Assembly (NCBI GenBank): GCA_965243795.1
Contig: OZ251576.1
Location: 3,156,810-3,220,809, forward strand
Source: Phototrophicaceae bacterium
GTDB taxonomy: Bacteria > Chloroflexota > Anaerolineae > Aggregatilineales > Phototrophicaceae
Length of the DNA stretch: 64,000 bases
Reading direction: 5' to 3'
The notes beneath the pieces were generated by a model. The model had not been told where the DNA came from and did not search any database. It was given only the letters and a program-made list of their open reading frames with translations. The position numbers were made by a program, and so were the translations under genes. Below, piece after piece: positions 1 through 64,000 of the stretch. The number at the start of each line of letters is the position of its first letter. Position 1 is the stretch's first letter.

Positions 1-2911
1 GCAGCCGCAGGATATTCGGATTCCGACTGCCGCGCAAATGCCTGGCAAAGCGGCGCAGGAACTTGGCCGCCTTTTGCGTTCGCCCCCAATCATCATGGCG
101 CAAAAGCTCCAGTGTTCGCAATAACTTCTCCTCGTCGGTAAATGTTTGACGGCGGCCAGCCGTCGAATCTGAATTTTTGTCATCGACGGACGCTGTTATG
201 TCCGACTCCTGCTCCGTCGGACACTCATCCACTTCATCGGCGTCATCATCAGCGGCCTGCTCATCCTCAATATCGGCCGCGCCTTCGTCGACCTGCGCTT
301 CATCATCCGCCGCCGAATCACCGACAGGTCTTGGCGCCGCCGGCCCATCGCTTCGAGTCATAGCTTCGGGTGGATTCTGGATGACTTGGGCAATATCATC
401 AAGCAGTTCCCGCCAGTCCGCGCGCGCCGGCCAACGCTCGATGCCGGCCGCGATCTGCTTTTGCCAATCGATCGCCTCCTCGCTGTCAGCAATCGCCCGG
501 CGCAAATTGTCAGGCAGTTCAGCGAACGAAGAAGCCGCGCCCGCCATCCCCAGCGCAATCTCAATCTCGTCATAATTCGCCATCATCTCGAACATCTGCG
601 GCTTGAGCGTCAGCCGATTTTCATGCGCCATCAGCAGCAGCCGCGCCGAAACACCATGCCGCCGCCGTCTCATGGCCGCCGCTGCCGACTCGATCTGCGC
701 CGGACAGCCTTGCAGCCATTCCAGCAAACGCGCATAGATCGCCGCATCCGCATATTTCATCAAAGCCAGAGCGACCTCATCCAAAGACGCCGCGCCCTCA
801 TCTTCAAGCGCATCAAGCAAAAAGACAGCCGCCGCCCGATGCCTCATCTCACCCAGCAGCCAAATGGCATTCGACCGAATCTGCTCGTTCTGCTGATGCG
901 ACAGTTTCGCCAAATACGCCGCCGCCAAGGGCCGCGCATAATCAGCCAGCAAGTCAGCCGCCCCCAATTCGCGATTCAGATCAGCGACGCTGTTGACAAA
1001 GGCCGCCGGCAGCTGAATAGGCAGCGCCAATATCTCATGCCACAGCCACAGCCGCGCCTCATCATCAAAGCCAGACAGCTGCTCGGCCAGCGTTCCGACC
1101 GCCCTGTTCGGATGGGGAAGACGATGCAGAATGTCCCGCAAACTGGTATGCGATGTCGAATCCTGCGCCGAAAATTCAATCAGCCTGGCGACCAGCGTCT
1201 CTTGATAATCGTCATAAAGATCGGGATGACGCCGCAGACACCTATCGGCCAAATAAGGATCAATTGCCGCGATTTGATCGATAAGGCCAAGCCGTTTTTC
1301 CTTTGACGCGGCATCCACCAGAGCATAAGCCAAACCGTCCCACTTCTGCCCAAGCCGCCCGCCATCCCCTGTAAATCGCGGCGCCGTCAGATGTTTATCA
1401 AGCCCCGCCTTTTGCAGGCCAGCCGCCGCCAGATGCCACTGGAAGATCTCGGCCTGAAAACGAAGGTACGGCCCAATCGCGCGCAGCAGCCCCATCTCCA
1501 GCGCGCCGTCAATAACCTCGGCCGCCGCTAGCCCCTCAAGCTCGGCGCGGCGAGCAAATCGATGACATTCATGTCCCATCATCCCCCAGGCCAACGCTTG
1601 CAGGCCGGCCAGCGTTTTGTCAGGTTCAGGCAAATTCTGCTTTTGCCGATGTCGCAGAGCCAGCAGCGCCGGCAAGGGATTGCGCGGCCATTCACTGACC
1701 GCCAGACGCTTATCGAAGGCCAGCAGTTCAACGCCCAGCGACAAATAATCGACATGGCTGTTTTCGACGAGCGCCGGCTGACTGCGGATAAGCTGACGGA
1801 AAATGTTCTGCTGTTCCAAAGTCAGAAAACCACTCGAAAATTTTAAGGCCAGCGACTCAGACATCGGCTTAATGTGCAAAACTGGCCAAGTCGACTTGTC
1901 ACCGGCCGCATGAGTCGATAACCGCACGCATCGATGCCGCGGGTTTTCCTCCAGCCAATCCATCAATTCCGCCGCCGCCCGCGGACGAAGCGCCGCCCAA
2001 TCATCCCAGTCATCAAAAACAAACAAAGCCCGATGACCGGCCAGCCAATGCTTCCAATAGGAAACCAAGCCCCATTGCGCTTCCATGTAATCATCCAGCG
2101 ACTCGTGGCTGTCTTCCCAAGCCATCAAATCAAGCCAGATCGGCAGAGGAGCGCTGTCATCGCGCATCGCGGCATGAGCATAGGCCAGCAGCAGTAATCG
2201 CGCCAGCGTCGTCTTGCCACTGCCGGCCTGACCGCAGAGCGTGAACCGCGGCCATTCCCGCGCCCGCGAAAGCAAATCCGTCGCATCCTCATCCGAATCC
2301 AAATCGGAAAAGGCCCAACTCCGCAGCAGACCGCTTGAATACCCGCGCGGCCGGACGCCAGCGAAATCCTGGACCGCCCAGTTGGCAAGCGAAGCCCGCG
2401 AAGTCGGCATCTGCGAAAGCTGAAGCTCCAAAGTCTGCGTCAAATGGCGGAGATAATCCAAACGCTCGCCGGTCTGCCGCACCGATTCGGACTGCGGAAT
2501 GCAGGCCAGCAGACTTTCCACGCTGTGATCATCAGGAGCGCCAAACCAGTTCCGCAAGTCAATCCAGTCGTCAAAGGCAAAATCAGCAATCCCATCCATC
2601 GAAAAATCGCGGCAAATAACAGCCGTAATCGAAATCCCCCGATCCCGAAAAGCCTCATATTCGCCGCGGCAGTAGGCCGACTGCAAATAATCGTCTGACA
2701 CAATGACAATCGCGCCCGCCGCCGCCTCGCGCGCCTGACGCGCCCGCTCATCCCAATCCTCATCCAAACCGACAGCGAAGCGGTCAAGCCAAATCTGACG
2801 ATAATAGCGCAGCAGCAAAATCGACAGCTGGAAGACGTATTTTATATCCCGATTGTGATAAGAGACGAAAATGAAGCTGTCGCCGCGTTTAATAAGCCAA
2901 TCCCCCCAAAT
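1..2911 (-). CDS. TIR / STAND (NACHT-like P-loop NTPase) / HEAT-repeat protein; C-terminus runs off the window, start codon uncertain
   Basis: Own minus-strand translation; the ORF is absent from the track because there is no stop inside the window. N-terminus FIFVSYHNRD...SDDYLQSAYCRGEYEAF is TIR-like with a conserved Glu. Walker A GQAGSGKTTLARLLL lies at about 2207-2233. C-terminal HEAT-like repeats (IWLLGEMRHRAAAVFLLDALEDE) and an acidic tail follow. The frame is open from 2929 down to 1; I spot-checked it at 1-187, 1862-1921 and 2161-2280. Confidence 0.8.
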   Translation of the reverse strand, partial: MWGDWLIKRGDSFIFVSYHNRDIKYVFQLSILLLRYYRQIWLDRFAVGLDEDWDERARQAREAAAGAIVIVSDDYLQSAYCRGEYEAFRDRGISITAVICRDFSMDGIADFAFDDWIDLRNWFGAPDDHSVESLLACIPQSESVRQTGERLDYLRHLTQTLELQLSQMPTSRASLANWAVQDFAGVRPRGYSSGLLRSWAFSDLDSDEDATDLLSRAREWPRFTLCGQAGSGKTTLARLLLLAYAHAAMRDDSAPLPIWLDLMAWEDSHESLDDYMEAQWGLVSYWKHWLAGHRALFVFDDWDDWAALRPRAAAELMDWLEENPRHRCVRLSTHAAGDKSTWPVLHIKPMSESLALKFSSGFLTLEQQNIFRQLIRSQPALVENSHVDYLSLGVELLAFDKRLAVSEWPRNPLPALLALRHRQKQNLPEPDKTLAGLQALAWGMMGHECHRFARRAELEGLAAAEVIDGALEMGLLRAIGPYLRFQAEIFQWHLAAAGLQKAGLDKHLTAPRFTGDGGRLGQKWDGLAYALVDAASKEKRLGLIDQIAAIDPYLADRCLRRHPDLYDDYQETLVARLIEFSAQDSTSHTSLRDILHRLPHPNRAVGTLAEQLSGFDDEARLWLWHEILALPIQLPAAFVNSVADLNRELGAADLLADYARPLAAAYLAKLSHQQNEQIRSNAIWLLGEMRHRAAAVFLLDALEDEGAASLDEVALALMKYADAAIYARLLEWLQGCPAQIESAAAAMRRRRHGVSARLLLMAHENRLTLKPQMFEMMANYDEIEIALGMAGAASSFAELPDNLRRAIADSEEAIDWQKQIAAGIERWPARADWRELLDDIAQVIQNPPEAMTRSDGPAAPRPVGDSAADDEAQVDEGAADIEDEQAADDDADEVDECPTEQESDITASVDDKNSDSTAGRRQTFTDEEKLLRTLELLRHDDWGRTQKAAKFLRRFARHLRGSRNPNILRL

Positions 2912-3014
2912 ATGAACCTCACAGCCCCATTATAACTGTCGATTGCCGAGGTATCAAACATATCCTTTTGCCGCCGCCATCCTTTCGCTATGATAAAAAC
3001 AGCGGGCGATATAA

Positions 3015-3920
3015 ATGGAGCAGGCGGCGATGCGGCATTCAGCTTTTTTGCGCGGCGCCGTCTATGGCATCACCGCCGCAAGCATCTGGGGAAGCATGTA
3101 TGTCGTCTCGGACGCCGTGCTGGTCATCATCCCGCCCTTCACCCTGTTAAGCCTCCGCATCCTCTTGGGACTGCTGATCTTGATGCCCATGGCCTGGCGC
3201 AGCGGCCTGTCGATACCTGGCTGGAAAACCGCGCGAAGCCTGCTGATGGTCGGCATGATTGGACTGGGATTGAGCCTCGGCGCGCAGTTCGTCGGCACCG
3301 ACCTGTCCAATGCTGTCAATGGCGCCCTGGTGACAAGCGCATCGCCGGCCTTCGTCATCCTGTTCGCCGGGCTTGTCCTGCGCGAGCGGCTGACTCTTCT
3401 GCGCTTATCCGCTGTCCTGCTGGCCACGTCCGGCGTCCTGGTGATTTTGGATTTATCAGCGGCCGACTTCAGTTCTGATGCCTTCCTCGGCAATCTGTTC
3501 CTGGCCGCCGCCGCCATCACATGGGGGCTGTATTCCGTGCTGGTGCGCCGCGTGGCCATGTATCAAGCCCTGCCCAACCTGACCGTCACCGTCATAGCGC
3601 TGCTGGGCGGCCTGCTGGTCTCGATCCCGGCCAGCCTGCTTGAACTCTCGTCGCGCCCCGTCGGCCATATCAATAGCGGAACTGTCGCTGGCGTCTTGTA
3701 TCTTGGACTGATTTCGACCGCGCTGGCCCTGCTGCTTTGGAACCGCGCCTTTGCCCTGGTGCCGGCCACCGTTGCTTCGCTTTTCTTTTTTGCCCAGCCA
3801 GTCGCCGGTGTCCTGCTTGCCAATCTGCTGCTGGGCCAATCAATGACACCAGCCTTGTGGATCGGCGCCGGCCTCATCGCCGCGGCCATCCTGTTTTCCC
3901 TGCGTCGATCTGAACGCTAG
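3015..3920 (+). CDS. EamA/DMT-family transporter
   Basis: 301-aa ORF with about 10 hydrophobic helices and duplicated EamA-like halves (GITAASIWGSMYV..., ITWGLYSVLVRR...). Confidence 0.75.
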   Translation: MEQAAMRHSAFLRGAVYGITAASIWGSMYVVSDAVLVIIPPFTLLSLRILLGLLILMPMAWRSGLSIPGWKTARSLLMVGMIGLGLSLGAQFVGTDLSNAVNGALVTSASPAFVILFAGLVLRERLTLLRLSAVLLATSGVLVILDLSAADFSSDAFLGNLFLAAAAITWGLYSVLVRRVAMYQALPNLTVTVIALLGGLLVSIPASLLELSSRPVGHINSGTVAGVLYLGLISTALALLLWNRAFALVPATVASLFFFAQPVAGVLLANLLLGQSMTPALWIGAGLIAAAILFSLRRSER

Positions 3921-5038
3921 ACCAATTCTTGGACTTCTCGCGCCATCTTCAGCAGCCGAAACCGCCGCACATCAGCGAAAAAATCGGCAGCCTCGCCAAT
4001 GTCAGAGCATTGATGATTTCGCATCAGCCATTGATGATTGTCTTCGTCCATCAACAGTTTAATATCCTGCGCGACTCCCGCCAAACCGCGCAGCGTCATG
4101 CCGCAAACATAGCCAAGCCGCGCCAGTTTAGCCTCGCCGTCCCAGCCGCTTTCGCGCAGCCCCTTGACATAGCCCGCAAACACCTCTCGGTCAAGCTGCT
4201 CGGCGTAACGGCGCGAAAAACGTCCATAATACAAACTGACCGCCACCAGCGCGACCAGATCTTCGCCAAGGCCGCCCCGCCCGGCAACCGCCCAGTCAAT
4301 CAGCGCAATATCATCTTGGCGATGCAGCAGATTGCGCCTGAACGCATCAATATGACACAGTGTGCGCGGCAAATCGGCTAAGGCCCGACAGTACCGCGCC
4401 CGATTGTTCCAGATCCATTCAATCTCGGCTTTGGCATCCATCGGCAGACAGCGCCGCGCCAAAGGGTCTTCCAGCCAATCATCCAGCCGCGCAAAAGCAT
4501 CCGTCAGCCCCTCGACAATCGCGCAGTGCCAGTTGTCAGTCAGCCATTCATAGACAGGCAAACGCGCCAGATACGCGCCATTCAAGCGGCCCAAACGAAC
4601 AGCCATTTCGCGGTAATCCGCCAGCGACCAGTTCGGCTTGCCTCCCCCAAGGTCCTCCATCCAAATCCAGCAGGCATCGCCAAAATCTTCCAGCCCATAA
4701 ATCCGCGGCGCGGCAAAGGTATTCGGCGGCAGCCCATCCAGCATGCCCGACCGATAGACTTCATATTCGCGCTTCCAATAGTAAGGCGAGCTTGGATTTT
4801 CCCGCGGCCGCTGATAAAGAATTTTCAGAATGATCGACCAAGGCCCATGCGCGGCCGTTTGCCCCTCAAAACGAAAAATCGCCGTGCCGCCCACCGCGCC
4901 GCCAAACCCGCCATAAACCGGCGCCCGCGTCCAGGATCGAATCACAGCCGCCGAATCCCGCAAAGCCCGCCGCGCCAGAGGAGTCAGCCTTTCTGTGGTG
5001 ATGTCCCCTAATCGCTTGTCCAAAACAGCCCGACTCAA
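3917..5038 (-). CDS. Phosphotransferase (APH/choline-kinase-like) family protein
   Basis: 373-aa ORF with a kinase-like catalytic loop LCHIDAFRRNLL (HxDxxxxN) and a downstream IDW motif. Its start overlaps the livF stop by 4 nt. Confidence 0.6.
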   Translation of the reverse strand: MSRAVLDKRLGDITTERLTPLARRALRDSAAVIRSWTRAPVYGGFGGAVGGTAIFRFEGQTAAHGPWSIILKILYQRPRENPSSPYYWKREYEVYRSGMLDGLPPNTFAAPRIYGLEDFGDACWIWMEDLGGGKPNWSLADYREMAVRLGRLNGAYLARLPVYEWLTDNWHCAIVEGLTDAFARLDDWLEDPLARRCLPMDAKAEIEWIWNNRARYCRALADLPRTLCHIDAFRRNLLHRQDDIALIDWAVAGRGGLGEDLVALVAVSLYYGRFSRRYAEQLDREVFAGYVKGLRESGWDGEAKLARLGYVCGMTLRGLAGVAQDIKLLMDEDNHQWLMRNHQCSDIGEAADFFADVRRFRLLKMAREVQELV

Positions 5039-5745
5039 TCAATGCCGAGATAAGTTTTCTGCACCATCTCATTTTGCCGCAGATTGGCCGCCGTGTCGCT
5101 CATGGCAGTCTCGCCGCTCTGCAAAACATAGCCGCGGTCAGCGATTTGCAGCGCCATGTGGGCATTCTGCTCGACCAGCAAAATCGTCACGCCCTCGCTT
5201 TTAATCTGCTTAATAGTGTCAAAAACGCCATCCACCAGCACTGGCGCCAGCCCCATAGACGGCTCATCCAGCAGCAGCAGACGCGGCTTGGACATCAGTG
5301 CCCGCGCAATCGCCAGCATTTGCTGTTCACCGCCGCTCAAAGTCTCGGCATACTGCTTTTTGCGCTCTTGCAAACGCGGAAACAGGGCGAAGAGCCGCTC
5401 CAGATCATCCTTGACGCCATTGTCGCGCCGCGTATAGGCCCCCATGTCCAGGTTCTCCTCGACCGACAGCTTGGCAAACACGCCGCGCCCCTCGGGCACC
5501 ATGGCGATCCCCCGCGAAACCAGCAGATCAGCCCGCGTCTGCGAAATATCCTCGCCGTCGTAAATCACCGCCCCCTCGCGCGGCCGCATCAAGCCCGAAA
5601 TAGTGCGAAGAGTAGTCGTCTTGCCAGCGCCGTTAGCCCCAATAAGAGCGATGATCTCCCCCGTGTCAATCTCAAAGGAAACGCCCTTGAGCGCATGGAT
5701 ATTGCCGTAATAAGTGTGAATATCGCGGACTTCAAGCAAGGCCAT
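5035..5745 (-). CDS. livF: Branched-chain amino acid ABC transporter ATP-binding protein LivF
   Basis: MALLEVRDIHTYYGNIHALKGVSFEIDTGEIIALIGANGAGKTT, LSGGEQQMLAIARAL and LLLLDEPSMGLAP. I trimmed the start to ATG 5743-5745, 1 nt after the livG stop. Confidence 0.9.
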   Translation of the reverse strand: MALLEVRDIHTYYGNIHALKGVSFEIDTGEIIALIGANGAGKTTTLRTISGLMRPREGAVIYDGEDISQTRADLLVSRGIAMVPEGRGVFAKLSVEENLDMGAYTRRDNGVKDDLERLFALFPRLQERKKQYAETLSGGEQQMLAIARALMSKPRLLLLDEPSMGLAPVLVDGVFDTIKQIKSEGVTILLVEQNAHMALQIADRGYVLQSGETAMSDTAANLRQNEMVQKTYLGID

Positions 5746-5746
5746 G

Positions 5747-6592
5747 TCACGGCCCCCCTTCTGGCCGTCGACCAGGCTGAATAGCCGCGCTGGCGGCCCC
5801 CCGTCCCAGATAAGCCTCAATCACATCGGGATGACTCTGAATCTCGGCCGGCAGCCCCTCGGCAATTTTACGCCCATAATCCAGCACCGTAATATGTTCC
5901 GATATGCCCATAACCACGCGCATGTCATGCTCAATCAGCACAACCGTAATCGCCAGTTCATCGCGCAAACGGCGGATAAAATCGGTCGTCTCGGCCGTCT
6001 CGCTGGGATTCATGCCGGCCGTCGGCTCATCAAGCAGAACGAGCTTAGGCTTGCTGGCCAAGGCCCGACCAATCTCCAAACGGCGCTGATCGCCATATGA
6101 CAGATTCTTGGAGAGCATATCCCCCTTCCCCGCCAAGCCAACAAAACGCAGCAGTTCAAGGCCTCGCTCCTCGCATTCCAGATCTTCATTCCGCGTCGAA
6201 GGCAAACCCAAAATCGAACCCATCCAGCTAGACCGCAGATGCGGCTCCTCGCCAACCATGATGTTTTCAATCGCCGTCATATTGTTAAAAAGCCGTATGT
6301 TCTGAAAAGTGCGGGCGATGCCGGCGCGGGTAATCTGATCAGGCGTTTTGCCGTCAATGCGCGCCCCGTCAAACACAAGCTCGCCCTCGTCAATCCCATA
6401 AAACCCAGTGATGCAGTTGAAAAAAGTTGTCTTCCCGGCCCCGTTCGGCCCAATCACGCTGGCAATCGCGCCGCGCGGGATGTGAAAATCAAGATCGTCA
6501 ATGGCGACCAGCCCGCTGAAACGTTTGGTTATGCCCCTAGCGACCAGGATGTCACTGCCCGCCCGCTTGTGTTTGTCTGTCATCATTTCCAT
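5747..6592 (-). CDS. livG: Branched-chain amino acid ABC transporter ATP-binding protein LivG
   Basis: ITKRFSGLVAIDDLDFHIPRGAIASVIGPNGAGKTTFFNCITG, LSYGDQRRLEIGRAL and LVLLDEPTAGMNP. Confidence 0.9.
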   Translation of the reverse strand: MEMMTDKHKRAGSDILVARGITKRFSGLVAIDDLDFHIPRGAIASVIGPNGAGKTTFFNCITGFYGIDEGELVFDGARIDGKTPDQITRAGIARTFQNIRLFNNMTAIENIMVGEEPHLRSSWMGSILGLPSTRNEDLECEERGLELLRFVGLAGKGDMLSKNLSYGDQRRLEIGRALASKPKLVLLDEPTAGMNPSETAETTDFIRRLRDELAITVVLIEHDMRVVMGISEHITVLDYGRKIAEGLPAEIQSHPDVIEAYLGRGAASAAIQPGRRPEGGP

Positions 6593-6594
6593 CG

Positions 6595-8472
6595 CTAATC
6601 CCCAGCGCCGACCTTCGCTTTCGCGCCAGCCCTCATCTCATGCGTGATGATATGCGTCGGAATCAAGCCCTGCGGCCGCTTAATCATCATAATAATCAGC
6701 AGAACGCCATACAGCAGAAAGCGAAAATCAGAAAATTCGCGCAGAAGCTCCGGCATGCCAATCAGCGCAATCGCGCCAACCACGATGCCCGGATTGCTGG
6801 CGATGCCTCCCACAATAATAAGGCTCAAAACGTTAATCGAAATAAACACCGTAAAGCTGTTCGGGAAAACCGTCCCCACCTTGGCGGCAAAAATCGCCCC
6901 AGCCACGCCGCCCGTCGCCGCGCTCAAAGTAAAAGCCAGCAGTTTGGCGCGGGCCGTGTCAATGCCCATCGCCGTCGCCACATCCTCATCCTCGCGGATC
7001 GCCATCCACTGCCGCCCCGTGCGCGAATTGTTCAGCCGCACCGAAACAAACAGCGTGACCAAACAAGCGACCAGCACGATATAATACAACTCTTCAGGAT
7101 TCTTCATCTCCAGACCAAAAAAGACTGGCTTCGGAATCGCCTGCACCCCCTGCGCCCCGCCGATGAGTGGCTTCAGCCAGTCAGAATTGGCCAGCTTGCC
7201 GATGATCTCGCCAAAGCCCAGCGTGGCAATCGCCAGATAATCCCCGCGCATTCGCAGCACCGGCACAGCAAACATGAAACCAGCCGTCATCGCCGCCAGC
7301 AGCGCAATCGGAATCACCATCCAAAACGTAAACGTCCCCTTGAAAAGCCCCAGCGGCCCAATAGACGTCAGCACCGCCAGAATATACGCGCCCACCGCGT
7401 AATTCGTCACATAGCCCAAATCCAGCAGTCCCGCCAGGCCAATGGCGATATTAAGGCCCAGCCCCATCAGCACAAACAAGCCAATCGTCACCGCGACATC
7501 GCTCAAAGTGCGCCCGACCGTCCACGGCAAAGCCAGCAGAATCGCTATCAGGATGATCGCCCCGATCACCCGCGTCCTGGGATGCTCCACGCTCACTCGG
7601 TCTTCAACGTCCGCCCGTATCCGCTGGCCAAACCGCGCCCACAGCAGACCAAAAATCGTGCTGACGGCAAACAGAATCAGCGCCGGACTCTGCCTTATGG
7701 TATCGCGGCGGAAAATCGCGCTTAACACATCCCGATCCAGATTCTCTTGCAGCACCAAACGCACTGTTTCGCCAAAGACGCCCACCAGCAGAGTCGCCGA
7801 CAGACCATAAAACAAGGCCCTGCGCGGCGTCTCCGGAATAATGTAAAAAACCGCGCCAACCGCGCCCGCGCCAACCGAAACCAGACCATATACCACAATG
7901 CCGCTCAAAAGCTCCTTGCGGCGGTCAAAGGTGATGACATCCACCCAGTCGCGGTCGATGTTGACCAGCACCGAGCGCAAATCGCCTTTCACATCAAAAA
8001 TCAAGGCCAGCGAACCAGTCACAACCCCGACCAGCGCGGCGGTCAAAAGCCAGACGCCGAGAGTTCGGTAAGCGCCGCCGCCATGCCGATGCGCCCGCCA
8101 GGCGACATAGCTGGCCACGGCAAAGGGTATCAGGCGCAGTGAATAATCCAGCAGAAAACGAAAATCATCCGAATTGAAAAGCAGCATAATAATCGAGGGA
8201 AGCGCCGTCAAAAAGCCGGTGATGGCGCCGCCGCCGACCACCGCTGCCATGCTCTCGCCCTGTTCGCGCAGCTGCCTCGATATTGCCAAAGCCGCCAAAA
8301 AAGGCGCGATGAATAAAATCAGCTGCCCCAAAGTGATGAAATCATCAATAATTTCGCGCTCATGGAACAGAGCGATCATGCCGACCGCGCCAGCGTACAG
8401 AACCAGCCCCCCGGCAAGCAGGCCCAAAGTCAGAATGTTTCGCCAGTTCTGCGCTCTGACATCTGCCATCAT
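6595..8472 (-). CDS. livM: Branched-chain amino acid ABC transporter permease (LivM-like) with an extra polytopic N-terminal region of about 300 aa
   Basis: The C-terminal half is LivM-like (LDLGYVTNYAVGAYILA..., TGRQWMAIREDEDVA). The N-terminal half is additional TM helices. Confidence 0.85.
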   Translation of the reverse strand: MMADVRAQNWRNILTLGLLAGGLVLYAGAVGMIALFHEREIIDDFITLGQLILFIAPFLAALAISRQLREQGESMAAVVGGGAITGFLTALPSIIMLLFNSDDFRFLLDYSLRLIPFAVASYVAWRAHRHGGGAYRTLGVWLLTAALVGVVTGSLALIFDVKGDLRSVLVNIDRDWVDVITFDRRKELLSGIVVYGLVSVGAGAVGAVFYIIPETPRRALFYGLSATLLVGVFGETVRLVLQENLDRDVLSAIFRRDTIRQSPALILFAVSTIFGLLWARFGQRIRADVEDRVSVEHPRTRVIGAIILIAILLALPWTVGRTLSDVAVTIGLFVLMGLGLNIAIGLAGLLDLGYVTNYAVGAYILAVLTSIGPLGLFKGTFTFWMVIPIALLAAMTAGFMFAVPVLRMRGDYLAIATLGFGEIIGKLANSDWLKPLIGGAQGVQAIPKPVFFGLEMKNPEELYYIVLVACLVTLFVSVRLNNSRTGRQWMAIREDEDVATAMGIDTARAKLLAFTLSAATGGVAGAIFAAKVGTVFPNSFTVFISINVLSLIIVGGIASNPGIVVGAIALIGMPELLREFSDFRFLLYGVLLIIMMIKRPQGLIPTHIITHEMRAGAKAKVGAGD

Positions 8473-8481
8473 CCGTCCTCC

Positions 8482-9546
8482 CTAAGCCTTCTTCTCGGAA
8501 AGACGTTCACCCAAAATACCCTGCGGCCGGAAGATCAGCACCAGCACCAGCATAGTGAAAGCGATGACATCCTTGAGTTGATTGGCCCCAGGGATGCCCA
8601 GCCCGGCCAGCACCAGATTAGGCCCAACAGCCTCGATGATGCCCAAAAACAAGCCGCCCAGCATAGCCCCAGGGATATTGCCCACCCCGCCCAGCACAGC
8701 CGCCGTAAAAGCCTTGATGCCCGGCAGAAAACCCATAAAAAAATTGACGCCCTGCGGCCGAAAAACGCCGTTGATGACTCCCGCGGCCCCCGCCAGAAAA
8801 CCTCCCACGCCAAAGGTGAACATAATCACCCAGTCGATATCGATGCCCATCAGCTTGGCGACTTCCTTGTTCTCCGAAACCGCCCGCATAGCCTTGCCGA
8901 TGCGCGTCCGTTCCACCAGCCAGTAAAGCCCCAGCATCAGCGCCAAAGCCGAAAAAAAGACGAACAGCTGCACAACGGGAATGCTGATGCTGCCGATCTG
9001 CAATGTCCCCTGCAAAGCCCGCACCTGCGGATAAGCCTTAAAGCCAGAGCCATAAAGCCCGCGAAAGGTGTACTGAAGGAAAAAAGAGGCGCCGATAGCC
9101 GTAATCAGCGGAACAAGACGCGGGCTGCCGCGCAAAGGCCGATAAGCGAAACGCTCCAGCAAAATCGCCACCGTCATCGATATCAGACCAGCGAACAGGA
9201 TCATCAGAACTATCGACAAAAAAGGCGACTCATTGAGAAAACCAGTGCGATTCAGCGCCTCGGCCAAAAAGACCGTCGAAAACGCGCCAGCCATAAAAAC
9301 CTCGCCATGCGCGAAGTTAATCATCAGCAAAATGCCATAGACCAAGGTATAGCCCAAGGCGATCAGAGCATAAATGCTGCCTTGCGACAAACCAGCGACA
9401 AACAGATTGATCCACTGCGCCGCCGTGATGCGACCCGAAGAAAGCGTATTCCACGAACCGACCAGAATCAGTACGACGATGACAATACGCAGCAGATCAA
9501 TGATGAAATCAACCCACGAAAAACCCTCTGAACCCCTGTTGAACAT
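8482..9546 (-). CDS. livH: Branched-chain amino acid ABC transporter permease LivH
   Basis: LivH-like sequence (GSIYALIALGYTLVYGILLMINFAHGEVFM...). I trimmed the start to ATG 9544-9546 (MFNRGSEGF) so it does not overlap the upstream binding-protein gene. Confidence 0.85.
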   Translation of the reverse strand: MFNRGSEGFSWVDFIIDLLRIVIVVLILVGSWNTLSSGRITAAQWINLFVAGLSQGSIYALIALGYTLVYGILLMINFAHGEVFMAGAFSTVFLAEALNRTGFLNESPFLSIVLMILFAGLISMTVAILLERFAYRPLRGSPRLVPLITAIGASFFLQYTFRGLYGSGFKAYPQVRALQGTLQIGSISIPVVQLFVFFSALALMLGLYWLVERTRIGKAMRAVSENKEVAKLMGIDIDWVIMFTFGVGGFLAGAAGVINGVFRPQGVNFFMGFLPGIKAFTAAVLGGVGNIPGAMLGGLFLGIIEAVGPNLVLAGLGIPGANQLKDVIAFTMLVLVLIFRPQGILGERLSEKKA

Positions 9547-9587
9547 AGGCAAACTTTCCCATGGCCACCTGATCGAACGCGCCGCGG

Positions 9588-10838
9588 CTAATCCGACTCC
9601 AGAAAATCCCAATCGACCACCGGCGGCGGCCAAGCACCATCATAAACTTCCGCTTCTGTAATCTGAAAGATCGCCAAGGCCGTCCCAGTGGCGCAGTCGC
9701 CAGCGTAAGGCGATTCGTCCTGGCAGGTCAGCCGGCCAGTCAGCCCAGGATAATTGTCGATGGCGGCGATAGCCTCGCGCAAGGCCTGACGGCCAATGGT
9801 GATGCTGCCATCCTCATGCTCTTCAGCAACAGCCTGGACGGAATCCAGCAGCATATTCACCGCGTCATAAGCATGAGCATGATAGCCTCCCGGCGGCGTC
9901 CCCCCGATCTCATCATCCCACGTCATCAAAAACTGCTCATACGCCTCGCCGCTGACCAAAGGCCCCGAAAGATAAATACCGATAGCGGCGTCGCCGGTGT
10001 TTTCGGGAAACGCATCGACAAAGCTGGCGGCCGCCGTCATCATCACCACCTCTTCAAGCCCAGGGACATGAGGCAGCTGCGCGGCGAGAAAATTGGATTC
10101 AGGTTCAAACAGCGGGAAATAAACGAGGTCCGGCCGGCTGACAGCGATTTCAGTCAGGATGGACGTCATGTCGGTATCTCCCTTGTCAATCGCGCCCTCA
10201 AAAACGACCTCGCCGCCCAGTTCGGCAAAGGTATCGGCCATGACCCTGGCCGCGCCTTCAGTATAAGGATCGCCATCGTGGACGGTGGCCAAGGCGCCAA
10301 CTCCCAGCGCGTTGATCGCGAATTGAGCCGACAAGGGCCCGAGGAAGAGGTCATTGTGGCTGGTGCGGAAATAGCCCGGCAAATGCGCGCCTCCCTCGTC
10401 AATATCGTCATTGGTCAAACTAGGAGATGTGTTCGACGGAGCGATCATCAGCATCCCAGCTTCACTAACGATGGGCAAGGCTCCTTGAGCGGCTCCAGAG
10501 CAGCTGGTGCCAATGATGCCGACAATCGTCTCGTCAGCAGTGAGCCGCTGCGCCGCCGCCTGGCCGCCCTCGGCCGAACACAAGCTGTCTTCGACCACCA
10601 ATTCAATATCGCGCCCAAGAAGCGTTTCACCGCGCGCCAGAAGCGCCAGTTCAATGCCCCCTTGCGAATCTTCGCCCAAGAAGGAAACCGCGCCGGAAAC
10701 AGTCAGCATCGCGCCAACCACAATCGGATCATCCGGCCCAACCTCAACACAGCCCAGCGGATCGCCGCAATGCCCATCAGCGAACGCCGGCCTACCCAGC
10801 GCCATCAGCAAAATAAGCGCCAAAAACAAAGACTTCAT
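9588..10838 (-). CDS. ABC transporter substrate-binding protein (Leu/Ile/Val-binding, type-1 PBP fold), paralog 1
   Basis: Signal peptide MKSLFLALILLMALGRPAFADGHC, then the LivJ/K-like fold. AGGAGA lies upstream of ATG 10836-10838. Confidence 0.85.
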   Translation of the reverse strand: MKSLFLALILLMALGRPAFADGHCGDPLGCVEVGPDDPIVVGAMLTVSGAVSFLGEDSQGGIELALLARGETLLGRDIELVVEDSLCSAEGGQAAAQRLTADETIVGIIGTSCSGAAQGALPIVSEAGMLMIAPSNTSPSLTNDDIDEGGAHLPGYFRTSHNDLFLGPLSAQFAINALGVGALATVHDGDPYTEGAARVMADTFAELGGEVVFEGAIDKGDTDMTSILTEIAVSRPDLVYFPLFEPESNFLAAQLPHVPGLEEVVMMTAAASFVDAFPENTGDAAIGIYLSGPLVSGEAYEQFLMTWDDEIGGTPPGGYHAHAYDAVNMLLDSVQAVAEEHEDGSITIGRQALREAIAAIDNYPGLTGRLTCQDESPYAGDCATGTALAIFQITEAEVYDGAWPPPVVDWDFLESD

Positions 10839-10963
10839 CGCTTGCCCATCTCCTGTCCTAAAACATCTGCAAAGGTTCATCAGAATATCCAAAAAACAAG
10901 CCAGAGTCAACTTGCCCCCTGGCTTGTCATCAAACTCAACTGCATAACAGCGGCAATGAACGT

Positions 10964-12217
10964 CTATCCATCGCCCATCAGCGACCAGACCACAGCCGGC
11001 GGCCATTCGCCAGCGACCTGGGCTTCAGTGACCTCAAAGACGGCCAACGCCGTGCCTGTGGCGCAGTCACCCGCGTAGGGTGATTCGTCCTGGCAGGTCA
11101 GCGTGCCGGTCAGCCCGACATAGCCCTCGACAGCGGCCATAGCGTCGCGCATGGCCTGACGGCCAATAGTCAGACTGCCGTCGTCATGCTCTTCAGCCAC
11201 AGCCTCAACCATATCCATAACCAGATTGGCCGCGTCGTAAGCATGGGCATGGAAGCCGCTGGGTGGCGCGCCGCCAAGCTCCTCTTCCCAAGTGACCAAA
11301 AATTCATCATAAGCCTCGCCGGTAATCGACGGCCCCGTGATGTAGACGCCTACCGCGCCCTCGCCTGAATTCGGCGCGAAATTCGGAGTAAAACTGCCAT
11401 CCGAAGTCATCATAGTCGCCTCTTCCAGACCAGGCGTGTTCACCAGCTGCGAAACGATAAACTCGGATTCAGGGACGAAAACCGGGAAATAAACGATGTC
11501 CGGCCCACTCGCGGCGATCTCGGTCAAAATCGCGCTCATATCGGTGTCACCCTTGTTGACCGCCCCCTGGAAGACAACCTCGCCGCCCAGTTCAGCGAAA
11601 GTGTTGGCCATCACATTGGCCAAGCCCTCGGTGTAGGGATCGCCATCATGGATAGTCGCCAAAGTCCCGGCCCCCAGATCTTCCACCGCGAACTGCGCCG
11701 CCATGGCCCCCTGGAAGAGGTCATTATGCGCCGTGCGGAAATAGCCAGGCTGATAAGTGCCGCCGGCATCCGCATCGTCATTAGTCAGACTCGGCGACGT
11801 ATTCGACGCCGAAATCATCAGCATGCCAGCCTCGCTGACAATCGGCAAAGCCCCTTGCGCCGCGCCCGAACAGGTCGTGCCGACAATGCCGACAACGCTC
11901 TCATCAGCGGCCATCCGCTGCGCCGCCGTTTGACCGCCTTCAGCCGAACACAAACTGTCCTCGACCACCAATTCAATCTGACGCCCCAAAAGCATCTGAT
12001 CGCGCGCCAAAATGGCAAGCTCAATGCCGCCATGCGAATCCGCGCCATAATCAGCCGCCGGGCCAGTCATCGCCAGCATCGCGCCAACGGCAATCGTATC
12101 ATCCGGCCCAACCTCGACGCAGCCCAGCGGATCCATGCAGTGTCCGTCTGCCATAGCCGGCGCGCCAAGCCCGACCAGCAAACTCAATACGATAAGTACA
12201 AACAGCAGTCTCTTCAT
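10964..12217 (-). CDS. ABC transporter substrate-binding protein, paralog 2
   Basis: MKRLLFVLIVLSLLVGLGAPAMADGHCMDPLGCVEVGPDD... is collinear with paralogs 1 and 3. GAGGAG lies 11 nt upstream of ATG 12215-12217. Confidence 0.85.
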   Translation of the reverse strand: MKRLLFVLIVLSLLVGLGAPAMADGHCMDPLGCVEVGPDDTIAVGAMLAMTGPAADYGADSHGGIELAILARDQMLLGRQIELVVEDSLCSAEGGQTAAQRMAADESVVGIVGTTCSGAAQGALPIVSEAGMLMISASNTSPSLTNDDADAGGTYQPGYFRTAHNDLFQGAMAAQFAVEDLGAGTLATIHDGDPYTEGLANVMANTFAELGGEVVFQGAVNKGDTDMSAILTEIAASGPDIVYFPVFVPESEFIVSQLVNTPGLEEATMMTSDGSFTPNFAPNSGEGAVGVYITGPSITGEAYDEFLVTWEEELGGAPPSGFHAHAYDAANLVMDMVEAVAEEHDDGSLTIGRQAMRDAMAAVEGYVGLTGTLTCQDESPYAGDCATGTALAVFEVTEAQVAGEWPPAVVWSLMGDG

Positions 12218-12332
12218 GGTACACACTTCTCCTCATAACTAACTGAATAATGACACCTGTGCCAGCAGCCTGAATTATACCCCATCATTTTGCCTCCGCG
12301 CAAGCGTCTTGTCATGCCCCTTTCAGCGCGGC

Positions 12333-13598
12333 CTAGCCCCCCATCGTCACCATCGACAAATCCCAGACAACAGGCGGCGGCCAGCGGTCACCATAGACAA
12401 CCTCCTCGGTGACTTCAAAAATAGCAAGCCCCGTGCTGCTCGCGCAATCTCCATCAAACGGCGATTCATCCTGGCAGGTAAGCTCGCCAGTCAGCCCAGC
12501 GTATCCCTCGACGTCGGCAATGGCCTCCCGCAGCGCTTGACGCCCAATCAGCAGACCTCCATCTTCCGTCTCTTCAGCGACAGCTTCAATGGCATTCAGC
12601 AGCAGATTCGTCGCATCATAAGCATGAGCATGGAAACCACTCGGCGGCTCCCCACCGATCTCCTCATCCCAAGTCACCAGAAATTCCTCATACGCCTCGC
12701 CAGAAACCGAAGGCCCCGAAATGTAAATGCCAACAGCCGCTTCCCCCGTATTTGTCGGAAAAGAGGCTACCAAACTGCTGTCACCCGTCACCATGATGCT
12801 GTCTTCAAGCCCTGGGATCTTGACCAGCTGCGCCGCGATGAACTCGGATTCAGGCGGAAAAACCGGAAAGAAAACGACATCCGGGCTGGTCGCCGCGATC
12901 TCGGTCAAAATCGCGCTCATATCAGTATCGCCAACGCTGACGGCCCCTTGGAAAACCACTTCCCCGCCCATATCAGCGAAGACATCGGCCACAATGCCGC
13001 TCAATTCCTCGGCATAGGTGCCGCCGTCATGGATGGTCGCCAAAGTCTCGGCCCGCAAAACCCGCGCGGCGAACTGCCCAACCATCGCGCCTTGGAAAAT
13101 ATCGTTGGGAATAGTGCGGAAATAGCCAGGACGATGAATACCGCCGCTTTCGACATCATTGTTAGTCAAAATTGGCGACGTATTGGTCGGTGAAATCGTC
13201 AGCATCCCGGCGTCGCTTACAATCGACATGGCCCCCTGCGCCGCGCTGGAGCAGGTCGGCCCAATGATGCCCGCAATCGTTTCATCCGCCGTCAGACGCT
13301 GCGCCGCCGATTGACCACCCTCCGCCGTGCAAAGGTCATCCTCAATCACCAGCGTAATCTCATGCCCCAGCAGCATCTCATCGCGCGCCAAAATCGCCAG
13401 TTCAATGCCGCCGCGCGTATCCTCGCCATACAGCGATACCGCCCCAGAAATCGTCAGCATCGCGCCAGCGACAATCGGATCATCCGGCCCAACCTCGACG
13501 CAGCCCAGCGGATCCATGCAATGCCCATCCGCGAACACCGGAATGCCGAACGCGCCCAGAAGGCCCAACAGAGTTAGCATAAGCAGCAGCCGTTTCAT
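12333..13598 (-). CDS. ABC transporter substrate-binding protein, paralog 3
   Basis: MKRLLLMLTLLGLLGAFGIPVFADGHCMDPLGCVEVGPDD... GAGGAGG lies 9 nt upstream of ATG 13596-13598. Confidence 0.85.
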   Translation of the reverse strand: MKRLLLMLTLLGLLGAFGIPVFADGHCMDPLGCVEVGPDDPIVAGAMLTISGAVSLYGEDTRGGIELAILARDEMLLGHEITLVIEDDLCTAEGGQSAAQRLTADETIAGIIGPTCSSAAQGAMSIVSDAGMLTISPTNTSPILTNNDVESGGIHRPGYFRTIPNDIFQGAMVGQFAARVLRAETLATIHDGGTYAEELSGIVADVFADMGGEVVFQGAVSVGDTDMSAILTEIAATSPDVVFFPVFPPESEFIAAQLVKIPGLEDSIMVTGDSSLVASFPTNTGEAAVGIYISGPSVSGEAYEEFLVTWDEEIGGEPPSGFHAHAYDATNLLLNAIEAVAEETEDGGLLIGRQALREAIADVEGYAGLTGELTCQDESPFDGDCASSTGLAIFEVTEEVVYGDRWPPPVVWDLSMVTMGG

Positions 13599-13791
13599 AG
13601 CGCAGCGCCTCCTCATTCACTCAATAGCCATCATCAAACAGATTATACCATTATGATTAAGTATATCTGATGAGTTCGTTTCGGACAAGCGCCTGTGAAA
13701 ATCGCATCCAAATAAAACTGCGCTGACAATTTGAATGCGTCGGCTTTGCGGTACAATATCCCATCAGGTTCGTTCGTCAGAAAGCAGGGCC

Positions 13792-14985
13792 ATGAAGCTG
13801 CTCGTCGCTGTATCTTCGCTTGACTTGACCCAAAAGTACAGCGCGACGCCGGCCTGGTGGCAGCTGCTCAAGGGCTTGTATGAAATCGGCGTCGAGATCA
13901 TCGCCGCGCCCTACCAAGGCCCATCAATAGAAAGCCTGTGGTGGCGCGCCGCCCGCAATCCAGCCCGCCGGCCAGGCGATGCCTTCAAAGCCCTGCGCGA
14001 TATCACGCGCGTCATAGCGCCGCCCAAACCCGACCGACCAACGCCAAAATCCGACTCCTGGTCAGACAAGACGCTGCGGAACGCCGCCCAAACCCTCATC
14101 GCTCCCCTCTGGCGCCGCCACCTTGAACGAATTCTGCGCCAAAACCCAGATATAGACGCCCTTCTGTTCCTGACCGTTCCCCTAAATCACCTTAAAGGCG
14201 TGCCAAGATACATTTCGGAGAAATATAACAAACCCGTCTTCTATTTTGACGGCGACGTCCCCGCCAGCCTGCCCAATATGAAGGGCTTTGCCTCTGGATT
14301 CCGCATCTATCAAGGCGCCGACCTATCCGAATACACCGCCTTTATCAGCAACAGTCAAGGCGGCGAGACCCTGCTGCGGCAGCTTGGCGTCGAAAACGTC
14401 CACACAGTCTGGTATGGCGCCGACCCGCAGGTCTTCAGTCCAATGGCTGTATCATCCCAGGATATCGATGTGCTGTTTTATGGCCACGGCCGCGAATACC
14501 GCTCCGACTGGATTGACCGCATGATCACCGTTCCATCGCATCGCCTCCCCGACCGCCGTTTTGCTGTGCGCGGCTCCAATCTAGGCGATCTGGGCAAAGC
14601 CGAAAGCCTGCCCTATTTGAGCTTCAGCAAACTGCGCGAATATGTCTGCCGCAGCAAAATCAACCTGTGCATCACCCGCGGCGCCCATGCCAGCGTCTAT
14701 GCCTCCTCCTCATCGCGCCCCTTTGAACTAAGCGCAATGGCCGCCTGCATCGTCGCCAATCCATACAAGGGCATAGAAGAATGGTTCCAGCCCGAAAAAG
14801 AGATCGTCATCGTCCAGTCAGCTGATGAAGCCATTGAACGCTATGCCTATCTGCTCGCCCACGACAGCGAACGCCAGGCCATCGCCGCCGCCGCCCGCCG
14901 CCGCGTCCTCAAACAGCATACCTTCCAGCACCGCGCCCGCGACCTAACCAGCATCATTCGGCAGTATATCGGGAATGATAAATAA
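13792..14985 (+). CDS. CgeB-like / group-1-type glycosyltransferase family protein
   Basis: The C-terminal region SRPFELSAMAACIVANPYKGIEEWF...AIERYAYLL...RQAIAAAARRRVLKQHTF resembles the glycosyltransferase CgeB family. I took the start at MKLLVAV (ATG 13792). Confidence 0.55.
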   Translation: MKLLVAVSSLDLTQKYSATPAWWQLLKGLYEIGVEIIAAPYQGPSIESLWWRAARNPARRPGDAFKALRDITRVIAPPKPDRPTPKSDSWSDKTLRNAAQTLIAPLWRRHLERILRQNPDIDALLFLTVPLNHLKGVPRYISEKYNKPVFYFDGDVPASLPNMKGFASGFRIYQGADLSEYTAFISNSQGGETLLRQLGVENVHTVWYGADPQVFSPMAVSSQDIDVLFYGHGREYRSDWIDRMITVPSHRLPDRRFAVRGSNLGDLGKAESLPYLSFSKLREYVCRSKINLCITRGAHASVYASSSSRPFELSAMAACIVANPYKGIEEWFQPEKEIVIVQSADEAIERYAYLLAHDSERQAIAAAARRRVLKQHTFQHRARDLTSIIRQYIGNDK

Positions 14986-15009
14986 GGCCCCATGAACGCC
15001 GCCACGCCC

Positions 15010-15250
15010 AAAAACCAAAACCGCGACCTTTGAGTCGCCCTTCCCACCTGCAAACGCGGTATAAAGAATCTGCACAGCATAAAATCGAAATCGCCTTATG
15101 ACCGAAAAAATTTCTTTTGCGAACATAAAACGGACACAAAGCAGATGTTGCCCTCTGTGCCTCTGTGTCCTCTGTGGTAAAAAGCACATAGAGGCGAAAT
15201 CGCTTATGCGCGAAAAAGTTTGTCTTTCGCGCACAAAACGCGCATAAAAC
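15010..15250 (-). repeat. Intergenic repeat core, copy 1; it contains one intact and one degenerate hairpin module
   Basis: The reverse complement matches the copies at 23863-24015 and 42559-42758. Shared blocks are GTTTTATGCGCGTTTT(A/G)TGCGCGAAAGACAAACTTTTTCGCGCATAAG and GGGAAGGGCGACTCAAAG(G/A)TCGC(G/A)GTTTTGGTTTTT. Confidence 0.85.
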
Positions 15251-15253
15251 CAG

Positions 15254-15645
15254 CGGCAGGGCGTGGCGGAAAATGGCGGATTTTGTCGGATTTTGACGTA
15301 GTATGTGGCGGATTATGGCGGATTTTGTCGGATTTTGACGTAGTATGTGGCGGATTATGGCGGAAAATGGCGGACTTTGTCGAGTGAATGCCCCCTCTTT
15401 AATGGCTTTTCTCTCTGACCTCTGTGGTAAAAGATTTATGGCGGATTGTGGCGGAAAATGGCGGACTTTGTCGGATTTTGACGTAGTATGTGGCGGATTA
15501 TGGCGGAAAATGGCGGACTTTGTCGAGTGAATGCCCCTCTATAATGGCTTTTCTCTCTGACCTCTGTGACCTCTGTGGTAAAAAGATTTATGGCGGATTG
15601 TGGCGGAAAATGGCGGACTTTGTCGGATTATGGCGGATTTTGACC
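15254..15645. repeat. Tandem repeat array A: GTGGCGGA(A/T)(A/T)ATGGCGGA... subrepeats organised in a higher-order unit of about 125 bp
   Basis: GTGGCGGATTATGGCGGAAAATGGCGGACTTTGTCGAGTGAATGCCCC..CTCT.TAATGGCTTTTCTCTCTGACCTCTGTGGTAAAAGATTTATGGCGGATTGTGGCGGAAAATGGCGGACTTTGTCGGATTTTGACGTAGTAT occurs about twice, plus shorter units of about 42 bp. Confidence 0.9.
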
Positions 15646-15721
15646 CAAATCCTTCAGTCCCTTGCACAATCGCGAAGCTGTCCATATAATAGAATATTCG
15701 TTCTAAAAGGAGAGCTTGACA

Positions 15722-16555
15722 ATGACAATCGATCTAGAAAAAGCGCGTGATTTTGTATATCGCCAAGGCACCCTGTTTGAACGCGCCTTGTTTGCCTGGC
15801 TATTCGAGGGCGGCAGCGAAGCCCGCGTCCAGCAGATCATCCTCTGTTACAAAAATCCCGACAATGGCTTTGGACATGGCTTTGAACATGACCTAAAGGC
15901 GCCGCAGTCGAACCCGCTTGCCTTGGAGTATCTGCTGTCGGTGATGAAATACAGCCAAATTCCACCAGGCGCAGTCCTGGACGGTGTATCAGACTGGGTG
16001 GAAAGCCAAATGGATGAAGCTGGCGATCTCAAGAATCCCCCCGAAACGCGCGCCTATCCCCTGGCGCCCTGGTGGCAGGAACAAGGCGGACAAACGATGC
16101 CCGATTCCATCGTCGGCAACCTGATTCATTTTGGCTGTGCAGAGCCATCGCTGATTGAAAAGACGACGGCATGGGCCCAAGCCAGATATTCACCCGACAG
16201 CATTCTCGAAAACGAATGGCTGTTCATGGCCTACCACGCCGTCGATTTTCTCTTCGCCATCAGCGACTTCCCCGATCTGAATCGGTATCGCCAGGCAACT
16301 GTGGACAATGTGATCGCCTGTGCCGAACGCGCGCCCGAAAATCAGTGCGATTCGCTGTTTCCCTTTGCCCCGACGCCCGATTCCCCGATAGCCAAAGCGA
16401 TGCCGCCCGGCCTGCTGACGCGCTTTCTCGATGTCCTGGAAAATACCCAGCAGCCCGAAGGCCATTGGGTTGACCAGCATAACCTGCGGCAGTGGTGGCC
16501 GATGACGACCATCAATGTACTGCTGGCCTTGCGCCACTATGGGAGGTGGTCATAA
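15722..16555 (+). CDS. Hypothetical protein, possibly an alpha/alpha-toroid (prenyltransferase/terpene-cyclase-like) fold
   Basis: 277-aa ORF. AAAGGAGAG lies 7 nt upstream of ATG 15722. The YKNPDNGFGHGFEHD motif is only weakly suggestive. Confidence 0.5.
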   Translation: MTIDLEKARDFVYRQGTLFERALFAWLFEGGSEARVQQIILCYKNPDNGFGHGFEHDLKAPQSNPLALEYLLSVMKYSQIPPGAVLDGVSDWVESQMDEAGDLKNPPETRAYPLAPWWQEQGGQTMPDSIVGNLIHFGCAEPSLIEKTTAWAQARYSPDSILENEWLFMAYHAVDFLFAISDFPDLNRYRQATVDNVIACAERAPENQCDSLFPFAPTPDSPIAKAMPPGLLTRFLDVLENTQQPEGHWVDQHNLRQWWPMTTINVLLALRHYGRWS

Positions 16556-16624
16556 AATTCGCCTGGCCGCTGTGCTATACTCCGCAGGCAAATCATCCGA
16601 AACCATCCCAATGGAGCGAACGAC

Positions 16625-17443
16625 ATGGCCATTGATTGCATCATCGAATACGACTGCGTCCCCAAGCGGCGTTTGACGGCCGCCGGCATTCTGGAGCGCA
16701 TCAAGGAAAAAGAGCGCGCCCAAGCGGTCATTCAATGGTTTCGAAAAGCCGGCGATGACCGACCGCCCGCGCGGATGGGCTTTGAGTTCAGCCGCAATAC
16801 CCCCCATGAGCAAGGCGAAAAACAGATCATGATCGTCCAAGACCTGCTTGACCGCGCCGCCGAGCTTGACCAAGTGGCGCATCACTGCCCAGCCTGCCCC
16901 GCCAACCGCAGCGGCCGTCCTTTCGGCTGCATCAGCTTTATTCAGTATCCACTCTCGGCCCGCGCCGAAACCTGGCTGCTGGAGCGGCTGCCAGTGCCAG
17001 ATGAACCCCTCGTCTGGCTTCTGCTAAAACAGGGCATCCAGACCTTTGGCTATGACGGCTCTTCCATAAAAATCCTGCGCGGCAGCGATACCATCGACCA
17101 AGAGGGACAGCCCGCCTGCTTTGAACTGTCGACCGCGCCCTGGCGCCGCTTGGGTGAATTCACCGTGTCCGGCGACCAAATGCTAGAGATGATTTTTGGC
17201 GTCGGCGAGCGCATCATGCCCAATCACGCCGGCATCCTGCTGCTTTTCTTTCATGCCATCGACCGCGATAAGGAAGCCGCAGAAATCCGCCGCATCTCAT
17301 CAGATGAAGCCCTGCGCGGGGAAACCGCCTTCGCGATGACGGCCGAACCGCATGATGATGAAACCGTCCGCCAGTTCGTGGAGTTTTTCCAAGCCCTGTA
17401 CCTGGCCTGGAAACTGCGCGTGCCGCTGTTTGTCGATGCCTAG
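16625..17443 (+). CDS. Hypothetical protein
   Basis: 272-aa ORF with normal amino-acid composition and a Cys cluster (HHCPACPANRSGRPFGC). I recognised no family. Confidence 0.5.
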   Translation: MAIDCIIEYDCVPKRRLTAAGILERIKEKERAQAVIQWFRKAGDDRPPARMGFEFSRNTPHEQGEKQIMIVQDLLDRAAELDQVAHHCPACPANRSGRPFGCISFIQYPLSARAETWLLERLPVPDEPLVWLLLKQGIQTFGYDGSSIKILRGSDTIDQEGQPACFELSTAPWRRLGEFTVSGDQMLEMIFGVGERIMPNHAGILLLFFHAIDRDKEAAEIRRISSDEALRGETAFAMTAEPHDDETVRQFVEFFQALYLAWKLRVPLFVDA

Positions 17444-17710
17444 CCCCGCGTCGCCAGCCCCAGCAAAACCAGCGCGGTTAATATGATGACAATCGCCAGC
17501 GCAGCATAAAACTTGCCAAAGCGCCGGCGGGCTTCCGAGCCTTCTCTGAAAATATCGCCCAGCTTCACCTGATGCCCCTCGCGCCATCTGTCCCCTCCCC
17601 CCAGCATAGCGCAATTCCCCCAAGCTGACAACATCTCGCGCTTTGTCCCTTGAACACGAGGCCCGCCAATGTTATTTTTGGGTAATCCGTTTCCCGCAAG
17701 CCTGTCACCG

Positions 17711-19096
17711 ATGAAAAAAGACGTCTCAATGTCAATGCTAAGAATCTGCCCCTCGTACAGTTCTAAAAAGCGGCGGCTGCTCATCCTATTCGTCCTGCTG
17801 ATGATGGTCTTGCCAGCATCGGCGCAGGTCGGATTGGGAAGAACCGTCGGCGTCCTGGTCAATACCGAAGCCGCTTATGAGGGCTATACGCTGTTTTCAC
17901 CGATAAACACGCCATCAGTCTATCTGATGGATAATGAGGGCCGCATCATCCATTCCTGGGAGATCGAAGGCAACGCGGGTGTTATGGAAGCGCACCTGCT
18001 TGATAATGGCCATTTGATCGTCGTCGCTGGATTTAGAAGCAGCACACCGAGCGCACAGCGCGCCGGAAGCATCCGAGAATATACGTGGAGCAATGAATTC
18101 GTCTGGGAAATTCAGTTTGACCGCCGAGTCCGCCGTCAGCACCATGCTATTGACATCCTGCCGAATGGAAACATCCTGGCCATTGCCCAGAATTTTCGTT
18201 CGCTGGACGAAGCGATTGAGATGGGATTGAGACCGCAAAGCCAGGCGCTGATCCCTGACATCATTGTTGAAATTGACCGTTCAAACAGCGAATTGGTGTG
18301 GCAGTGGGACGTCTGGGATCATCTGGTGCAGGATCTTGATGCCAACCTGCCCAATTATGGCCAAATCCCCCAGCATCCTAGGCGAATTAACATCAACTAT
18401 CGGACAGACCGCGACTGGATGCACACCAACGCCGTTCACTATCACCCCGAATTGGATCAGATCGTCATCAGTGTATGGAAGTTTGATGAATTATGGATTA
18501 TCGATCACAGCCTATCGACGGCGGAAACGGCCGGCCCGGCCGGCGATCTTCTCTGGCGATGGGGCAATCCCGCCGCCTACCAGCAGGGTGGCCCAACAGA
18601 CCGCTATCTGTTTCGACAGCATGACGTCCAATGGATTGAGGATGGCTTGCCGGGCGCGGGAAATATCCTCATCTTCAACAACCGCAACAATATCGACACA
18701 GATGAAGAGTATTCTTCAATTCTTGAACTGAAGCCTCCCTTGCGGCCTGACGGCAGCTATGATTGGGAGCAGGACGTGGAAATCGTTTGGTCTTATGCTG
18801 CCGATGGGTTCTATTCGCGTATGATTTCTGGCGTCCAGCGTTTGCCGAATGGCAGCACTTTGATTACGGAAGGTCAGCCTGGGCGGCTGATTGAAGTCAG
18901 CGCCGACGGAGAAGTCGTTTGGGAATTTGTGAATCCAGTCACCACAAGGGGCCTCGTCAAACAGGGTGACCCGCCTAATCCCCAAGGCATAGAGGCTAGC
19001 GAACGGAATGTCTTGTTCCGCGTTCGCAAGTATCCGCCTGACCACCCCGCTTTCGCCGGCCGCGATATGACCCCCGGCGAACGACTGGTCGATTAA
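17711..19096 (+). CDS. Arylsulfotransferase (ASST)-like beta-propeller protein, secreted
   Basis: Signal peptide RRLLILFVLLMMVLPASAQ. ASST-like blocks are YEGYTLFSP...YLMDNEGRIIHSWE, WMHTNAVHYHPELDQIVIS and RLPNGSTLITEGQPGRLIEVSADGEVVWEF. The start could be 17669 or 17711. Confidence 0.6.
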   Translation: MKKDVSMSMLRICPSYSSKKRRLLILFVLLMMVLPASAQVGLGRTVGVLVNTEAAYEGYTLFSPINTPSVYLMDNEGRIIHSWEIEGNAGVMEAHLLDNGHLIVVAGFRSSTPSAQRAGSIREYTWSNEFVWEIQFDRRVRRQHHAIDILPNGNILAIAQNFRSLDEAIEMGLRPQSQALIPDIIVEIDRSNSELVWQWDVWDHLVQDLDANLPNYGQIPQHPRRININYRTDRDWMHTNAVHYHPELDQIVISVWKFDELWIIDHSLSTAETAGPAGDLLWRWGNPAAYQQGGPTDRYLFRQHDVQWIEDGLPGAGNILIFNNRNNIDTDEEYSSILELKPPLRPDGSYDWEQDVEIVWSYAADGFYSRMISGVQRLPNGSTLITEGQPGRLIEVSADGEVVWEFVNPVTTRGLVKQGDPPNPQGIEASERNVLFRVRKYPPDHPAFAGRDMTPGERLVD

Positions 19097-19191
19097 AGCT
19101 GGCAATCAACGCAAAAACTGATTCATCCTTCTATCTTCGGTGCCCCCCTGTGGTATAGTCTCCCTGTTCGACCGAAAGGGATACGGCGCTG

Positions 19192-20622
19192 ATGATTCCC
19201 AAAAACTTCACCGGCTATATCGCCGTCGTCAAAGAGGAGTGCGCCACCTGCCGATTGATTGAATCGGTTTTAGCCGACCTGCGCCCGCTCCGCGTCTATT
19301 CACAGGACAATCCCCATTTTCCAGCCAGCCTGGAGGATGTGATGGACGACCGCCAGCTTGAGCTTTCCTATCGGCTAAACATCGAGATTGTGCCGACTCT
19401 GATTCAAGTCGAGGCCGGCGCGGAGATCGACCGTCTGGTCGGCTGGCAGCGCGAGGACTGGCGCCGATTGACCGGACGGCCGACGCTGGGCGATGACCTG
19501 CCCGAATTCAGCCCTGGCTGCGGCTCAAAATCACTTGACCCCGGCCTGCCGGAAAAATTGGCCTACAAGTATGGCGATACACCCTTGCAGTCGCGGCGCA
19601 TTGAAGTGGCCCAGCTTGAGGACGAATGCGAACTCATCTATGCGCGCGGCTGGTCGGACGGTCTGCCAGTTGTGCCGCCCACAGAAGCGCGCGTGCTGCG
19701 GATGTTAAACGGCTCCTCCCGCTCGCCCGATGAGATCCTTGGCATCGTCCCGCCCAATCAAGTCGCCTGCACCGTCGAAAAAGCCGCCATCAATGCCGTC
19801 ATGGCCGGCTGCCGTCCAGAATATCTGCCGGTGGTGCTGGCGGCGGTCGAAGCGGCCTGCCTGGATGCCTTCTGCATGCACGGCCTGCTGGCCACCACCT
19901 ACTTCTCCGGCCCCATCGTTATCGTCAACGGCCCCATCGCCGACAAAATCGGCATGAACGGGGGCATCAATGCGCTGGGACAGGGCAACCGCGCCAATTC
20001 CACCATCGGCCGCGCCTTGCAGCTGGTGATTCGCAATGTCGGCGGCGGCCAACCAGGCGGAGTCGACCGCGCCGCCTTGGGCCAGCCCGGCAAAGTCGGC
20101 TTCTGCTTCCCCGAACGCGAACATGATTCGCACTGGGAATCGCTGGCCGTCGAGCGCGGCTTTTCGGCCGACGAATCGACCGTTACCCTCTTCGCCGGCG
20201 GCGGTGTCTACCCTGTCGCCGACCAAAAATCGCGCCGTCCCGAATCGCTGACTCGCAGCATCGCCCTCACCCTGCGAACCCTCGTTCACAGCAAATTGGC
20301 GCCCGCCGCCGATGCCATCCTGATTATCACGCCCGAACACATGCGCGTCTTCCGTCAAGCCCAATGGACAAAAGCCCGCTTCCGTCAAGAACTCAATCGG
20401 CATCTGACCTTCCGCGGCCAAGACATCCTGCGCGGCGCTGATGGCATCGACGAAGGCCTGCCGCCGCAATACGCCCAGACCACCCTGAACAAGTTCCGTC
20501 CTGGCGGCCTGCTGATTGTCCACGCTGGCGGCGCGGCCGGCATGTGGTCGGCCGTCATCGGCGGTTGGCCAGCCACCGGCAGCAAAGGCAGTTCCCCCGT
20601 CACCGTCACCGTCAAATCGTAA
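19192..20622 (+). CDS. Thioredoxin-like CxxC N-terminal domain fused to an uncharacterised domain of about 330 aa
   Basis: N-terminus VVKEECATCRLIESVL (CxxC in a Trx-like context). The C-terminal domain carries GWSDGLPVVPPTEARVLRML. The gene ends 19 nt before the selenoprotein gene. Confidence 0.7.
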   Translation: MIPKNFTGYIAVVKEECATCRLIESVLADLRPLRVYSQDNPHFPASLEDVMDDRQLELSYRLNIEIVPTLIQVEAGAEIDRLVGWQREDWRRLTGRPTLGDDLPEFSPGCGSKSLDPGLPEKLAYKYGDTPLQSRRIEVAQLEDECELIYARGWSDGLPVVPPTEARVLRMLNGSSRSPDEILGIVPPNQVACTVEKAAINAVMAGCRPEYLPVVLAAVEAACLDAFCMHGLLATTYFSGPIVIVNGPIADKIGMNGGINALGQGNRANSTIGRALQLVIRNVGGGQPGGVDRAALGQPGKVGFCFPEREHDSHWESLAVERGFSADESTVTLFAGGGVYPVADQKSRRPESLTRSIALTLRTLVHSKLAPAADAILIITPEHMRVFRQAQWTKARFRQELNRHLTFRGQDILRGADGIDEGLPPQYAQTTLNKFRPGGLLIVHAGGAAGMWSAVIGGWPATGSKGSSPVTVTVKS

Positions 20623-20641
20623 ATTCATCAAGGAGGCTCTC

Positions 20642-21154
20642 ATGCCCGTATTATTGGATCCAACCAACGAATCGCAGCCCATGCCGCGCGAGCGTCTGCC
20701 CCGACCGCAGTCCTTGGCCGGCAAAACCGTCGCCCTGCTGGATATTTCCAAGCCCCGCGGCGACGTCTTTTTGGATTGCCTCGATCACAAACTGAAGGCG
20801 ATGGGCCTTGACGTGCGCCGCTATCGCAAGCCGACCTTCGCCCGCCTGGCGCCCGTCGACCTGAAACATCGGATCGCCGCCGAATGCGATCTCGTGATCG
20901 AAGCGCTGGCCGATTGAGGCTCATGTACGTCGTGCAGTGTGCATGACATCACTGATTTAGAAGGGCGCGGCCTGCCTGGCATGTTTATCGCTTCGACCGA
21001 ATTCGCTGAAGCCGCCGCCGCCCAAAGCCAAGCGCTTGGTTTCGAACCCGCCGTCTGCTATGTGCCGCATCCGATCCAAGACCGCAGCGACGATGAAATC
21101 CGCGCCTTGGCCGAGGCCGCCTTTGATGAGATTCTGGCCCAGATTATCGCCTAG
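20642..21154 (+). CDS. UGSC-motif selenoprotein (170 aa) with in-frame UGA at 20915-20917 read as selenocysteine
   Basis: AAGGAGG lies 8 nt before ATG 20642. ORFs 20516..20917 and 20939..21154 are in the same frame and are separated only by a TGA. The junction reads EALAD-U-GSCTSCSVHD. A hairpin follows directly downstream, and selA is present at 51367-52725. Confidence 0.7.
20921..20946 (+). promoter_or_regulatory. Candidate SECIS hairpin
   Basis: UCAUGUAC-GUCGUGCAGU-GUGCAUGA forms an 8-bp stem (one G-U pair) with a 10-nt loop. It starts 4 nt after the UGA. Confidence 0.5.
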
Positions 21155-21155
21155 G

Positions 21156-22397
21156 CTATTCATAGCGGCTGATGACTAAGGCCGTATTATGGCCGCCAAA
21201 GCCGAATGAATTGCTCAAAACATGGTCAATCGGATGTTCGCGGCCGATATTGGGCGTGTAATCCAAGTCGCATTCAGGGTCGGCCGTCTCCAGGTTAATC
21301 GTCGGCGGCACAAAATTATCCTCAATCGCTTTCACGGCGAAGATGGCTTCAGTGGCGGCCGTGGCGCCCAGGATATGCCCGGTCATCGACTTGGTGGAGC
21401 TTATCGGGATATTATAAGCCTGCTCGTCCAGCGCCAGCTTGATGGCCAGGGTTTCGCTTTTGTCATTTAGCTGCGTGCCAGTCCCATGCGCGTTGATGTA
21501 GTCAATCTCGCTGGGGCCGATTCGCGCTTCTCGCAGGGCGCGGCGCATGGCTTCGGCGGCATCCACGCCATCCGGGTTGGGCGCCGTGACATGAAAAGCG
21601 TCCGATGTGTGGCCATAGCCGGTCAGTTCAGCGTAGATTCTCGCGCCGCGCGCTAGGGCATGGTCGAGGTCTTCAAGCACCAGCAGGGCGGCGCCTTCAG
21701 CGGCCACGAATCCATCCCGATGAGCATCGAAAGGCCGCGACGCCTTTTCTGGGATATCTTCGCTGACGCTCAATACCTTCATATTGTTGAAGCCGCTGAT
21801 GACCATGGGCATAATGCAGGCCTCGCTGCCGCCGGCGACCATGACCTTGGCGCGGCCCATGCGAATTATATCCGCCGCATCCCCCAGCGTATTGTTGCTG
21901 GTCGCGCAGGCCGCCGTGATGTTGTAGTTCGGCCCCTTCAGCCCAAAGCGCATCGAAACCCGCGAGCTGATCCCGTCATGCAGCAGCGCCGGCACAATCA
22001 CCGGACTGACGCCGCGATGTCCCCGCGCATCAAAGCCATAAAGCGCCTGAACAACCGTCGTAATGCCGCCAATGCCCGTGCCGACCACCGTCCCTATGTC
22101 GTATTGATTGTCGGGGGTGATTTCGATGCCGGCGTCTTGCAGGGACTCCTCGGCGGCCATCAGCGCCAGCATTTGCGCCCGATCCATCCGCCGCATCTCC
22201 CGCCGGCCAAATTTGGCGGCCAAATCGAGATTCTTGACCTCGCCGGCCGTGCGATTGGCGACAAGTTCGGCGTCAAACAGGGTAATCCAGTCGATGCCCG
22301 ATTGCCCGGCCCGAATCCGCGCCCATGACTCGGCGACGGTATTTCCCACCGGACTGACCAATCCCATGCCTGTGATGACGACCCGCGTTCCCTTCAT
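21156..22397 (-). CDS. fabF: Beta-ketoacyl-ACP synthase II
   Basis: VVITGMGLVSPVGN..., active-site context ITAACATSNN, INAHGTGTQLNDKSE and NSFGFGGHN. Confidence 0.9.
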   Translation of the reverse strand: MKGTRVVITGMGLVSPVGNTVAESWARIRAGQSGIDWITLFDAELVANRTAGEVKNLDLAAKFGRREMRRMDRAQMLALMAAEESLQDAGIEITPDNQYDIGTVVGTGIGGITTVVQALYGFDARGHRGVSPVIVPALLHDGISSRVSMRFGLKGPNYNITAACATSNNTLGDAADIIRMGRAKVMVAGGSEACIMPMVISGFNNMKVLSVSEDIPEKASRPFDAHRDGFVAAEGAALLVLEDLDHALARGARIYAELTGYGHTSDAFHVTAPNPDGVDAAEAMRRALREARIGPSEIDYINAHGTGTQLNDKSETLAIKLALDEQAYNIPISSTKSMTGHILGATAATEAIFAVKAIEDNFVPPTINLETADPECDLDYTPNIGREHPIDHVLSNSFGFGGHNTALVISRYE

Positions 22398-22492
22398 GGA
22401 ACATCTTCCTTGACTGCCAGCAGTTTCATGCTGTTTATCAATAATCCCCCGCCGCGCCCCATCTCGCCTTTTTACGCTGATCCTTGACCGAC

Positions 22493-23773
22493 CTATGCGG
22501 GCCCAGCGATGGCCGTCGCCATCTCGGCCGGCTTCAGATAGTTTCGCGCCGCCTTGAGCAGGTCTTCTTTGGTGATGCGATAAATGCTGTCCTTGTAATC
22601 CGCCAGATAATCCAAGCCCAGACCATAGCTTTCCATGCTGTGAATATGGGAGGCGAGTCCCTCATTGCTTTCCAGCCGCAAAGGCAGCCGCCCAGTAAAA
22701 TAGCTCTGATTGTCGGCCAGGTCATCGTCCGATACCGTCTCGCTGATGAGCCGTTCGATCTCTTCCATGATGCTGGCCAGCGCCAGTTCCACATTATCGG
22801 GGCTGACCCCAGCGCTGACCGCCCACGGATCAGGCCCATGGCCGCTGCCAAGCTGACTGAAAGCGTAATAGGCCAGGCCCTTTTGTTCGCGGACGTTCTT
22901 GCCGATGCGCCCCATCATCCCAAATTCTCCGAGGATGCTGTTGGCCAGCTGCGCCGGCAGATAATCCGCGGCCTGACGCGCCGGCCCGATTGCGCCCATT
23001 TTGATATCCGACTGCGTTTTGCCCGGCACCGCCACAAACTGACGCTGACTGCCGACCAGCTTGTTTGGCGCAGTGACCGCGGCCACCGCCGGCTGGTGAG
23101 GATTCTGCCAGTCGCCAAACAATTCCGCCACCTGCTGAATCACCTCGTCAGTCTGGATGGCGCCGACAATCACCAGGATCATCCCGCGCGGCCCGAAATG
23201 CGTCTCGCGGTAGTGCATCAGGTCGCCGCGGCTAATTGCGGCTGTGGTTTCTTCGGTGCCATGCGTGCCATAGTGATAGGGATGCGGCTGTGGATAAAGC
23301 GTCTCGCGCATGGCTTTGGCGGCCCGATAGCGGGTGTCAAAACTGCTGTATTGCAGCCAGGTCAGCCGTTCGCCGCGCAGCCGTTCAATATGCTCGTCGG
23401 GGAAGATCGGCTGACGCAGCGCATCATTGGCGATCTCAAGCAGCCGCGGCAAATCTTCGGCCAGCGACTTGCCAAACAAGCCGATTTTATGCACATCGCC
23501 GCGCACAGCAAACTCGGCGCCGATGTCTTCCAGCGCGCTGTGAATGTCATCGAAACTGCGATTGGCTGTGCCGGTCATCAGCGCCAGCGCCGTCAGTGAG
23601 GCCAGTCCGCTTTTGTCGGGACTCTCATAAATGCCGCCAGCGTGAATCGAGCCCATGATATTGACCGAGCGCACCGCCGCATTTTCATAGACCAGCAGGG
23701 TCAGGCCGTTGTCCAGCTTGACGCGGCTTATGCTGCCAGAGTGAGGGAAATCATTCGTTGGGTTCATCAGCAA
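22493..23773 (-). CDS. M16 (pitrilysin) family peptidase-like protein; I saw no HxxEH zinc motif
   Basis: M16 fold blocks are present (LDNGLTLLVYENAAVRSVNIMGSIHAGGIYE...). The position of the zinc motif reads LTALALMTGT. Confidence 0.7.
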   Translation of the reverse strand: MLMNPTNDFPHSGSISRVKLDNGLTLLVYENAAVRSVNIMGSIHAGGIYESPDKSGLASLTALALMTGTANRSFDDIHSALEDIGAEFAVRGDVHKIGLFGKSLAEDLPRLLEIANDALRQPIFPDEHIERLRGERLTWLQYSSFDTRYRAAKAMRETLYPQPHPYHYGTHGTEETTAAISRGDLMHYRETHFGPRGMILVIVGAIQTDEVIQQVAELFGDWQNPHQPAVAAVTAPNKLVGSQRQFVAVPGKTQSDIKMGAIGPARQAADYLPAQLANSILGEFGMMGRIGKNVREQKGLAYYAFSQLGSGHGPDPWAVSAGVSPDNVELALASIMEEIERLISETVSDDDLADNQSYFTGRLPLRLESNEGLASHIHSMESYGLGLDYLADYKDSIYRITKEDLLKAARNYLKPAEMATAIAGPA

Positions 23774-23862
23774 AATGAGACTGTCAATTCATCTTATATC
23801 ACACGGGCTACTTTACACAAACTTATCCTGCCTGTCAACATGCCGCGATGATGGCAGAACTT

Positions 23863-24015
23863 GTTTTATGCGCGTTTTATGCGCGAAAGGAAAACTTTTT
23901 CGCGCATAAAGCGATTTCACTTTATGCTATGCAGTTCTTTATACCGCGTTTGCGGGCCGAAGAGGTGACTAAACGTTCGCAGTTTTGGTTTTCGCATGTC
24001 TTTATTTTTTACCAT
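23863..24015 (+). repeat. Intergenic repeat core, copy 2 (no tandem array attached)
   Basis: It contains a 12-bp-stem hairpin, TTATGCGCGAAA (23877-23888) pairing with TTTCGCGCATAA (23898-23909). It ends in CGCAGTTTTGGTTTTCGCATGTCTTTATTTTTTACCA, as copy 3 does. Confidence 0.85.
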
Positions 24016-24216
24016 TCCCCAATGATGGGCATGGCAGACAGCTGCAACTTCAAGCAAAAGGACATGAGGCCGTCATCCTGGGCAAAGGACAAATCGCGCT
24101 GATTCCAGCCCGCGTTGAGTCACTCTCTATTCAAGTCGCCGGGACCGCTCCGCGCTCATGCCAAAGCCCCGCCTTGTAATCATGTGATTGCGGAGCAGGT
24201 ATGCAGATAAAAAGAA

Positions 24217-26238
24217 TTATTCGATCAATTTTTCTAGTCTTTTTTCGATCCACTTAGCAAATCGATGTTCCCAGTCATCAATCCGATTTCGTATGGCTCT
24301 CCCATCCTTTAACTCCAATATAAAAAATACGAGTAGAACTAACCACAAACAAACTAATACAAACTGGATTCCTGGAGTTTGCTCATTAAGGTCAATTATC
24401 GACAATACGTCAAGAGGAGAACTAACAAGCAAAAACAAAATACTTGCAAGGCCTAAAATGAATCTTACGCCAGTAAATAATGGTTTTGCCCATCGTTTTG
24501 ATCGCGCTTTTCTATTCTTCGCCGCTCTCTGCTGTGTTTCAAAGAGTTCTTGTCTCTTACGTTGCTCGTTTTCAAGTTTTTGGGTCAGTGCTAGCGTGCG
24601 CGCATCTGCTTGGCTTTGTAGCTCAGCTTGTTTGCGCGAAGCCTCATCCAATGCTTCTTGTTGGAATTTCGTTTTTACAGCTTTCCGGATTTCCTGAACT
24701 GCCCCTTCGGTCAATATCTCAGGTGATCCATGTGTGATCTCCATCAATGAATTTCTTGCTTCCTGAGTATAGCGAAAGGCATAATAATCATCTGACTTGA
24801 TTTCACGGCGCGCTTGTAATTGCTCGATTTTCTTGACATATATTTTCCATAAATAGGGGTCTGGTTGAGTTGCGGCGTAAGCGTCCGCAATTATTTGTTT
24901 TCGCGGCATATCAGGGAGAGAATCGGGCCTTGTTAGCCAAAGCAAGTTTGCGACAGTGAAATCTGTCAGACAATGTGTCACAGTATTCGCCGGTTCATCA
25001 AAGTACTCATGAGATGATCTTAAAAGCGCAACATTGTGTGTAACGAAAATAGCTTTGCAATCCTCAATTTTGTTAAATGATTTACCTTTTCGCAGACGAT
25101 GAATTGAAGCAACGGAGTCAACATCATTTCTTATTTGTCTTATTTGTTTGCTTCTGTCTGCATTAGCATTACTTGAATATTTATCAGACAGAAGAGTTTC
25201 CAATCGATCTTCATCTATTACATATTCTCTCACATATTCAGGTTTATCTCTGATTTCGATGCCTAGTGCACCAAGATTATCTTCTACAGTTTGCAGCTCC
25301 AACAATATGTCGGACGGCGTATAGCCTTTTCCCATCATAAAGTCAATAGAAAAAGCTAGCCGACCATATGCTTGACCTATGTTTCCGCTCTCAATTATTT
25401 TCGAGCATGCAAATAAGATATTCTCAACTTCTTCAACATTATGAGCAAAGCACCGCATCTTCGCGCCGGTCAATTTAAGTGCCGAAAGCAATTCGCCGCG
25501 TAACTCTTGTTTTGTCTTGCCTTGATAGCCCAGCGCCTCAATCAAAAATGGTGTGTCAAAATAGAACGATGTCGTCCATCGTTTCTTGATACTCTTGTTG
25601 TTGTCAGGCAAATATAAAACATTTACAAGCATCATACCCTTAAGAACTGTCTCAAGATATTCTAATTCCTTGCCTTGATTCCGCGATATATGCGTGACAA
25701 ACGAGCCTACCATGTATTTATGCGTAGGATCACGCGATGATTGAAGAGGGATGATGGGTTGTGTTTTAGATAACATTGCATTGAGGAGTGCAACCTGATG
25801 TTCTGCTAAGAATCCCTCCAACAGATTTTCGGCATCTTGTCGTGTAATATTCCTGCTAAATTCAGACTCACAGTATTCGACCATATTATCAATAAGGGAG
25901 TCGTACTTTTCTAGCACGTTAGCTTGCATATCTGAGAAATTTCTATTCCTGAGTTTCTCGCGATTAGGTGTATAATATCGGTTCTCGCGACGGATTAACT
26001 TGCGCCTCTCCAATCTACGAAGCAAACTGTCTATGACACCCGTTGGTAATTTGAGTCCAAAAATTCTCTGAAATTCAACCTGCAATTCGTTAATTGCAAG
26101 AACAGATTCATCGTGCTGTGAGATAACTTCAGCTAACATTTCCGAGAACGGATACAGATAGCCCTTACTTCTATCCTTATCCCAATTTGCCATGAGTATC
26201 GCTAGACTAGCGATAATATGTTCTTGCTCGTTTCTCAT
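24217..26238 (-). CDS. Unknown 673-aa protein: N-terminal wHTH-like region, central PIN-like motif set, coiled coil, two C-terminal TM helices
   Basis: Long ORF in a markedly AT-rich segment. Motifs: LPTGVIDSLLRRLERRKLIRRENRYYTPN (wHTH-like); FYFD228TPFLIEALG, HNVE269E270VENIL, IRND372VDSVASI and AIFVT400HN (VapC/PIN-like pattern); a charged heptad-like stretch at about 515-580; hydrophobic helices at about 586-607 and about 623-642. Confidence 0.8.
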   Translation of the reverse strand: MRNEQEHIIASLAILMANWDKDRSKGYLYPFSEMLAEVISQHDESVLAINELQVEFQRIFGLKLPTGVIDSLLRRLERRKLIRRENRYYTPNREKLRNRNFSDMQANVLEKYDSLIDNMVEYCESEFSRNITRQDAENLLEGFLAEHQVALLNAMLSKTQPIIPLQSSRDPTHKYMVGSFVTHISRNQGKELEYLETVLKGMMLVNVLYLPDNNKSIKKRWTTSFYFDTPFLIEALGYQGKTKQELRGELLSALKLTGAKMRCFAHNVEEVENILFACSKIIESGNIGQAYGRLAFSIDFMMGKGYTPSDILLELQTVEDNLGALGIEIRDKPEYVREYVIDEDRLETLLSDKYSSNANADRSKQIRQIRNDVDSVASIHRLRKGKSFNKIEDCKAIFVTHNVALLRSSHEYFDEPANTVTHCLTDFTVANLLWLTRPDSLPDMPRKQIIADAYAATQPDPYLWKIYVKKIEQLQARREIKSDDYYAFRYTQEARNSLMEITHGSPEILTEGAVQEIRKAVKTKFQQEALDEASRKQAELQSQADARTLALTQKLENEQRKRQELFETQQRAAKNRKARSKRWAKPLFTGVRFILGLASILFLLVSSPLDVLSIIDLNEQTPGIQFVLVCLWLVLLVFFILELKDGRAIRNRIDDWEHRFAKWIEKRLEKLIE

Positions 26239-26418
26239 TTAGATGACCTTAAATTTTTTGGAAATCTGGCTTCTTAGTCCAGACACGAGGTCAGATCGGG
26301 CGCGGGCGTTTTCATCCAGCGAGCGTTCAACATAATTGATTAGCCACTTGCCGAATGCCAACGCGCCGATGCCCAGTCCGATGACTTCAAGCTGGAGGGT
26401 TTGCAGAATGTCCATCAT
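26239..26418 (-). CDS. Small membrane protein (59 aa), missing from the ORF track because it is under 60 aa
   Basis: Own translation: MMDILQTLQLEVIGLGIGALAFGKWLINYVERSLDENARARSDLVSGLRSQISKKFKVI. AGGA lies upstream of the ATG. Its TAA (26239-26241) directly abuts the ATG of the 673-aa gene (26236-26238). Confidence 0.6.
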   Translation of the reverse strand: MMDILQTLQLEVIGLGIGALAFGKWLINYVERSLDENARARSDLVSGLRSQISKKFKVI

Positions 26419-26433
26419 TTATTCCTGTCCGGC

Positions 26434-26886
26434 CTAGGGAACACAATGATCACTGTCAAATCCTACACTTATCAGGGCAACCGCTTCCTGAGGATGCAGT
26501 CCGAGTTTGAGCAACTTGTTAAAGCCAAGTTTTCGATCAAACTCTTTTTGACGGCAATTTTCATATTCCCATCTTTCCTTCTGAGTTCTCCTCTCATGGC
26601 GAAAACAGTTATCCACAGAATAATGACGAAGCTCATTAAAATCATGCTCAATTTGCCTTATTTCTGCATCCGTCAGCGTCAAGCGAGATCGAATCTCTGC
26701 CTTGACCCCTGCTGCGACCCGGGTTGCAACCCGCGCGTCAAATTCCGCTTCAATTCGCTCGACAACCGCTCGCCCACCAAAAAATATCCCAAAACCTGCA
26801 AGCCCTATAACAGTGCAGAACCCAAGCAAGACCAATACATCCACCAAGCCTGGCCCATGCTTCGTCGTTCCCTGTCTCTTATCCAT
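26434..26886 (-). CDS. Unknown 150-aa protein: N-terminal TM helix plus a charged helical region
   Basis: I prefer ATG 26884-26886 (MDKRQGTT...) because AGGAGGAG lies 5 nt upstream. TM helix LVDVLVLLGFCTVIGLAGFGIFFGG. The rest is Glu/Arg-rich. It ends 15 nt before the 59-aa ORF. Confidence 0.65.
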   Translation of the reverse strand: MDKRQGTTKHGPGLVDVLVLLGFCTVIGLAGFGIFFGGRAVVERIEAEFDARVATRVAAGVKAEIRSRLTLTDAEIRQIEHDFNELRHYSVDNCFRHERRTQKERWEYENCRQKEFDRKLGFNKLLKLGLHPQEAVALISVGFDSDHCVP

Positions 26887-26994
26887 GCTACTCCTCCTCA
26901 TCTGCTAACAGATCGCTGAGCTCGGCGGCCTTCGCCACATCCATACCGCCCTTGACCAGCGAGTCAAAGTACAGGCACAGCCGGCCATAAGTTA

Positions 26995-27024
26995 ATTATA
27001 CAACAGACAATCGACGAAACACAA
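26995..27024 (-). promoter_or_regulatory. Candidate sigma70-type promoter for the three-gene operon
   Basis: Minus strand reads TTGTGT (27019-27024), an 18-nt spacer, then TATAAT (26995-27000), about 100 nt upstream of ATG 26886. Confidence 0.35.
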
Positions 27025-27277
27025 GGCTTAATGCTTTAGAGAGTGGTAGACATTCACCACTTTATACGCGCCATGATCCGCCACGCCATGCCGCACCATT
27101 CACTGACCTGGCGGGCATTGAATGTCCCGCGATTGCCTTGGACAGTGTACGCGGCAACATTTTGGCCAAGCCCCCCAGCGGCCAGACGCTAACAGGAATA
27201 TGACGTCCCTCTAACACCCTTTCGATAGTATCCCCCGACAATCAAAGCATTGATATAAGAACGCGAAGGGGTGGAAC

Positions 27278-29890
27278 ATGGATTTCAGCCGTTATACCAA
27301 TAAGGCGCAGCAGGCCTTGCTCAAGGCGCAGGGCATCGCTGGGGAATATCATCATGCGGCTGTCGCGCCGCTGCATATTCTGCTGGGGCTGCTGGAGCAG
27401 GACGAGGGCCTGGCGCCGCGGATTATTCAGAAAATTGGCGCGCATCCGGCCGGCGTCGGCGCTGAACTGCGGGGCCTGCTGGAAAAACTGCCGCGCATCG
27501 ACCAGCCAGAAGCGGGCATTCCGCTTGGCCGAGACGGCTTGCAGGTTTTGACCCAGGCCGAAAAAGAGGCCAAGAAGATGCGCGACGAATACACCAGCAG
27601 CGAACATCTGCTTTTGGCCTTGTCCAACGAACGCGAAACAGGGACTTTGCTGCGGCGTCATGCGGTCGGCTATGATGACATCCTGCAAGCGCTTCAGTCG
27701 ATTCGCGGGCGGCAGCGCATCACCAATCCTGATCCTGAATCGACCTATGAAAGCCTGGCCAAGTTCGGGCGCGATCTGACCGGCGATGCGCGGCAGGGCC
27801 GGCTCGACCCAGTGATTGGGCGCGATGAGGAGATTCGCCGCTTGATTCATGTGATCAGCCGCCGCACCAAGAACAATCCCGTCTTGATTGGCGAGGCTGG
27901 CGTGGGCAAGACGGCGATTGCCGAAGGCCTGGCGCAGCGGATTGTGAATGGGGATGTGCCTGATGGCCTGAAGGGCAAGACGGTCATCGCGCTGGATATG
28001 GCGGCGCTGGTCGCTGGCAGCAAGTTTCGCGGTGAATTCGAAGAGCGTCTGCAAGCTGTGCTGAAAGAGATAGCCGAAAGCGACGGCGAAATCATCCTCT
28101 TCATCGACGAACTGCATAATATCGTTGGCGCCGGGCGCGCCGAAGGCTCTATGGACGCCGGCAATATGCTCAAGCCGATGCTGGCGCGGGGCGAACTGCG
28201 GATGATTGGGGCGACCACGTTGGACGAATACCGCCGGCATATCGAAAAGGACGCCGCGCTGGAACGGCGTTTTCAGCCTATTTATGTGCAGGAGCCGACG
28301 GTGGAAGACGCGGTTAGCATTCTGCGCGGGCTGAAGGAGCGCTATGAGGTGCATCATGGCGTGCGGATCCAAGACGGCGCGGTCATTGCCGCCGCTGCCC
28401 TTAGTCATCGCTATCTGCCCGACCGCCAGCTGCCGGACAAAGCCATTGACTTGATTGACGAAGCCGCCGCGCATCTCAAAATGGAAATCGACAGCAAGCC
28501 GGCGCCGCTTGACAAAATCGAGCGGCAGATGATGCAGCTGGAAATCGAGCGGGCGGCCTTGCGGAAGGAAAAGGACGCCGCCTCCAAACGCCGTCTGGAA
28601 GATCTGGAGGCCGAGCTTGCCGATGCCCAGGAAGAGTTTAGCGGTCTGCTGGCCGTTTGGCAGCGCGAGAAAGACGTCATTCAGGGCATGTCGGACATCA
28701 AAGCGGCCATCGACGAAGCCCGGATTCAGCTGGAGCGGGCCGAACGAGAGAGCAGCCTGGAAGAGGCGGCCCGCCTGCGTTATGGTCGACTGCCCGAATT
28801 GGAGCGAACGCTGCGGGCGCGCGAAGCGGCGATTGAGGCCATGCGCGGCGAGGGGACATTGATGCTGAAGGAAGAGGTGGATGCCGATGAGGTGGCGGCC
28901 ATCGTCAGTCGCTGGACGGGTGTTCCCGTGACGCGGCTGCTGGAAGGCGAAATCGAAAAGCTGCTGCACATGGAAGAGCGTCTGCATGCGCGCGTGGTCG
29001 GCCAGGATGCGGCCATTCAAGCTGTGACGGCCGCCGTTCGCCGCAGCCGCGCCGGCCTGCAAGACCCCAGCCGGCCAGTAGGCGCGTTCCTGTTTTTGGG
29101 GCCGACCGGCGTCGGCAAGACCGAGATGGCGCGTTCACTGGCGCAGTTTCTATTCGACGACGAACAGGCGATGGTGCGGATCGACATGAGCGAATATGGC
29201 GAAAAGCACAGCGTCGCCCGTTTGATTGGCGCGCCGCCGGGTTATGTTGGCTATGAAGAAGGCGGCCAGCTGACGGAAGCGGTTCGGCGCCGGCCTTACT
29301 GTGTTGTCCTGTTTGACGAAATCGAAAAGGCTCATGCTGATGTCTTCAATATCTTCCTGCAAATCTTTGAGGATGGGCGGCTGACAGATGGGCAGGGGCG
29401 CACCGTCAGCTTTGCCAGCAGCGTCATTATTATGACCAGCAACGCGGGAAGCGCGCTCATCAAGCAGATGGGGCCCAGGCCAGACCCGACCGCGCAGCGC
29501 AAGGCCATCATGGCCGAACTCGACCGCCATTTCCGCCCAGAGTTTCTGAATCGGCTGGACGAGATCATCATCTTCCACAGCTTGACGGAAGAGCATATTA
29601 TCCGCATTGCCGACATCCAGCTAGGTCGACTGGAAAGACTGCTGGCCGAACGGCAGATCACGATTGAAGTAAGCGCGGCGGCCAAAGCCCGGCTGGCGGA
29701 ATTGGGCTGGGATGCGGTGTTTGGCGCCCGGCCGCTGAAACGGGCCATCCAAAGCCACATTCAAGACCCGCTGGCGCTGGCGATTCTTGAGGGACGGATC
29801 AAAGAAGGCGATGATGTCCGCATCGACCTTGACGCCGACGGCCTTGATTTTGTCTATGAATCGGCGCCGCTGGAATTGGCCGGCGTCTAG
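27278..29890 (+). CDS. clpB: ATP-dependent chaperone ClpB
   Basis: 870 aa. Clp N domain; two AAA+ modules ([30 protein letters not shown]); a long middle coiled coil. Confidence 0.95.
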
Positions 29891-29898
29891 GCGCGGGT

Positions 29899-30138
29899 TT
29901 ATTCGGCTGGCGGCGGAATCGGCAGTTCAGCTTCAGGGGTGTCTTTCCATTTTTCGCCCTCATCGACCAGCATAACCGGAATGCCGTCCCGAATGGGATA
30001 TTTATAGCCGCTGTCGTCACAGACCAGCCAGCTGTCTTTCACCAGGCGCAGTCGACCGGGGTCATCGCCTTTGTCTTGATAATGCACCGCCACCGGACAG
30101 CGCAGGATTTTCATAAGTTCATCGGATACCACTGCCAT
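29899..30138 (-). CDS. Trm112-family protein
   Basis: 79 aa. LMKILRCPV...LVCDDSGYKYPIRDGIPVMLVDE is typical of Trm112/UPF0434. Confidence 0.75.
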   Translation of the reverse strand: MAVVSDELMKILRCPVAVHYQDKGDDPGRLRLVKDSWLVCDDSGYKYPIRDGIPVMLVDEGEKWKDTPEAELPIPPPAE

Positions 30139-30312
30139 TCGCTTTCCTCTTCCAAATACCTCTCATAGGCTTTGAGTATAGCTTTTGTCAGGATGGACGT
30201 CAATTCGCGGATTGATGAACTCCCCTTCCCTTCGCCACCGCCCGATATTCATTGACGCTGTTGATTTCACTGATGATGATTATAATGCTGTCGAATAGGA
30301 AGTTGAGGCGCG

Positions 30313-31302
30313 ATGAGGACAAAACGGCTCACAGCGGCGGCCCTTAGCATCATCGTCAGCGCGGTCTTATTATGGCTGATTCTGCGCGATGCGCCGCTGG
30401 CCGATGTGCTTGACAGCATCCAAAAAGCGGATACCGGCCACCTGCTGATGGCTTTTCTGTTTGTCAGCCTGTCACTGCTGACCAGGGGAGTGCGCTGGTG
30501 GGGACTGCTGGGCGGTCGTCTGCCGCTTGTTCAGTCAGCGCATATCGTCAATGTGATGTTTCTGGTCAATCAGCTGCCCTTGCGCGTGGGTGAAGTCGCT
30601 CGCGGCCTGCTGGCAGTTCGCGGCGGGGTTCCTGTCGTGACCTCCGCGGCCAGCATCGTCGTTGAACGGCTGGTTGATATGCTGGTGGTGGTTTTGATGA
30701 TTGCCGGCGTCGTAAGTCAGCTGCCTGATGCGCCGGCGGACGTGACGCGGCAAGCGGCTTTTTTGGGTTTGCTGGCCTTGGCCGGTTTCGCGGCTCTGCT
30801 CATCCTGGCGCGGGTTCCCCAGTCTGCCCACCGCGCCCTGGACAAGCTGCTAGGGCTGTTTCCGCGCCTGGGACAGCTGCCGCTCAAACGCCTGCTGGAC
30901 AGTCTTCTAATGGGATTGCGGCCCTTGACCCAAATGCGACTGCTGATTTTTTGCGGGGTATGGACAGCGATTGCCTGGGCGATGTCCGCGGCGGCTTTTT
31001 ATTTTTTGCACCGCGCGCTGGGAATTGAAGTCAATTTTGCTCACAGCGTGTCTTTGGGCCTGGCGCTGGCGGCCCTTAGCAGCGCTTTGCCGGTCAGCGT
31101 GGCAGGTTTGGGTCCCTTCGAAGCGGCGATTGTCCTGACCGGGCAGCTGGTCGGCATAGACGGCCTGGCGGCGATATCGCTTGGTTTTCTGTTTCATGGC
31201 GTCAGCGTGCTGGGCTACGGCATCTGGGGCGCGCTGGGAATGCTGGCTTTGGGGATTAGCCCGGCGGCCGCTTTCGAAGCTGGGTCAGGCGGCGAAAGCT
31301 AA
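30313..31302 (+). CDS. Flippase-like / lysyl-PG-synthase-TM-region (UPF0104) membrane protein
   Basis: 329-aa polytopic membrane ORF with a UPF0104-like N-terminus (LSIIVSAVLLWLILRD...RGVRWW). Confidence 0.6.
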   Translation: MRTKRLTAAALSIIVSAVLLWLILRDAPLADVLDSIQKADTGHLLMAFLFVSLSLLTRGVRWWGLLGGRLPLVQSAHIVNVMFLVNQLPLRVGEVARGLLAVRGGVPVVTSAASIVVERLVDMLVVVLMIAGVVSQLPDAPADVTRQAAFLGLLALAGFAALLILARVPQSAHRALDKLLGLFPRLGQLPLKRLLDSLLMGLRPLTQMRLLIFCGVWTAIAWAMSAAAFYFLHRALGIEVNFAHSVSLGLALAALSSALPVSVAGLGPFEAAIVLTGQLVGIDGLAAISLGFLFHGVSVLGYGIWGALGMLALGISPAAAFEAGSGGES

Positions 31303-32426
31303 CCGCGGCTCAAAAACTCATGCACCAGGGCCTGAAAATGATGAACACCATTTTCGCGGAGCGCCGAAAAGCGGCCGCGGTCATAGGCCTTGGATTTCAG
31401 GCCGCGCTGAACCCATTCGCACAGTTCAATGTCCTCAAGCTGAATTTCGTCGCTGAAGGCGATGATCTGCTGCATGCTCTCCCAGCCGGCGCCAGTCCCC
31501 GGCGATTCGAAATACCACTCGAAAATCGTCAGCGTCTTGTCATGCCCGACCGGAATGATGATGTTGATCGAGGTATTGTCCATATAGACATTGAGCATCA
31601 CATTGGGAAATATCCAGTAATACAAGGCATCGGATTCGCCCTCGCCGCTGCGGACATAACGGCGGTCGCGGACCTCGCCAGGCGCGGCCTCGCGGATAGG
31701 AGCGTGCTGTTTGGAATAATAGCGAAAGGTATCGACGCGGTACTGGTCATAATCGATCTCGCGGAACAGGCCGGGATGGGCAATCGGCAGATGATAGCCT
31801 TCGAGATAGTTATCGACATAGACCTTCCAGTTGCAGTCGATCAGATAATCGCGCCGTTCGACCAGGCGCATCTTGTCGAGATTGAAACCGGCCTGCTTGA
31901 TTTCGCGGTGAATCGCGCCATAGACGTCTGACATCGGCTTGGCCTGGGGATCAAGGTTGACGAATATCCAGGGGCCCCAAGCGGTGACCTGAATCGGCCG
32001 CAGGCAGACTGATTCTTTGTCCCAGTTTTTCACGCCTTCAAATTCTGGCGCCCGCATCAGCCGACCCTCCAAGTCATAAGTCCAGCCATGATATTTGCAT
32101 TGCAGGCTCTTGCGATTGCCGCGGCCTTGGGCGACGACAGCGGCGCGGTGAGGACAGACATTGTAAAAGGCCCGCAGTTTATCTTCAAGGCTGCGGACGA
32201 CGACCAACGGCTGATCAAGCAGTTCGCAGACAAAGAAATCGCCGGCCCGCATGACATCTTCAAGCCGTCCGACCGGCTGCCAGGTCTGATAAAAGATCTT
32301 TTCGGCTTCCAGCTGCAAAAAAGCAGGATCGGTGTACCAGCGGGCGGGCATGGTCTCGGCCATCGCCAGATCTTGGCTGGGCCGGTAGTCGCTCAAGTCC
32401 AATTTGGTCATGTTTGCCTGCTCCAT
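31299..32426 (-). CDS. Rieske [2Fe-2S] aromatic-ring-hydroxylating oxygenase alpha subunit
   Basis: Rieske motif CPHRAAVV...CKYHGWTY, and a non-haem iron region NYLEGYHLPIAHP. The start is uncertain (32426, 32411 or 32507). Confidence 0.8.
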   Translation of the reverse strand: MEQANMTKLDLSDYRPSQDLAMAETMPARWYTDPAFLQLEAEKIFYQTWQPVGRLEDVMRAGDFFVCELLDQPLVVVRSLEDKLRAFYNVCPHRAAVVAQGRGNRKSLQCKYHGWTYDLEGRLMRAPEFEGVKNWDKESVCLRPIQVTAWGPWIFVNLDPQAKPMSDVYGAIHREIKQAGFNLDKMRLVERRDYLIDCNWKVYVDNYLEGYHLPIAHPGLFREIDYDQYRVDTFRYYSKQHAPIREAAPGEVRDRRYVRSGEGESDALYYWIFPNVMLNVYMDNTSINIIIPVGHDKTLTIFEWYFESPGTGAGWESMQQIIAFSDEIQLEDIELCEWVQRGLKSKAYDRGRFSALRENGVHHFQALVHEFLSRG

Positions 32427-32542
32427 TCGTCCGTGAATATCCAGAGTATAAGCGTTGTCAGGCTGGGCGCAAAAATTCAAATGTAAAAAAACTGTAATCG
32501 CAGTCATTTTTCCGTATAATAGAATAGAAAGCTGATAAAAGT

Positions 32543-33631
32543 TTGCGGAGGGCGGTTGTTTTGGAGAGAAAGCGGCGTATTTTCTGGGGTGTTTTATTTC
32601 TGCTGAGTCTCGGCTGGACTCTGTTTGGCCTGGCCAGCGCGGCGGAGATTGCCGACAATGTGATTTCCGATGCGGCGGCCGTCCAAGGGCTTGATTCGCT
32701 GGCTTCCGATTTGGGCCTGGCGAATGCGGGAACGCTGATGCTGGTCACTGGCCTGCCACTGTGCCTGATTTTTGCTTTTTTCATTTGGCGCGGCAACGCG
32801 AAGACTTCATCGGGGCCGACCAAGCGCAAAACGCCTAACATTCGGCGGCAGACCTTGCTGATTACACTGCTGGCTTTCGGTTTCGCCTTTGTTCTGTGGA
32901 ATATCGATGAGGTCGACCGGCTGATAACACAGCAGCTTCAGCTTGGGGACGAGACTCTGGATTTGGAGATGCTGGTTTATCCACTGCGGCTGTTCGTTAC
33001 CTTCACCCATGAAGCAGGTCATGTGCTGGCGGCGCTCATCACCGGCGGACAGGTTCAGGGCTTTACCGTATCGCCAAACGGGTCGGGCCTGGCGGTTACG
33101 AGCGGCGGCAACAGCGCGCTGATTTTGCCGGCCGGCTATCTGGGCGCGGCTTTGTTCGGCTCGTTTCTCTTTTTTCTGGGCAATCGGGCGCCGCGGCAGG
33201 TGCGGGGTTTGTCGATTTTCATTGGCTTGTCGATGATTCTGCTAACGGTGATTTACGCTCGGCCCGACCAGACCGGTTCGCTGACGGCCTTCTCCATTGG
33301 CATGGGCTTTGGACTGGCGATGGTCGTCATCGGCTGGGCCGCGTCGCCGCCGATCAACCTGTTCGCCTTGAACACATTGGCGATTATGACGGCCTTGCAT
33401 GCTGTGTTTGATTTATGGATGCTGGTTGGCAATGCCGATGCCGGGCGCGGCGGCCTTCGCAATGATGCCGCCCAATTTGCCGAACAGTTCACGCCGCTGT
33501 TTTCGGCCTCGATGATCGCTTTCATCTGGGCAGCGGCGGCGGTCGCTATGCTGGGCATCGCCATCTATTTGGGCCTGTTCCAGCCATTGCGACAGGAAAT
33601 CAGCGATGCCGTCAAAGGCGAATCAGGCTAG
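32543..33631 (+). CDS. M50B-family membrane metallopeptidase
   Basis: FVTFTHEAGHVLAALITGGQVQGFTVSPNGSG contains an intact HExxH motif. The protein is polytopic. Confidence 0.75.
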   Translation: MRRAVVLERKRRIFWGVLFLLSLGWTLFGLASAAEIADNVISDAAAVQGLDSLASDLGLANAGTLMLVTGLPLCLIFAFFIWRGNAKTSSGPTKRKTPNIRRQTLLITLLAFGFAFVLWNIDEVDRLITQQLQLGDETLDLEMLVYPLRLFVTFTHEAGHVLAALITGGQVQGFTVSPNGSGLAVTSGGNSALILPAGYLGAALFGSFLFFLGNRAPRQVRGLSIFIGLSMILLTVIYARPDQTGSLTAFSIGMGFGLAMVVIGWAASPPINLFALNTLAIMTALHAVFDLWMLVGNADAGRGGLRNDAAQFAEQFTPLFSASMIAFIWAAAAVAMLGIAIYLGLFQPLRQEISDAVKGESG

Positions 33632-33716
33632 GCAGGCCGCGGACTGAACTTGAAGGGATTCGGCGGCGGCATCTCATTTTGACAGATCGCATAAATCATT
33701 TGATGTTTGGAGGAAG

Positions 33717-34532
33717 ATGATGTTCAGGAAATTTATGGAACGCAAAATTCGGCGCCAAATCCTGCGGGTTTCGCTGGTCACGACTGTGCTGGCTTTTGTT
33801 GGCGTATTCGCCTTGTGGAACAATCCCAGCTTTGCGGCGGTGATTGATCCGCTGCGTCTATTCATCAACAACATTCACGGCGGGATGTCGGCGCTGGCCA
33901 TGCAGCTTGGCGGCGGCGAGGTCAAGAGTTTCACCCTGTCGTCGGGCGGCGCCTATCTCATTGAATACGTCGGCGGTTCAGAGGCTTTGATTTTCTCGGC
34001 GGGCTATCTGGGTTCGGCTTTGCTGGGCGCGGCCATGTTCTTTTTGGTCAATCGGGCGCCACAGCTGACGCGCGGGCTGGCCGTCCTTATCGGCCTGTTC
34101 ACGGTGGCATTTACCGCGCTGTTTATCCGTCCCAACGAAACCGGCGACTGGACAGCTATCATCATCTGCATCGGATTGGGGCTGATTTTGGCTCTGGCCG
34201 GCTGGCGGGCGCGCGGCGACGTGAATCAGTTGCGTTCATCGCGCTCGCTCCTGCAGCTGGTGATGAATGCCTTGGCGATGACGATTGCCTTGCATGTCCT
34301 GCTTGATTTGAACTATCTGCTGAACGCCCCGGCGATGTCTGGAGACGCCATCACCAACCCAGCGGCGGCCTTTGCCGAAAGGGTCGCGCCGACTCTTTCG
34401 ACGGCCGTGGTCGCCTTTAGCTGGACGGCCATCGCCCTTGTCATGCTGGGAGTCGCCGTCTATTTCAGCCTGATCTCATCCTTGCGGCGCGAAGCCAAGG
34501 ACAAGGGCATCTGGTTTGAAGAAACCGCATAA
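33717..34532 (+). CDS. M50B-like paralog with a degenerate active site
   Basis: Collinear with 32543..33631, but the HEAGH position reads IHGGMSAL. Confidence 0.7.
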   Translation: MMFRKFMERKIRRQILRVSLVTTVLAFVGVFALWNNPSFAAVIDPLRLFINNIHGGMSALAMQLGGGEVKSFTLSSGGAYLIEYVGGSEALIFSAGYLGSALLGAAMFFLVNRAPQLTRGLAVLIGLFTVAFTALFIRPNETGDWTAIIICIGLGLILALAGWRARGDVNQLRSSRSLLQLVMNALAMTIALHVLLDLNYLLNAPAMSGDAITNPAAAFAERVAPTLSTAVVAFSWTAIALVMLGVAVYFSLISSLRREAKDKGIWFEETA

Positions 34533-34559
34533 GCGCCGACCACATACGCGGCTGATCCA

Positions 34560-34592
34560 AGGGGCATGTTGAGATGACATGTCCTTTTTTAT
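34560..34592 (+). terminator. Rho-independent terminator after the M50B pair
   Basis: AGGGGCATGT-TGAGATG-ACATGTCCTT forms a 10-bp stem with 2 G-U pairs, followed by a T-run. Confidence 0.55.
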
Positions 34593-34654
34593 TGGCCCGC
34601 GTTCAGGCATAGCGAAGATATTTTATCCGGCCGCAATCAGTTTTTATAAGCGTG

Positions 34655-34684
34655 TTGCATTTTTGAATTAACCTGTGTTAAAAT
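34655..34684 (+). promoter_or_regulatory. Candidate promoter of the P-type ATPase gene with an internal inverted repeat
   Basis: TTGCAT, an 18-nt spacer, then TAAAAT. The inverted repeat TTAAC-CTGT-GTTAA sits in the spacer and overlaps the -10 element. Confidence 0.4.
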
Positions 34685-34707
34685 AAAATTGCTCGTTTTG
34701 ATAAACA

Positions 34708-36723
34708 ATGATGAACCTAGGTGATATGATGACAGCATCGCACCCATCCCATCGGGCATCCAGATGGTCAGAGGATTGGCTGGCGCCAAGGCTGGTCGCG
34801 GCGACGCTGGCGGCGATTGTCTTGAGTTGGTTGGCCGAACAAGGCGGCCTACCCGACGCCGCGCTGCTGGCCTTGAACGTCATCGCCTACATCGCTGGGG
34901 GATTTTATGGACTCAAGTCGGCTGTGGAGAGTCTGCGGCAAGGCGAAGTTGATGTCGATTTGCTGATGATTTTGGCGGCTTTGGGGGCGGCTGTCATCGG
35001 ACAATGGCGCGAGGGCGCGGTTTTGCTGTTCCTTTTTTCGTTAAGCAACGTCTTGCAGGATTATGCCATCGGGCGCAGTCGACAGGCGATCCACAGCTTA
35101 TTCACCCTTTATCCCGAATCGGCCAAGGTGCGGCGCGGCGGCCAGGTCATCGCGCTCAAGATCAGCGACATCGAGATTGGCGACATCGTCCTGATTGAGC
35201 CAGGCGAGCGGATTCCAGTGGATGGCCGTATTGTGGCCGGCAGTTCCGCCATCGACGAAAGCCCGATTACCGGTGAATCGATCCCGGTCGATAAATTCGT
35301 CGGCGACGCTGTTTTCGCCGGCGCCCTCAACAAGCAGGGCATCCTGGACGTGCGAGCGACCCGCGCCGCCGAGCAGACCACCCTGGCGCGGATTATTAAG
35401 CTGGTCGAAGAAGCGCAGGACAGCAAAGCGCCAACCGAACGATTCCTTGACCGCTTTGAACAGAGGTACGCGCGGCTGATACTCATCGGCATTTCGCTGT
35501 TCATCATTCTGCCGCCCCTGCTCGGCTTGAGTGACTTCCAGGACAATTTTTACCGCGCCATGGTGCTGATGACGGTAGCCTCGCCCTGCGCTTTGGTTAT
35601 CAGCGCGCCGTCGGCCTTCATCTCGGCCATCGCGGCGGCGGCCAGAAACGGCGTGCTGTTCAAAGGCGGCGCCTGGCTGGAGCAGCTGGCGGCGGTCAAA
35701 GCGGTTGCCTTTGACAAGACTGGCACCCTGACGGTCGGCCAACCTCACCTTACCGATGTCATCGCCTGCCCTCCCTTCACAGCGACCGACCTCATTCGGA
35801 CGGCGGCCTCGGTTGAAGCGCGGTCAGAACACCCGCTGGGCAAGGCTGTCGTGGATTACGCGCGGCAGATGTCGATAGCCTGGGCACCGCTTGACGATTT
35901 TAGGGCTGTGCCAGGCCAGGGGGTTTGGGCGCGGCTGCATGGGCAGGACGTGTGGATTGGACGCATTTCACAGCTGCGAGACCGCGTGGCCATGCCGGCC
36001 GGTTTGGCCGACGAGCAGATGCGGCTGGAGCGTGAAGGTAAAACTGTGATGGGGGCTGTCCGCGGCCGGGAATGGCTGGGGCTTATTGCCGTGATGGACA
36101 AAGTGCGCGAGGAAGCCGCCCCGACGGTCAATGCGCTCAAAGCCCGCGGCCTGGCGGTGGTGATGCTGACTGGGGACAATCCGCGGGTGGCGGAGTCGAT
36201 TGCCGCGCAGGTGGGCATCGAGCGGGTGTATGCCGAACTGCTGCCGCATGACAAAGTGGAAATTCTGCGCGGGCTTCAGAGGGAATATGGCGCGGTGGCG
36301 ATGGTGGGCGATGGCGTCAATGATGCGCCGGCCCTGGCGATGGCCCAAGTGGGGATCGCGATGGGCGCCGCCGGGACTGACGCCGCGCTGGAAACAGCCG
36401 ACGTGGTGCTGATGGCCGACAAAATCGAACGCTTAAACGATGCCATCGCGCTTAGCCAAAAAGCCAAGCGGGTCGTCTGGCAGAACATCGCTTTCTCGCT
36501 GGCGGTGATCGCTGTTCTGATGCTGGGCGTGTTTGTGGTGAATCTGCCGCTGCCGCTGGGGGTTTTCGGCCATGAAGGCAGTACAGTTATCGTCGTGCTG
36601 AACGGCCTGATCAGTCTGCTGCTCCTGCCGGCGATTCAACGGCGGCGAATGAAGACGCGCCGCGCGGATGGGCCGCCCCACCCCGAAACAGAAGGCCTGT
36701 CACAAAAGCCGCTTAGGGCTTGA
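34708..36723 (+). CDS. Heavy-metal P1B-type ATPase with SPC / HEGST signature (P1B-4-like, Co/Zn-type exporter)
   Basis: DKTGTLT, GDGVNDAPAL, TM motif ASPCALVIS and the HEGSTVIVVLNG motif. There is no N-terminal CxxC metal-binding domain. The start may instead be 34726 or 34729, after AGGTGA. Confidence 0.85.
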   Translation: MMNLGDMMTASHPSHRASRWSEDWLAPRLVAATLAAIVLSWLAEQGGLPDAALLALNVIAYIAGGFYGLKSAVESLRQGEVDVDLLMILAALGAAVIGQWREGAVLLFLFSLSNVLQDYAIGRSRQAIHSLFTLYPESAKVRRGGQVIALKISDIEIGDIVLIEPGERIPVDGRIVAGSSAIDESPITGESIPVDKFVGDAVFAGALNKQGILDVRATRAAEQTTLARIIKLVEEAQDSKAPTERFLDRFEQRYARLILIGISLFIILPPLLGLSDFQDNFYRAMVLMTVASPCALVISAPSAFISAIAAAARNGVLFKGGAWLEQLAAVKAVAFDKTGTLTVGQPHLTDVIACPPFTATDLIRTAASVEARSEHPLGKAVVDYARQMSIAWAPLDDFRAVPGQGVWARLHGQDVWIGRISQLRDRVAMPAGLADEQMRLEREGKTVMGAVRGREWLGLIAVMDKVREEAAPTVNALKARGLAVVMLTGDNPRVAESIAAQVGIERVYAELLPHDKVEILRGLQREYGAVAMVGDGVNDAPALAMAQVGIAMGAAGTDAALETADVVLMADKIERLNDAIALSQKAKRVVWQNIAFSLAVIAVLMLGVFVVNLPLPLGVFGHEGSTVIVVLNGLISLLLLPAIQRRRMKTRRADGPPHPETEGLSQKPLRA

Positions 36724-38491
36724 ACTGCGTCTTTTCCCATTGGGCGAACAAGGGCTGCAATTTGAGACGCTGATACTTGCCGGTGGATGTCGCGGGAATA
36801 TCGGCGCCGAAGACGACAGCTTTTGGCGATTTTTCGAATGGCATCTGACGGCGGCAGTGCGCCAGGATATGTTCGGCATCCCCTTCGGCATCATCCTGCA
36901 AGACAATGTAGGCGCCGACTTCTTCGCCATAGTAATCGTTTTTGAAGCCAATCGCCAAGCCGACTTTGACGCTATCGATGGCCAGCAAGACCTCTTCGAT
37001 ATCAAAGGGGCTGAATTTGACGCCGCCGCGGTTAATCAGTTCCTTGATGCGGCCGGTGATGAAGAAGAAGGGCCGACCGCTTTCGCCGCGCAGATAAAAG
37101 CCTTCGTCGCCGCTGCGAAACCATTGAAACTTAAACGTTTCGGCATTGGCGTCGGGACGTTTGAAATAGCCCTGCATGACATTATGCCCGCGTATGCAGA
37201 TTTCGCCTCGTTCGCCTTCGCCCAGCCGCTTGCCGCGGCCATCAGCGGAAAAAATCGCCATCTCGTTCGGCTCAATCGGGCAGCCGATGCTGGGATAGCC
37301 ATAGTCCTGCATCCATTTTTGGTGGGCTTCCCATGACAGATTGATGGGCAGAAAACAGGAATAGCAAGTGGTTTCGCTCAAGCCATAGCCATGCAGGATG
37401 GTAAAGCCGAACACAGCCTCAAAATCCCGCGCCAGGGCAACCGACAAAGTGCCGGCGCCGCAGATGAAATGGCGAAAATGCGTCAAGTCGCGGCGGTTGA
37501 TGCGGCCGCCAAAGATGGTATGCCCGGCCTGCTGCTGCTGTTGGCCGTATTCCAGCAAAAACTGAAGCAGAGTCGGCACGACGCTGACGATATTGACGCC
37601 TTCGCGGACAACCCGATTCCAGAATTGCGAGACGGTGAAACGGCGGTTGAGGACGGTCGCCGCGCCGACATAAAGCGGGGAGATCAGGGTCACGACGATG
37701 CCATTGACATGATGAATCGGCAGGACGCACATGGCCGTCTGATTACCGGTTATGGCGTGCCACTGGCTGATGCCCATAGCGTCCACCAGCAGATTGTACT
37801 GATTGAGGATGACGCCTTTGGGAGCGCCGGTGGTGCCGCTGGTATAGACTAGCAAGGCTTCATCATCCAGCGCGGCGGTGGCTTCCGTGCCAGGGCCGAG
37901 GGGAATATCGCCTGATTTGGCGCCGGATTCATCACCAAGAAAAGTCGTCGGGCGGTTTTTCAGGGCCTCATGGAAATGGATAAGGTCTTCAGAGGGTTGG
38001 CCGCCGACGGCCACAATGCGCTGGATATTGGGGGCCTGTTCGATGATGGCGGCGGCCCGCTCCAGGTATTCGGCGCGGACAAAGCAGATTTTGGCTTCGC
38101 TGTTGCGTAAGATATAGGCGATGCGGCGGTCATCTTCGGCGGCATTCTGCGGCGCCACGGCCGCGCCAATAATCCAGCAGGCAAAGTAAATCAGCACAGT
38201 ATCGACGTGGTTGTAGGCGATGGTCGCCACGCGGTCGCCGCGCTGAATCCCCAAATCCTCGACCATGAAATTGGCGGCCTGATGCACGCGGGCGTTGAAT
38301 TCGGCAAAGGTGTAGGCTTGACGCTGGCCCGCTTCGTCATAATCAATCAAAAAGGTCTTGTTGGGCGATGTCTTGGCATGCAGCGACAGCAGATCGCGGA
38401 GATTGCGGAAAGGCACTTTGTGCATGGCCTGCGGCACGCCGTCCTTGATATGCGCCCGATACAGATTTTCGGCAGTCGTGGAATCCAGCAT
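36713..38491 (-). CDS. AMP-dependent synthetase/ligase (acyl-CoA synthetase family)
   Basis: LVYTSGTTGAPKGV, GYGLSETT, and the RSGDEGF...GRIKELINRGGVKFSP motifs. Confidence 0.85.
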   Translation of the reverse strand: MLDSTTAENLYRAHIKDGVPQAMHKVPFRNLRDLLSLHAKTSPNKTFLIDYDEAGQRQAYTFAEFNARVHQAANFMVEDLGIQRGDRVATIAYNHVDTVLIYFACWIIGAAVAPQNAAEDDRRIAYILRNSEAKICFVRAEYLERAAAIIEQAPNIQRIVAVGGQPSEDLIHFHEALKNRPTTFLGDESGAKSGDIPLGPGTEATAALDDEALLVYTSGTTGAPKGVILNQYNLLVDAMGISQWHAITGNQTAMCVLPIHHVNGIVVTLISPLYVGAATVLNRRFTVSQFWNRVVREGVNIVSVVPTLLQFLLEYGQQQQQAGHTIFGGRINRRDLTHFRHFICGAGTLSVALARDFEAVFGFTILHGYGLSETTCYSCFLPINLSWEAHQKWMQDYGYPSIGCPIEPNEMAIFSADGRGKRLGEGERGEICIRGHNVMQGYFKRPDANAETFKFQWFRSGDEGFYLRGESGRPFFFITGRIKELINRGGVKFSPFDIEEVLLAIDSVKVGLAIGFKNDYYGEEVGAYIVLQDDAEGDAEHILAHCRRQMPFEKSPKAVVFGADIPATSTGKYQRLKLQPLFAQWEKTQFKP

Positions 38492-38684
38492 TTCAGATGT
38501 CCCTCATAGGCGAATTGTCAGCGACGGCAGTATAACAAATCCGGGCGGATTGTTGTACGGCCAAGGCTAAACATCCAAGCCAAGCTCTGGTACACTTCGG
38601 TTGATAAGCGCAAAAGGCGAACGGGGCCTGTATCATTTCTGGCTGTTCGCTTAATCGATCTTCAAAGATGAGGTCAGCAGAGAC

Positions 38685-40016
38685 ATGAGAAATCTATCCA
38701 TCATCGGCTCCGGTTATGTCGGCTTGGTCACTGGCGCCTGCTTTGCGGATTTGGGCAGCAAGGTCACCCTGCTGGACATTGATGAGCGCAAAATTGAGAT
38801 GCTTAAACAGGGCCGAATGCCCATTTATGAGCCTGGTCTGGCCGAAATGGCGCAGCGCAGCATCGAAGCTGGCCGGATGCGCTTCACCACGTCATACGAA
38901 ACTGGACTGAAAGAGGCCGAGTTCGTCTTTATCTGCGTCGGCACGCCGTCGGGTGTGGATGGCGAGGCGGATTTGCAGTATGTGCGTTCGGCGGCGAAAT
39001 CAATTGCCGAAGCGATGGAGCATCCTTTGGTCATCATCAACAAATCGACTGTGCCGGTGGGGACGGGCGATTGGACGCAGGAGATTATCGAAAGCGCGCA
39101 GCCGCAGCCGATTGAATTTGAGGTGGTTTCTTGTCCAGAGTTCTTGCGCGAAGGCTCGGCCATCGCTGATTTTATGAATCCAGACCGCATTGTGCTGGGT
39201 TCGACGAATCCCGAAGCCGCCCGACAGGTCGCCAAGCTGTATGCGCCTCTGAACGCGCCCGTCGTTATTACCGACATCCGCACAGCCGAAATGATTAAGT
39301 ACGCGTCGAATGCCTTTTTGGCGACGCGCATCAGCTTTATCAACGAAATCAGCATCATCTGCGAGCGATTGGGCGCCGATGTGGCTGAAGTGGCGCGGGG
39401 CATGGGCATTGATAAGCGGATTGGGCCGCACTTTCTGGAGGCTGGCATCGGTTTTGGCGGCTCCTGCTTTCCCAAGGATGTCAAAGCGCTGGCGAACATG
39501 GCGCAAACGCATGGGATGCACCCGCAGCTTTTGAACGCTGTCATGGAAATCAACGCTTTCCAGCGGCGTCACATCGCTTTGAAAGTCCGCGAGATGCTGG
39601 ACGGCAATCTTAACGGCAAGACCGTCGGCATCCTCGGCCTGGCCTTCAAGCAGAACACGGACGACATCCGCGAATCACCCTCGCTGACGGTGGCGCGTTC
39701 GCTATTGAATCAGGGCGCGCAGGTGCAGGCTTATGACCCCGTGGCGATGGAAAACGCCTGTCGGGAAGTGCCAGGCCTGCAGGCCTGCGACCATGCCTAC
39801 GCCGCCGCCGAGGGCGCTGACGCGCTGCTGCTGCTGACGCCCTGGAACGAATTCAAGCAGCTGGATATGAAGCGCATTTTGAACTCGATGAGACGTCCGA
39901 TTCTGATTGACGGCCGCAATATGTACAATCCCGATGACATGCGCCAGGCCGGCTTTGAATACCGCGGGGTTGGCCGCGGCTACAATGGCGCGGGGATTAT
40001 GGCGAACGGCGGCTAG
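38685..40016 (+). CDS. ugd: UDP-glucose 6-dehydrogenase
   Basis: [29 protein letters not shown], and [16 protein letters not shown]. Confidence 0.9.
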
Positions 40017-40041
40017 ACATCGCATCAGCCCGTTTGACGCT

Positions 40042-41943
40042 TTACCAATAGAATCGCTGTCCCTGGCGGCCTGCTTCGCGCTCTTCGGTCAGCTGCCGCG
40101 TGATCTCGTCATGGGTGACTTCAGCGCCGAAGACATCCCACCAGATGCCCGAACGCGGCAGACGGCTGTAACGTTCGATCTGAACGACGATCATGCAGGA
40201 GCGGGGTTCTGCGCGCGCTTCCGAAAGGGCCCGCTTGAGTTCATCCTCATCGCTGACGTTCCAGGCGCGCAGGCCGATGCTTTCGGCATTTTTGGCATAG
40301 TCAATCGGGACAAAATCGCCATCGTCCAGCTTGCCGGTACGCTGATCGCGGACGCGGAATTCATTGCCGAGACTATGCCCGACCAGCACTTTTTGGTGGC
40401 CGTGGATGGATTGGAAACCGTCGTTTTGGAGCAGAATGACGGTCAATTTGGTGTTCTCCTGGATGGCGGTTTTGAGTTCCATCGGATGAAGCATATAATT
40501 GCCGTCGCCCAAGAACACATAGACGTCGCCGGCATCGGGCCGCGCCAAACGCACGCCGATAGCCGCGGGGATGTCGTAGCCCATACATGAATTGCCAAAT
40601 TCAAGGTGCAGGACGCGGCCGGCGGTGGCCTCAAAAAGCTGGTGCAGATCGCCAGGCGACGTGCCGGCCGCGCAGACCAGGGTATCGCCGGGCTGCATGA
40701 ACGCGTTGAGAGCGCCAATCACCTGCGCCTGACTTATGCGCTCATTGGGATACTGGACATAGACCGATTCCTGTTTCTGCCGCAGCCAGGCCTCGCGGTC
40801 AACAGCCAGCGATTCGACATAGCCTGGATGGGGTTTGATGCCGGCCGCTTGGCCGGCGGCGATCAGCTTTCGCAGGGCTTGACGGGCATCGGCCACCACC
40901 GGCAGGGCGCCAAGTTTATGGGCATGGGCGGCGCTGACGTTGATGCTGACGAATTTGACGTTCGGATTTTGCCAGGCGGAATAGGAGCCAGTGGCAAAGT
41001 CAGCTAAACGCGTGCCGATAAGGAAAACGAGGTCGGCCTCCCCAGCGTATTTGCCGGAAAGCGGCGTGCCGGTATGGCCGCTACCGCCAATCAAAAGCGG
41101 TGATTCCTCTCGAAGCGCGCCGCGGCCAGCATGAGTCTCGCCGACGGGGATGCCAAAGGTATCGGAAAACTGGCGCAGTTCCGACCAGGCCTTGGCATAG
41201 TGGACGCCGCCGCCGGCCAGGATATAGGGACGTTTGGCGGCCTTGAGCAGGGCAATCGCCTCGTCGATGCGGCGCTCATCGGGCTGACGTCTTTCGATGC
41301 GCCAGACTTTTTTGTGGAAGAAGTTAAGCGGATAATCAAAGGCGACGCTTTGGATGTCCTGTGGCAGCGCCAGAGTCGCCGGGCCGGCATCGACTGGGTC
41401 GGCCATGACGCGCATCGCCTCTGGCAAGGCATAGAGGATTTGTTCAGGGCGGGTGATGCGGTCGAAAAACTGGCTGACCGGCCGGAAGCAGTCGGTTACG
41501 CTCATGTCCATAGAAATCGGATGCTCAATATCCTGCAAGACCTGGCCTTGAAAGCGCGTGGCGTAATAATCGGAGGGCAGCAGCAGCACGGGCAAACGGT
41601 TGATGTGGGCGGTGGCGGCGCCGGTGATCATGTTGGTGGCGCCTGGGCCAATCGAACTGGTGCAGGCGAAGGTCTGCAAGCGAAGACGCGTGCGCGCATA
41701 GCCAGAGGCCGCGTGAACCATGGACTGCTCATTGGCGGGCTGATAATAGGGCAGATCGGCGCCATATTCCCACAAGGCCTGGCTTAGGCCGCTGACGTTG
41801 CCATGCCCGAATATGCCCCAGATGGCGGGGATAAAACGCTGCTCTTCGCCATCGTATTCGGTGTATTGAACTTGCAGGAACTTAACCAGCGCTTGTCCCA
41901 TGGTCAGACGAACGGTGTCCTGGCGGGTAAAGGGTGTGAACAT
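40042..41943 (-). CDS. iolD: 3D-(3,5/4)-trihydroxycyclohexane-1,2-dione acylhydrolase (IolD), a ThDP-dependent enzyme
   Basis: Collinear resemblance to B. subtilis IolD as I remember it (RLT..QALVKFL, IFGHGNV, NEQSMVHAA, DRITRPEQ, AGPATL.LPQD). No other iol genes are adjacent. Confidence 0.8.
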   Translation of the reverse strand: MFTPFTRQDTVRLTMGQALVKFLQVQYTEYDGEEQRFIPAIWGIFGHGNVSGLSQALWEYGADLPYYQPANEQSMVHAASGYARTRLRLQTFACTSSIGPGATNMITGAATAHINRLPVLLLPSDYYATRFQGQVLQDIEHPISMDMSVTDCFRPVSQFFDRITRPEQILYALPEAMRVMADPVDAGPATLALPQDIQSVAFDYPLNFFHKKVWRIERRQPDERRIDEAIALLKAAKRPYILAGGGVHYAKAWSELRQFSDTFGIPVGETHAGRGALREESPLLIGGSGHTGTPLSGKYAGEADLVFLIGTRLADFATGSYSAWQNPNVKFVSINVSAAHAHKLGALPVVADARQALRKLIAAGQAAGIKPHPGYVESLAVDREAWLRQKQESVYVQYPNERISQAQVIGALNAFMQPGDTLVCAAGTSPGDLHQLFEATAGRVLHLEFGNSCMGYDIPAAIGVRLARPDAGDVYVFLGDGNYMLHPMELKTAIQENTKLTVILLQNDGFQSIHGHQKVLVGHSLGNEFRVRDQRTGKLDDGDFVPIDYAKNAESIGLRAWNVSDEDELKRALSEARAEPRSCMIVVQIERYSRLPRSGIWWDVFGAEVTHDEITRQLTEEREAGRQGQRFYW

Positions 41944-42071
41944 GTCAGCAAACTCCTCACAGCAGAAAACAGAACTTGGGCATCATTTCCATCAATCATA
42001 TCATCAAGAGCGGGGAAAAGGCAAATCCGTCATTCGGGGGAATGGTCAATATAGAGGATATTCACCGCGTC

Positions 42072-42515
42072 ACACTGCGCCATAATCCGCCATAATCCGC
42101 CACACATTCCGACATTTTCCGCCATTTTCCGCCACACACTCCGACATTTTCCGCCATTTTCCGCCACGCACTCCGCCATTTTCCGCCACATACTCCGACA
42201 TTTTCCGCTATAATCCGCCACATACTCCGACATTTTCCGCTATAATCCGCCACACACTCCGACATTTTCCGCTATAATCCGCCACACACTCCGACATTTT
42301 CCGCCATTTTCCGCCACACACTCCGACATTTTCCGCCATTTTCCGCCACACACACTCCGACATTTTCCGCCATTTTCCGCCACACACTGCGACATTTTCC
42401 GCCATTTTCCGCCACACACACTCCGACATTTTCCGCCATTTTCCGCCACACATTTTCCGCCATTTTCCGCCACACATACTCCGACATTTTCCGCCATATT
42501 CCGCCACGCCCTGCC
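42072..42515. repeat. Tandem repeat array B: about 13 units of 32 bp, CCGACATTTTCCGCCATTTTCCGCCACACACT
   Basis: Read directly from the sequence. Unit variants are 22-34 bp, for example CCGACATTTTCCGCTATAATCCGCCACATACT. The array is the reverse complement of the array A motif. The junction CCGCCACGCCCTGCCG is the reverse complement of 15254-15269. Confidence 0.95.
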
Positions 42516-42558
42516 GCAGAATTCGCTGGCCTGGCAGGCAACATCTGAAGCGGGACGG

Positions 42559-42758
42559 GGTTTTATGCGCGTTTTATGCGCGAAAGACAAACTTTTTCGC
42601 GCATAAGGTGATTTCCCATGCGGCTTCTGGCGGTCAGACCGCGTTCGGCAGTTTGACAGCGCATTTGATTCACAGCCACAGCCTAGCGCATAAGCGAGTG
42701 GGAAGGGCGACTCAAAGATCGCAGTTTTGGTTTTTGCATGTCTTTATTTTTTACCACT
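42559..42758 (+). repeat. Intergenic repeat core, copy 3
   Basis: Hairpin TTATGCGCGAAA (42574-42585) pairs with TTTCGCGCATAA (42595-42606). The tail GGGAAGGGCGACTCAAAGATCGCAGTTTTGGTTTTTGCATGTCTTTATTTTTTACCAC ends at the purB stop codon. Confidence 0.85.
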
Positions 42759-42760
42759 CC

Positions 42761-44116
42761 CTATTCGGGCCTGACCAGTTCTTCGGCGCATCCAACATAG
42801 CTGGCCGGCGTGAGTCGGAGCAGCCGTTCTTTTTCGTCTGGCGGGATGGCCAATGCGCGGATGAAATTGTGAAGCATAGCTTGGGTCAGCCGGCGGCCGC
42901 GGGACAGCGCGCTTAGTTTTTCGTAGGCTTGGGGGATGTGATGCTTGCGAAGCACGGTCTGCACGGCCTCGCCCAGCACTTGCCAGGCATCGTCCAAATC
43001 GGCCTGCATGGCCGATCTATCGGCTTCCACCTTGCCCAGGCCGCGCCGTATCGAACCCAGCGCCAGGAAACTATGGGCAATGCCGACGCCATAATTCCGC
43101 AGCGCCGACGAATCGCTTAGGTCGCGCTGAAGGCGGGAAATGGGCAGCTTGGCGGCCAGATGCGCCAAAAGAGCGTTGCTGATCCCCAGATTGGCTTCGG
43201 CATTTTCAAAATCAATGGGATTGATTTTATGCGGCATCGTCGACGAGCCAACTTCGCCGGCCACGGCTTTTTGCCTGAAATAACCCAGCGAAATATAAGC
43301 CCACATATCGCGGCAGTAATCCAGCAGGATGGCATGAAAGCGCATCAGGCTGTGGCCCAGTTCGGCAAGCCAGTCATGGGGTTCGATTTGGGTGGTGATG
43401 GGATTGTGCGTCAGGCCCAGGCCTTGCGCGAATCGGCGCGACAGTTCAGGCCAATCGACATCGGGATAGGCCGCGCGATGGGCATTGTAGCCCCCCGTGG
43501 CGCCATTGAACTTGCCCAGGTACTCCTGCGCTTCAATCTGATTCAGCTGGCGGCGCAGACGATAGGCAAAAACGGCAAGCTCTTTGCCCATGGTGGTCGG
43601 CGTGGCGGGCTGGCCATGGGTGCGGGCGAGCATAGCGGCGGCGGCCAGCGATTGGGCCAGGGCGGCGAGTTCGTCCAGCAGCAGCTTGGCGCGCGGCTGC
43701 CAGAGATTCTGCATGGCATCGCGAAACATCAGCGCATAGGCCAGGTTGTTGATGTCGGCAGAAGCGCAGGCAAAATGAACTGACTCGGCCGCATCCGCCA
43801 GACTCGTATCGGCCAGACGGTGCTTGATGAAGTATTCGACAGCCTTGACGTCGTGATTGGTGACGGCCTCGAGCGATTTGATCTGGGCGGCGGCTTCATC
43901 ATCAAAATCGTCCACTATGGCCTGAAGAAAGCGAATTTCATCAGCTTCAAATCGGCGCAGATGAGTAATGCCGCGGTGTTCGGCCATCGTCATCAGCCAG
44001 CGCAGTTCGACCAAGAGGCGGTATTTCATCAAAGCCCATTCAGAAAACGTTTCTTGAAGTGGTTTGGTTTGGTCGCCATAACGTCCGTCCAGAGGTGAGA
44101 TCGCCCGTGCATTCAT
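42761..44116 (-). CDS. purB: Adenylosuccinate lyase
   Basis: MNARAISPLDGRYG..., and the fumarate-lyase signature context GSSTMPHKINP. I trimmed the start to ATG 44114-44116. Confidence 0.9.
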   Translation of the reverse strand: MNARAISPLDGRYGDQTKPLQETFSEWALMKYRLLVELRWLMTMAEHRGITHLRRFEADEIRFLQAIVDDFDDEAAAQIKSLEAVTNHDVKAVEYFIKHRLADTSLADAAESVHFACASADINNLAYALMFRDAMQNLWQPRAKLLLDELAALAQSLAAAAMLARTHGQPATPTTMGKELAVFAYRLRRQLNQIEAQEYLGKFNGATGGYNAHRAAYPDVDWPELSRRFAQGLGLTHNPITTQIEPHDWLAELGHSLMRFHAILLDYCRDMWAYISLGYFRQKAVAGEVGSSTMPHKINPIDFENAEANLGISNALLAHLAAKLPISRLQRDLSDSSALRNYGVGIAHSFLALGSIRRGLGKVEADRSAMQADLDDAWQVLGEAVQTVLRKHHIPQAYEKLSALSRGRRLTQAMLHNFIRALAIPPDEKERLLRLTPASYVGCAEELVRPE

Positions 44117-44214
44117 CAAATTGTCCCTGCCCCGTCCCCTAATCAACCTGTTGCCAAAGCCGCGCCGCAGGCATAAAATAAACACAGCCGCGATTGTGGG
44201 AATGGAGTTGTGTC

Positions 44215-45309
44215 ATGTCAAGGTGCATTCGTTCCAAACCGCGCGACGATGGCTTTCGGATGCCGGCCGAATGGGAACAGCATACGGGCTGCTGGATGCT
44301 CTGGCCGCAACGGCCGGATACCTGGCGCGACGGCGGCAAACCGGCCCAGCGCGCCTTTGTGGAAGCGGCGACGGCCATAGCGCGGTTTGAGGCCGTCACA
44401 ATGGGAGTCAATCCCGACCAGTATGAAAATGCGCGGGCGATGCTGCCGTCACAGGTGCGCGTCGTCGAGATGTCCAACAATGACGCCTGGATCCGAGACT
44501 GCGGCGCGACCTTTGCTGTCAATGACCGCGGCGATGTACGCGGCATCGATTGGATGTTCAACGCCTGGGGCGGCCTGGACAAAATGATGTATTTCCCTTG
44601 GGACAAGGATGACTTGGTCGCCTTGAAAATGCTGGAAATTGAGTCGCTTGACCGTTATAAAGCGCCGTTGGTGATGGAAGGCGGCTCGATTCATGTGGAT
44701 GGGCAAGGCACTCTGCTGACCACCGAACAATGTCTGCTGCATCCCAACCGCAACCCGACCTTATCGCGCAGTGACATTGAACAGGCGATGCGGGATTATC
44801 TGGGCATCGAGAAAATCATCTGGCTGCCGCGCGGCGTTTATGAGGATGAGACCGACGGGCATATTGATAATCTGTGCTGCTTTGTTCGGCCGGGCGCGGT
44901 GGCTTTGACCTGGACGGATGACAAATCCGACCCGCAGCGCGCGCGCTCCGCTGAAGCCTTGCACGTCCTCCAGACGGCGACGGATGCCCGCGGACGTTCG
45001 CTGGAGGTTCATAAGATTCATCAGCCGACGCCGATGACGATGACGGCCGAAGAGGCGCAGGGATTGGATGTGGTGGATACGGCATTTTTGCGCCCGGAAG
45101 GGGAACGGCTGGCCGGGTCGTACATCAATTTTTATATCGCCAATGGCGGCCTGATTGTGCCGCAGTTCAATGACCGCCACGATAAAAACGCGCTGGAAAA
45201 ACTGGCGGCGCTCTTTCCCAACCGCGAAGTCGTCGGCCTCTATTCGCGGGAAATTCTTTTGGGCGGCGGCAATATCCACTGCATCACGCAGCAGCAGCCG
45301 CGGGGATGA
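44215..45309 (+). CDS. aguA: Agmatine deiminase
   Basis: [10 protein letters not shown]...[21 protein letters not shown] and the C-terminal [13 protein letters not shown]. Confidence 0.85.
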
Positions 45310-45608
45310 CTAAGGAAGGGTTGAATGTGTCCGAATATGTGACGGTAGACGTCGAATTCAGCGACAATCGGCAAGTGGCCGATGTGTTTGTCAATCAAAT
45401 TTTGACCGACGCGGGCGAGGAGCATTATGCCAGTCGACAGGAAGGCGAGGTCGGCTCACCGCTGGCGCAGATGCTTTTCGCCGCTGTCGATGGCATCCAA
45501 AAATTGACGATTGCGGAAGACTGCCTGACGATTGCGCGGGCAGATGAATTTACTTGGGAGGCCATCATCGACGAGGTGCGCGATGCCCTGCGCGATTGGT
45601 ATTTATAG
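45306..45608 (+). CDS. Small NifU-N-terminal-like (Nfu_N) domain protein
   Basis: 100-aa ORF whose start overlaps the aguA stop (ATGA). The resemblance to the Nfu_N scaffold domain is weak. Confidence 0.45.
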
Positions 45609-45902
45609 TCAGACCTCTTCTTGGCTGGAGGTTCGTTTTTTGTCGGTTTCGCTGACCTGCTGAAACATCTCATTGGCTTGGCGCGGGTCGCCGCTTTCCA
45701 GCACCGAAAGCATCTCTTGGGACGACATCTGGGCATAATTCCGATTGGATTTGGCAATCGCCACCTGGGTGATGAGCCGCGACAGCTGCGCGCTTTCACA
45801 GTTTGGGCATCGCGGCTGGGCGGATTCATACAGGGCATAGGTCTTGTAAAACAGGGCGAAACGCCGCTGACAGCACTTGCATCGGTAATCATACTGCGGC
45901 AT
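45609..45902 (-). CDS. FmdB-family zinc-ribbon protein
   Basis: MPQYDYRCKCCQRRF...PRCPNCES carries the CxxC...CxxC arrangement typical of the FmdB/CxxC_CxxC_SSSS family. Confidence 0.7.
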   Translation of the reverse strand: MPQYDYRCKCCQRRFALFYKTYALYESAQPRCPNCESAQLSRLITQVAIAKSNRNYAQMSSQEMLSVLESGDPRQANEMFQQVSETDKKRTSSQEEV

Positions 45903-46006
45903 GGTCGGGTTTGCCTCGCGTCATCATTTTATCGTCGGTCTTGCCTTTTCTCATTCCCAATACTATCATAGCCGACTGCCTGCCTGTAGAGCCAGAAACA
46001 AGTCCG

Positions 46007-47401
46007 ATGCACGCCAAGAAACGATATACGCGCTGGCTGTGGTTCATCCTCATCGCGGGGTTGACGCTCCGTATCGGGTATGCGCTGGGCCAGCCGACCG
46101 TTTCGCTTTTTTATGGCGGCGACGGCGGTGACAGCGCTTGGTATCTCGCCAATGGCTGGGGATTTTTTAGCGGACAGGAGCATGGCTGGATTCGCGGCTC
46201 TGCTTTTTACCTTTCGGCCATACCGACCCCGCCCTTCTATATCCTGTACGCCGGCTTCTTTCAGCAGATTGCGCCGCTGCCCGAACACGAAACCATTGTG
46301 ATGATGCGCTTGATTCAATGCGCGCTGGGCGCGGCGACGGCCTATCTGGCCTATCGGCTGGGCGCGGTCATCAGCCTCGGCGCAGGCATCATCGCCGCCG
46401 CATTTCTGGCCTTTCATCCGACCTTTATCATTGAGCCGGCCAATATCGCCACCGAAACATTCTACATCTTTTTTGTCGCTGTCGGCTTATGGCTTTATGT
46501 TGAATATGTGATTCACGCCGACGGCGCGCGCCGACTGTCACCACGGCTGGCGCTGATATTGACTGGACTGGCTTTTGGCCTGGCGACGTTGACCCGCGCT
46601 GTTTTTCTGATATTCCCCATAATAATCGCGATGCACATGGCCATGGTCGGATGCCGCGGCCAAAAGAGAATATGGCTGGGCCGAGGCCTGCTGATGGCGG
46701 CGGTGTACGCGGCGATGATCTCCACTTGGACGATCTACAGTCTGGGGATGTGGGGCCGTTTTATCATTGTCAGTGACCAGTTCATGCCGGCGCTGTGGCG
46801 GGCGGCGGTCGCGGATGACGGTTCGCCGGCAGTCAATGATGCGCTGCTAATGGAAGACGCGGCGGCCGCGCCCCCCGAAGACTGCCAGATAGACTGCAAA
46901 TTTCATCATGCCGCCGAGACCTACGCCGCGCAAATCGAGGAAAGCATCGAGGGAAATTTTGGCGAATTCCTGCGACTGCGCTTTGAAGAATGGGCCGGGT
47001 CGATCTTGCAGCCACATGGCACAACGCCACTGGGCGACGTCAGCATTCGGGATTCAGCGCGGAACTGGCTGGAAAATGACCGCAGTTTGGGCGGATTCTT
47101 CCGATTGACGCAGATCGAAGGCTTTGCGGTCAAGCTGGTCATCTGGGCGTTTCATTACGCTGCCCTCCTCTTGGGACTGATGGGGATGTGGCTGACGCGG
47201 CGGGACTGGCGTTTGACTTTGGCTTTGGCTGGATTTGCGGCTTACACAACCGCGATCCATTTTTTCCTGCTGGCGCTCCCGCGTTACCTGTTTCCGATTG
47301 AATTTCCCCTGCACATTTTCGCGGCGGCGGCGATTGTCAGGCTGGCCGCCGGCCGACAGCGTTCAAAAATGCACAAGGAAATGCTGTTATCCGCGCCTTA
47401 A
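46007..47401 (+). CDS. GT39/ArnT-like membrane glycosyltransferase
   Basis: Polytopic membrane protein. N-terminus KKRYTRWLWFILIAGLTLRIGYAL...GGDGGDSAWY is PMT/ArnT-like. I took the start at ATG 46007. Confidence 0.65.
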   Translation: MHAKKRYTRWLWFILIAGLTLRIGYALGQPTVSLFYGGDGGDSAWYLANGWGFFSGQEHGWIRGSAFYLSAIPTPPFYILYAGFFQQIAPLPEHETIVMMRLIQCALGAATAYLAYRLGAVISLGAGIIAAAFLAFHPTFIIEPANIATETFYIFFVAVGLWLYVEYVIHADGARRLSPRLALILTGLAFGLATLTRAVFLIFPIIIAMHMAMVGCRGQKRIWLGRGLLMAAVYAAMISTWTIYSLGMWGRFIIVSDQFMPALWRAAVADDGSPAVNDALLMEDAAAAPPEDCQIDCKFHHAAETYAAQIEESIEGNFGEFLRLRFEEWAGSILQPHGTTPLGDVSIRDSARNWLENDRSLGGFFRLTQIEGFAVKLVIWAFHYAALLLGLMGMWLTRRDWRLTLALAGFAAYTTAIHFFLLALPRYLFPIEFPLHIFAAAAIVRLAAGRQRSKMHKEMLLSAP

Positions 47402-47451
47402 ATATGCTAGGCTGGGCACGCGCTGTCCGACGATCTTAAGGTCAAAAAACG

Positions 47452-48000
47452 ATGAAAATTTACACCAAAAGCGGCGACCGCGGCGAGACCTCCCTCTTCA
47501 GTGGCGGCCGCGTGCCGAAACATCATCGGCGCGTGGAAACGTATGGCACGATTGACGAACTGAATTCGATCTTGGGGGTGGCCCGCGCGGCCAAACCCAG
47601 TCCGCAAACGGAACGCTGGCTGGAAGACGTGCAGCGGCAGCTGTTTCATCTGGGGGCCGACCTGGCGACGCCGGCGGAGGCCAAGTCCGACAGGGTGATA
47701 CGGGTCAAGCCGAGCCAAGTCAAATGGCTGGAAGAGACGATTGACCAGATGACGGCCGAACTGGCGCCGCTAAAACATTTCATTCTGCCGGGCGGGACCT
47801 TGGCCGCGGCGCATCTTCATGCCGCGCGGACGGTCTGTCGCCGGGCCGAACGTCTGATAACGGCCTTGCAGCAGGAGGCCGACATCAGCGAGGTCACTGT
47901 GGCTTATGTCAATCGGCTTTCGGATTGGCTGTTCACGCTGGCGCGCTTTGAAAACAAGCAGGCGGGCGAATCGGAAGCCAAGTGGAGTCTGCGCTCCTGA
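47452..48000 (+). CDS. PduO-type ATP:cob(I)alamin adenosyltransferase
   Basis: MKIYTKSGDRGETSLFSGGRVPK...YGTIDELNS...LAAAHLHAARTVCRRAER. Confidence 0.85.
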   Translation: MKIYTKSGDRGETSLFSGGRVPKHHRRVETYGTIDELNSILGVARAAKPSPQTERWLEDVQRQLFHLGADLATPAEAKSDRVIRVKPSQVKWLEETIDQMTAELAPLKHFILPGGTLAAAHLHAARTVCRRAERLITALQQEADISEVTVAYVNRLSDWLFTLARFENKQAGESEAKWSLRS

Positions 48001-48018
48001 TTCGGCGCTGATTGGGAT

Positions 48019-48100
48019 TGCCGGAGGTGGGAGTCGAACCCACACACCCGAAGGTACACGAGTTTGAGTCGTGCGCGTCTGCCAATTCCGCCACTCCGGC
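48019..48100 (-). tRNA. tRNA-Leu (anticodon CAA), class II with a long variable arm; CCA is not encoded
   Basis: The reverse complement is GCCGGAGTGGCGGAATTGGCAGACGCGCACGACTCAAACTCGTGTACCTTCGGGTGTGTGGGTTCGACTCCCACCTCCGGCA. Acceptor stem is GCCGGAG/CTCCGGC, anticodon loop is CTCAAAC, and the T-arm is GTGGG-TTCGACT-CCCAC. Confidence 0.9.
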
Positions 48101-48190
48101 CTGTGGGGAAAGAGTTTAGGGTTTTGGATAAGGATTGTCAATGGCCAACCAGGAATCCGCGCCTGTGATTTGTGCGAAATCGGAATTGAG

Positions 48191-48706
48191 ATGACGCGAA
48201 CCGCCAATTACTGCCCGATATGCGGCCGGCCGCTAATCTCGAAATTTCACACCGGCCGGAATCGCCCCTATTGCGCTGACTGCGAGACGCCGATTTACTT
48301 CGACCCCAAAGTGGCGGTCGCGGTGTTCATTGAGCAGAATCAACGGGTTTTGCTGATTCAGCGCGCCCTGTCGCCGGGCAAGGGGAAATGGGCTTTGCCG
48401 GCTGGCTTTGTCGATTATGACGAGGCGCCCGAGGATGCCGCTGTCCGCGAGGCCTTGGAAGAGACGCATCTGCACATCCGCATTGAGGGCTTGCTGGCGG
48501 TTTATCCCAAGCGAGATCGGGGGCTGGCGGACATTGTGATCGCCTATCGCGCTTCCATCATCAAGGGGCGCGCCTTGGCCGGCGATGATGCGGCGGCGGT
48601 CGGCTGGTTTGAGCGCGGCAATCTGCCTCCGCTGGTTTTTTACCCTTCCATTCGCCTGACGTCGCTGTGGCGCCAAGGCAAGCTGCCCTCTGCACAGCCA
48701 GATTAA
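48191..48706 (+). CDS. NUDIX hydrolase with an N-terminal zinc ribbon
   Basis: CPICGRPL...CADCETP is followed by the Nudix box GKWALPAGFVDYDEAPEDAAVREALEETHL. The start is ATG 48191. Confidence 0.8.
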   Translation: MTRTANYCPICGRPLISKFHTGRNRPYCADCETPIYFDPKVAVAVFIEQNQRVLLIQRALSPGKGKWALPAGFVDYDEAPEDAAVREALEETHLHIRIEGLLAVYPKRDRGLADIVIAYRASIIKGRALAGDDAAAVGWFERGNLPPLVFYPSIRLTSLWRQGKLPSAQPD

Positions 48707-49887
48707 GACGAACCGCCGGGCTGAAGGCCTATCAGCTTGAGGAGACGGCCGGCCAGAGCCAGCAGATAGGTATAGACGATAGCGGCGGTCACGCGGGTGG
48801 CATTGCGGCCGTCGTCCAAAGCGCGGTACAGGTCGCGGGCTTCACCGTAACACTGACGGGCGGCGTCAAAATCCCAGCGCGACTGATGCGCCGCGCCCAA
48901 AGCGTACAGATAACGGGCTTCATAGGCCGGATTCTTGACTTGCCGGGCGGCATCGGCGGCCTGGCGATAATAGGAAAGGGCGATGTCCGTCTTTTGGCTC
49001 ATCTCCTGCCACTGCCCCATCATCCCCAAGGTGTACATCTGATAGGGCGTATGCTGAACGTCCTGCGAAAGCGCCAGCATTTGGTCAAGAAATCCTCTGG
49101 CGGCGGCGAGATCATGGGCGGCGATCATGGTCATGGCGAGGGTGTGCAGACGCATGAATTCATGGAAAATCGCTTCCATGCCGCGCGCGGCTTCCAGCGC
49201 GGTCAGCTGCTGTTCCAGGCCTTTTTGGAAGCTCTGGGGATTTTGGGCAAGGACGACGCCCTGCTGGCCGATGACGATGCTCTCCAGCAGACGGCTTTTG
49301 GCGGCTTGGGCTTTTTGCAGGGCGACCAGCAGGCCATCACTGGCTTTGCCGTACTCGCGCTTGCGGATAAAAACATTGGAAAGCAGCAGAACCGCGCGGG
49401 CCTCCAGCTGAAGATCATTGAGTTCGCGGGCGATATCGATGACCTTCCAGGCGTGTTTGCTGGAGTCGGCGGGCTGTGAAGAAATTTCGCCCAATCCCAG
49501 CAGCGCTTGGCCATAGCGGCGCATATCGCTGGCTTCAAAGGCATAGCTGACGGCTTGGTTATAATCGTCAAAGGCCTCATGGGTCTGGAAATAGCCTTCG
49601 CGGGAGACTCGCGCCCGCGCCATCAGGGCATCGACCATCAAGCCAATGGCCTGATTTTGTTCGGCAAGCTCAATCGCCTGGCTGGCATAATCGCGGGCAA
49701 AAGCGAAATGTCCAAGCGAACACTGCGCCTGCGCCAAACCCAGCAAGGCAATGATTTCCACATTGCGCTGATTTTCGCGGCGGGCCATGGTCAATTCAAT
49801 GTGGCAGCGGTCGACCACTTGATTAAAGGCGCCGCTTTTCATCAGTTCGCTGATGTCATCGCGCAAAGCATTGGTTTTCGCTGGCAT
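48703..49887 (-). CDS. TPR-repeat protein
   Basis: 394 aa made of repeated helical units of about 34-40 aa (ALLGLAQAQCSLGHFAFARDYASQAIELA...). Confidence 0.65.
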   Translation of the reverse strand: MPAKTNALRDDISELMKSGAFNQVVDRCHIELTMARRENQRNVEIIALLGLAQAQCSLGHFAFARDYASQAIELAEQNQAIGLMVDALMARARVSREGYFQTHEAFDDYNQAVSYAFEASDMRRYGQALLGLGEISSQPADSSKHAWKVIDIARELNDLQLEARAVLLLSNVFIRKREYGKASDGLLVALQKAQAAKSRLLESIVIGQQGVVLAQNPQSFQKGLEQQLTALEAARGMEAIFHEFMRLHTLAMTMIAAHDLAAARGFLDQMLALSQDVQHTPYQMYTLGMMGQWQEMSQKTDIALSYYRQAADAARQVKNPAYEARYLYALGAAHQSRWDFDAARQCYGEARDLYRALDDGRNATRVTAAIVYTYLLALAGRLLKLIGLQPGGSS

Positions 49888-50126
49888 CGTTCCACCATCC
49901 CCAGTTCACCGGCCGAGTGCATTTATTATACGTCATTTTTTGCGAATGGGCGCATGGCTACTCGAAAAGGAGACGCCCCGCGGCGAGCGAGGCGTCGAGG
50001 CAATAAATCTGGTTTTGATAAATTTAACTTCGCGCGCCTTAATAATAAACGAAGTGGATTGGCTTGTCAAGCATTTTCGCCAAATTCGTCCAAAATTGCC
50101 GCTTTGCCAATAGCGAAAGGGGTCGT

Positions 50127-51362
50127 TCATCTTTCATCTGGCGTCTTGAGCGGTATCACCAAGTCCTTGCGAAAGGGCGTCAGCGAGACCAGTTCGCCAT
50201 TGACGTCAATGATGAAGGTATCTTCAACGCGGACACCAAAGCCGCGTTCGGGATAATACAGACCAGGTTCAATAGTCACGACATTGCCGATTTGCAGACG
50301 GTCATCGCGTTGCAGGTGGCTGATGGAGGGACGTTCGTGGATGTCGATGCCAAGGCCATGACCCAGGCTGTGAAAATAGCCCTGCATAGTGCGCGGATCG
50401 GTGCGGGCGGTGGGATGGCCAGCGGCTTCAAAGTAATCCAAAACGGCTTCCTGCATGAGATGGGCCGGCTTGTCGACGCCAAAGGTCTCGATAGAGATGT
50501 CAAAAGCGGTCATCACCTCATCATAGGCTTTCTGCACGGCTGCGGGCGCATAGCCAATACACCAAGTGCGGGTTATGTCATGGTGACAGCCGCCGCCCAT
50601 TTCGCGCGGGAAAAGATCGAAGACAATCGCTTGGCCGATTCGCAGCGGCATGTCGTCCTCGCCGCGGCTGTGAGGGAAACCGCCGTCGCGCCCCTGGGCA
50701 AAAATCATGCCGTTGTCTTCCAGGCCGCGGGCCATCAATTCGCGGCGCACCAGGCTTTTGACATCGCCAATGGTGACCTGTCGGCCATCGTCATCCAGCA
50801 GATCGTCGCCAGCGGCCTGCAGGCCGGCGATATAATCCCAAGCCTTCTCCATAACTTCGTTGGCGCGCTGGGCGACCGCGCGGATGCGGCGGATTTCATG
50901 CTCGTCTTTGGTCAGCCTGGCCTCATCAAAGAGGGTCGGTTCAGCGACAAATTCATATTGGCTTAATTCGGCAGTCAGCAGGCGGTAAAGGGCGATGGTC
51001 TTGTTGATCTGCCAGGCGCCGTACAGGCCGATTCGGCCGGCGGCCAAGCCCAATTCGACCAGGATTTTCGACCAGAAATGGACAGTGGCTTTGAGGGCGT
51101 CACCTTCAGCCGCTTTGAGGACGTCATCATAGCCGAGTTCGGCGGCGGTCTGCACGGCCAGGCCGCTTTTCTGGGCTTCTTCAAGCTCCATGCGATTGCA
51201 GACCAGCAGCGCCGGCCGGCCGCGCAGCTTAAAAATTGTCCCGTGTGTGATGTGGGCGCCGTTGGTCAGGTAATGGCGGGGGGTATTAAACTCCTCGCCG
51301 CCGGTGACAATCAGGGCGTCCAGGCGGCGGTCTTGCATAAGGCGGTCGATATCAGCTTTCAT
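50127..51362 (-). CDS. M24-family metallopeptidase (Xaa-Pro aminopeptidase-like)
   Basis: N-terminal creatinase-like domain, plus a pita-bread fold with HSLGHGLGIDIHE and TIEPGLY. Confidence 0.8.
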   Translation of the reverse strand: MKADIDRLMQDRRLDALIVTGGEEFNTPRHYLTNGAHITHGTIFKLRGRPALLVCNRMELEEAQKSGLAVQTAAELGYDDVLKAAEGDALKATVHFWSKILVELGLAAGRIGLYGAWQINKTIALYRLLTAELSQYEFVAEPTLFDEARLTKDEHEIRRIRAVAQRANEVMEKAWDYIAGLQAAGDDLLDDDGRQVTIGDVKSLVRRELMARGLEDNGMIFAQGRDGGFPHSRGEDDMPLRIGQAIVFDLFPREMGGGCHHDITRTWCIGYAPAAVQKAYDEVMTAFDISIETFGVDKPAHLMQEAVLDYFEAAGHPTARTDPRTMQGYFHSLGHGLGIDIHERPSISHLQRDDRLQIGNVVTIEPGLYYPERGFGVRVEDTFIIDVNGELVSLTPFRKDLVIPLKTPDER

Positions 51363-51366
51363 CAGA

Positions 51367-52725
51367 TTATTCCTTTAACTTGGACAGCGCGGCTAGGAAA
51401 TCGGATTCCTGTTCGGGCAGGATAGTACGAGGATCAAATAGAACGCGCCCAGCGGAAACCCGCGCGATCACAGGTGGGGACGCTTGACGCAGCTGGGCCA
51501 GGAAGTCATGCGGGGCGGATGTTTCGATGGCCAGCAGTGAAGTCGGCAGAGACGCGCCGGGCAGACTGCCGCCGCCGACGGTCGATTCGCCTGACATAAC
51601 GATGCCACCGGTTTGTTCGGCCCAATGACGGGCTTTGGCGGTGATTTCAGTCAGCGGGCGCGCGATCATCTGCCAGACGGGGATGTGGGTCAGGGCCTCG
51701 CCGCGCCGATAGTGCTGGAGCGTGGCGGCCAGGGCGGCATAAGTCAGCTTATCGACGCGCAAAGCCCGCGTGAGGGGATGATTTTTCAGCTTGGCGAGGA
51801 GCGCGCGTTTGCCGATGATGATGCCGGCCTGCGGGCCGCCGAGCAGTTTGTCGCCGCTGAAGCAGATCAAATCCGCGCCGGCCTGGACGCTGGCCTGAAT
51901 AGTTGGCTCGGCATCCAGGCCAAAGCGCGCGGTATCCAGCAGGGCGCCGCTGCCCAGATCATCCACGGCCAGCAGGCCATGCTGATGCGCGGTCTCGACG
52001 AGGTGACGCAAAGGCGGCTGTTCGACAAAACCGATTTGCTTGAAATTGGAAGCGTGGACGCGCAGGAAGAGGGCCGTTTGCGGGGTGACGGCGGCGGCAA
52101 AATCGGCAATGCGGGTTCGGTTGGTGGCGCCGACTTCGACCAGCTGGACGCCGCTCTGCCGCATGATGGCCGGTATGCGAAAACCACCGCCGATCTCGAC
52201 CAGCTGCCCGCGTGAGATAACGACTTCGCGCCCGGCGGCCAGGGTTCGCAAGATCAGAATGAGGGCGGCGGCGTTGTTGTTGAGGACGATGGCATCTTCG
52301 GCGCCGGTCAGATCGCGCAGGAGTTGGCTGGCATGGCGCAGACGGCTGCCGCGTTGGCCATTGTCGAGGTCAAATTCCAGCGCACTGTAAGCGGCGGCGG
52401 TCAGACAGGCCTGCTGGGCGGCTTTGGACAGCGGCGCGCGCCCCAGATTGGTATGAAGAATAACGCCGGTGGCATTTATGACCGGGCGCGGCGCGGGCTG
52501 AAACTGGCGGCGGAGACAGGCCGCAATTCGCTCTGGCAGGGCCTTTTCGTCGAGTTCAGGCGGGCGCGATTGCAGGATGCGGCGGCGCGATTCTTCGAGG
52601 CTGGCGCGAATGGCATCGACGACCAGGCCGCGGCCGTAAGTTTGCAGCAGGTCTTGCATCGCGTCCTGGACGAGCAGACTATCGACCGATGGCAGGCGGC
52701 GCAGACGGGCCTGTTTATCGCTCAT
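51367..52725 (-). CDS. selA: L-seryl-tRNA(Sec) selenium transferase
   Basis: LRRLPSVDSLL..., VINATGVILHTNLGRAPLS and FSGDKLLGGPQAG (PLP Lys context). I trimmed the start to ATG 52723-52725. Confidence 0.85.
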   Translation of the reverse strand: MSDKQARLRRLPSVDSLLVQDAMQDLLQTYGRGLVVDAIRASLEESRRRILQSRPPELDEKALPERIAACLRRQFQPAPRPVINATGVILHTNLGRAPLSKAAQQACLTAAAYSALEFDLDNGQRGSRLRHASQLLRDLTGAEDAIVLNNNAAALILILRTLAAGREVVISRGQLVEIGGGFRIPAIMRQSGVQLVEVGATNRTRIADFAAAVTPQTALFLRVHASNFKQIGFVEQPPLRHLVETAHQHGLLAVDDLGSGALLDTARFGLDAEPTIQASVQAGADLICFSGDKLLGGPQAGIIIGKRALLAKLKNHPLTRALRVDKLTYAALAATLQHYRRGEALTHIPVWQMIARPLTEITAKARHWAEQTGGIVMSGESTVGGGSLPGASLPTSLLAIETSAPHDFLAQLRQASPPVIARVSAGRVLFDPRTILPEQESDFLAALSKLKE

Positions 52726-53137
52726 GGGACATTTCTCGACTGCGAAGGAAAATTTCGATGACGATGAACATGAGCAGCAGGATAAGCACAAAAGACAGGG
52801 AAAGCGCGCGCGGAATCAGCAGCCAGGCGCAGGCCACAGCCATAATGCCAACCCACACGCTGCGGCGGACGATGACGCCGGCAAGGGGCGCGGCGGCGAA
52901 GGCCGGCATAAAGCGGATGCTAAAATAGCGGACGATGGGGATGGCTGTTCCCGTTACGGCCATTTGCAATAGGATAAAAAAGAGCCAAATTTCGCCGCCG
53001 ATGCGCGGGCGCGTGGTGGTGATCAGCTGCATCAGGCCGCCCCAGCCGATTATCATCATCACGACAGCGGCCAGCAGCATGCCGCTATGGCCGGATGAAG
53101 ATCTGACTGGGGAAGAGGCTTGCGTGGCCGGCGGCAT
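52715..53137 (-). CDS. Small polytopic membrane protein, unknown function
   Basis: 140-aa ORF with 4 hydrophobic helices. Its stop overlaps the selA start by 11 nt. Confidence 0.5.
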   Translation of the reverse strand: MPPATQASSPVRSSSGHSGMLLAAVVMMIIGWGGLMQLITTTRPRIGGEIWLFFILLQMAVTGTAIPIVRYFSIRFMPAFAAAPLAGVIVRRSVWVGIMAVACAWLLIPRALSLSFVLILLLMFIVIEIFLRSREMSHER

Positions 53138-53213
53138 AGCAGCACCTGCGTTTCGCTGAATTGGGCCTGGATGATTTTATCTTATCGCAAAGAGGCGCGC
53201 ATTTCAAGAGATT

Positions 53214-54698
53214 TTGCCACGGATGGCACCAAGGGAAGCGATGAGGTTCCAGCCCTGCATTTACCGCGCCGCGTATCCTGTTATAATGGGCGCGGCGGCC
53301 TTGAATGATGCAAGACAAAGAAAGGTGTCTCTCATTTTGAAAAAATTCGTCAACAGATGGCGTCAGGCTTCGCGGCGAGGAGCGGCGCGTCTGCTGCGGC
53401 TGGAATGGCTGTGGATCGCTGTGATGATTTTCGCCTATTGGCACATCAGCCCGCCCATCCGCGACCGTTATGTCTTTTTGCTGGGATTTGCGGCGCCAAT
53501 ATACGGCTTGCGCTGGCTGGCTGGCCGGCGACTGTTGAGTGGCACGCCGCTTGACCTGTTTCTGCTGCTCTTTATACCCATCAGCATCTATAATTTCTAT
53601 GCCGCGCCGCTGCCGCGAGAAGATTATCTGGTGGTGGCCTGCCGTTATTTTCTGGGCATTTTCATTATTTTCTACTTCGTCGAGCATGCGCGGCGACATC
53701 GGCATATCCGATACTTGACGCTGGCGACGGTTGGTCTGGGGATTTTGATAAGCCTAGTGACTTTGGTGGCTTCGCAGTGGGATTTGCAGGATAAATCGGA
53801 GTTGATTCGCTTCGCGACCGACAGCTTGCCCAGGCTGGATTCCAAACGGATACTGCCCGATATGCTGCTAAGTTTCAATCCGAACGAAATCGCTGGAGCC
53901 GTCAGCTATTTCTGCCCTTTTACGCTGGCGGTTTGCATCGGCTCTTTTCGGACGGCGGACACCAGCGAGAGCGGCCGCCGACTGCGCTGGATCAGTCTGT
54001 TTGGCTTTGCGCTAAGTCTAACGGCGCTGCTGCTGGGTCAAAGCCGCTTTGCCTTGGCCGGCGCCTGTATCGCTTTGCTGATGGTAATTGTTCTGCTACT
54101 GCCTGGCTGGCGGATCAAGCGCATGGTCATGGCGATTTGGGGTTTGTTTGTCTTGTTCGGGATATTCCTTGTGTTCGATACCGCGCCTGTGGAATCATCG
54201 CAGTCGACGGCGACCGTCTTGAGTCAGCGCAATCAGCATTCGCTTTCCATTCGATTTGAGATTTGGGATCGTGCGCTGCGGATGATTCGGGACTATCCGA
54301 TGACCGGCAGCGGCATTTCAACTTACCGCGGCCTGGTTCGGCATGAGCGATACGCCGTTCGTCATTACGCCATCAACAATCGGATACTGCCCCATGCCCA
54401 CAACGCCTTTTTGCAGATGGGGGCTGATTTGGGGGTGATGGGCCTGCTTTTGTTTGTCGTTTGGTATGGCATCGCGGCTGGGATGGCGATTCAGAATTGG
54501 CGAAGGTCGAGCGGACATCTCAAGGTATTGACTGTGGCGGCGGCGGCCGGCATCCTGGCGCATCTGATTTATGGCATCGGCGACGCCATTCCGTTTTGGG
54601 ACCGCTTCGCTTTTGTCCATTGGTGGTTCATCGGGCTGATAGCGGCGCTGCATGTCCTGAAACAGCCCGATGACAAGGGCAAACCCCGCGCGAATTAG
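53214..54698 (+). CDS. O-antigen ligase (Wzy_C) family membrane protein
   Basis: Polytopic membrane protein with [22 protein letters not shown], typical of the O-antigen ligase family. The start is uncertain; TTG 53337, preceded by AAAGGTG, is an alternative. Confidence 0.7.
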
Positions 54699-55219
54699 CG
54701 CGTTTCGATGACAATCCTATTGATTTTATCGGCGGCGACGGCGGGATTGGGCCGCTGTGGATCCACGCGCTGCAAGCTGTTCAGGACTTTCAGGCTTTCA
54801 TCATCGGCGACGCGGCCAAAAACGGCGTGGCGGCCGTCAAGATGCGGCGTCGGTATAAAAGTGATGAAAAACTGCGAGCCGTTGGTATTCGGGCCGGCGT
54901 TGGCCATGCTCAAGGTGCCGGGGGCATCGTGACGAATACGCAAAGCCGAAGCCTCATCATCCCAGCGATAGCCTGGGCCGCCGCGGCCGCTGCCGGTCGG
55001 GTCGCCGCCCTGCGCCATAAATCCTTCCAGCACGCGATGGAAAATCACATCGTCATAAAAGCCGTCATTGGCAAGAAAGACGAAGTTGTTGACTGTTATC
55101 GGCGCGCGGTCGGCATACAAGTCGATCTCGATCATGCCTTTGCTGGTATCCATCTTGGCGCGGTAAGTTTTTTGCGGATCGATCATCATCGCCGGCGGCC
55201 GGCGGTATTGTTTCGCCAT
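54695..55219 (-). CDS. Cyclophilin-type peptidyl-prolyl cis-trans isomerase
   Basis: [36 protein letters not shown] and HAVFGRV. Confidence 0.9.
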
Positions 55220-55284
55220 GCAAGACTCCTTCTCATTTTGATTGAGACGTCAGCTTATCAAAAAATATCCGGCTTTAATAGCGC

Positions 55285-56052
55285 CTAAAACGCCAGCGTC
55301 AGACTGATCGGACAATGGTCGCTGCCAAGGACATCGGCGTGAATCTCGGCAGTTTCCACCTTGTCAAGCAGGTCGGGCGAGATGAAGAAATAATCAATGC
55401 GCCAGCCGATATTTCGCTGACGCGCGCCGCTTCGCATCGACCACCACGAATACGCGCCTTCCTTGTTCGGATTGAGATGGCGATAAATGTCGATATAGCC
55501 CTGCTCGACCACCTTGTCGATCCAGTCGCGCTCTTCACGGAGGAAGCCAGTCGTTTTGCGATTTTGCTTGGGCCGCGCCAAATCGATTTCATTGTGCGCC
55601 GTGTTGATGTCGCCGGCAAAAACAACCGATTGGCCAGCGGCGCGCAAGGCATTGGCATAATCGAGAAAAGCCTCTTTATATTCCATCTTGAACGGCACGC
55701 GGCGGTGGTCGCGGCCGCCATTGGGCAGATAAGTCGTCATCAAGGTAAAATCATCATATTCGGCAATAATCGTGCGCCCTTCGCTGTCAAACTTCTCAAT
55801 CCCCAAGCCAAGCCTGACATCCTTCGGCTCGACCTTGCTGTAGAGTCCAACCCCGCTGTAGCCCTTTTTCTCGGCGCTGACCCAATACGCATGATAGCCT
55901 TCGGGCTGACGCAGGCCCTCATCCAGCTGTTCTGGGCGGGCTTTGGTCTCTTGCACGGTCAGCACATCCGGCCGCGCGGCCTGAAACCAATCCAGAAAAC
56001 CTTTTTTCTGGGCGGCGCGGATGCCATTGACGTTCCATGAAAACAGTTTCAT
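55285..56052 (-). CDS. xthA: Exodeoxyribonuclease III
   Basis: MKLFSWNVNGIRAA...LTVQETK...GDINTAHNEIDL...SDHCPISL. GGAGA lies upstream of ATG 56050-56052. Confidence 0.9.
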   Translation of the reverse strand: MKLFSWNVNGIRAAQKKGFLDWFQAARPDVLTVQETKARPEQLDEGLRQPEGYHAYWVSAEKKGYSGVGLYSKVEPKDVRLGLGIEKFDSEGRTIIAEYDDFTLMTTYLPNGGRDHRRVPFKMEYKEAFLDYANALRAAGQSVVFAGDINTAHNEIDLARPKQNRKTTGFLREERDWIDKVVEQGYIDIYRHLNPNKEGAYSWWSMRSGARQRNIGWRIDYFFISPDLLDKVETAEIHADVLGSDHCPISLTLAF

Positions 56053-56140
56053 TCGATTCTCCCCAATCGTCAATCTGCCTTATTGTAACCGAGCAGATGC
56101 CTGCGGACAAAGATCATCGGCGGCAAATCCCAAAAATGAC

Positions 56141-56168
56141 TTGACAAAGCCGCGGTTTCAGATATACT
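56141..56168 (+). promoter_or_regulatory. Sigma70-type promoter upstream of ATG 56208
   Basis: TTGACA (56141-56146), a 16-nt spacer, then TATACT (56163-56168). AAGGAG (56193-56198) lies 9 nt before ATG 56208. Confidence 0.5.
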
Positions 56169-56207
56169 TGTTTTATCGATTAATATCCTAGTAAGGAGCG
56201 TATTAAA

Positions 56208-57558
56208 ATGAATACAAAATATCAGAGAAATACCCCCCCCCCCCGCATTTTCTGTTAAGAACGTTCTCCTCTGCTTCTTATTGATCGCCTTCCTCGCCGT
56301 TCCCGTCCAAAGCCAGACAACGCCAACAGCAACGCCAGCGCCAAGCGCAACACCGCGGCCAAGTCAGCTGCTGACTAATCCTTCAGCCTCGCCGTGGATA
56401 AGCGACTGCGGCCTGCCAGTGCGCTGGACAGAATTCACGGCTTCCGCCACCGTAAGAACCTTTGAGATGACCTCGGACTGTGTTTTCACGTCCCTACGGT
56501 CGACTCGGGAAGCCCTGCCCATGGTGACCTTTGAATACGGCGCCGGCACCTTTACCATCAACGGCAACGGCTACAGCATCATCGGGCCGTCCAACCGCAC
56601 CCTCTTTCTCGTCGGCGGCGCGCACCCCACGATGAGCAATCACCCAGTCGAAAATCCAACTGTCATCCTCAATCTGAACAATGTCACCATCCGCCAAACG
56701 GGAGGCGAATCCAGCCGCGCTCCTGTGATCGTGCGCGGCGCGCGCCTCAACGCCGATAACGTCACCTTCAGAGACAACCGGGGACCGACTGTCGTAAGCG
56801 TATGGGACAAGGGAAAAGCCTATTTTACCAATGTGCAGTTCCTGAACAACAGAAAGACACATGGGGAACTCTATCAAGGATGCGCTATCGCCGCGGTTGA
56901 CGACGCGGCCACGCAAAGCACTTTAAGCAGTACCTTGGTGTCCATAAACGGCGGCGTCTTCAGACGAAATTCGGGCTGCTTTATAGTCATCGGCGGTTAT
57001 CAGTTCACCCTTGAACTGGCCGGCAATATCACCTTCGAGGACAATACCGAGACAACCATCAGGGAAGCCGTGGAGGCGCGGTACAGAGCCGGAATCTTTA
57101 ACCTCTTGGGGCTTGCAGGAGTCCTCAACAACACCGCCACCATCACCAGGACTTTTAATCTGGAGCCCTGGCGTCCCAAGAAGAAGGAAGAGCCTACACC
57201 CGCGCCAACGTCAACGCCGCGACCGCAAATCGCCGCCACCCACGTCGCCCTGCAAGCCGCGACCGGCGCGACCTTCAGCACAGCTTTTGGCCTCGACAGC
57301 GGCGTTCATTTCCGCCAGCTTGACGGCGCCGGCATCGGCGTTCAGTCGATCATTGACGCTGGATTTTTAGAGGCCTTTGACGTCTATGGCTATGTTGAGC
57401 AGGGCGTCGAGGTCTGTTTCCCGCAGATTGGCCGCGTCGTCTTCTTGGATGCCAAGACAAGCCCGCGGGCGATAGTGCCGCTGCAGGCCAGCATCGTCAA
57501 CGGACAGACCTGCGTCTCGATCAACAGTCCAGGTTCGCTGGTGCTGCTGCCCCAATAA
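56208..57558 (+). CDS. Secreted parallel beta-helix repeat protein. As given, the frame is broken at the C12 tract; the ORF track only shows 56281..57558 from an internal TTG.
   Basis: ATG 56208 reads MNTKYQRNTPPPRIFC* as given. With 11 C it reads MNTKYQRNTPPPAFSVKNVLLCFLLIAFLAVPVQSQTTP..., a complete signal peptide. The body has beta-helix-like repeats (LNLNNVTIRQTGG, RLNADNVTFRDNRG, YFTNVQFLNNRK), a Pro/Thr linker and a C-terminal domain. Confidence 0.65.
56233..56244 (+). repeat. C12 homopolymer inside the 5' coding region of the beta-helix gene
   Basis: I counted twelve consecutive C directly in the sequence. Confidence 0.95.
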
Positions 57559-57570
57559 CCAATTTCACCA

Positions 57571-57609
57571 CAGAGGACGCCGCCGATGATCATGACTCGG
57601 TGTCCTCTG
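57571..57609. terminator. Hairpin between convergent genes (possible bidirectional terminator)
   Basis: CAGAGGACGCCG (57571-57582) pairs with CGGTGTCCTCTG (57598-57609) in a 12-bp stem with one G-U pair and a 15-nt loop. There is no clear U-run. Confidence 0.4.
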
Positions 57610-57620
57610 CGCCGCGCGGC

Positions 57621-60035
57621 TCAAACCCCAGTCGGCGCCCAGATATTCTTGACTTGCACTGACTGGCGGATGAATTCGGCGCCGGCGCCCTGCTGCGGGT
57701 CAGTCCAGGCGCGCTTTTGGCCATAATTTACCCAGGTGCGCTTCAGATTATAGGCCGAACGCGCTTCAACCTGTCGACTGCCTTCCGCATCGCCAAAATA
57801 CCACAGGCTATCGACATCGTCATGTTCAGCTAGGGTCAAGACCAGATGATCGCGGCTGCCGGTGATGATATTGACAACGCCAGGCGGCAAATCCGAAGTG
57901 TCAAACACTTGATAGAGATCGACAGCGCTAAGTGAATACCGCGGCGATGGGATGCAAACGACCGTGTTCCCGCGCGAGATGGCCGGCGCGATCAGCGAGA
58001 CAAAAGCCAGCAGGGGAAAATCATCTGGGCAGGCCATGCCAATAACGCCAATCGGCTCGTGGATGGCCGTCACCAAGCCGCGCAGAGTCGTCTCCTGCAC
58101 AGCGCCGCCCGATTTGTCGGCCAAGGCGGCCCAATGGAAGAGGCGATGAATGGCCGCTTCAACCTCGTCGCGGCCGACGGCGATTTTCTCGTCGGTCATG
58201 GCGGCGATGCGGGCGGCGAATTCCTCTTGGCGCGCCGACAGATTTTCAGCGATGTAGTACAGGATTTGCGCCCGATTGTGAGGTGAATAATAAGCCCAGT
58301 CTTTGGCTTTGCGGGCGGCCTCGACAGCATCGCGGGCATCCTTGCGATTGCCATCGCCAACTTGGCCGATCAGTTTGCCGGCCGGCGACAGGACAGCGCG
58401 GGTATAGTTGCCGTCGGGACGTTTTTGGGCGCCGCCGATATACAGCTTGGCGGTGCGGTCAAGGCGGTCGGTGGGGCCGTCGCTGACGTTCAGGCCAATC
58501 GGCTTTGCAGGCAGGTTTGTCCCCCAATGCTCTGCGGGCGCGTCTAGTTTGGGGCGCGGCATCGACAGCCAGCTTGGCCGTAGATACTCAAACAGCCCCT
58601 CTTTGCCGCCTTCGCGTCCAAAGCCGCTTTCGCGATAGCCGCCGAAACCGGCCGCCGCGTCAAATAAGTTTGTGCTGTTAAGCCAGACGGCGCCGACCTT
58701 GAGCTTGCGGGCGGTGTCGAGAGCCAGGCTGATGTTTTCGCTCCAGACCGAGGCCGCCAGGCCATAGCGGCTGTTGTTGGCCAGGTCAATCGCTTCGTCG
58801 GGAGTGCGGAAGCTCATCGCCGCCAGCACCGGCCCAAAAATCTCTTCTTGGGCAATCTGCGCTGATGCCGCGACGTTGGTTAGGAGCGTGGGCGGATAAT
58901 AACAGCCGCGTTCAGGCAGATCGATTGACGGCTGGAAGATGTCAGCGCCTTCGGCCAGGCCCTGCTTGACCCAGGCGTCGATGTTTTCGCACTGAACGGG
59001 GTCGACCACAGCGCCGATGTCGATGCCCTTGTCCAGCGAATCGCCGACGCGCAGGCCTGTCATGCGCCGCTTGAGCTTGTCGATAAAGACAGCAGCGATG
59101 TTTTCCTGTACCAGCAAACGCGATCCAGCGCAGCAGACCTCGCCTTGATTGAAAAAAATAGCATCGACCAGCCCCTCGACCGCGCTGTCCAAATCGGCGC
59201 TGTCATAGACGATAAAGGGTGATTTGCCGCCCAGTTCCAGCGACAGTTTTTTGCCTGTCCCTGCCGTCGCCCGCCGAATGATCCGACCGACGGCAGTCGA
59301 TCCAGTGAAAGCAATTTTGTCGATGTCGGGATGAGCCACAACCGCGGCGCCGGCTTGGTCGCTGCCAGTGATGATATTGACGACGCCGGGCGGCAGGCCG
59401 GCTTCAGCGATAATCTCGGCAAAGAGCAGCGCAGTCAGCGGCGTATAGGGGGCTGGTTTGATGACGACGGTGTTGCCCATCGCAATCGCCGGGGCAATTT
59501 TCCAGGCCAGCATCAACAGGGGGAAATTCCACGGAATCACCTGCCCGACCACGCCCAGCGAGCGATAATCGCGCAGTTCGCTGTCCATTAGCTGCGCCCA
59601 GCCGGCATGATAATAAAAATGACGCGCGGCCAGCGGAATGTCAATATCGCGCGCTTCGCGGATGGGTTTGCCGTTGTCCAGGCTTTCGACCACCGCCAGC
59701 AGACGTTGATGCTTCTGCATATTACGCGCCACCGCATACAAATGCCGCGCGCGCTGATGCGGACTCAGCCCATTCCATAAGGGATAGGCCGCCCGCGCCG
59801 CTTGGACAGCTTGGTCAACGTCCGCTTCTGTGGCATCGGCGACGCTTGCCAGGGTCTCGTCCCGCGCTGGATTGGCGACCGACAGACAGCCAGATTCGGC
59901 CGGCTTGACCCATTGATTGTTGATGAACAGGTCAAACTGCCGTCCATGCGCGTCCAGCCAGGCTTGGGCGGCGGCATCCGATTCAGGCGCGGGGCCGTAG
60001 CTCATAGTTTGATACAGTTCGGCTATTTCGGACAT
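57621..60035 (-). CDS. Aldehyde dehydrogenase fusion: a complete ALDH domain plus a second, partial ALDH-like domain
   Basis: The N-terminal 490 aa or so carry LELGGKSP and EVCCAGSR catalytic motifs. The C-terminal 300 aa or so repeat the NAD-binding-half pattern (GVIGMACPDDFPLL..., PPGVVNIITGS) without a catalytic Cys motif. Confidence 0.85.
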   Translation of the reverse strand: MSEIAELYQTMSYGPAPESDAAAQAWLDAHGRQFDLFINNQWVKPAESGCLSVANPARDETLASVADATEADVDQAVQAARAAYPLWNGLSPHQRARHLYAVARNMQKHQRLLAVVESLDNGKPIREARDIDIPLAARHFYYHAGWAQLMDSELRDYRSLGVVGQVIPWNFPLLMLAWKIAPAIAMGNTVVIKPAPYTPLTALLFAEIIAEAGLPPGVVNIITGSDQAGAAVVAHPDIDKIAFTGSTAVGRIIRRATAGTGKKLSLELGGKSPFIVYDSADLDSAVEGLVDAIFFNQGEVCCAGSRLLVQENIAAVFIDKLKRRMTGLRVGDSLDKGIDIGAVVDPVQCENIDAWVKQGLAEGADIFQPSIDLPERGCYYPPTLLTNVAASAQIAQEEIFGPVLAAMSFRTPDEAIDLANNSRYGLAASVWSENISLALDTARKLKVGAVWLNSTNLFDAAAGFGGYRESGFGREGGKEGLFEYLRPSWLSMPRPKLDAPAEHWGTNLPAKPIGLNVSDGPTDRLDRTAKLYIGGAQKRPDGNYTRAVLSPAGKLIGQVGDGNRKDARDAVEAARKAKDWAYYSPHNRAQILYYIAENLSARQEEFAARIAAMTDEKIAVGRDEVEAAIHRLFHWAALADKSGGAVQETTLRGLVTAIHEPIGVIGMACPDDFPLLAFVSLIAPAISRGNTVVCIPSPRYSLSAVDLYQVFDTSDLPPGVVNIITGSRDHLVLTLAEHDDVDSLWYFGDAEGSRQVEARSAYNLKRTWVNYGQKRAWTDPQQGAGAEFIRQSVQVKNIWAPTGV

Positions 60036-60089
60036 GGGATGTTCCTTGTGCGCTGGAGAGTTCTTAAATCACTTAAAAATATCGCCTAT

Positions 60090-61517
60090 TTATGAATCAT
60101 CCGCCGGCGGATTCTTCTCTAAGAATAACCTGATTTCTGGCGGGAACGGGACATGCCATCCGCCACGCCAAGGACCGAATATATTGCTTGCGCGATTAAT
60201 AAGGCTTAAAATTATCTCCGCAAGTTCTTGATCGTCTAATTGCCCATCCCAAAGCATATCTCTAAACTGTGTATCCTCAATTATTCTTTGCATAATAGAG
60301 ACTGTCCGTTCTCGGCGGTATCGTACAAAAAACGGATAAGGAATGTGACGGTCTCCCATACTGGTTTGGTCATAGACAAAGCGGATAAAATCAAACTGGC
60401 AAATACAATCTGCTATCTTTTCCTTATCATCTGAAAATTGTCGATAGAGGTAGCTGTTCTCCTTTCCGATGTTTATGGTATGCTTTAGGAATGTCATATA
60501 ATCAATTCTGGCATTTTCTGGCATATGCCGCATCCAAAACATTCCCTCTTGCATATACTGCATCCAAAACATTCCCTTATAATAAGAATCCCAGCTTATC
60601 GGTATCGGATGTTTCACAAAATCTGACATCCATTCATATTTACCCTCTTGTACAAGAATCGCGCCCAAGAGGTACAGCTTTGGCAAAAGATCAGCCCAAA
60701 TCCGAAGCGTTTCGTCGGCGTGCTTAGTATGTGGAGTGCGAAACCGCTCGTGTGCGTCCTTAAAAATAAGTTGCAGGGTTCGCAGAAATTCTTGATATAA
60801 CTCTAGTTGATCGTATCGAATAAAAACGACTCCAAAAATGATGATTTTGTCTATAAGTGCTTCGAGTATATCACCTTGTGATTCTTCTGTTTCTGATGCT
60901 TTATTCAAAAAGTAGTTCGGGAATTCACGCAAATACTTTTTAATCCGCAATACATTACCCGCTTCAAGCAATTCGAAAATATCATTCTCAAGTTCTTCCA
61001 ATGATTTATCCAGAATCTCATCAAGCTCCGTACGGGTGCCAAACTTATAACCTAGTTTTTTAAGCTCTTGCTCAATGAAGCCTATTCCTTTTCTCATATC
61101 ATCTCGAAAATCGCTCCCGCCTCGTACATGCGAACTTTGATAATCTAGTATCTCTTGAATTCCAGATGGCAGCTTGTCCTTCTTTGGCACGGGCGCATTC
61201 TTAATACAGATCGGAGCGATCATGATTCCTTTGTCTAAGGCTCGTTTGATCTCCTTTACCAGATAATCTGGCTCATCACTCTCGGATTTTTCTTTAAGCA
61301 AGTCAAGCCATTGAGGCCCAATAACGGCCACCAAAACATCTGATTCATCCACTTCTTTAATGATGTGTTCCTCAAAGCGCGTAAAATCTGGTATATCCAG
61401 GTCCATAAAAACATTTTCTTCCCCATAACGACCTACAAAATGATCGTACATTCGTCCGACGAAATCTGGTTCATCAACTCTGCGATAACTGATGAATATC
61501 TTGGGCTGCTGACTCAT
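60090..61517 (-). CDS. TIR-domain protein with an unknown C-terminal domain of about 330 aa
   Basis: AT-rich ORF. GGAGG lies 7 nt before ATG 61515-61517. The N-terminus is TIR_2-like: KIFISYRRVDEPDFVGRMYDHFVGRYGEENVFMDLD...DVLVAVIGPQWL...DYLVKEIKRAL. Confidence 0.8.
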   Translation of the reverse strand: MSQQPKIFISYRRVDEPDFVGRMYDHFVGRYGEENVFMDLDIPDFTRFEEHIIKEVDESDVLVAVIGPQWLDLLKEKSESDEPDYLVKEIKRALDKGIMIAPICIKNAPVPKKDKLPSGIQEILDYQSSHVRGGSDFRDDMRKGIGFIEQELKKLGYKFGTRTELDEILDKSLEELENDIFELLEAGNVLRIKKYLREFPNYFLNKASETEESQGDILEALIDKIIIFGVVFIRYDQLELYQEFLRTLQLIFKDAHERFRTPHTKHADETLRIWADLLPKLYLLGAILVQEGKYEWMSDFVKHPIPISWDSYYKGMFWMQYMQEGMFWMRHMPENARIDYMTFLKHTINIGKENSYLYRQFSDDKEKIADCICQFDFIRFVYDQTSMGDRHIPYPFFVRYRRERTVSIMQRIIEDTQFRDMLWDGQLDDQELAEIILSLINRASNIFGPWRGGWHVPFPPEIRLFLEKNPPADDS

Positions 61518-61574
61518 AGGCAAACCTCCGCGCCGCTGTAATTAGCTGTTTGGTTATCACAATAATAACCCGCT

Positions 61575-62219
61575 ATGAAGCGAATATCAATCCCCACCCC
61601 CGCGCCGAAAAAACCCTTTTACGACTATAATAAGACAATGAACATCCAGCACATCATCCACTACAGCTGCCACGATGCCCTCGCCGCGCTGGTCATGGGG
61701 ACATCGCCGCGCGCGCTGGCCCGGGCCCGCGAACGAACGCTGGTCAAAGCCCTGGCCGCGCGTCTGGATGAGGCCTGCGCGGGAGATGACATCCGCGTCT
61801 TCGCGGCTTATCGGCGCGGCAACCGAACCGACTTCGGCGCCGAGCGACTGCTGTATGACATCCAGGTCTGCCGCATCAAAACCAGCCAAACAGCCGACAA
61901 GAAAAAAGAGCCTTTTTATTACATCGCGGCCGCCCTGTGGCAAATCGAAATCGACTTCTCGCGCGACCTGCGGCGAACACTCCAGGCGGTCAATCGACTG
62001 GCCAGCGGATCCGGCGAAAACAAGCTCATCATCGCCGCCCAGCCCGCGAGCGGCCGCGAAGCCTTTATTCACACGCTCAAAACACCAGCGGCGGCCTGCA
62101 GCGGCGAGGTCTGGCTGGCCCTGATTCCGCACCCGGCCGATTGGGACAGTGACGCGCGCCCACCCGATATTTGGCAGCTGACCGCCGGCGAATGGCAGAC
62201 AGCAAAAAGTTCATCATAA
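61575..62219 (+). CDS. Hypothetical protein, divergent from the TIR gene
   Basis: 214-aa GC-rich ORF; I recognised no family. The alternative start ATG 61638 cannot be excluded. Confidence 0.45.
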   Translation: MKRISIPTPAPKKPFYDYNKTMNIQHIIHYSCHDALAALVMGTSPRALARARERTLVKALAARLDEACAGDDIRVFAAYRRGNRTDFGAERLLYDIQVCRIKTSQTADKKKEPFYYIAAALWQIEIDFSRDLRRTLQAVNRLASGSGENKLIIAAQPASGREAFIHTLKTPAAACSGEVWLALIPHPADWDSDARPPDIWQLTAGEWQTAKSSS

Positions 62220-62241
62220 AGCGCAAGCCGCAAAAGGAGGC

Positions 62242-63267
62242 ATGATGTCCAAATTACGGTTCATTTTCAGTATGCTGCTCATAGGCTGGCTTGGCCTGTT
62301 TGCCACCGCGCAGGAAGAGCCAAGCTATCGCAGTCTGCCCGCCGTCACCGAAATCAGCGCCATCTGGCTGGAAAACGACGCGGCCTGGGAATTGCAGGTC
62401 ACCGGCCTTCAGGACGATGCCTGCGCGCTGGATTGGCAAAGCGAACAGACCACCTATCCGCACAACATCGACATACAGCTTTACCGCCACATTCCGCCCG
62501 ATTCCGACTGTCCGCGCCAGCAGACGTCCTTTGAAATCCGCCTCATGCTTGAAGCCGATAGGGACGTCCCCTATCTGATCATCAACAGCCAAGTCTGGGA
62601 AATCAGCTATCCCGATTCGTCAAGTTCGGATGATGCCCTGCGCCTCAAAGAAAGACGTCTGATGGAAGTCCTGGTCGATGAGGCCAGCATCCAGATCATC
62701 GACGAGGAAAGCGGGGAATACGAACTGACGATCCGCGGCAGTCATGCGGTCGGCTGTGACCTGCCCGTCCTGTATGCGCGGCGCGGAACAGAAGCCAGCG
62801 TGCTGATTGGCGCTTTCAATCCGATAGACGAAGACGCGGTCTGCCCGGCCATGCTGCTGCCGCTAGAGGAAACCATCGCCCTGCCCGCAACCCAGCTGCC
62901 ACCCGATGCGTTATTGGGGGTGAACGCCTATATTGTCAATGAACTGGAGAGCCAAACCATGAGCGATTCAATCAGAGTGCCGACCGATATTCAGCGCGTG
63001 ACGGCGAACGTCAGCGAATCTTTTCCGATGCGAATCCACCTGGACGTCGTCGGCGAGCATCCCGACGGCTGCGATTATCCAGTGATGATCGAACAGTCGC
63101 GCCAGGGCAGCGTCATCACCATCGAAGTCTACCGCGAAGTGCCGGCCGATGTCATCTGCCCGATGATCCTCCAGCCCTATCAAAGCCAGATTCAGCTGGA
63201 CGGACAATTTGAATCGGGACGTTACATCATCCGCGTCAACAAAGCCTCGCAAACGATTGACATCTAG
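62242..63267 (+). CDS. Secreted protein built from three Cys-pair repeats of about 100 aa
   Basis: Signal peptide MMSKLRFIFSMLLIGWLGLFATAQE. Three repeats carry G/A-C-(D/A)...about 30 aa...(D/V)-(C)-P, for example HPDGCDYPVMIEQ...VPADVICPMILQPY. Confidence 0.65.
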   Translation: MMSKLRFIFSMLLIGWLGLFATAQEEPSYRSLPAVTEISAIWLENDAAWELQVTGLQDDACALDWQSEQTTYPHNIDIQLYRHIPPDSDCPRQQTSFEIRLMLEADRDVPYLIINSQVWEISYPDSSSSDDALRLKERRLMEVLVDEASIQIIDEESGEYELTIRGSHAVGCDLPVLYARRGTEASVLIGAFNPIDEDAVCPAMLLPLEETIALPATQLPPDALLGVNAYIVNELESQTMSDSIRVPTDIQRVTANVSESFPMRIHLDVVGEHPDGCDYPVMIEQSRQGSVITIEVYREVPADVICPMILQPYQSQIQLDGQFESGRYIIRVNKASQTIDI

Positions 63268-63276
63268 GGGAGCGCC

Positions 63277-64000
63277 ATGATACGCAAAATAGGCTTGGCT
63301 TTGCTTGCGGCCTTGCTCTTCGGCGGCCTGGTCAGCGGCCAGGACACCGCCCTCACCGTCTACAGCCGCGGCACAGCCCTAATCCGAGAGCAGCGCCAAC
63401 TGTCGCTTGAGCCAGGCATCAATATCATCCGCCTTGACGACGTGGCGGCCACCATCGATCCAACCTCGGTGCGACTCGAATCATTGAGCGGGCCGGCAAA
63501 TATCGCTGTATTAGAGCAGAGCTACGTCTATGATTTGGTCAATCGGTCGGCCTTGCTGACGCGCTATATCGACCAGACCATTCATATCACGACTGCCGAC
63601 GGCGCGCTTTACCGCGGCGAACTGCTTGGCGGCGGCGATGACGAAGCGGTTCTGCGGCTGGAAAACGGTGACATTGCCGTCATCAGCCTGGACGACGTCC
63701 GCGATATTCGTTTTCCGGCCCTGCCCGACGCGCTGATCACCCGCCCGGCCCTGCAATGGACTTTGAGCAGTTCGGCCGGCGGCGACCAAGACGTGACCCT
63801 GACCTACCTGGCGGACGGCATCAACTGGTCAGCCGATTACAATATCCTGCTGGACGACGACCGACTCGATATCAAAGGCTGGGTGACCCTTAGCAATCAC
63901 AGCGGCCGCGCTTTTGAGGACGCGCAGCTGAAACTTGTCGCCGGCGACATCCAGCGCATCCAGACAAAGCCGATGCTGGCCGAAAGCCGCGCCATCGCTT
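63277..64000 (+). CDS. DUF4139/DUF4140-type protein (mucoidy-inhibitor MuiA-like), 3'-truncated by the window end
   Basis: Own translation from ATG 63277: MIRKIGLALLAALLFGGLVSGQDTALTVYSRGTALIREQRQLSLEPGINIIRLDDVAATIDPTSVRLES...TYLADGINWSADYNILL...LDIKGWVTLSNHSGRAFEDAQLKLVAGD. Confidence 0.65.
   Translation, partial: MIRKIGLALLAALLFGGLVSGQDTALTVYSRGTALIREQRQLSLEPGINIIRLDDVAATIDPTSVRLESLSGPANIAVLEQSYVYDLVNRSALLTRYIDQTIHITTADGALYRGELLGGGDDEAVLRLENGDIAVISLDDVRDIRFPALPDALITRPALQWTLSSSAGGDQDVTLTYLADGINWSADYNILLDDDRLDIKGWVTLSNHSGRAFEDAQLKLVAGDIQRIQTKPMLAESRAIA

What the first reader, a model, noticed from the sequence alone, without database searches (positions are those of the whole stretch)
24217..27024. 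AT-rich three-gene operon of membrane-anchored proteins with no recognisable family: candidate undescribed defence or abortive-infection module
Seen in the sequence:
- Hand counts of sample 60-nt lines give roughly 35-40% G+C inside 24.2-26.2 kb. The flanking genes are clearly GC-rich (around 60% or more). This is a rough estimate, not a computed value.
- Three minus-strand ORFs are tightly packed. The 150-aa ORF ends at 26434, and a 15-nt gap precedes the ATG at 26418 of a 59-aa ORF.
- The TAA of the 59-aa ORF abuts the ATG of the 673-aa ORF (ATC-TAA-ATG-AGA).
- SD-like sequences precede the first two ORFs; the third is start/stop-coupled, and a TTGTGT-18-TATAAT promoter candidate lies upstream.
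- All three products have predicted TM helices, and two have long charged helical or coiled-coil stretches.
- The left border is a copy of the dispersed hairpin element. The right border is the clpB promoter region.
- No integrase or transposase is present.

Inference: this is a horizontally acquired cassette. A large multidomain protein (DNA-binding-like N-terminus, nuclease-like core, membrane anchor) with two small membrane partners resembles phage-defence or abortive-infection systems. It matches none that I can name.
Basis: partly seen in the sequence, partly recalled or inferred. Interest (0 to 1): 0.8.

Follow-up and report, generated by a model that had tools for sequence, protein, structure and literature searches.

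The report
Membrane-anchored PIN-like nuclease, candidate phage defence
The AT-rich stretch holds one large, widespread but unnamed protein that looks like a membrane-tethered nuclease and usually sits among anti-phage genes in other bacteria; the two small genes in front of it are recent local additions, not conserved partners.

Summary
Three packed minus-strand ORFs (150/155, 59 and 673 aa), a GC dip (0.40 against about 0.60), TM segments and a conserved promoter are all present.

The conserved unit is the 673-aa protein alone. Its family has at least 3,074 clusters at 50% identity, spans many phyla, and has no Pfam, NCBIfam, PADLOC or PHROGs model.

Predicted architecture:
- wHTH
- helical domain
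- PIN-like α/β core
- about 95-residue helix
- TM hairpin

In 244 members D228, E270 and D372 are invariant and T400-x-N402 is 98-99% conserved. Foldseek ranks PIN nucleases first in both libraries, but with weak E-values.

No partner gene recurs in 19 loci. The small ORFs occur only in relatives at least 87% identical. They are absent where the gene lies directly beside clpB in 50-58% relatives.

Elsewhere the gene sits beside type I R-M, BREX PglZ, GmrSD, Mrr, DUF4238, MmeI or CBASS, on plasmids, and in the Z/fun defence hotspot of an E. coli P2-like prophage. DefensePredictor lists an E. coli homologue as an untested predicted defence gene.

Best reading: a new single-gene, membrane-anchored nuclease defence family. 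Function and substrate are inferred, not shown.

The parts
24217..26238 (-). Core gene: 673-aa protein of a large unnamed family (wHTH - helical domain - PIN-like core - long helix - TM hairpin - C-terminal helix)
   Evidence: ORF. The family has 196 or more hits and 3,074 representative clusters. No family model matches. Full-length model has pLDDT 80.5.
25939..26238 (-). Residues about 1-100: conserved N-terminal helices plus a winged helix-turn-helix
   Evidence: The model shows a helix-helix-helix-hairpin pattern. Local Foldseek hits are MarR/MepR (prob 0.96) and IclR/PcaR (prob 0.95). Sequence hits are weak: MarR E 0.18, SelB-wing and Penicillinase_R.
24919..25581 (-). Residues about 220-440: PIN-like alpha/beta core with helical inserts. 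Candidate active site: D228, E249, E270, E343, D372, T400-x-N402.
   Evidence: Domain model has pLDDT 86. PIN nucleases are the top Foldseek hits in PDB and in BFVD. Residue invariance was measured in 244 members.
24499..24708 (-). Residues about 511-580: first part of a single helix of about 95 residues, a charged putative coiled-coil stalk
   Evidence: DSSP on the model gives helix H511-605. This segment varies in length across the family.
24304..24498 (-). Residues about 581-645: two hydrophobic segments forming a TM hairpin (587-605, 623-641)
   Evidence: Kyte-Doolittle scan: most of the 34 family members have two hydrophobic segments at this position.
26239..26418 (-). p59: small ORF of 58/59 aa specific to this lineage, with a weak TM segment and a charged helix; its stop codon abuts the start of the big gene
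   Evidence: Homologues occur only in close relatives, at 80-100% identity, and their C-terminal ends vary. It is truncated to 38 aa in L026.
26434..26886 (-). p150 (155 aa if started at 26901): orphan ORF with an N-terminal TM segment and a charged helical tail
   Evidence: There is one homologue, 99% identical. The L001 copy is 70% identical, with a diverged C-terminal half. L026 has an unrelated 90-aa ORF in its place.
26995..27024 (-). Promoter candidate TTGTGT-18-TATAAT
   Evidence: Sequence. It is nearly identical in L001 and L026, although the sequence upstream of it is unrelated. The consensus scanner did not call it.
24041..24216 (+). Remnant of the 3' end of a type I mannose-6-phosphate isomerase gene, which is the ancestral neighbour
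   Evidence: It aligns to the end of the PMI gene in L001 and L002. PMI is intact next to the big gene in L001, L002, L024, L025 and L026.
23863..24040 (.). Copy of a dispersed hairpin repeat element, at the point where synteny with relatives breaks

Best explanation
The functional unit is the 673-aa gene on its own. It belongs to a very large, unnamed, horizontally mobile family of single-gene systems.

Predicted layout: the protein is held in the inner membrane by a C-terminal TM hairpin. The rest faces the cytoplasm: a long helical stalk, a divergent PIN-like Mg2+-nuclease core, a helical domain and an N-terminal winged-helix module.

Most likely it is an anti-phage or anti-mobile-element immune protein. 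In this model the winged-helix and helical part binds or senses nucleic acid or a phage component, and the PIN-like core cleaves nucleic acid. Tethering to the membrane would keep the nuclease away from host targets, place it where foreign DNA enters, or both.

In this genome and its closest relatives a conserved promoter and two small membrane ORFs were added upstream. They probably form one transcript with the big gene. They are accessory at most, perhaps modulators, and are not part of the conserved system.

Shown: the ORFs, the composition, the family size, the absence of a partner gene, the gene contexts and the residue invariance.
Inferred: the fold assignment (moderate support), nuclease activity, the defence role and the mechanism.
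For: Family and absence of partners:
- 3,074 representative clusters reach E<=1e-3 and 1,227 reach E<=1e-30. Lengths are mostly 610-710 aa.
- The family occurs across Chloroflexota, Bacillota, Pseudomonadota, Actinomycetota, Acidobacteriota, Elusimicrobia and others.
- An all-against-all BLASTP of neighbouring ORFs in 19 loci finds no recurring partner gene.

Fold and active site:
- The models are confident: pLDDT 80.5 for the full length and 86 for the core.
- Top Foldseek hits for the core are all PIN nucleases: VapC 7vwo_A (prob 0.99, target TM 0.59), HARP 7og5_J (prob 0.99) and 8ssg_F, PRORP 7e8k_D, and VapC 3zvk_A. The top BFVD hit is 'PIN like domain' (prob 0.92).
- In 244 members with a median 32% identity, D228, E270 and D372 are 100% invariant. 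E249, E343, E392, T400 and N402 are 96-99% conserved.
- D228 ends strand 1 in a YFDT motif. E270 lies 42 residues later, after strand 2. T400-x-N402 ends strand 4.

Defence context, by neighbouring genes:
- Type I R-M directly upstream in C. perfringens and Paenibacillus.
- PglZ directly upstream, and DrmD-like and TmtA-like genes downstream, in Oribacterium.
- GmrSD, an Mrr-helicase, a methylase, and PRTase-CE with ORC-CDC6-like genes.
- Mrr_cat, NERD/NACHT and SocA_Panacea.
- DUF4238 and MmeI.
- CBASS on a Sporosarcina plasmid.
- NACHT and TIR genes 4-8 kb away in the window's own relatives.

Mobile-element context:
- In E. coli FDAARGOS_1337 the homologue lies between the P2 tail sheath and tail-fibre assembly genes. 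This is the Z/fun position; Z/fun and a site 'within the tail genes' are described as P2 defence hotspots (PMC13586616).
- The E. coli protein is a full-length family member: hhalign prob 100, E 2.9e-60.
- DefensePredictor Table S10 lists E. coli WP_096936374.1 as a 'Predicted novel defense gene' with log-odds 8.9, against a cut-off of 4.
- The gene is on plasmids of 7 genera.
- Low GC and faster divergence than its neighbours (big protein 46-58%, PMI 60-64%, ClpB 72-78% identity) fit an immune gene.
Against: - No experiment exists for any member of the family.
- Foldseek E-values are weak (0.05-0.4).
- No sequence profile links the core to PIN. Pfam PIN is hit in only 2 of 34 members at E 0.086. 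The family consensus gives nothing. A profile search of PDB sequences gives nothing.
- The fourth canonical acidic position is an invariant Asn.
- About half of the loci examined showed no recognisable defence neighbour. No formal enrichment statistic was computed.
- In the window's own clade the gene looks vertically inherited at a fixed chromosomal site next to clpB, which is less typical of immune cargo.
- tblastn found no hit in 50,697 deposited phage genomes.
- The PADLOC copy dates from 2023 and DefenseFinder was not available, so a very recent naming cannot be excluded.
Confidence: 0.6

Rival explanations
1. One reading: p150, p59 and the 673-aa protein form an obligate three-component membrane defence or abortive-infection system.
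For: - The three ORFs are tightly packed, and the stop of p59 abuts the start of the big gene.
- A shared promoter is conserved in three genomes.
- All three products have hydrophobic segments.
- The first 33 codons of p59 differ between the window and L026 mostly by synonymous or conservative changes. Its core is conserved in 7 related clusters. It is therefore probably a real small protein.
Against: - p150 is an orphan.
- The slot occupied by p150 holds a variant with a diverged C-terminal half in L001 and an unrelated 90-aa ORF in L026. p59 is frame-shifted or truncated in L001 and L026.
- Both small ORFs are absent from L002, L024 and L025 and from all 19 loci compared across phyla.
- The E. 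coli, plasmid and Clostridium homologues are stand-alone genes.
Confidence: 0.1
2. It is a housekeeping or regulatory protein of this lineage. Examples would be a membrane-associated RNA-processing nuclease, analogous in layout to RNase Y, or a membrane-tethered transcription factor. On this view it has no immune role.
For: - The clpB | gene | PMI arrangement is the same in four genomes, and divergence is congruent with the flanking genes.
- A wHTH plus a membrane anchor resembles membrane-tethered regulators.
- About half of the loci examined lack obvious defence neighbours.
Against: - The family is patchy across phyla.
- It occurs on plasmids flanked by IS elements.
- It sits in a P2 prophage hotspot in only 2 of 5,426 E. 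coli genomes.
- It is embedded in R-M, BREX and CBASS islands.
- GC3 is far below the host value in every clade member.
- It diverges faster than its neighbours.
Confidence: 0.12
3. It is a selfish or inter-element competition gene, such as an addiction toxin, a plasmid or prophage exclusion factor, or an anti-conjugation factor, rather than host anti-phage immunity.
For: - It is carried as IS-flanked cargo on plasmids.
- It lies next to integrases and recombinases.
- It lies inside P2-like prophages.
- A PIN-like core is typical of VapC toxins.
Against: - There is no adjacent antitoxin-like gene in most loci.
- The chromosomal copy is stable in the window's clade, with no mobility genes nearby.
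- This rival overlaps largely with the defence reading and is hard to separate from it by sequence.
Confidence: 0.1
4. The core is not a nuclease. On this view the PIN-like resemblance is a generic Rossmann-like fold match, and the invariant D/E/D/N residues bind a ligand or a metal for another chemistry, or for signalling.
For: - Foldseek E-values are 0.05 or higher.
- Other Rossmann-like proteins also appear in the hit lists.
- There is no sequence-profile support for PIN.
- Asn occupies the fourth acidic position.
Against: - PIN proteins are the top-ranked hits in two independent libraries, with prob 0.92-0.99 and target TM up to 0.59.
- The D...E (+42)...D...T-x-N pattern falls on the strand ends and helix starts where PIN catalytic residues lie.
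Confidence: 0.08

Closest known systems
SNIPE (membrane-bound GIY-YIG nuclease that cleaves phage DNA during injection; bioRxiv 10.1101/2025.11.03.685801)
   Same: Both are single-protein systems with a membrane anchor, a cytoplasmic DNA-binding module and a nuclease. In SNIPE, tethering prevents self-cleavage, and removing the TM segment is toxic. This is the closest working analogy.
   Different: No domains are shared. SNIPE has one N-terminal TM segment, DUF4041 and GIY-YIG. This protein has an N-terminal wHTH, a PIN-like core and a C-terminal TM hairpin. Pfam gives no DUF4041 or GIY-YIG hit. The similarity is by analogy, not homology.
DS-3 of DefensePredictor (E. coli WP_022645725.1, a 340-aa single-protein PIN system; PMC13092281)
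   Same: It is a validated one-gene defence system. Its PIN domain is interrupted by a large helical insert, it has no antitoxin, and its catalytic D and E are essential.
   Different: It is half the size. The published description and domain table give it no wHTH or TM domain. hhalign of the core profile against DS-3 gives prob 1%, and against the DS-5 PIN_12 protein prob 0.2%.
VapC and HARP/PRORP PIN-domain ribonucleases
   Same: They are the best structural matches to the core. They share an acidic D/E/D constellation and a T-x-D/N motif at the end of strand 4.
   Different: VapC is about 130 aa and is paired with a VapB antitoxin. HARP is a housekeeping RNase P. Neither has wHTH, coiled-coil or TM parts. 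No sequence-level relationship is detectable.
Cargo of the P2-like prophage defence hotspots (Z/fun and tail-gene locus; PMC9122126, PMC13586616)
   Same: The E. coli family member occupies exactly this locus, between tail sheath FI and tail-fibre assembly G.
   Different: That is a location class, not a protein family. The protein itself is annotated only as hypothetical.

Membership tests
PIN-like domain superfamily | Three-layer alpha/beta/alpha fold with a parallel sheet, matching solved PIN structures | tested here: met
   The domain model has pLDDT 86. Top PDB hits are VapC, HARP and PRORP, with prob up to 0.99 and target TM 0.55-0.59. The top BFVD hit is 'PIN like domain'. E-values are weak (0.05-0.4).
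PIN-like domain superfamily | Conserved acidic residues at the end of strand 1, after strand 2, and near strands 3 and 4, plus a T/S-x-D motif | tested here: inconclusive
   D228, E270 and D372 are 100% invariant, E343 is 98% and T400 is 98% conserved. The last position is Asn (N402, 99%), not Asp.
PIN-like domain superfamily | Significant sequence-profile match to a PIN-clan model | tested here: not met
   Pfam PIN is hit in 2 of 34 members at E 0.086. The family consensus gives no PIN hit. A profile search of PDB sequences gives none.
PIN-like domain superfamily | Metal-dependent nuclease activity | not testable with these tools
   This needs biochemistry.
VapBC-type toxin-antitoxin | A small PIN toxin with an adjacent, co-conserved antitoxin gene | tested here: not met
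   The protein is 673 aa with several domains. No partner gene is conserved in 19 loci.
SNIPE | DUF4041 and a GIY-YIG nuclease behind an N-terminal TM segment | tested here: not met
   Pfam gives no DUF4041 or GIY-YIG hit. The TM hairpin is C-terminal.
DefensePredictor DS-3 / DS-5 PIN systems | Detectable homology to WP_022645725.1 or WP_021513009.1 | tested here: not met
   hhalign gives prob 1.0% and 0.2%.
Any system or candidate in PADLOC-DB v2.0.0 | HMM match to a defence protein model | tested here: not met
   The big protein gives no hit at E<=1. The two small ORFs give only chance-level hits.
Defence-island gene (guilt by association) | Recurrent location next to known defence systems or in defence hotspots in unrelated genomes | tested here: met
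   Clear defence neighbours or a hotspot location were found in about 10 of about 23 lineages examined, and mobile-element cargo contexts in several more. No background-corrected statistic was computed.
Conserved three-gene operon (the finding as stated) | Co-occurrence of the three genes across genomes | tested here: not met
   The trio is found only in relatives whose big protein is at least about 87% identical, and it varies even there. It is absent from relatives at 50-58% identity and from all distant loci.

The most novel reading that the evidence does not exclude
This is an undescribed, very widespread single-protein immune family. It would have arrived independently at the SNIPE logic: a nuclease (here PIN-like) and a winged-helix nucleic-acid-binding module held at the inner membrane by a C-terminal TM hairpin on a long coiled-coil stalk. 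Foreign nucleic acid would be cut where it enters, and the chromosome would be spared by spatial separation. In the window's lineage, small membrane proteins newly recruited upstream would tune it.
Probability: 0.3. Interest if true: 0.75.

Novelty: new variant of a known kind. Interest (0 to 1): 0.6.

Why it matters
- A family with thousands of diverged members in many phyla, including Enterococcus, Klebsiella and E. coli mobile elements, has no name, no domain model and no experiment.
- If it is a membrane-tethered PIN-like nuclease that defends against phages, it would be a second, unrelated example of immunity by placing a nuclease at the membrane.
- It would also add a new domain architecture to the PIN superfamily.
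- It would give annotation pipelines a model for a common 'hypothetical protein' found in defence islands and P2 hotspots.
- E. coli homologues exist, so the hypothesis can be tested directly with standard phage panels.
- The window's clade is an oddity for evolutionary study: the gene looks vertically inherited but has kept a foreign base composition.

Tried and rejected
- Pfam, NCBIfam, PADLOC and PHROGs scans of all three proteins gave nothing significant.
- phmmer and profile searches of PDB sequences gave only chance hits to MarR and a KCNQ1 helix.
- Full-length Foldseek against PDB gave only wHTH-plus-Rossmann methyltransferases and FtsY at TM<0.2. This reflects the multi-domain query, so it was redone with the core alone.
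- A Pfam scan of the HMM consensus of the core gave no PIN hit.
- hhalign against the DS-3 and DS-5 PIN proteins showed no relationship.
- The first genome-collection scan with the broad alignment failed because no stretch was conserved enough. It worked with a tighter alignment but returned only 15 loci.
- A search for a conserved partner gene by all-against-all BLASTP of neighbours found none.
- tblastn against 50,697 phage genomes gave no hit. A prophage lysis or other core phage function was therefore not pursued.
- The organism could not be identified.
- Rfam found only a tRNA in the window and nothing at the locus.
- A Toprim reading of the DVDS motif was considered and dropped, because no Toprim structure appears among the listed Foldseek hits.
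- Literature searches by protein accession found no paper text. A search of the DefensePredictor supplementary tables found one accession, WP_096936374.1, in Table S10.


Full report
**1. The observation**

- 673 aa at 24217..26238.
- 59 aa at 26239..26418.
- 155 aa at 26434..26901.

The 155-aa ORF more plausibly starts at the ATG at 26886, giving 150 aa. GGAGGAG lies just upstream, and the only database homologue is 150 aa long.

The 15-nt gap and the ATC-TAA-ATG junction are as described.

Base composition:
- GC is 0.404 for the large gene, against 0.568 for the window and about 0.60 for its neighbours.
- GC3 is 0.37, against 0.71-0.72 in neighbouring genes.

The TTGTGT-18-TATAAT element lies at 27024..26995. 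Its -35 hexamer is weak, so the consensus scanner did not list it. It is almost identical in two related genomes whose upstream sequence is otherwise unrelated. That is better evidence of function than the match to consensus.

Hydropathy supports two TM segments in the large protein, one in p150 and a weak one in p59.

The left border does carry a dispersed hairpin element, with an 18-bp stem at 23873-23913 and further copies at about 15.1 and 42.6 kb. Between that element and the stop codon lies a roughly 175-nt remnant of a mannose-6-phosphate isomerase (PMI) gene.

**2. The three proteins have no described family**

Pfam, NCBIfam, PADLOC-DB 2.0 and PHROGs give nothing significant for any of them. 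PDB sequence searches give nothing either.

The large protein is not an orphan:
- 196 or more homologues were found in the word-indexed search.
- The exhaustive search of 50%-identity representatives found 3,074 clusters at E<=1e-3 and 1,227 at E<=1e-30. Nearly all are 610-710 aa and align end to end.
- All are 'hypothetical' and lack Pfam domains.
- Members come from Chloroflexota, Coatesbacteria, Elusimicrobia, Actinomycetota, Acidobacteriota, Paenibacillus, Clostridium, Mogibacterium, Oribacterium, Pseudomonadales and Sulfuritalea.
- Members also occur on plasmids of Enterococcus faecium, Sporosarcina, Arthrobacter, Hymenobacter, Klebsiella, Pantoea and Listeria.
- tblastn found none in 50,697 deposited phage genomes.

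**3. The trio is not a conserved module**

- p150 has one homologue, 99% identical, among 5.8 billion clusters.
- p59 has seven homologue clusters, all at 80-100% identity and all from close relatives. Their C-terminal ends vary.
- In L001, where the large protein is 90% identical, both small ORFs are present. The C-terminal half of p150 is strongly diverged, and p59 has a 2-nt deletion near its end.
- In L026, at 87% identity, the same promoter and Shine-Dalgarno sequence precede an unrelated 90-aa tail-anchored ORF. p59 is cut to 38 aa by a deletion.
- In L002, L024 and L025, at 50-58% identity, the large gene lies about 200 nt from clpB with no small ORFs.
- An all-against-all BLASTP of neighbouring ORFs from 19 loci across phyla finds no recurring partner.

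The conserved unit is one gene.

p59 is probably a real small membrane protein. Between the window and L026 its first 33 codons differ mostly by synonymous or conservative changes. It is recent and dispensable for the family as a whole.

**4. History at this locus**

The arrangement [79-aa gene] - clpB - large gene - PMI is shared by the window, L002, L024 and L025.

| Protein | Pairwise identity across these loci |
|---|---|
| Large protein | 46-58% |
| PMI | 60-64% |
| ClpB | 72-78% |

The identities are mutually congruent. This looks like vertical descent with fast evolution, not a recent insertion.

In every one of these genomes the gene keeps a GC3 of 0.36-0.53, against 0.60-0.78 for its neighbours. 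I could not explain this.

Within the window's subgroup:
- clpB is missing at this site in L001 and L026.
- In the window, PMI has been truncated at the dispersed repeat.

**5. What the protein looks like**

The AlphaFold2 model built from a 34-sequence alignment is confident, with pLDDT 80.5 and pTM 0.69. It shows:

| Residues | Element |
|---|---|
| about 8-100 | N-terminal helical and winged-helix module |
| about 100-210 | helical domain |
| about 220-440 | alpha/beta core with five parallel strands and helical inserts |
| about 440-510 | helical bundle |
| 511-605 | one long helix |
| 587-605 and 623-641 | two hydrophobic helices |
| C-terminus | amphipathic helix |

The basic residues before TM1 suggest that both ends face the cytoplasm.

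Full-length Foldseek found only local wHTH matches: MepR (prob 0.96) and PcaR (prob 0.95).

The core, modelled alone, has pLDDT 86. Foldseek gave PIN nucleases as its best PDB hits:
- PRORP 7e8k_D.
- VapC 7vwo_A (prob 0.99, target-normalised TM 0.59).
- HARP 7og5_J and 8ssg_F.
- VapC 3zvk_A.

In BFVD the best hit is a 'PIN like domain' protein (prob 0.92).

E-values are weak (0.05-0.4), and no sequence profile method sees PIN. I hold the fold assignment at about 0.75.

Residue conservation supports an active site. In 244 members with a median 32% identity to the window protein:
- D228 (YFDT, at the end of strand 1), E270 (42 residues later, after strand 2) and D372 are invariant.
- E249, E343, E392, R383, T400 and N402 (F-V-T-x-N, at the end of strand 4) are 96-99% conserved.

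This matches the D/E/D plus T-x-D pattern of PIN enzymes, except that Asn replaces the last Asp.

**6. Where the gene sits in other genomes**

| Host or locus | Neighbouring genes |
|---|---|
| C. perfringens | directly after type I hsdR and a YgjP-like gene, with TIR_2 and PLDc_2 genes nearby |
| Paenibacillus oryzisoli | directly after type I R, M and S genes |
| Oribacterium | between BREX PglZ and a DrmD-like SNF2 helicase, with a TmtA-like gene beyond |
| L033 | between GmrSD (split by IS21) and a 1,500-aa Mrr-helicase; methylase, PRTase-CE and ORC-CDC6-like genes follow |
| L032 | Mrr_cat, NERD/NACHT, SocA_Panacea and an integrase |
| L034 | DUF4238 (validated as a P2-hotspot defence protein, PMC9122126) and an MmeI enzyme |
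| Sporosarcina plasmid | a complete-looking CBASS |
| Binatia | next to an integrase in an ICE-like region |
| Enterococcus and Klebsiella plasmids | IS-flanked cargo |
| Window relatives L001 and L002 | NACHT and TIR-FGE-sulfatase genes 4-8 kb downstream |

In E. coli the gene is rare, found in 2 of 5,426 complete genomes by blastn. In strain FDAARGOS_1337 it sits between the P2 tail sheath and tail-fibre assembly genes. This is the Z/fun position; Z/fun and a site 'within the tail genes' are described as P2 defence hotspots (PMC13586616). In strain MEI7BO1-21 it sits between ogr and D of a rearranged P2-like element, beside a hok/gef gene.

The E. coli protein is a full-length family member: hhalign prob 100, E 2.9e-60, 624 aligned columns.

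That same protein, WP_096936374.1, appears in DefensePredictor Table S10 as a 'Predicted novel defense gene' with log-odds 8.9 against a cut-off of 4. In the tables held here it appears only in Table S10, not in the table of cloned systems.

About half of the loci I inspected showed no recognisable defence neighbour. I did not compute a background-corrected score.

**7. Mechanism**

Shown: the family, its architecture at the level of confident prediction, the invariant polar constellation, single-gene status and the contexts.

Inferred: a cytoplasmic PIN-like metal-dependent nuclease, held at the membrane by a C-terminal hairpin on a long stalk that probably dimerises. The wHTH and helical domains would bind nucleic acid or sense infection.

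Two sub-models remain open.
- Direct cleavage of entering foreign nucleic acid at the membrane. SNIPE works this way, and there tethering prevents self-cleavage.
- Abortive infection by RNA cleavage after activation, as suggested for the single-protein PIN system DS-3.

I lean slightly towards the first because of the membrane anchor and the DNA-binding-type module, but nothing here discriminates between them.

The small ORFs in this lineage may tune expression or activity. Their turnover argues against an essential role.

**8. Comparison with known systems, and novelty**

The protein is not a member of VapBC, SNIPE, DS-3, DS-5 or any PADLOC 2.0 system.

It works most like SNIPE, by analogy of architecture, and like single-protein PIN defences. 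The general kind, a stand-alone nuclease immune protein, is known. The family and its architecture are not described in anything I could search. I rate it a new variant of a known kind.

Caveats:
- The PADLOC copy dates from 2023.
- DefenseFinder was not available.
- Only open-access text was searched.
- There are no experimental data for any member.

**9. Verdict**

| Claim | Confidence |
|---|---|
| Single-gene unit | about 0.9 |
| PIN-like nuclease core | about 0.75 |
| Defence role | about 0.7 |
| Combined statement | about 0.6 |

Interest is 0.6.

Noticed in passing
window 23863-24040, 15030-15270, 42530-42780: A dispersed repeat of about 150-200 nt. Its core hairpin is GTTTTATGCGCG...AAACTTTTTCGCGCATAA, with an 18-bp stem. 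There are at least 4 copies in the window, one of them tandem at about 15.1 kb. One copy marks the point where synteny with relatives breaks and the PMI gene is truncated. It looks like a MITE- or REP-like element and has no Rfam match.
   Followed up: partly
window 24217-26238; L002, L024, L025 (same gene): The gene appears vertically inherited at a fixed locus, with divergence congruent with ClpB and PMI. Yet it keeps GC3 of 0.36-0.53 against 0.60-0.78 in flanking genes in every genome. The lack of amelioration is unexplained.
   Followed up: partly
L001 6866-7214 and L026 573-1130, compared with window 27035-29899: Two close relatives lack clpB at this locus. The 79-aa Trm112p-like gene abuts the cassette promoter directly, whereas the window and more distant relatives have clpB there. 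Either clpB was lost or moved in those genomes, or this is a metagenome assembly artefact.
   Followed up: no
window 26434-26660, compared with L001 7560-7776: The two halves of p150 have very different histories. The N-terminal half is nearly identical at the nucleotide level between the window and L001. The C-terminal half is only about 50% identical, but stays in frame. This suggests a recombination mosaic or rapid diversification.
   Followed up: partly
L001 13755-18019; L002 14312-18007: Relatives carry a NACHT NTPase (about 800 aa), a 172-aa ORF and a TIR_2-FGE-sulfatase fusion a few kb beyond PMI. This is a likely defence cluster. It is not present in the window.
   Followed up: no
L033 3447-7726: A GmrSD type IV restriction gene is split into GmrSD_N and GmrSD_C by an IS21 insertion (rve and IstB), immediately upstream of the family member.
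   Followed up: no
L030 9166-9756 (E. coli MEI7BO1-21): A rearranged P2-like prophage remnant next to pheST-ihfA. A hok/gef toxin gene and ogr lie directly upstream of the family member, and the tail gene block is inverted relative to D.
   Followed up: no
window 48019-48100: A single tRNA gene on the minus strand. It is the only Rfam match in the window.
   Followed up: no

What the first reader, a model, noticed from the sequence alone, without database searches (positions are those of the whole stretch)
24217..26238. The 673-aa protein combines a wHTH-like N-terminus, a VapC/PIN-like motif pattern, a coiled coil and a C-terminal 2-TM anchor
Seen in the translation:
- Residues 60-95, LPTGVIDSLLRRLERRKLIRRENRYYTPN, follow a helix-turn-helix plus wing pattern.
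- An ordered set resembles the four PIN acidic positions and the typical VapC C-terminal pattern nD..IAa.A...lvT.N. The set is FYF-D228-TPFLIEALG, HNV-E269-E270-VENIL, IRN-D372-VDSVASIHRL and AIFV-T400-H-N.
- Residues 515-580 are Gln/Glu/Arg/Lys-rich (QQEALDEASRKQAELQSQADARTLALTQKLENEQRKRQELFETQQRAAKNRK).
- Two hydrophobic helices lie at about 586-607 and about 623-642.

Inference only: this is a membrane-tethered nuclease-type effector. I do not know of a described PIN-like protein with a coiled coil and TM tail.
Basis: inference. Interest (0 to 1): 0.6.

Follow-up and report, generated by a model that had tools for sequence, protein, structure and literature searches.

The report
Membrane-anchored PIN nuclease, likely phage defence
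This horizontally acquired gene encodes a 673-residue protein that joins a DNA-binding-type domain, a VapC-like RNA-cutting domain and a two-helix membrane anchor, and it belongs to a large unnamed family that most likely protects bacteria against phages.

Summary
The ORF (window 24217..26238, minus strand, 673 aa) has these parts:
- a MarR-like winged helix (res. 8-127);
- a VapC-type PIN domain (215-440);
- a conserved helical domain (441-510);
- a roughly 95-residue continuous helix;
- a C-terminal N-in/C-in two-TM hairpin.

AlphaFold2 (pLDDT 84.5) matches VapC/PIN structures at Z 9-10.7. D228, E270, E343, D372 and N402 are invariant in 54 of 54 diverse homologues. Pfam, NCBIfam and PADLOC give no significant hit.

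The family is large: 1,227 50%-identity clusters at E<=1e-30. It has a uniform architecture, no conserved neighbour and a patchy distribution (0 of 60 close relatives, 5 of 400 genomes of the phylum). It also occurs on plasmids.

In the window the gene has 40% GC against 57%, and lies in a 3.2-kb segment that some reads skip.

Homologues lie near established defence genes more often than random regions of the same genomes (10 of 37 vs 1 of 25). Five sit beside type I R-M genes. In one E. coli P2-like prophage the gene occupies the fun(Z) slot. DefensePredictor's supplement lists an E. coli member as a "predicted novel defense gene".

Best reading: an autoinhibited, single-gene, membrane-anchored RNase for abortive infection. 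This is untested.

The parts
24217..26238 (-). Whole CDS, 673 aa plus stop; GC 0.404 against 0.568 for the window
25858..26217 (-). MarR/SlyA-like winged helix-turn-helix, residues 8-127
   Evidence: The N-terminal model (pLDDT 88) matches MarR-family chains at Z 8-10, e.g. 2fbh_A Z 10.0 with 102 aligned. Pfam gives only a sub-threshold SelB-wing_2 hit, E 0.062.
25597..25857 (-). Helical linker or bundle, residues 128-214. G201 is invariant. No fold assignment.
24919..25596 (-). VapC-like PIN domain, residues 215-440, with a helical insert at about 285-357
   Evidence: VIA-align Z 9-10.7 to VapC/PIN chains over model residues 220-442. Foldseek probability 0.93-0.99 for PIN chains, but E only 0.08-0.29. 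Conservation.
25555..25557 (-). D228 codon: Asp after strand S1, invariant in 54 of 54
   Evidence: A weak hhalign match pairs it with the first Asp of canonical VapC.
25429..25431 (-). E270 codon: Glu in the helix after S2 (the VapC-type position), invariant
25210..25215 (-). D342-E343 codons at the start of helix 343-354. E343 is invariant; D342 is kept in 91%.
25123..25125 (-). D372 codon in the helix that precedes S4, invariant
25033..25041 (-). T400-H401-N402 after S4. This is the same T-H-N motif as in the genome's two canonical VapC genes.
24709..24918 (-). Family-specific helical domain, residues 441-510. It is the most conserved stretch (commonest-residue frequency 0.61; W434, P438, A455 and P459 invariant nearby).
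24484..24708 (-). Charged long helix / coiled-coil region, residues 511-585. Variable in sequence and length.
24418..24483 (-). TM helix 1, residues 586-607
24304..24375 (-). TM helix 2, residues 622-645
24220..24303 (-). Cytoplasmic amphipathic C-terminal helix, residues 646-673. G646 is nearly invariant.
23988..27175 (.). 3,188-bp low-GC segment (GC 0.439) that carries the gene. In two runs a contig joins 23987 directly to 27176.
   Evidence: In run X1 the segment's contig has depth 238, the skipping contig 105 and the flanks 343-351. Homology of the ClpB side with a congener starts at window 27177. GC.
26239..26418 (-). 59-aa upstream ORF with one hydrophobic helix. Its TAA abuts the ATG of the main gene. 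It is specific to this clade.
   Evidence: Contigs of close relatives (about 93% alike) cover the sequence up to 26412-26415. No counterpart was seen in the 41 distant loci.
26434..26901 (-). 155-aa ORF with one TM segment, inside the segment. No family hit and no counterpart at other loci.

Best explanation
The gene encodes a single-polypeptide, inner-membrane-anchored ribonuclease of the PIN (VapC-like) superfamily. It acts as a stand-alone anti-phage or anti-mobile-element effector of the abortive-infection type.

Shown in silico:
- Architecture: a cytoplasmic MarR-like wHTH, a helical linker, a PIN domain with a full set of invariant metal-binding acidic residues, a conserved helical domain, a long helix, and an N-in/C-in two-TM hairpin.
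- No partner gene is conserved.
- The gene is accessory and horizontally mobile.

Inferred mechanism:
1. In the resting state the PIN site is held inactive in cis. The N-terminal wHTH and linker play the part that the separate VapB antitoxin plays in VapBC pairs, so this would be a fused toxin-antitoxin logic.
2. A cue of infection met at the membrane, such as entering phage DNA, a phage protein or membrane perturbation, is sensed by the wHTH/linker or through the coiled coil and TM hairpin.
3. The PIN site is released and cuts essential RNA. By analogy with VapC toxins this would be tRNA or rRNA. Translation stops and the phage fails.
For: Fold and active site:
- AF2 model pLDDT 84.5.
- Residues 220-440 match VapC/PIN chains at Z 9-10.7, and whole targets are aligned, e.g. 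131 of 134 residues of 3zvk_A.
- D228, E270, E343, D372 and N402 are invariant in 54 of 54 homologues. T400 is kept in 98%.
- Their places match the superfamily rule: an acid after S1, in the helix after S2, in the helix before S4, and a polar or acidic residue after S4 (PMC5499597, passages).
- The same residues are kept in the E. coli, Klebsiella and Enterococcus members, which are only 22-27% identical.

Membrane anchor:
- 235 of 238 full-length homologues have at least one C-terminal hydrophobic segment, and 194 have two.
- K+R is richer on the outer flanks in 195 of 195. The median loop is 13 residues.

Stand-alone gene:
- No neighbour family is shared by more than 4 of 41 loci.
- No conserved small upstream ORF.
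- No shorter or longer forms were found.
- One copy in each of the 14 genomes scored.

Accessory and mobile:
- GC 0.40 against 0.57.
- Found in 0 of 60 genomes of the same genus or order and 5 of 400 genomes of the phylum.
- The 44 loci come from many phyla.
- 12 plasmid records, where the gene lies among IS elements.
- A 3,188-bp presence/absence form in sequencing runs.

Defence context:
- Established defence genes lie within +-6 ORFs in 10 of 37 loci, against 1 of 25 random regions of 13 of the same genomes. One-sided Fisher p = 0.019. With PADLOC candidate families the counts are 16 of 37 against 4 of 25, p = 0.022.
- The gene is co-oriented next to type I R-M genes in 5 of 41 loci.
- Both E. 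coli copies (2 of 5,426 genomes) lie in P2-like prophages.
- One of them sits between tail sheath FI and tail-fibre assembly G, in opposite orientation. This is the slot of P2 fun(Z), whose record says it 'blocks growth of T5'. The Z/fun locus is named as an antiviral locus in PMC13586616 (passage).
- The E. coli member WP_096936374.1 is listed with mean log-odds 8.9 as 'Predicted novel defense gene' in the DefensePredictor supplement, file 1 row 328.

Precedent: a single-protein PIN system without antitoxin (DS-3) protects E. coli, and loses protection when catalytic residues are mutated (PMC13092281, passages).
Against: - No experiment of any kind bears on this family.
- Sequence profiles do not join it to PIN. 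Pfam gives no hit at E<=1 other than two sub-threshold non-PIN families. A PDB profile search is blank. hhalign against 29 VapC sequences reaches only E about 0.01.
- The residue after S4 is Asn, not Asp or Glu.
- I could not superpose coordinates, so the equivalence of D372 and E343 to the VapC third acid rests on secondary-structure position only.
- The defence enrichment is moderate. 21 of 37 loci show nothing. The matched 13-genome subset gives p = 0.038 for established systems and 0.13 with candidates. I sorted hits into 'established', 'candidate' and 'generic' myself and not blind.
- In the window itself the neighbours are housekeeping genes: M16 peptidase, FabF and ClpB.
- The family is nearly absent from phage collections: 0 of 50,697 phage records and 1 IMG/VR locus. 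The P2 prophage cases are therefore rare.
- Autoinhibition by the N-terminal module and the nature of the trigger are pure inference.
Confidence: 0.55

Rival explanations
1. It is a fused toxin-antitoxin or addiction module that stabilises the mobile element carrying it (plasmid, prophage or island), or mediates a stress response, rather than immunity. The wHTH would act as the cis-antitoxin and autoregulator, as VapB does.
For: - The PIN/VapC fold is the classic type II toxin.
- The gene occurs on plasmids among IS elements and next to a Hok/Gef gene in one E. coli prophage.
- There is no partner gene, so any antitoxin function must be in cis.
Against: - A covalently fused stable antitoxin cannot give post-segregational killing in the usual way.
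- Most copies are chromosomal and single.
- The conserved membrane anchor has no role in this model.
- Co-location with R-M genes and the fun(Z) slot point to defence.
Confidence: 0.15
2. The killing part is the coiled coil plus TM hairpin, which would disrupt the membrane after oligomerisation, as in TM effectors of CBASS, Pycsar or retron systems. The PIN and wHTH parts would serve as the nucleic-acid sensor. Alternatively, both parts act.
For: - The hairpin and long helix are kept in nearly all members: 235 of 238.
- Short two-TM effectors are common in defence systems (my recollection; no call).
Against: - The TM and coiled-coil parts are the least conserved: commonest-residue frequency 0.30-0.34 and no column at 90% or more.
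- The PIN core and the following domain carry 37 such columns, including all the metal-binding acids. That is what one expects of a catalytic part, not of a mere binder.
Confidence: 0.12
3. It is a housekeeping or regulatory protein. One version is a membrane-tethered RNase for RNA turnover, in the manner of RNase Y. Another is a membrane-sequestered MarR-type transcription regulator.
For: - The MarR-like wHTH fold.
- An anchor plus coiled coil plus nuclease recalls RNase Y (my recollection).
- The neighbours in the window are housekeeping genes.
Against: - The distribution is patchy: 0 of 60 close relatives and 5 of 400 genomes of the phylum.
- Low GC.
- A presence/absence form within runs.
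- Plasmid and prophage copies.
Confidence: 0.08
4. The PIN-like domain is catalytically dead and serves only as a scaffold or binding module.
For: - Asn replaces the acid after S4.
- There is no significant sequence-profile match to PIN families.
Against: - Four acidic residues are invariant and four more are kept in 89-98% across very distant members.
- The genome's own canonical VapC genes also carry T-H-N at this place.
Confidence: 0.05

Closest known systems
VapC toxins of VapBC type II toxin-antitoxin pairs (PIN, PF01850)
   Same: - The same alpha/beta/alpha fold (Z 9-10.7, whole targets aligned).
- Asp after S1, Glu in the helix after S2, an Asp-bearing helix before S4, and a T-x-N motif after S4.
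   Different: - No Pfam match.
- Five times larger.
- No separate antitoxin gene.
- A helical insert of about 70 residues.
- An N-terminal MarR-like domain, a C-terminal conserved helical domain, a coiled coil and a TM hairpin.
DS-3 (working name PIN8; PIN_8, PF18476), a single-protein PIN defence system of E. coli (DefensePredictor, PMC13092281)
   Same: - One protein with a PIN nuclease and no antitoxin.
- Defence depends on the catalytic residues.
- The authors propose autoinhibition (passages).
- A PIN_8 protein lies two ORFs from a family member at locus L012.
   Different: - DS-3 has a 1,023-nt CDS (supplement file 7).
- P0001 does not match PIN_8.
- I saw no TM or wHTH reported for DS-3. 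I did not see its figures.
PIN.COG4956 (PIN-TRAM proteins with four N-terminal TM helices; Matelska et al. 2017, PMC5499597)
   Same: A VapC-group PIN domain tied to the membrane; function unknown (passage).
   Different: - Its TM helices are N-terminal and number four.
- It has a TRAM domain.
- It matches PF01850.
- It has no wHTH and no coiled coil.
P2 Fun(Z), and the type I R-M-embedded anticodon nucleases PrrC and RloC
   Same: - Same kind of genomic slot. One E. coli member replaces fun(Z) between FI and G of a P2-like prophage.
- Five members sit inside or beside hsd operons, as prrC does (my recollection).
   Different: - I did not compare sequence or fold with Fun(Z).
- PrrC and RloC are ATPase plus HEPN-type nucleases (my recollection), not PIN proteins, and are not membrane proteins.
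MarR/SlyA/SarA winged-helix regulators
   Same: The fold of residues 1-117 (Z 8-10, 90-103 residues aligned).
   Different: - No Pfam MarR match.
- Z values at this level are common for wHTH folds.
- DNA binding is untested.

Membership tests
PIN domain-like superfamily, VapC-like group | Rossmann-like alpha/beta/alpha core with a parallel sheet (S1-S5) and a crossover helix | tested here: met
   AF2 strands lie at 224-227, 260-264, 328-330, 396-400 and 423-425, with helices between them. VIA-align gives Z 9-10.7 to VapC/PIN chains with full target coverage.
PIN domain-like superfamily, VapC-like group | Invariant Asp just after S1 | tested here: met
   D228 is kept in 54 of 54 homologues and follows strand 224-227. 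It is also kept in the E. coli, Klebsiella and Enterococcus members.
PIN domain-like superfamily, VapC-like group | Catalytic Glu in the helical insert after S2 (the VapC-specific position) | tested here: met
   E270 is kept in 54 of 54 and lies in helix 265-284 after strand 260-264. A weak hhalign match pairs it with the VapC Glu.
PIN domain-like superfamily, VapC-like group | [quoted passage not shown] | tested here: inconclusive
   There are two invariant candidates: E343, at the start of helix 343-354, and D372, inside helix 362-382. No coordinates were available for a superposition.
PIN domain-like superfamily, VapC-like group | Asp/Glu (or a supplementing Ser/Thr/Asn) after S4 | tested here: inconclusive
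   T400-H-N402 carries Asn, not an acid. The same T-H-N motif occurs in two canonical PF01850 VapC genes of this genome.
Pfam PIN (PF01850) and other Pfam PIN_n families | Match to the family HMM above the gathering score | tested here: not met
   No PIN family appears even at E<=1. NCBIfam has none.
VapBC type II toxin-antitoxin system | A cognate small antitoxin gene directly upstream in an operon | tested here: not met
   No neighbour family is conserved. No conserved small upstream ORF was found at the 41 loci.
Known or candidate defence systems of PADLOC-DB v2 | Match to a PADLOC protein model | tested here: not met
   0 families at E<=1.
Defence-island gene (guilt by association) | Enriched next to known defence genes relative to background | tested here: met
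   10 of 37 loci against 1 of 25 control regions, one-sided p = 0.019. With candidate families, 16 of 37 against 4 of 25, p = 0.022. The effect is moderate, the control is small, and the sorting of hits was my own.
MarR-family wHTH | Winged helix with flanking N- and C-terminal helices; match to the family HMM | tested here: inconclusive
   Fold Z 8-10. No Pfam MarR hit.

The most novel reading that the evidence does not exclude
This is the founding description of a widespread, uniform, single-gene immune sensor-effector: a PIN RNase held at the inner membrane by a C-terminal hairpin. Its MarR-like winged helix would detect incoming foreign DNA, or a phage protein, at the site of entry and unlock cleavage of tRNA or rRNA. 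In some hosts it would act as a back-up guard of type I restriction systems, in the way PrrC does. That would make it the first membrane-anchored VapC-type defence nuclease and a fused toxin-antitoxin with a spatial trigger.
Probability: 0.3. Interest if true: 0.75.

Novelty: new variant of a known kind. Interest (0 to 1): 0.6.

Why it matters
PIN/VapC nucleases are among the commonest bacterial toxins, yet they are nearly always studied as two-gene toxin-antitoxin pairs.

Here a family of more than a thousand sequence clusters has no Pfam, NCBIfam or PADLOC model and no annotation beyond 'hypothetical'. It joins the toxin fold to a DNA-binding-type domain and a membrane anchor in one chain.

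If it defends against phages, three things follow.
- It adds a new single-gene system to the immune repertoire of many phyla, including plasmids of Enterococcus and Klebsiella and P2-like prophages of E. coli.
- It offers a clean model for how a toxin is kept silent in cis.
- It raises the question of why an RNase should be tied to the membrane.

An E. coli member exists, so the idea can be tested directly in a laboratory strain.

Tried and rejected
**Sequence and profile searches**
- Pfam, NCBIfam and PADLOC on the protein gave nothing significant.
- A PDB sequence-profile search had best E 0.16 and the hits were irrelevant.
- ESM Atlas returned only 'hypothetical' clusters.
- hhalign of A1 against one VapC gave a spurious 20-column match.
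- hhalign of PIN sub-alignments against 29 VapC sequences from genomes of the phylum gave E 0.008-0.09. It aligned the first two motifs and T-x-N but not D372. L068 was left out of that set because its genome is flagged unpublished.
- Foldseek on the whole model gave no E<=0.001, although PIN chains had probability 0.93-0.99.

**Locus searches**
A2 worked.
- The metagenome scan with P0001 found no relative.
- Phage records: 0 of 50,697. IMG/VR: 1 locus.
- Searches for shorter and longer forms found one fragment and nothing, respectively. This is weak evidence.

**Window context**
- No tRNA, no Rfam match and no flanking direct repeats at the island. The two borders show no similarity to each other.
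- tblastn of the 155-aa and 84-aa ORFs against all loci found no hit. In the same call the 59-aa ORF was entered in the wrong frame, so that part is void. One search is the evidence for it.

**Other**
- Homodimer prediction for residues 215-673 gave 'no answer' (score 0.00, controls not run), after queue refusals.
- No RNA holder is listed among the sequencing runs.
- Earlier findings of the scan: nothing.
- A paper search for the map position of Z/fun was unproductive. The P2 record was used instead.

**Rows dropped**
- L044, L046 and L051 (short or partial matches) were left out of the 44 loci before the neighbour analysis, leaving 41.
- L047-L050 were not sent to PADLOC, leaving 37 scanned.
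- G461 (limited access) and G474 (contig too short) were not used for controls.

**Hits I set aside as generic, in both sets**
- Family loci: RtcR-like (L008), partial PDC-M72A (L010), C3a186 (L021), mad3 on UvrA (L039).
- Control regions: mad3 (L101, L109), pVip on a radical-SAM protein (L102), HTH_VI (L106), mad8 (L115), 2OG (L095).
Full report
**The gene.** Window 24217..26238 holds a 673-codon ORF on the minus strand, starting at an ATG. An AAGG lies 8 nt upstream of the start. The gene has 40.4% G+C against 56.8% for the window. The low-GC stretch is essentially the gene itself. Its neighbours are housekeeping genes: FabF and an M16 peptidase on one side, ClpB and a lysyl-PG synthase-like protein on the other.

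**Check of the observation.**
- Pfam, NCBIfam and PADLOC give no significant hit. The best are sub-threshold CrgA and SelB-wing_2 at E 0.06.
- An AlphaFold2 model built on 54 homologues has mean pLDDT 84.5 and pTM 0.71.
- It shows a winged helix (H49-60, H66-78, wing 82-91) and helices to residue 209.
- An alpha/beta domain follows, with strands at 224-227, 260-264, 328-330, 396-400 and 423-425. Helices then run to 502.
- One continuous helix spans 511-606 and runs into the first hydrophobic segment. A second TM helix spans 622-645 and a final helix 649-672.

**The PIN domain.** A search of about 48,000 solved chains puts VapC/PIN proteins at the top for residues 220-440.
- Examples: 1y82_A (Z 10.7, 147 aligned, rmsd 4.0), 3zvk_A VapC2 (Z 10.5, 131 of 134 residues, rmsd 3.0) and 7vwo_A (Z 10.2).
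- Ten of the 20 best rows are named VapC, VapBC or FitAB.
- Foldseek on the whole model lists the same PIN chains with probability 0.93-0.99, but E is only 0.08-0.29.
- In the 54-sequence alignment (26-90% identity to the query) D228, E270, E343, D372 and N402 are invariant. T229 and T400 are kept in 98%. E249, D310, D342, E392 and D426 are kept in 89-98%.
- D228 follows S1. E270 lies in the helix after S2. D372 lies in the helix before S4. T400-H-N402 follows S4.
- This is the pattern that Matelska et al. give for the superfamily and its VapC group (PMC5499597, passages read).
- The genome's two canonical PF01850 VapC genes also end S4 with T-H-N.

Sequence profiles alone do not make the link. 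hhalign of the PIN part against 29 VapC sequences gives E about 0.01. It pairs D228 and E270 with the first VapC Asp and Glu and pairs T-x-N, but it does not place D372. I had no coordinates, so I could not decide in 3D whether D372 or E343 takes the 'N-terminus of H4' position.

**The other parts.**
- The first 215 residues, modelled alone on 30 homologues (pLDDT 88), match MarR/SlyA/SarA regulators over residues 1-117 at Z 8-10. That level is usual for winged helices, so I claim the fold only.
- Residues 441-510 are the most conserved stretch of the family and have no assignment.
- The charged helix and the TM segments vary in sequence but are constant as features. Of 238 full-length homologues, 194 show two C-terminal hydrophobic segments, 41 show one and 3 show none.
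- In all 195 proteins with two segments (the 194 homologues plus the query), K+R is richer on the outer flanks than in the loop. The means are 4.5 before TM1, 0.9 in the loop and 2.3 after TM2. The median loop is 13 residues. The hairpin is therefore N-in/C-in and the enzyme faces the cytoplasm.

**The family.**
- A word-seeded search found 196 relatives. None has a Pfam domain, and those that carry a name are called 'hypothetical'.
- An exhaustive phmmer search over 1.84 billion cluster representatives found 3,074 at E<=1e-3 and 1,227 at E<=1e-30. Nearly all of the 150 listed are 610-710 aa long and match over most of their length.
- No shorter stand-alone forms and no longer fusions were found. 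This is weak evidence.
- 44 genomic loci came from Chloroflexota, Bacillota, Actinomycetota, Acidobacteriota, Nitrospirota, Nitrospinota, Planctomycetota, Spirochaetota, Desulfobacterota, Pseudomonadota, Bacteroidota, Elusimicrobia, Coatesbacteria, Binatia and several Patescibacteria.
- Within lineages the gene is rare. It is in none of 60 genomes of the same genus or order and in 5 of 400 sampled genomes of the phylum, one of them a weak partial match.
- There is one copy in each of the 14 genomes scored.
- It occurs on 12 plasmid records (six Enterococcus faecium; also Klebsiella, Pantoea and others), always as 'hypothetical protein' and among IS elements.
- It is almost absent from phage collections.

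**Stand-alone gene.** I called ORFs at 41 loci. L044, L046 and L051 were dropped as too short or partial. After clustering the neighbours, no family other than the gene itself is shared by more than 4 loci, and that family is HsdM. No conserved small ORF lies upstream. In the window a 59-aa ORF with one hydrophobic helix ends in a TAA that abuts the ATG. Contigs of close relatives cover it, but distant loci have nothing like it.

**Mobility in the window.**
- In five congeners the FabF-M16 block and ClpB lie far apart. Homology on the ClpB side begins at window 27177.
- Logan contigs of run X1 give one contig for 23905-27205 at depth 238, flanks at depth 343-351, and a contig of depth 105 that joins 23987 to 27176. 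Note that 238 + 105 = 343. The same joint appears in run X5.
- I read this as a 3,188-bp segment (the gene, the 59-aa ORF and a 155-aa ORF) that is present in about two thirds of the sequenced population.
- The shorter side of the joint is only 30 letters and the left border abuts a repeat, so this is suggestive, not proven.
- That repeat is a roughly 140-nt element with an 18-bp-stem hairpin. It has 56 matches in the genome.
- I found no tRNA, no Rfam match and no flanking direct repeats.

**Defence context.**
- Pfam on the +-2 ORFs (142 proteins) shows type I R-M genes beside the gene at L020, L026, L032 and L048.
- It shows type II R-M pairs at L015, L035 and L038.
- It shows integrases, recombinases or transposases at L010, L025, L030, L036 and L043.
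- It shows a PIN_8 protein at L012.
- PADLOC on the +-6 ORFs of 37 loci adds HsdR plus a YgjP-like gene directly upstream at L017. It also adds GmrSD-like genes (L018, L020), Wadjet JetA (L026), a type III MTase with HEC-05 (L036) and PD-T7-4 (L012).
- PADLOC candidate families appear at L009, L011, L022, L031, L037 and L042.
- As a control I took 25 regions of 16 kb at round-number offsets in 13 of the same genomes and treated them alike.
- Established systems: 10 of 37 loci against 1 of 25 regions, one-sided Fisher p = 0.019. With candidates: 16 of 37 against 4 of 25, p = 0.022. In the matched 13 genomes: 4 of 13 against 1 of 25, p = 0.038.
- The sorting of hits into established, candidate and generic was mine and was not blind.
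- The gene is co-oriented inside or beside an hsd operon at 5 of 41 loci, against 0 of 25 controls (p = 0.08).

**E. coli.**
- Using the Klebsiella plasmid copy as DNA query, 2 of 5,426 complete E. coli genomes hold a homologue. Both copies lie in P2-like prophages.
- In strain FDAARGOS_1337 the gene lies between the tail sheath gene and the tail-fibre assembly gene, in the opposite orientation.
- In phage P2 itself that slot, just upstream of FI and on the opposite strand, holds fun(Z). The record annotates fun(Z) as 'cloned gene blocks growth of T5; nonessential; lysogenic conversion'.
- The Z/fun locus is named as a place of antiviral genes in PMC13586616 (one passage read).
- The enterobacterial and enterococcal proteins are only 22-27% identical to the window's protein. 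They keep D228, E270, D342, E343, D372, R383, G385, T400, N402, W434 and P438, and both TM segments.
- The E. coli protein WP_096936374.1 appears in supplement file 1 of the DefensePredictor paper (PMC13092281), row 328. Its mean log-odds is 8.9, predicted_defensive is 1, and the category is 'Predicted novel defense gene', with no homology or Foldseek hit.
- That accession was not found in the other nine held supplement files, which include the list of cloned systems. So it has been predicted but, as far as I can see, not tested.
- The same paper shows that a different single-protein PIN system, DS-3 (PIN_8, 1,023-nt CDS), protects E. coli and needs its catalytic residues (passages and supplement rows).

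**Interpretation.**
- The architecture and the conserved active site are well supported in silico.
- The defence role is the best reading of five lines of evidence taken together: patchy distribution, low GC, plasmid and prophage carriage, moderate enrichment next to defence genes, and the fun(Z) slot. It is not shown.
- The mechanism is inference by analogy with VapBC pairs and with fused toxin-antitoxin defence proteins. It supposes inhibition in cis by the wHTH and linker, a trigger met at the membrane, and RNA cleavage that stops translation.
- Literature searches for this architecture found nothing. The nearest described membrane-bound PIN family, PIN.COG4956, is built differently.

**Verdict.** This is a real and well-defined new family: a new variant of a known kind (a PIN nuclease effector) and a credible candidate single-gene defence system. 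An E. coli member is ready for testing.

Noticed in passing
window 23854-23993 (also 15011-15143 and 15196-15253): A dispersed repeat of about 140 nt that contains an 18-bp-stem hairpin (23873-23913). It has 56 matches in the window's own genome at 76-95% identity. Congener G030 matched parts of the same stretch (window 23860-23992) at other places. Contig depth over it is about 40 times the flanks. It looks like a MITE/REP-like element and abuts the left border of the 3.2-kb segment.
   Followed up: partly
window 23988-27175: In runs X1 and X5 a contig joins 23987 to 27176 and skips 3,188 bp. In X1 the depths add up: 238 with the segment plus 105 without equals 343 in the flanks. This suggests a presence/absence polymorphism of the segment within the sequenced population.
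   Followed up: partly
window 26239-26418 (-): A 59-aa ORF with one hydrophobic helix whose stop codon abuts the ATG of the PIN gene. Contigs of close relatives (about 93% alike) cover it, but it was not seen at distant loci. It could be a small membrane partner or leader, or not a gene at all.
   Followed up: partly
window 26434-26901 (-): A 155-aa ORF with one TM segment and a charged helical tail, inside the same low-GC segment. It has no Pfam hit and no counterpart at other loci. The region is not aligned at 80% or more in the relatives' contigs.
   Followed up: partly
window 60090-61523 (-): A second low-GC island (GC 0.405 in 60001-61000) encodes a 477-aa protein with an N-terminal TIR_2 domain (PF13676, 35.7 bits against a cut-off of 28). 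It is another candidate defence gene.
   Followed up: partly
window about 26000-27300: GC skew changes sign here: it is negative to the left and positive to the right, and the cumulative minimum falls at 26001-27000. The flanking blocks are not adjacent in five congeners. This could be a replication landmark, a rearrangement junction, or only the switch of coding strand.
   Followed up: no
L061 1088-1899 and L062 1471-2666 (own genome, outside the window): Two canonical VapC genes, each with an unusual long upstream partner (136 and 265 aa). The partners share a C-terminal '...YRHMPWEQF..LTYGSLADDPIE' tail. The longer partner is built of repeats.
   Followed up: no
L012 931-5428: At this locus the family member is followed within three ORFs by a PIN_8 protein (the DS-3 family) and a PD-T7-4-like protein. 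This is a small cluster of single-gene defence candidates.
   Followed up: no

Follow-up and report, generated by a model that had tools for sequence, protein, structure and literature searches.

A TIR protein with an unannotated all-alpha C-terminal domain, encoded in an AT-rich islet of a Phototrophicaceae genome, as a candidate single-protein immune system

Introduction

Bacterial TIR proteins are often NAD+-consuming or signal-producing components of defence systems. In one described kind of system a TIR domain and an accessory domain (TM, AAA, TPR, DUF4238 and others) form a single protein, and proteins of this kind confer phage protection on E. coli (Wang et al. 2024, PMC11350192). The protein described here, encoded in a 64-kb stretch of Phototrophicaceae DNA (hereafter the window), resembles them in that a TIR domain of catalytic type and an accessory domain, presumed to confer recognition, are joined in one polypeptide with no partner gene. 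It differs from them in that its accessory domain is all-alpha and unannotated, matching nothing in Pfam, PADLOC or the PDB, and in that its gene belongs to a Chloroflexota MAG lineage and occupies a fixed slot outside any defence island.

Experiments have established prokaryotic Schlafen nucleases (pSlfn) as effectors against phages; the sensor domains to which they are fused are diverse, and 17% of these are unannotated (Perez Taboada et al. 2026, PMC13056530). The modular logic of effector plus sensor is common to pSlfn and the window protein and, as in pSlfn5, the putative sensor part is also more variable than the effector part in the TIR family. The effector of the window protein is, however, a TIR domain and not a Schlafen nuclease, its C-terminal domain is not named in PMC13056530, and the sensor of pSlfn5 is an Ig-like beta-sandwich whereas the domain found here is all-alpha. 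As in pSlfn, single-gene Shedu and the single-protein TIR systems, an immune effector is combined in one polypeptide with an accessory domain, and this accessory domain recurs with other effectors. Most likely the protein is an anti-phage system of an already known general kind that uses a new sensor module.

In the TIR-APAZ protein of SPARTA a TIR NADase is followed by a regulatory domain at the C-terminus, and oligomerisation activates the protein. It is similar to the window protein in that a TIR domain is fused to a C-terminal domain, for which we propose a regulatory role here, and in that Foldseek matches its TIR part. The differences are that the C-terminal domain of the window protein is all-alpha and is not APAZ, that Foldseek aligned only ~160 residues (the TIR part) and that no Argonaute or short pAgo gene was found in the 64-kb window.

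The AT-rich islet and its neighbouring genes

Analysis of base composition revealed a GC content of 0.385–0.43 (~0.41) over 60.0–61.6 kb of the window compared to 0.59–0.63 (~0.60) on either side. The TIR gene had a GC3 of 0.40 whereas that of the neighbouring genes was 0.67–0.74. This agreed with the first-pass annotation, which had reported an AT-rich islet at this position from the sequence alone. The islet sits between an ALDH gene and a divergent gene and is coextensive with a 475-amino-acid CDS on the minus strand (60090–61517; stop codon 60092–60090), which encodes the TIR and all-alpha-domain protein. It is a lone islet amid housekeeping genes, and no defence island surrounds it in the 64-kb window.

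The open reading frame was called as 60090–61523 on the minus strand, with a TTG start and 477 amino acids. We place the start at ATG 61517, because MSQQPKIF opens all homologs; this is also where the first-pass annotation had put it, noting a preceding GGAGG. This Shine-Dalgarno-like sequence (61525–61529, minus strand) lies 7 nt 5′ of the ATG and is kept in the related loci L001, L002, L003, L008 and L009. Further upstream, a candidate sigma-70-like promoter (TTGATA-17-TATTAT; 61562–61590, minus strand) agrees with the consensus at 10 of 12 positions, which is a consensus match only; its sequence is conserved between the window, L001, L002 and L003, and a palindrome (GGTTAT-N7-ATAACC, 61552–61570) overlaps its -10 box. 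Among the homologs, at least 15 alleles retain an intact frame of 460–485 amino acids. The ORF is more than a chance occurrence, as it has at least 16 intact full-length homologs and is long for AT-rich DNA.

The ALDH gene (804 amino acids) is on the same strand as the TIR gene and begins 54 nt downstream of it. The 214-amino-acid divergent ORF, initially described as the only neighbour at a distance of 57 bp, is thus one of two adjoining genes. This ORF probably starts at its own Met22 (window position 61638), since its orthologs are all 189–190 amino acids long and open with MNI(R/Q)H, which would make the intergenic gap ~120 bp. Its family comprised 96 clusters and was conserved across Chloroflexota genomes of 2.9–5.1 Mb. 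The ORF has native GC content and an omega of about 0.2, stays in place where the adjacent slot has no TIR gene, has, in most related genomes, another gene inserted between itself and the TIR gene, and was not copied along with the TIR gene in a duplication found in L002. These observations do not support the suggestion, made with the original description, that the two genes could form a two-gene system; this possibility was rejected, as the divergent ORF is a widespread core gene of Chloroflexota that is independent of the TIR gene.

A functional link to the MUG113/T5orf172-SH3_3 gene located upstream in L001, L003, L004, L008 and L009 is likewise unsupported, the gene being absent from the window and from L005/L006. 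This gene has native GC content and weak PADLOC matches (PDC-S57), and in genomes that lack the TIR gene it seems to be what originally filled the slot. The contents of the window, together with the L002 duplicate, which carries the TIR gene and fragments of its neighbours, show that the TIR protein has no dedicated partner gene.

The TIR domain

Residues ~5–135 (61113–61505, minus strand) constitute a SARM1-like TIR domain of the TIR_2 type, as identified by Pfam, phmmer and Foldseek. The match to Pfam TIR_2 (PF13676) scored 35.7 bits, above the gathering cut-off of 28 bits, and extended over residues 9–123 of the 477-amino-acid ORF, which are residues 7–121 in the 475-amino-acid numbering used here. 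A phmmer search of PDB sequences matched SARM1 TIR domains only (E about 3e-6). In this alignment the FISYRR motif (residues 8–13) aligned with FISYRR of SARM1, and ‘LVKEIKRAL’ aligned with the SARM1 segment ‘WVHKEIVTAL’, which holds the catalytic glutamate, E642. The Glu89 codon (61251–61253, minus strand) corresponds to this position by alignment with the SARM1 ‘HKEI’. Glu89, found in a KEI, MEI or GEI context, was invariant in 16 of 16 full-length homologs with identities down to 34%; FISYRR was conserved too, and about 70 positions besides the glutamate were invariant over the same range. Both the TIR_2-like domain and the candidate catalytic glutamate that had been noticed at first sight were confirmed by these comparisons.

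The AF2 model of the full-length protein was moderately confident (pLDDT 69; ~60–80 in the TIR part). Foldseek analysis of this model gave the SARM1 TIR domain as the best match (target-normalised TM 0.77, rmsd ~3.3 Å, ~147 columns), followed by SPARTA TIR-APAZ. With a profile score above threshold and a flavodoxin-like alpha/beta fold that is superposable on solved TIR domains, the domain belongs to the TIR superfamily, and it is predicted to cleave NAD+. SARM1 is thus the best match in both sequence and fold, and has FISYRR and a glutamate in a KEI context in common with the window protein. The two differ in regulation: SARM1 is regulated by ARM and SAM domains and forms an octameric ring, whereas the window protein has one unrelated alpha domain after the TIR domain and no SAM domain.

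The TIR domains of Thoeris ThsB and ThcB4, which are also bacterial, weakly resembled the N-terminal half of the TIR domain in profile comparisons. NCBIfam ThcB4 (Thoeris type III) scored 23.8 bits against a cut-off of 220, and PADLOC ThsB1 scored 22 bits over 69 residues only; the PADLOC comparison, a check that the first-pass annotation had recommended, left the C-terminal domain without a match. Unlike the Thoeris proteins, the window protein is far below the family cut-off, has a different domain architecture and has no ThsA or other effector gene nearby. No Thoeris effector gene (SIR2/SLOG, Macro, TM and others) was present in the window or the related loci. ThsA-like, SIR2, SLOG, Macro, CBASS and STING genes were absent from the entire 64-kb window, so that the lack of such a partner, originally remarked upon for the adjacent genes, holds across the whole of it. 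The protein also differs from the TIR effectors of CBASS, Pycsar and type III CRISPR systems (TIR-STING, TIR-SAVED, PycTIR), as its C-terminal domain is all-alpha and gave no STING, SAVED or cNMP-binding match; the 64-kb window contained no cyclase gene.

The C-terminal domain

The remainder of the protein forms an all-alpha domain of ~310 amino acids (residues ~160–470; 60108–61040, minus strand), belonging to an unannotated family, for which we propose a sensor or regulatory function. The AF2 model of this domain had a pLDDT of 89.8, a pTM of 0.91 and 16 helices. The C-terminal ~330 amino acids had been described as matching nothing recognisable, and this was true of Pfam, NCBIfam and PADLOC profiles and of PDB sequences, in which a profile of the domain also found nothing meaningful. 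The Foldseek search proposed with that description returned only designed armadillo and helical repeats from the PDB (TM ≤ 0.37, E ≥ 0.01), none of them a structural neighbour, and found none in BFVD either. The domain does, on the other hand, have relatives. When a profile restricted to the C-terminal part was searched against 1.84 billion representatives, it retrieved 439 cluster representatives at E ≤ 1e-3 (counted at 50% clustering), 169 of them at E ≤ 1e-10. A word-index search with a diverse C-terminal profile added few proteins and no named ones, and a narrow search of IMG/VR with the pattern CQFDFLQ found no viral relative. The PADLOC families PDC-S50 and PDC-S66 were rejected as the identity of the domain because their matches among the relatives map to AlbA_2-like and TIR N-termini instead. 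The window contains a second AT-rich ORF (24217–26238), for which no kinship with the C-terminal domain was found.

Scanning of 105 relatives of the domain revealed N-termini of the types SLFN_AlbA_2 (49), TIR_2 (19), TIR (8), ThsB_TIR (4), caspase (2), protein kinase (1), ParA-like ATPase (1) and EAD7 (1). About 20 of the 105 consisted of the domain standing alone, with a length of ~285 amino acids. In L030, L032 and L038 there is an overlap between such a standalone gene and the stop codon of the gene upstream, which is homologous to the Schlafen-type N-termini of the fused members (E 1e-43 to 1e-51). Judging from these architectures, the domain is a portable module shared, in fused and split forms, among Schlafen, TIR, caspase and kinase proteins. 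The N-terminal position would be that of the effector, as the Schlafen RNase, caspase and kinase partners act directly and not by signalling. As about half of the carriers have a SLFN_AlbA_2 N-terminus, the Schlafen fusions are probably among the 17% of pSlfn with unannotated domains.

The most conserved motif of the domain is the CQFD core, C373–D376 (60390–60401, minus strand), which reads ‘CICQFDF’ in the window and ‘LCQFDFLQC’ in the wider family. CQFD was invariant in an alignment of homologs, and F375 and D376 were nearly invariant across the 105 diverse members. Residues ~315–358 (60444–60575, minus strand) form a hypervariable, indel-rich loop with a mean pairwise dN of 0.41, an amino acid identity of 0.46 and low pLDDT. 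In the window allele this loop carries a short internal repeat (MFWMQYMQEGMFWMRHM). A sensing or regulatory role of the domain is proposed; its strongly conserved polar motifs are also compatible with an enzyme, or with binding of a small molecule, in place of a protein sensor.

The neighbourhoods of distant relatives, mainly Schlafen fusions, were surveyed at 18 loci with 105 neighbour ORFs, for which the tighter alignment A7 was used in scanning as A5 was too diverse; the figures are raw counts. Among them were four phage-type integrases, IS110, IS200 and DDE transposases, two GmrSD, two LmuB (Lamassu), PbeC, HEC-06, a type IV restriction enzyme, a type II methyltransferase and the specificity subunit of a type I system. 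One relative is carried on a Microbacterium plasmid, where it adjoins DUF3800 and MobF genes.

Divergence at a conserved locus

Comparison of related genomes showed that the TIR gene occupies one fixed chromosomal slot, the same in every sampled genome with the gene, and that it was AT-rich in every genome examined. A fixed slot is atypical of sporadically distributed defence genes. L048/L049 have the ALDH block but no TIR gene. In L005/L006 the frame of the TIR gene is interrupted in the loop at residues 315–358, leaving ORFs of 335 and 143 amino acids, and the ALDH gene is not adjacent. L002 has a second TIR copy elsewhere, which is a plain 1.9-kb segmental duplication containing fragments of both neighbouring genes; transport of the TIR gene by a discrete mobile element is therefore unsupported. 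The gene has been held at the locus across lineages whose ALDH genes differ by a dS of 0.7 to >1.5.

TIR alleles shared as little as 37% identity whereas the adjacent ALDH shared 77–98% (77% over the stretch available at that distance), and all 90%-identity clusters of the protein were singletons. The co-occurring strains L001, L003 and L008 of sample ERZ26050812 hold very different TIR alleles. Identity along the TIR gene was mosaic, and the flanks were 95–100% identical between strains of one sample. Between L001 and L003 the ALDH gene had a dN of 0.008 and a dS of 0.079, compared to 0.171 and 0.282 respectively for the TIR gene. Omega was 0.38–0.73 for the TIR gene and 0.06–0.14 for the flanking ALDH and exonuclease genes, NG86 estimates being rough for AT-rich, recombining sequences; non-synonymous evolution of the TIR gene was 5–20 times faster than that of its neighbours. 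Windowed omega reached a maximum of ~0.85 and never exceeded 1, so positive selection is not demonstrated for this gene, and relaxed constraint could contribute to its fast evolution.

Discussion

We consider it probable, at roughly 0.6, that the gene encodes an immune protein of the abortive-infection type, in which a SARM1-like TIR effector, predicted to cleave NAD+, and a new sensor or regulatory alpha domain are contained in one polypeptide. The first-pass annotation had likewise proposed a TIR defence protein encoded by one gene and equipped with a novel sensor domain. This is now supported by the invariant glutamate, the portability of the C-terminal module, the mobile and defence genes beside its relatives and the fast-evolving, mosaic alleles; on the other side, the window itself is not a defence island. 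The attachment of the same domain elsewhere to Schlafen, caspase or kinase domains likewise points to a single-protein anti-phage function. In such a mechanism the alpha domain would hold the TIR domains apart or inactive in the resting state. Three parts of the protein would take part in detecting an infection cue: a conserved core (CQFD / RTxP / W), the hypervariable loop (residues 315–358) and the variable C-terminal tail. The cue would most likely be a protein of the phage or some other molecule associated with infection. Self-association would then bring TIR domains into contact and create composite active sites like those of SARM1, SPARTA and TIR-STING, and depletion of NAD+ would arrest or kill the infected cell before the phage cycle is completed. 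NADase activity, sensing by the alpha domain, oligomerisation and the anti-phage outcome are what we infer from the comparisons described above.

Many bacterial TIR domains are signal producers, and the TIR domain could instead make a cyclic-ADPR-type or related signal for an effector encoded elsewhere, as in Thoeris, without depleting NAD+ itself. The best PADLOC and NCBIfam matches, weak as they are (ThsB1, 22 bits; Thoeris type III ThcB4, 23.8 against 220), and the ThsB_TIR-type domains of four relatives are in keeping with this. We nevertheless regard it as unlikely, since no ThsA-like, SIR2, SLOG or Macro gene occurs in the 64-kb window, in the ~20-kb related loci or with the L002 copy, the C-terminal domain is also paired with directly acting Schlafen RNase, caspase and kinase partners, and the nearest TIR domains by sequence and fold are those of the NAD+-consuming SARM1 and SPARTA. 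TIR domains are also death effectors in eukaryotic allorecognition and NLR systems, which raises the question of whether the locus serves self/non-self or kin discrimination in presumably filamentous Chloroflexota, as a fixed, polymorphic death-effector gene like the fungal het genes. Its single conserved slot, with alleles as low as 37% identity beside ALDH at 77–98%, and the co-occurrence of very different alleles in L001, L003 and L008 are what such a locus would show; in addition, the TIR dS exceeds that of the flanks in the closest pair and the alleles are mosaic, both pointing to long-lived or exchanged alleles. Phage-driven frequency-dependent selection accounts for the same polymorphism, however, no cognate partner or ligand gene is evident, and in other phyla relatives of the C-terminal domain are plasmid-borne or adjoin integrases and restriction genes, often in a single copy, which is the pattern of phage defence. 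Allorecognition is accordingly judged quite improbable.

Two further explanations do without immunity. It is very unlikely that the gene is a decaying, horizontally acquired one with no current function whose fast evolution reflects relaxed constraint. An overall omega of 0.4–0.7 (up to 0.85 in some segments), an AT-rich and foreign-looking sequence and the broken L005/L006 copy (335 + 143 amino acids) would suit decay, but omega is clearly below 1, at least 15 alleles retain an intact frame of 460–485 amino acids in AT-rich DNA, the glutamate at the catalytic position is invariant together with about 70 further residues, even in homologs with 34% identity, and the gene has persisted across lineages with an ALDH dS of 0.7 to >1.5. 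A housekeeping or regulatory role linked to NAD, through co-expression with the downstream NAD-dependent ALDH, is suggested by the position of the TIR gene, which lies 37–60 nt upstream in the same orientation (window, L001, L003, L004, L008, L009 and L050), with no strong terminator predicted in between. Synteny comparisons have already largely refuted it: the genes are apart in L005/L006, the ALDH block of L048/L049 lacks the TIR gene, the second L002 copy lies elsewhere and relatives of the C-terminal domain are found in unrelated surroundings. The foreign composition (GC3 0.40 against 0.69 for ALDH) and a non-synonymous evolution 5–20 times faster than that of ALDH also argue against this role, to which we give next to no weight.

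A more far-reaching version of the immune reading is speculative and rather unlikely to be correct as a whole. The locus would be a bacterial counterpart of plant R-gene and fungal het loci, that is, a fixed slot encoding a TIR death effector with an all-alpha receptor that is kept hyper-polymorphic by balancing or frequency-dependent selection. Specificity may then reside in the loop at residues 315–358 and the C-terminal tail. The AT-richness, too, may be actively preserved, with low expression, silencing or escape from GC-biased conversion as examples of how; in the last case the alleles would have diverged too far for free recombination. In a wider sense, the alpha domain may be a general-purpose receptor module shared by four or more effector classes.

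Should the C-terminal domain prove to be a sensor, it would be a receptor module of a new and fairly common type that is combined with TIR, Schlafen, caspase and kinase domains, and current defence-finding tools would miss the proteins that contain it, as it has no Pfam, NCBIfam or PADLOC entry and no solved structural relative. Its trigger, or exchange of its effectors, would show how one sensor fold controls chemically unrelated effectors. The locus also indicates that a gene of immune type can keep one chromosomal position and a foreign composition over long divergence. Segments that determine specificity should be easy to map, since very different alleles are found at the same locus, between near-identical flanks, within one community.

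Composition and start of the TIR gene

The first-pass annotation had reported an AT-rich islet, and GC values of 0.385-0.43 at 60.0-61.6 kb, compared with 0.59-0.63 on either side, confirmed it. In an ORF listing the TIR gene occupied 60090-61523 of the minus strand (477 amino acids with a TTG start). The GGAGG-N7-ATG start that had been proposed was also present, with GGAGG at 61529-61525, seven bases and then the ATG at 61517. As an alignment showed MSQQPKIF to be the N-terminus of every homolog, the protein was taken to be 475 amino acids long. The GC3 of the gene was 0.40 compared to 0.67-0.74 for its neighbours, and GC1 and GC2 were lower too; its low GC content is largely synonymous. In all related genomes the gene had a GC content of 0.37-0.44 against surroundings of 0.52-0.62, and the dip was limited to the gene. 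In the ORF listing an 804-amino acid two-domain aldehyde dehydrogenase (ALDH) gene followed after 54 nt on this strand. Additionally, in the candidate promoter of the gene the -10 box was overlapped by a palindrome, GGTTAT-N7-ATAACC (61552-61570, minus strand), a possible operator that was largely kept in three related loci (L001, L002 and L003).

The TIR domain

The annotation of the N-terminus as a TIR_2-like domain was borne out by a Pfam TIR_2 match of 35.7 bits (cut-off 28), spanning residues 9-123 of the 477-amino acid ORF, which are residues 7-121 in the 475-amino acid numbering. A phmmer search of all PDB sequences matched solely the TIR domains of SARM1 and TIR-1 (E about 3e-6), aligning PKIFISYRR of the query with PDVFISYRR of SARM1, and YLVKEIKRAL with DWVHKEIVTAL, the SARM1 segment that holds its catalytic Glu, E642. 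The full-length AlphaFold model (pLDDT 69) matched the SARM1 TIR domain (TM 0.77), followed by SPARTA TIR-APAZ and plant TIRs. The suggested catalytic residue, Glu89, was present in all full-length homologs, down to 34-37% identity, as was the (I/V)F(I)(S/N)YRR motif. A Pfam score over the threshold, a TIR fold and the catalytic Glu place the protein in the TIR superfamily. The SARM1 matches, the fold match and the retention of Glu89 and the motif point to an NADase-type domain, whose sequence is that expected of a catalytically competent SARM1-like enzyme and whose activity is predicted. Thoeris, CBASS/Pycsar, SPARTA, TIR-NLR and retron-TIR identities were rejected, as their defining partner domains or genes were sought and found to be absent.

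The C-terminal all-alpha domain

The C-terminal 330 amino acids or so had been described as matching nothing recognised. They are indeed unannotated, with no covering model in Pfam, NCBIfam or PADLOC, but they are not an orphan: among 1.84 billion cluster representatives a profile of the 330 residues hit 439 proteins at E <= 1e-3, of which 169 reached E <= 1e-10. The whole TIR plus C-terminal architecture was found at recognisable identity in about 17 proteins. A Pfam scan of 105 relatives of the domain typed the N-terminal domain preceding it as SLFN_AlbA_2 in 49, TIR_2 in 19, TIR in eight, ThsB_TIR in four and caspase in two, with a protein kinase, a ParA-like ATPase and EAD7 in one each. 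A further ~20 relatives were ~285 amino acids long, their N-terminal extension being short or absent. The PADLOC candidates PDC-S50 and PDC-S66, which matched some of the relatives, were dismissed as descriptions of the domain because the former aligned to the AlbA_2-like part and the latter to the TIR part.

Modelling from a diverse alignment of 28 sequences gave a confident 16-helix bundle (pLDDT 89.8, pTM 0.91). In Foldseek searches nothing in the PDB qualified as a true neighbour (designed armadillo/helical repeats came closest, with E >= 0.01 and TM <= 0.37), BFVD had none either, and a profile search of PDB sequences returned nothing meaningful; a remote fold relative may exist. Positions conserved across the family were the Gly in LGA, two Trp, CQFDF, a Pro/Phe pair and RT(E)P.

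ORFs of the metagenome loci were called by a simple longest-ORF heuristic. At three of these loci (L030, L032 and L038) a standalone gene for the C-terminal domain overlapped the stop codon of an upstream gene of 217-259 amino acids, which was homologous to the Schlafen-type N-termini of the fused members (E 1e-43 to 1e-51). The occurrence of the Schlafen-type and C-terminal modules both as one gene and as an operon is strong evidence that the two work together.

The 105 ORFs around 18 loci of distant relatives included four phage-type integrases, IS110, IS200 and DDE transposases, two GmrSD and two Lamassu LmuB-like proteins, PbeC, HEC-06, a type I specificity subunit, a type II methyltransferase and a type IV restriction enzyme. 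One relative was encoded on a 60-kb Microbacterium plasmid, beside DUF3800 and MobF genes. These counts, from distant relatives and without background correction, are suggestive of a tie to defence and mobile genes. Viral contigs, searched with one narrow sequence pattern, contained no relative of the domain.

The chromosomal slot and the divergent ORF

In every related contig that was long enough (L001, L003, L004, L005/L006, L008 and L009) the TIR gene was in one and the same slot, between a conserved block of an ORF11_beta-like gene (341-347 amino acids), a 190-amino acid gene, DUF4139 and polyphosphate kinase on one side and an ALDH/exonuclease III block on the other. On the 2-kb contig L050 the TIR gene is directly followed by ALDH, with nothing else visible, and its TIR allele is only 37% identical to that of the window, compared with 77% for the ALDH fragment. 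The conserved block was also found in distant Chloroflexota with genomes of 4.5-5.1 Mb, where the slot had no TIR gene and was occupied by a T5orf172/MUG113-type protein with native GC. In most of the related 3.3-Mb genomes a MUG113/T5orf172-SH3_3 gene, encoding a Pro/Thr-rich and probably envelope-associated protein, was just upstream of the TIR gene, between it and the 190-amino acid gene. It is absent from the window through a clean ~1.4-kb indel (~61524-61637, compared with 8520-9911 of L003). Most economically, the AT-rich TIR gene would have entered the lineage beside or instead of an ancestral MUG113 gene, which the window genome would later have lost.

The divergent ORF (61575-62219, plus strand), listed as 214 amino acids, is probably mis-started, since its orthologs are all 189-190 amino acids long and begin at its Met22 (61638). 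The family comprised 96 clusters, restricted to Chloroflexota-like genomes; its protein had no Pfam match, and a JetB match only at chance level. The gene had native GC and an omega of about 0.2, kept its position where the slot has no TIR, and was separated from the TIR gene by MUG113 in most related genomes. The proposal of a two-gene system thus failed: the ORF is a conserved flanking core gene and not a partner of the TIR gene.

Nor was the 190-amino acid gene co-duplicated in L002, which is from the same genome as L003 and carries a second TIR copy within a DUF3179 gene, the product of a 1.9-kb segmental duplication (9661-11900). Besides the TIR gene and the spacer, the duplicated segment took in ~235 bp from the end of the SH3_3 gene and ~120 bp from the start of ALDH. 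This inclusion of parts of both adjacent genes argues against a discrete mobile element. The chimeric ORFs stayed open on both sides, joining the DUF3179 N-terminus to the SH3_3 tail (508 amino acids) on one and ~40 codons from the start of ALDH to the DUF3179 C-terminus (145 amino acids) on the other.

Between the window and L001/L003 the TIR/ALDH/exonuclease III side was 91-93% identical, compared with only ~72.5% for the 190-amino acid and ORF11_beta-like genes (61575-64000 against 6100-8520), and dS was ~0.2 and ~0.74-0.86, respectively. This sharp jump at the slot suggests a recombination breakpoint or flanks of very different history.

Divergence of the TIR alleles

Pairwise NG86 estimates, which are rough for AT-rich, recombining sequences, gave an omega of 0.38-0.73 for the TIR gene, 0.08-0.14 for ALDH and 0.06-0.11 for the exonuclease. 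Between L001 and L003, dN was 0.171 for the TIR gene and 0.008 for ALDH, and dS was 0.282 and 0.079, respectively; these two loci and L008 share one sample of origin. Sliding identity stayed at 95-100% across the flanks and formed a patchwork within the TIR gene; between L003 and L008, for instance, it was 97-100% for the final ~300 columns and 71-88% in the rest of the gene. This patchwork, together with C-terminal tails (…PPxDDS, …NSRYYL, …NRRYF) that were incongruent with the overall similarity of the alleles, indicates that old alleles have been reshuffled by recombination. In clustering at 90% identity the TIR proteins were all singletons; the neighbouring 190-amino acid protein formed clusters of up to 25 sequences.

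Nonsynonymous change was highest at residues ~105-130, ~315-358 and ~427-469. The second of these, the hypervariable loop, had a dN of 0.41, 46% identity, many indels and low pLDDT. As windowed omega never exceeded 0.85, diversifying selection is no more than plausible. A short internal duplication in the loop, MFWMQYMQEGMFWMRHM (60480-60530, minus strand; residues ~330-346), distinguished the window allele and the homolog P0002 from all other alleles.

Proposed mode of action and alternatives

The best-supported reading is that the TIR protein is a single-polypeptide immune protein, which would combine a SARM1-like TIR NADase effector with a new all-alpha domain acting as sensor or regulator. 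The role of this domain is suggested mainly by the attachment of the domain to four chemically unrelated effector-type domains and by its occurrence as a separate gene beside one of them. These four partner types serve as effectors in other immune systems. An infection cue would activate the protein, with the all-alpha domain governing the TIR effector as sensor or regulator; by analogy with SARM1, SPARTA and TIR-STING, oligomerisation would build the TIR active sites, and the assembled sites would deplete NAD+. The likeness to single-gene effector-sensor defence proteins would assign it the same mode of action, and single-protein TIR-plus-accessory-domain systems guard E. coli and answer to particular phage proteins (PMC11350192).

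Foremost in weight among the rival explanations is a Thoeris-like signal producer whose effector is unlinked; PADLOC and NCBIfam gave weak ThsB1/ThcB4 matches to the first ~70 residues of the protein and nothing stronger. A polymorphic locus of allorecognition type ranks next. Less weight falls to a metabolic role linked to ALDH. A decaying gene is the least favoured. In L005/L006, from a more distant 3.6-Mb genome, the TIR gene (10001-11426) was in two ORFs of 335 and 143 amino acids, broken by a frameshift within the hypervariable loop that was identical in two independent assemblies; this copy could be a pseudogene, a true split or a common long-read homopolymer error.

Uncharacterised TIR fusions are numerous. 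What is new under the single-polypeptide reading is a sensor-like domain without annotation or solved relative, common to TIR, Schlafen, caspase and kinase proteins, together with the population genetics of the subfamily, namely a fixed slot, lasting AT-richness and mosaic, hyper-divergent alleles. The TIR protein points to a reusable module overlooked by current defence-annotation tools, and can be tested directly through its natural series of alleles.

Other variable sites in the region

A DUF4411 and Peptidase_M78 (ImmA/IrrE-like) pair was found between the exonuclease III and cyclophilin genes in L001, L003, L008 and L009 and was missing from L004 and the window (~55220-55290, compared with 16208-17895 of L003), a small accessory indel of toxin-antitoxin or defence type. 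At one spot ~8 kb from the TIR gene, near-identical strains differed in cargo: L001 (1096-2238) and L008 (102-1244) encoded a Dam-type MethyltransfD12 gene and a 73-amino acid ORF, and L003 (1086-2219) a DndB-family gene, making this a second variable, defence-like slot of the region. The window also contained a second AT-rich islet, with a 673-amino acid ORF (24217-26238, minus strand; GC 0.40) and a 172-amino acid ORF (26401-26919, plus strand; GC 0.48) in a background of ~0.58. The 673-amino acid protein had no match in Pfam, PADLOC or PDB sequences and no relation to the C-terminal domain of the TIR protein; this could be one more singleton of foreign or defence type.
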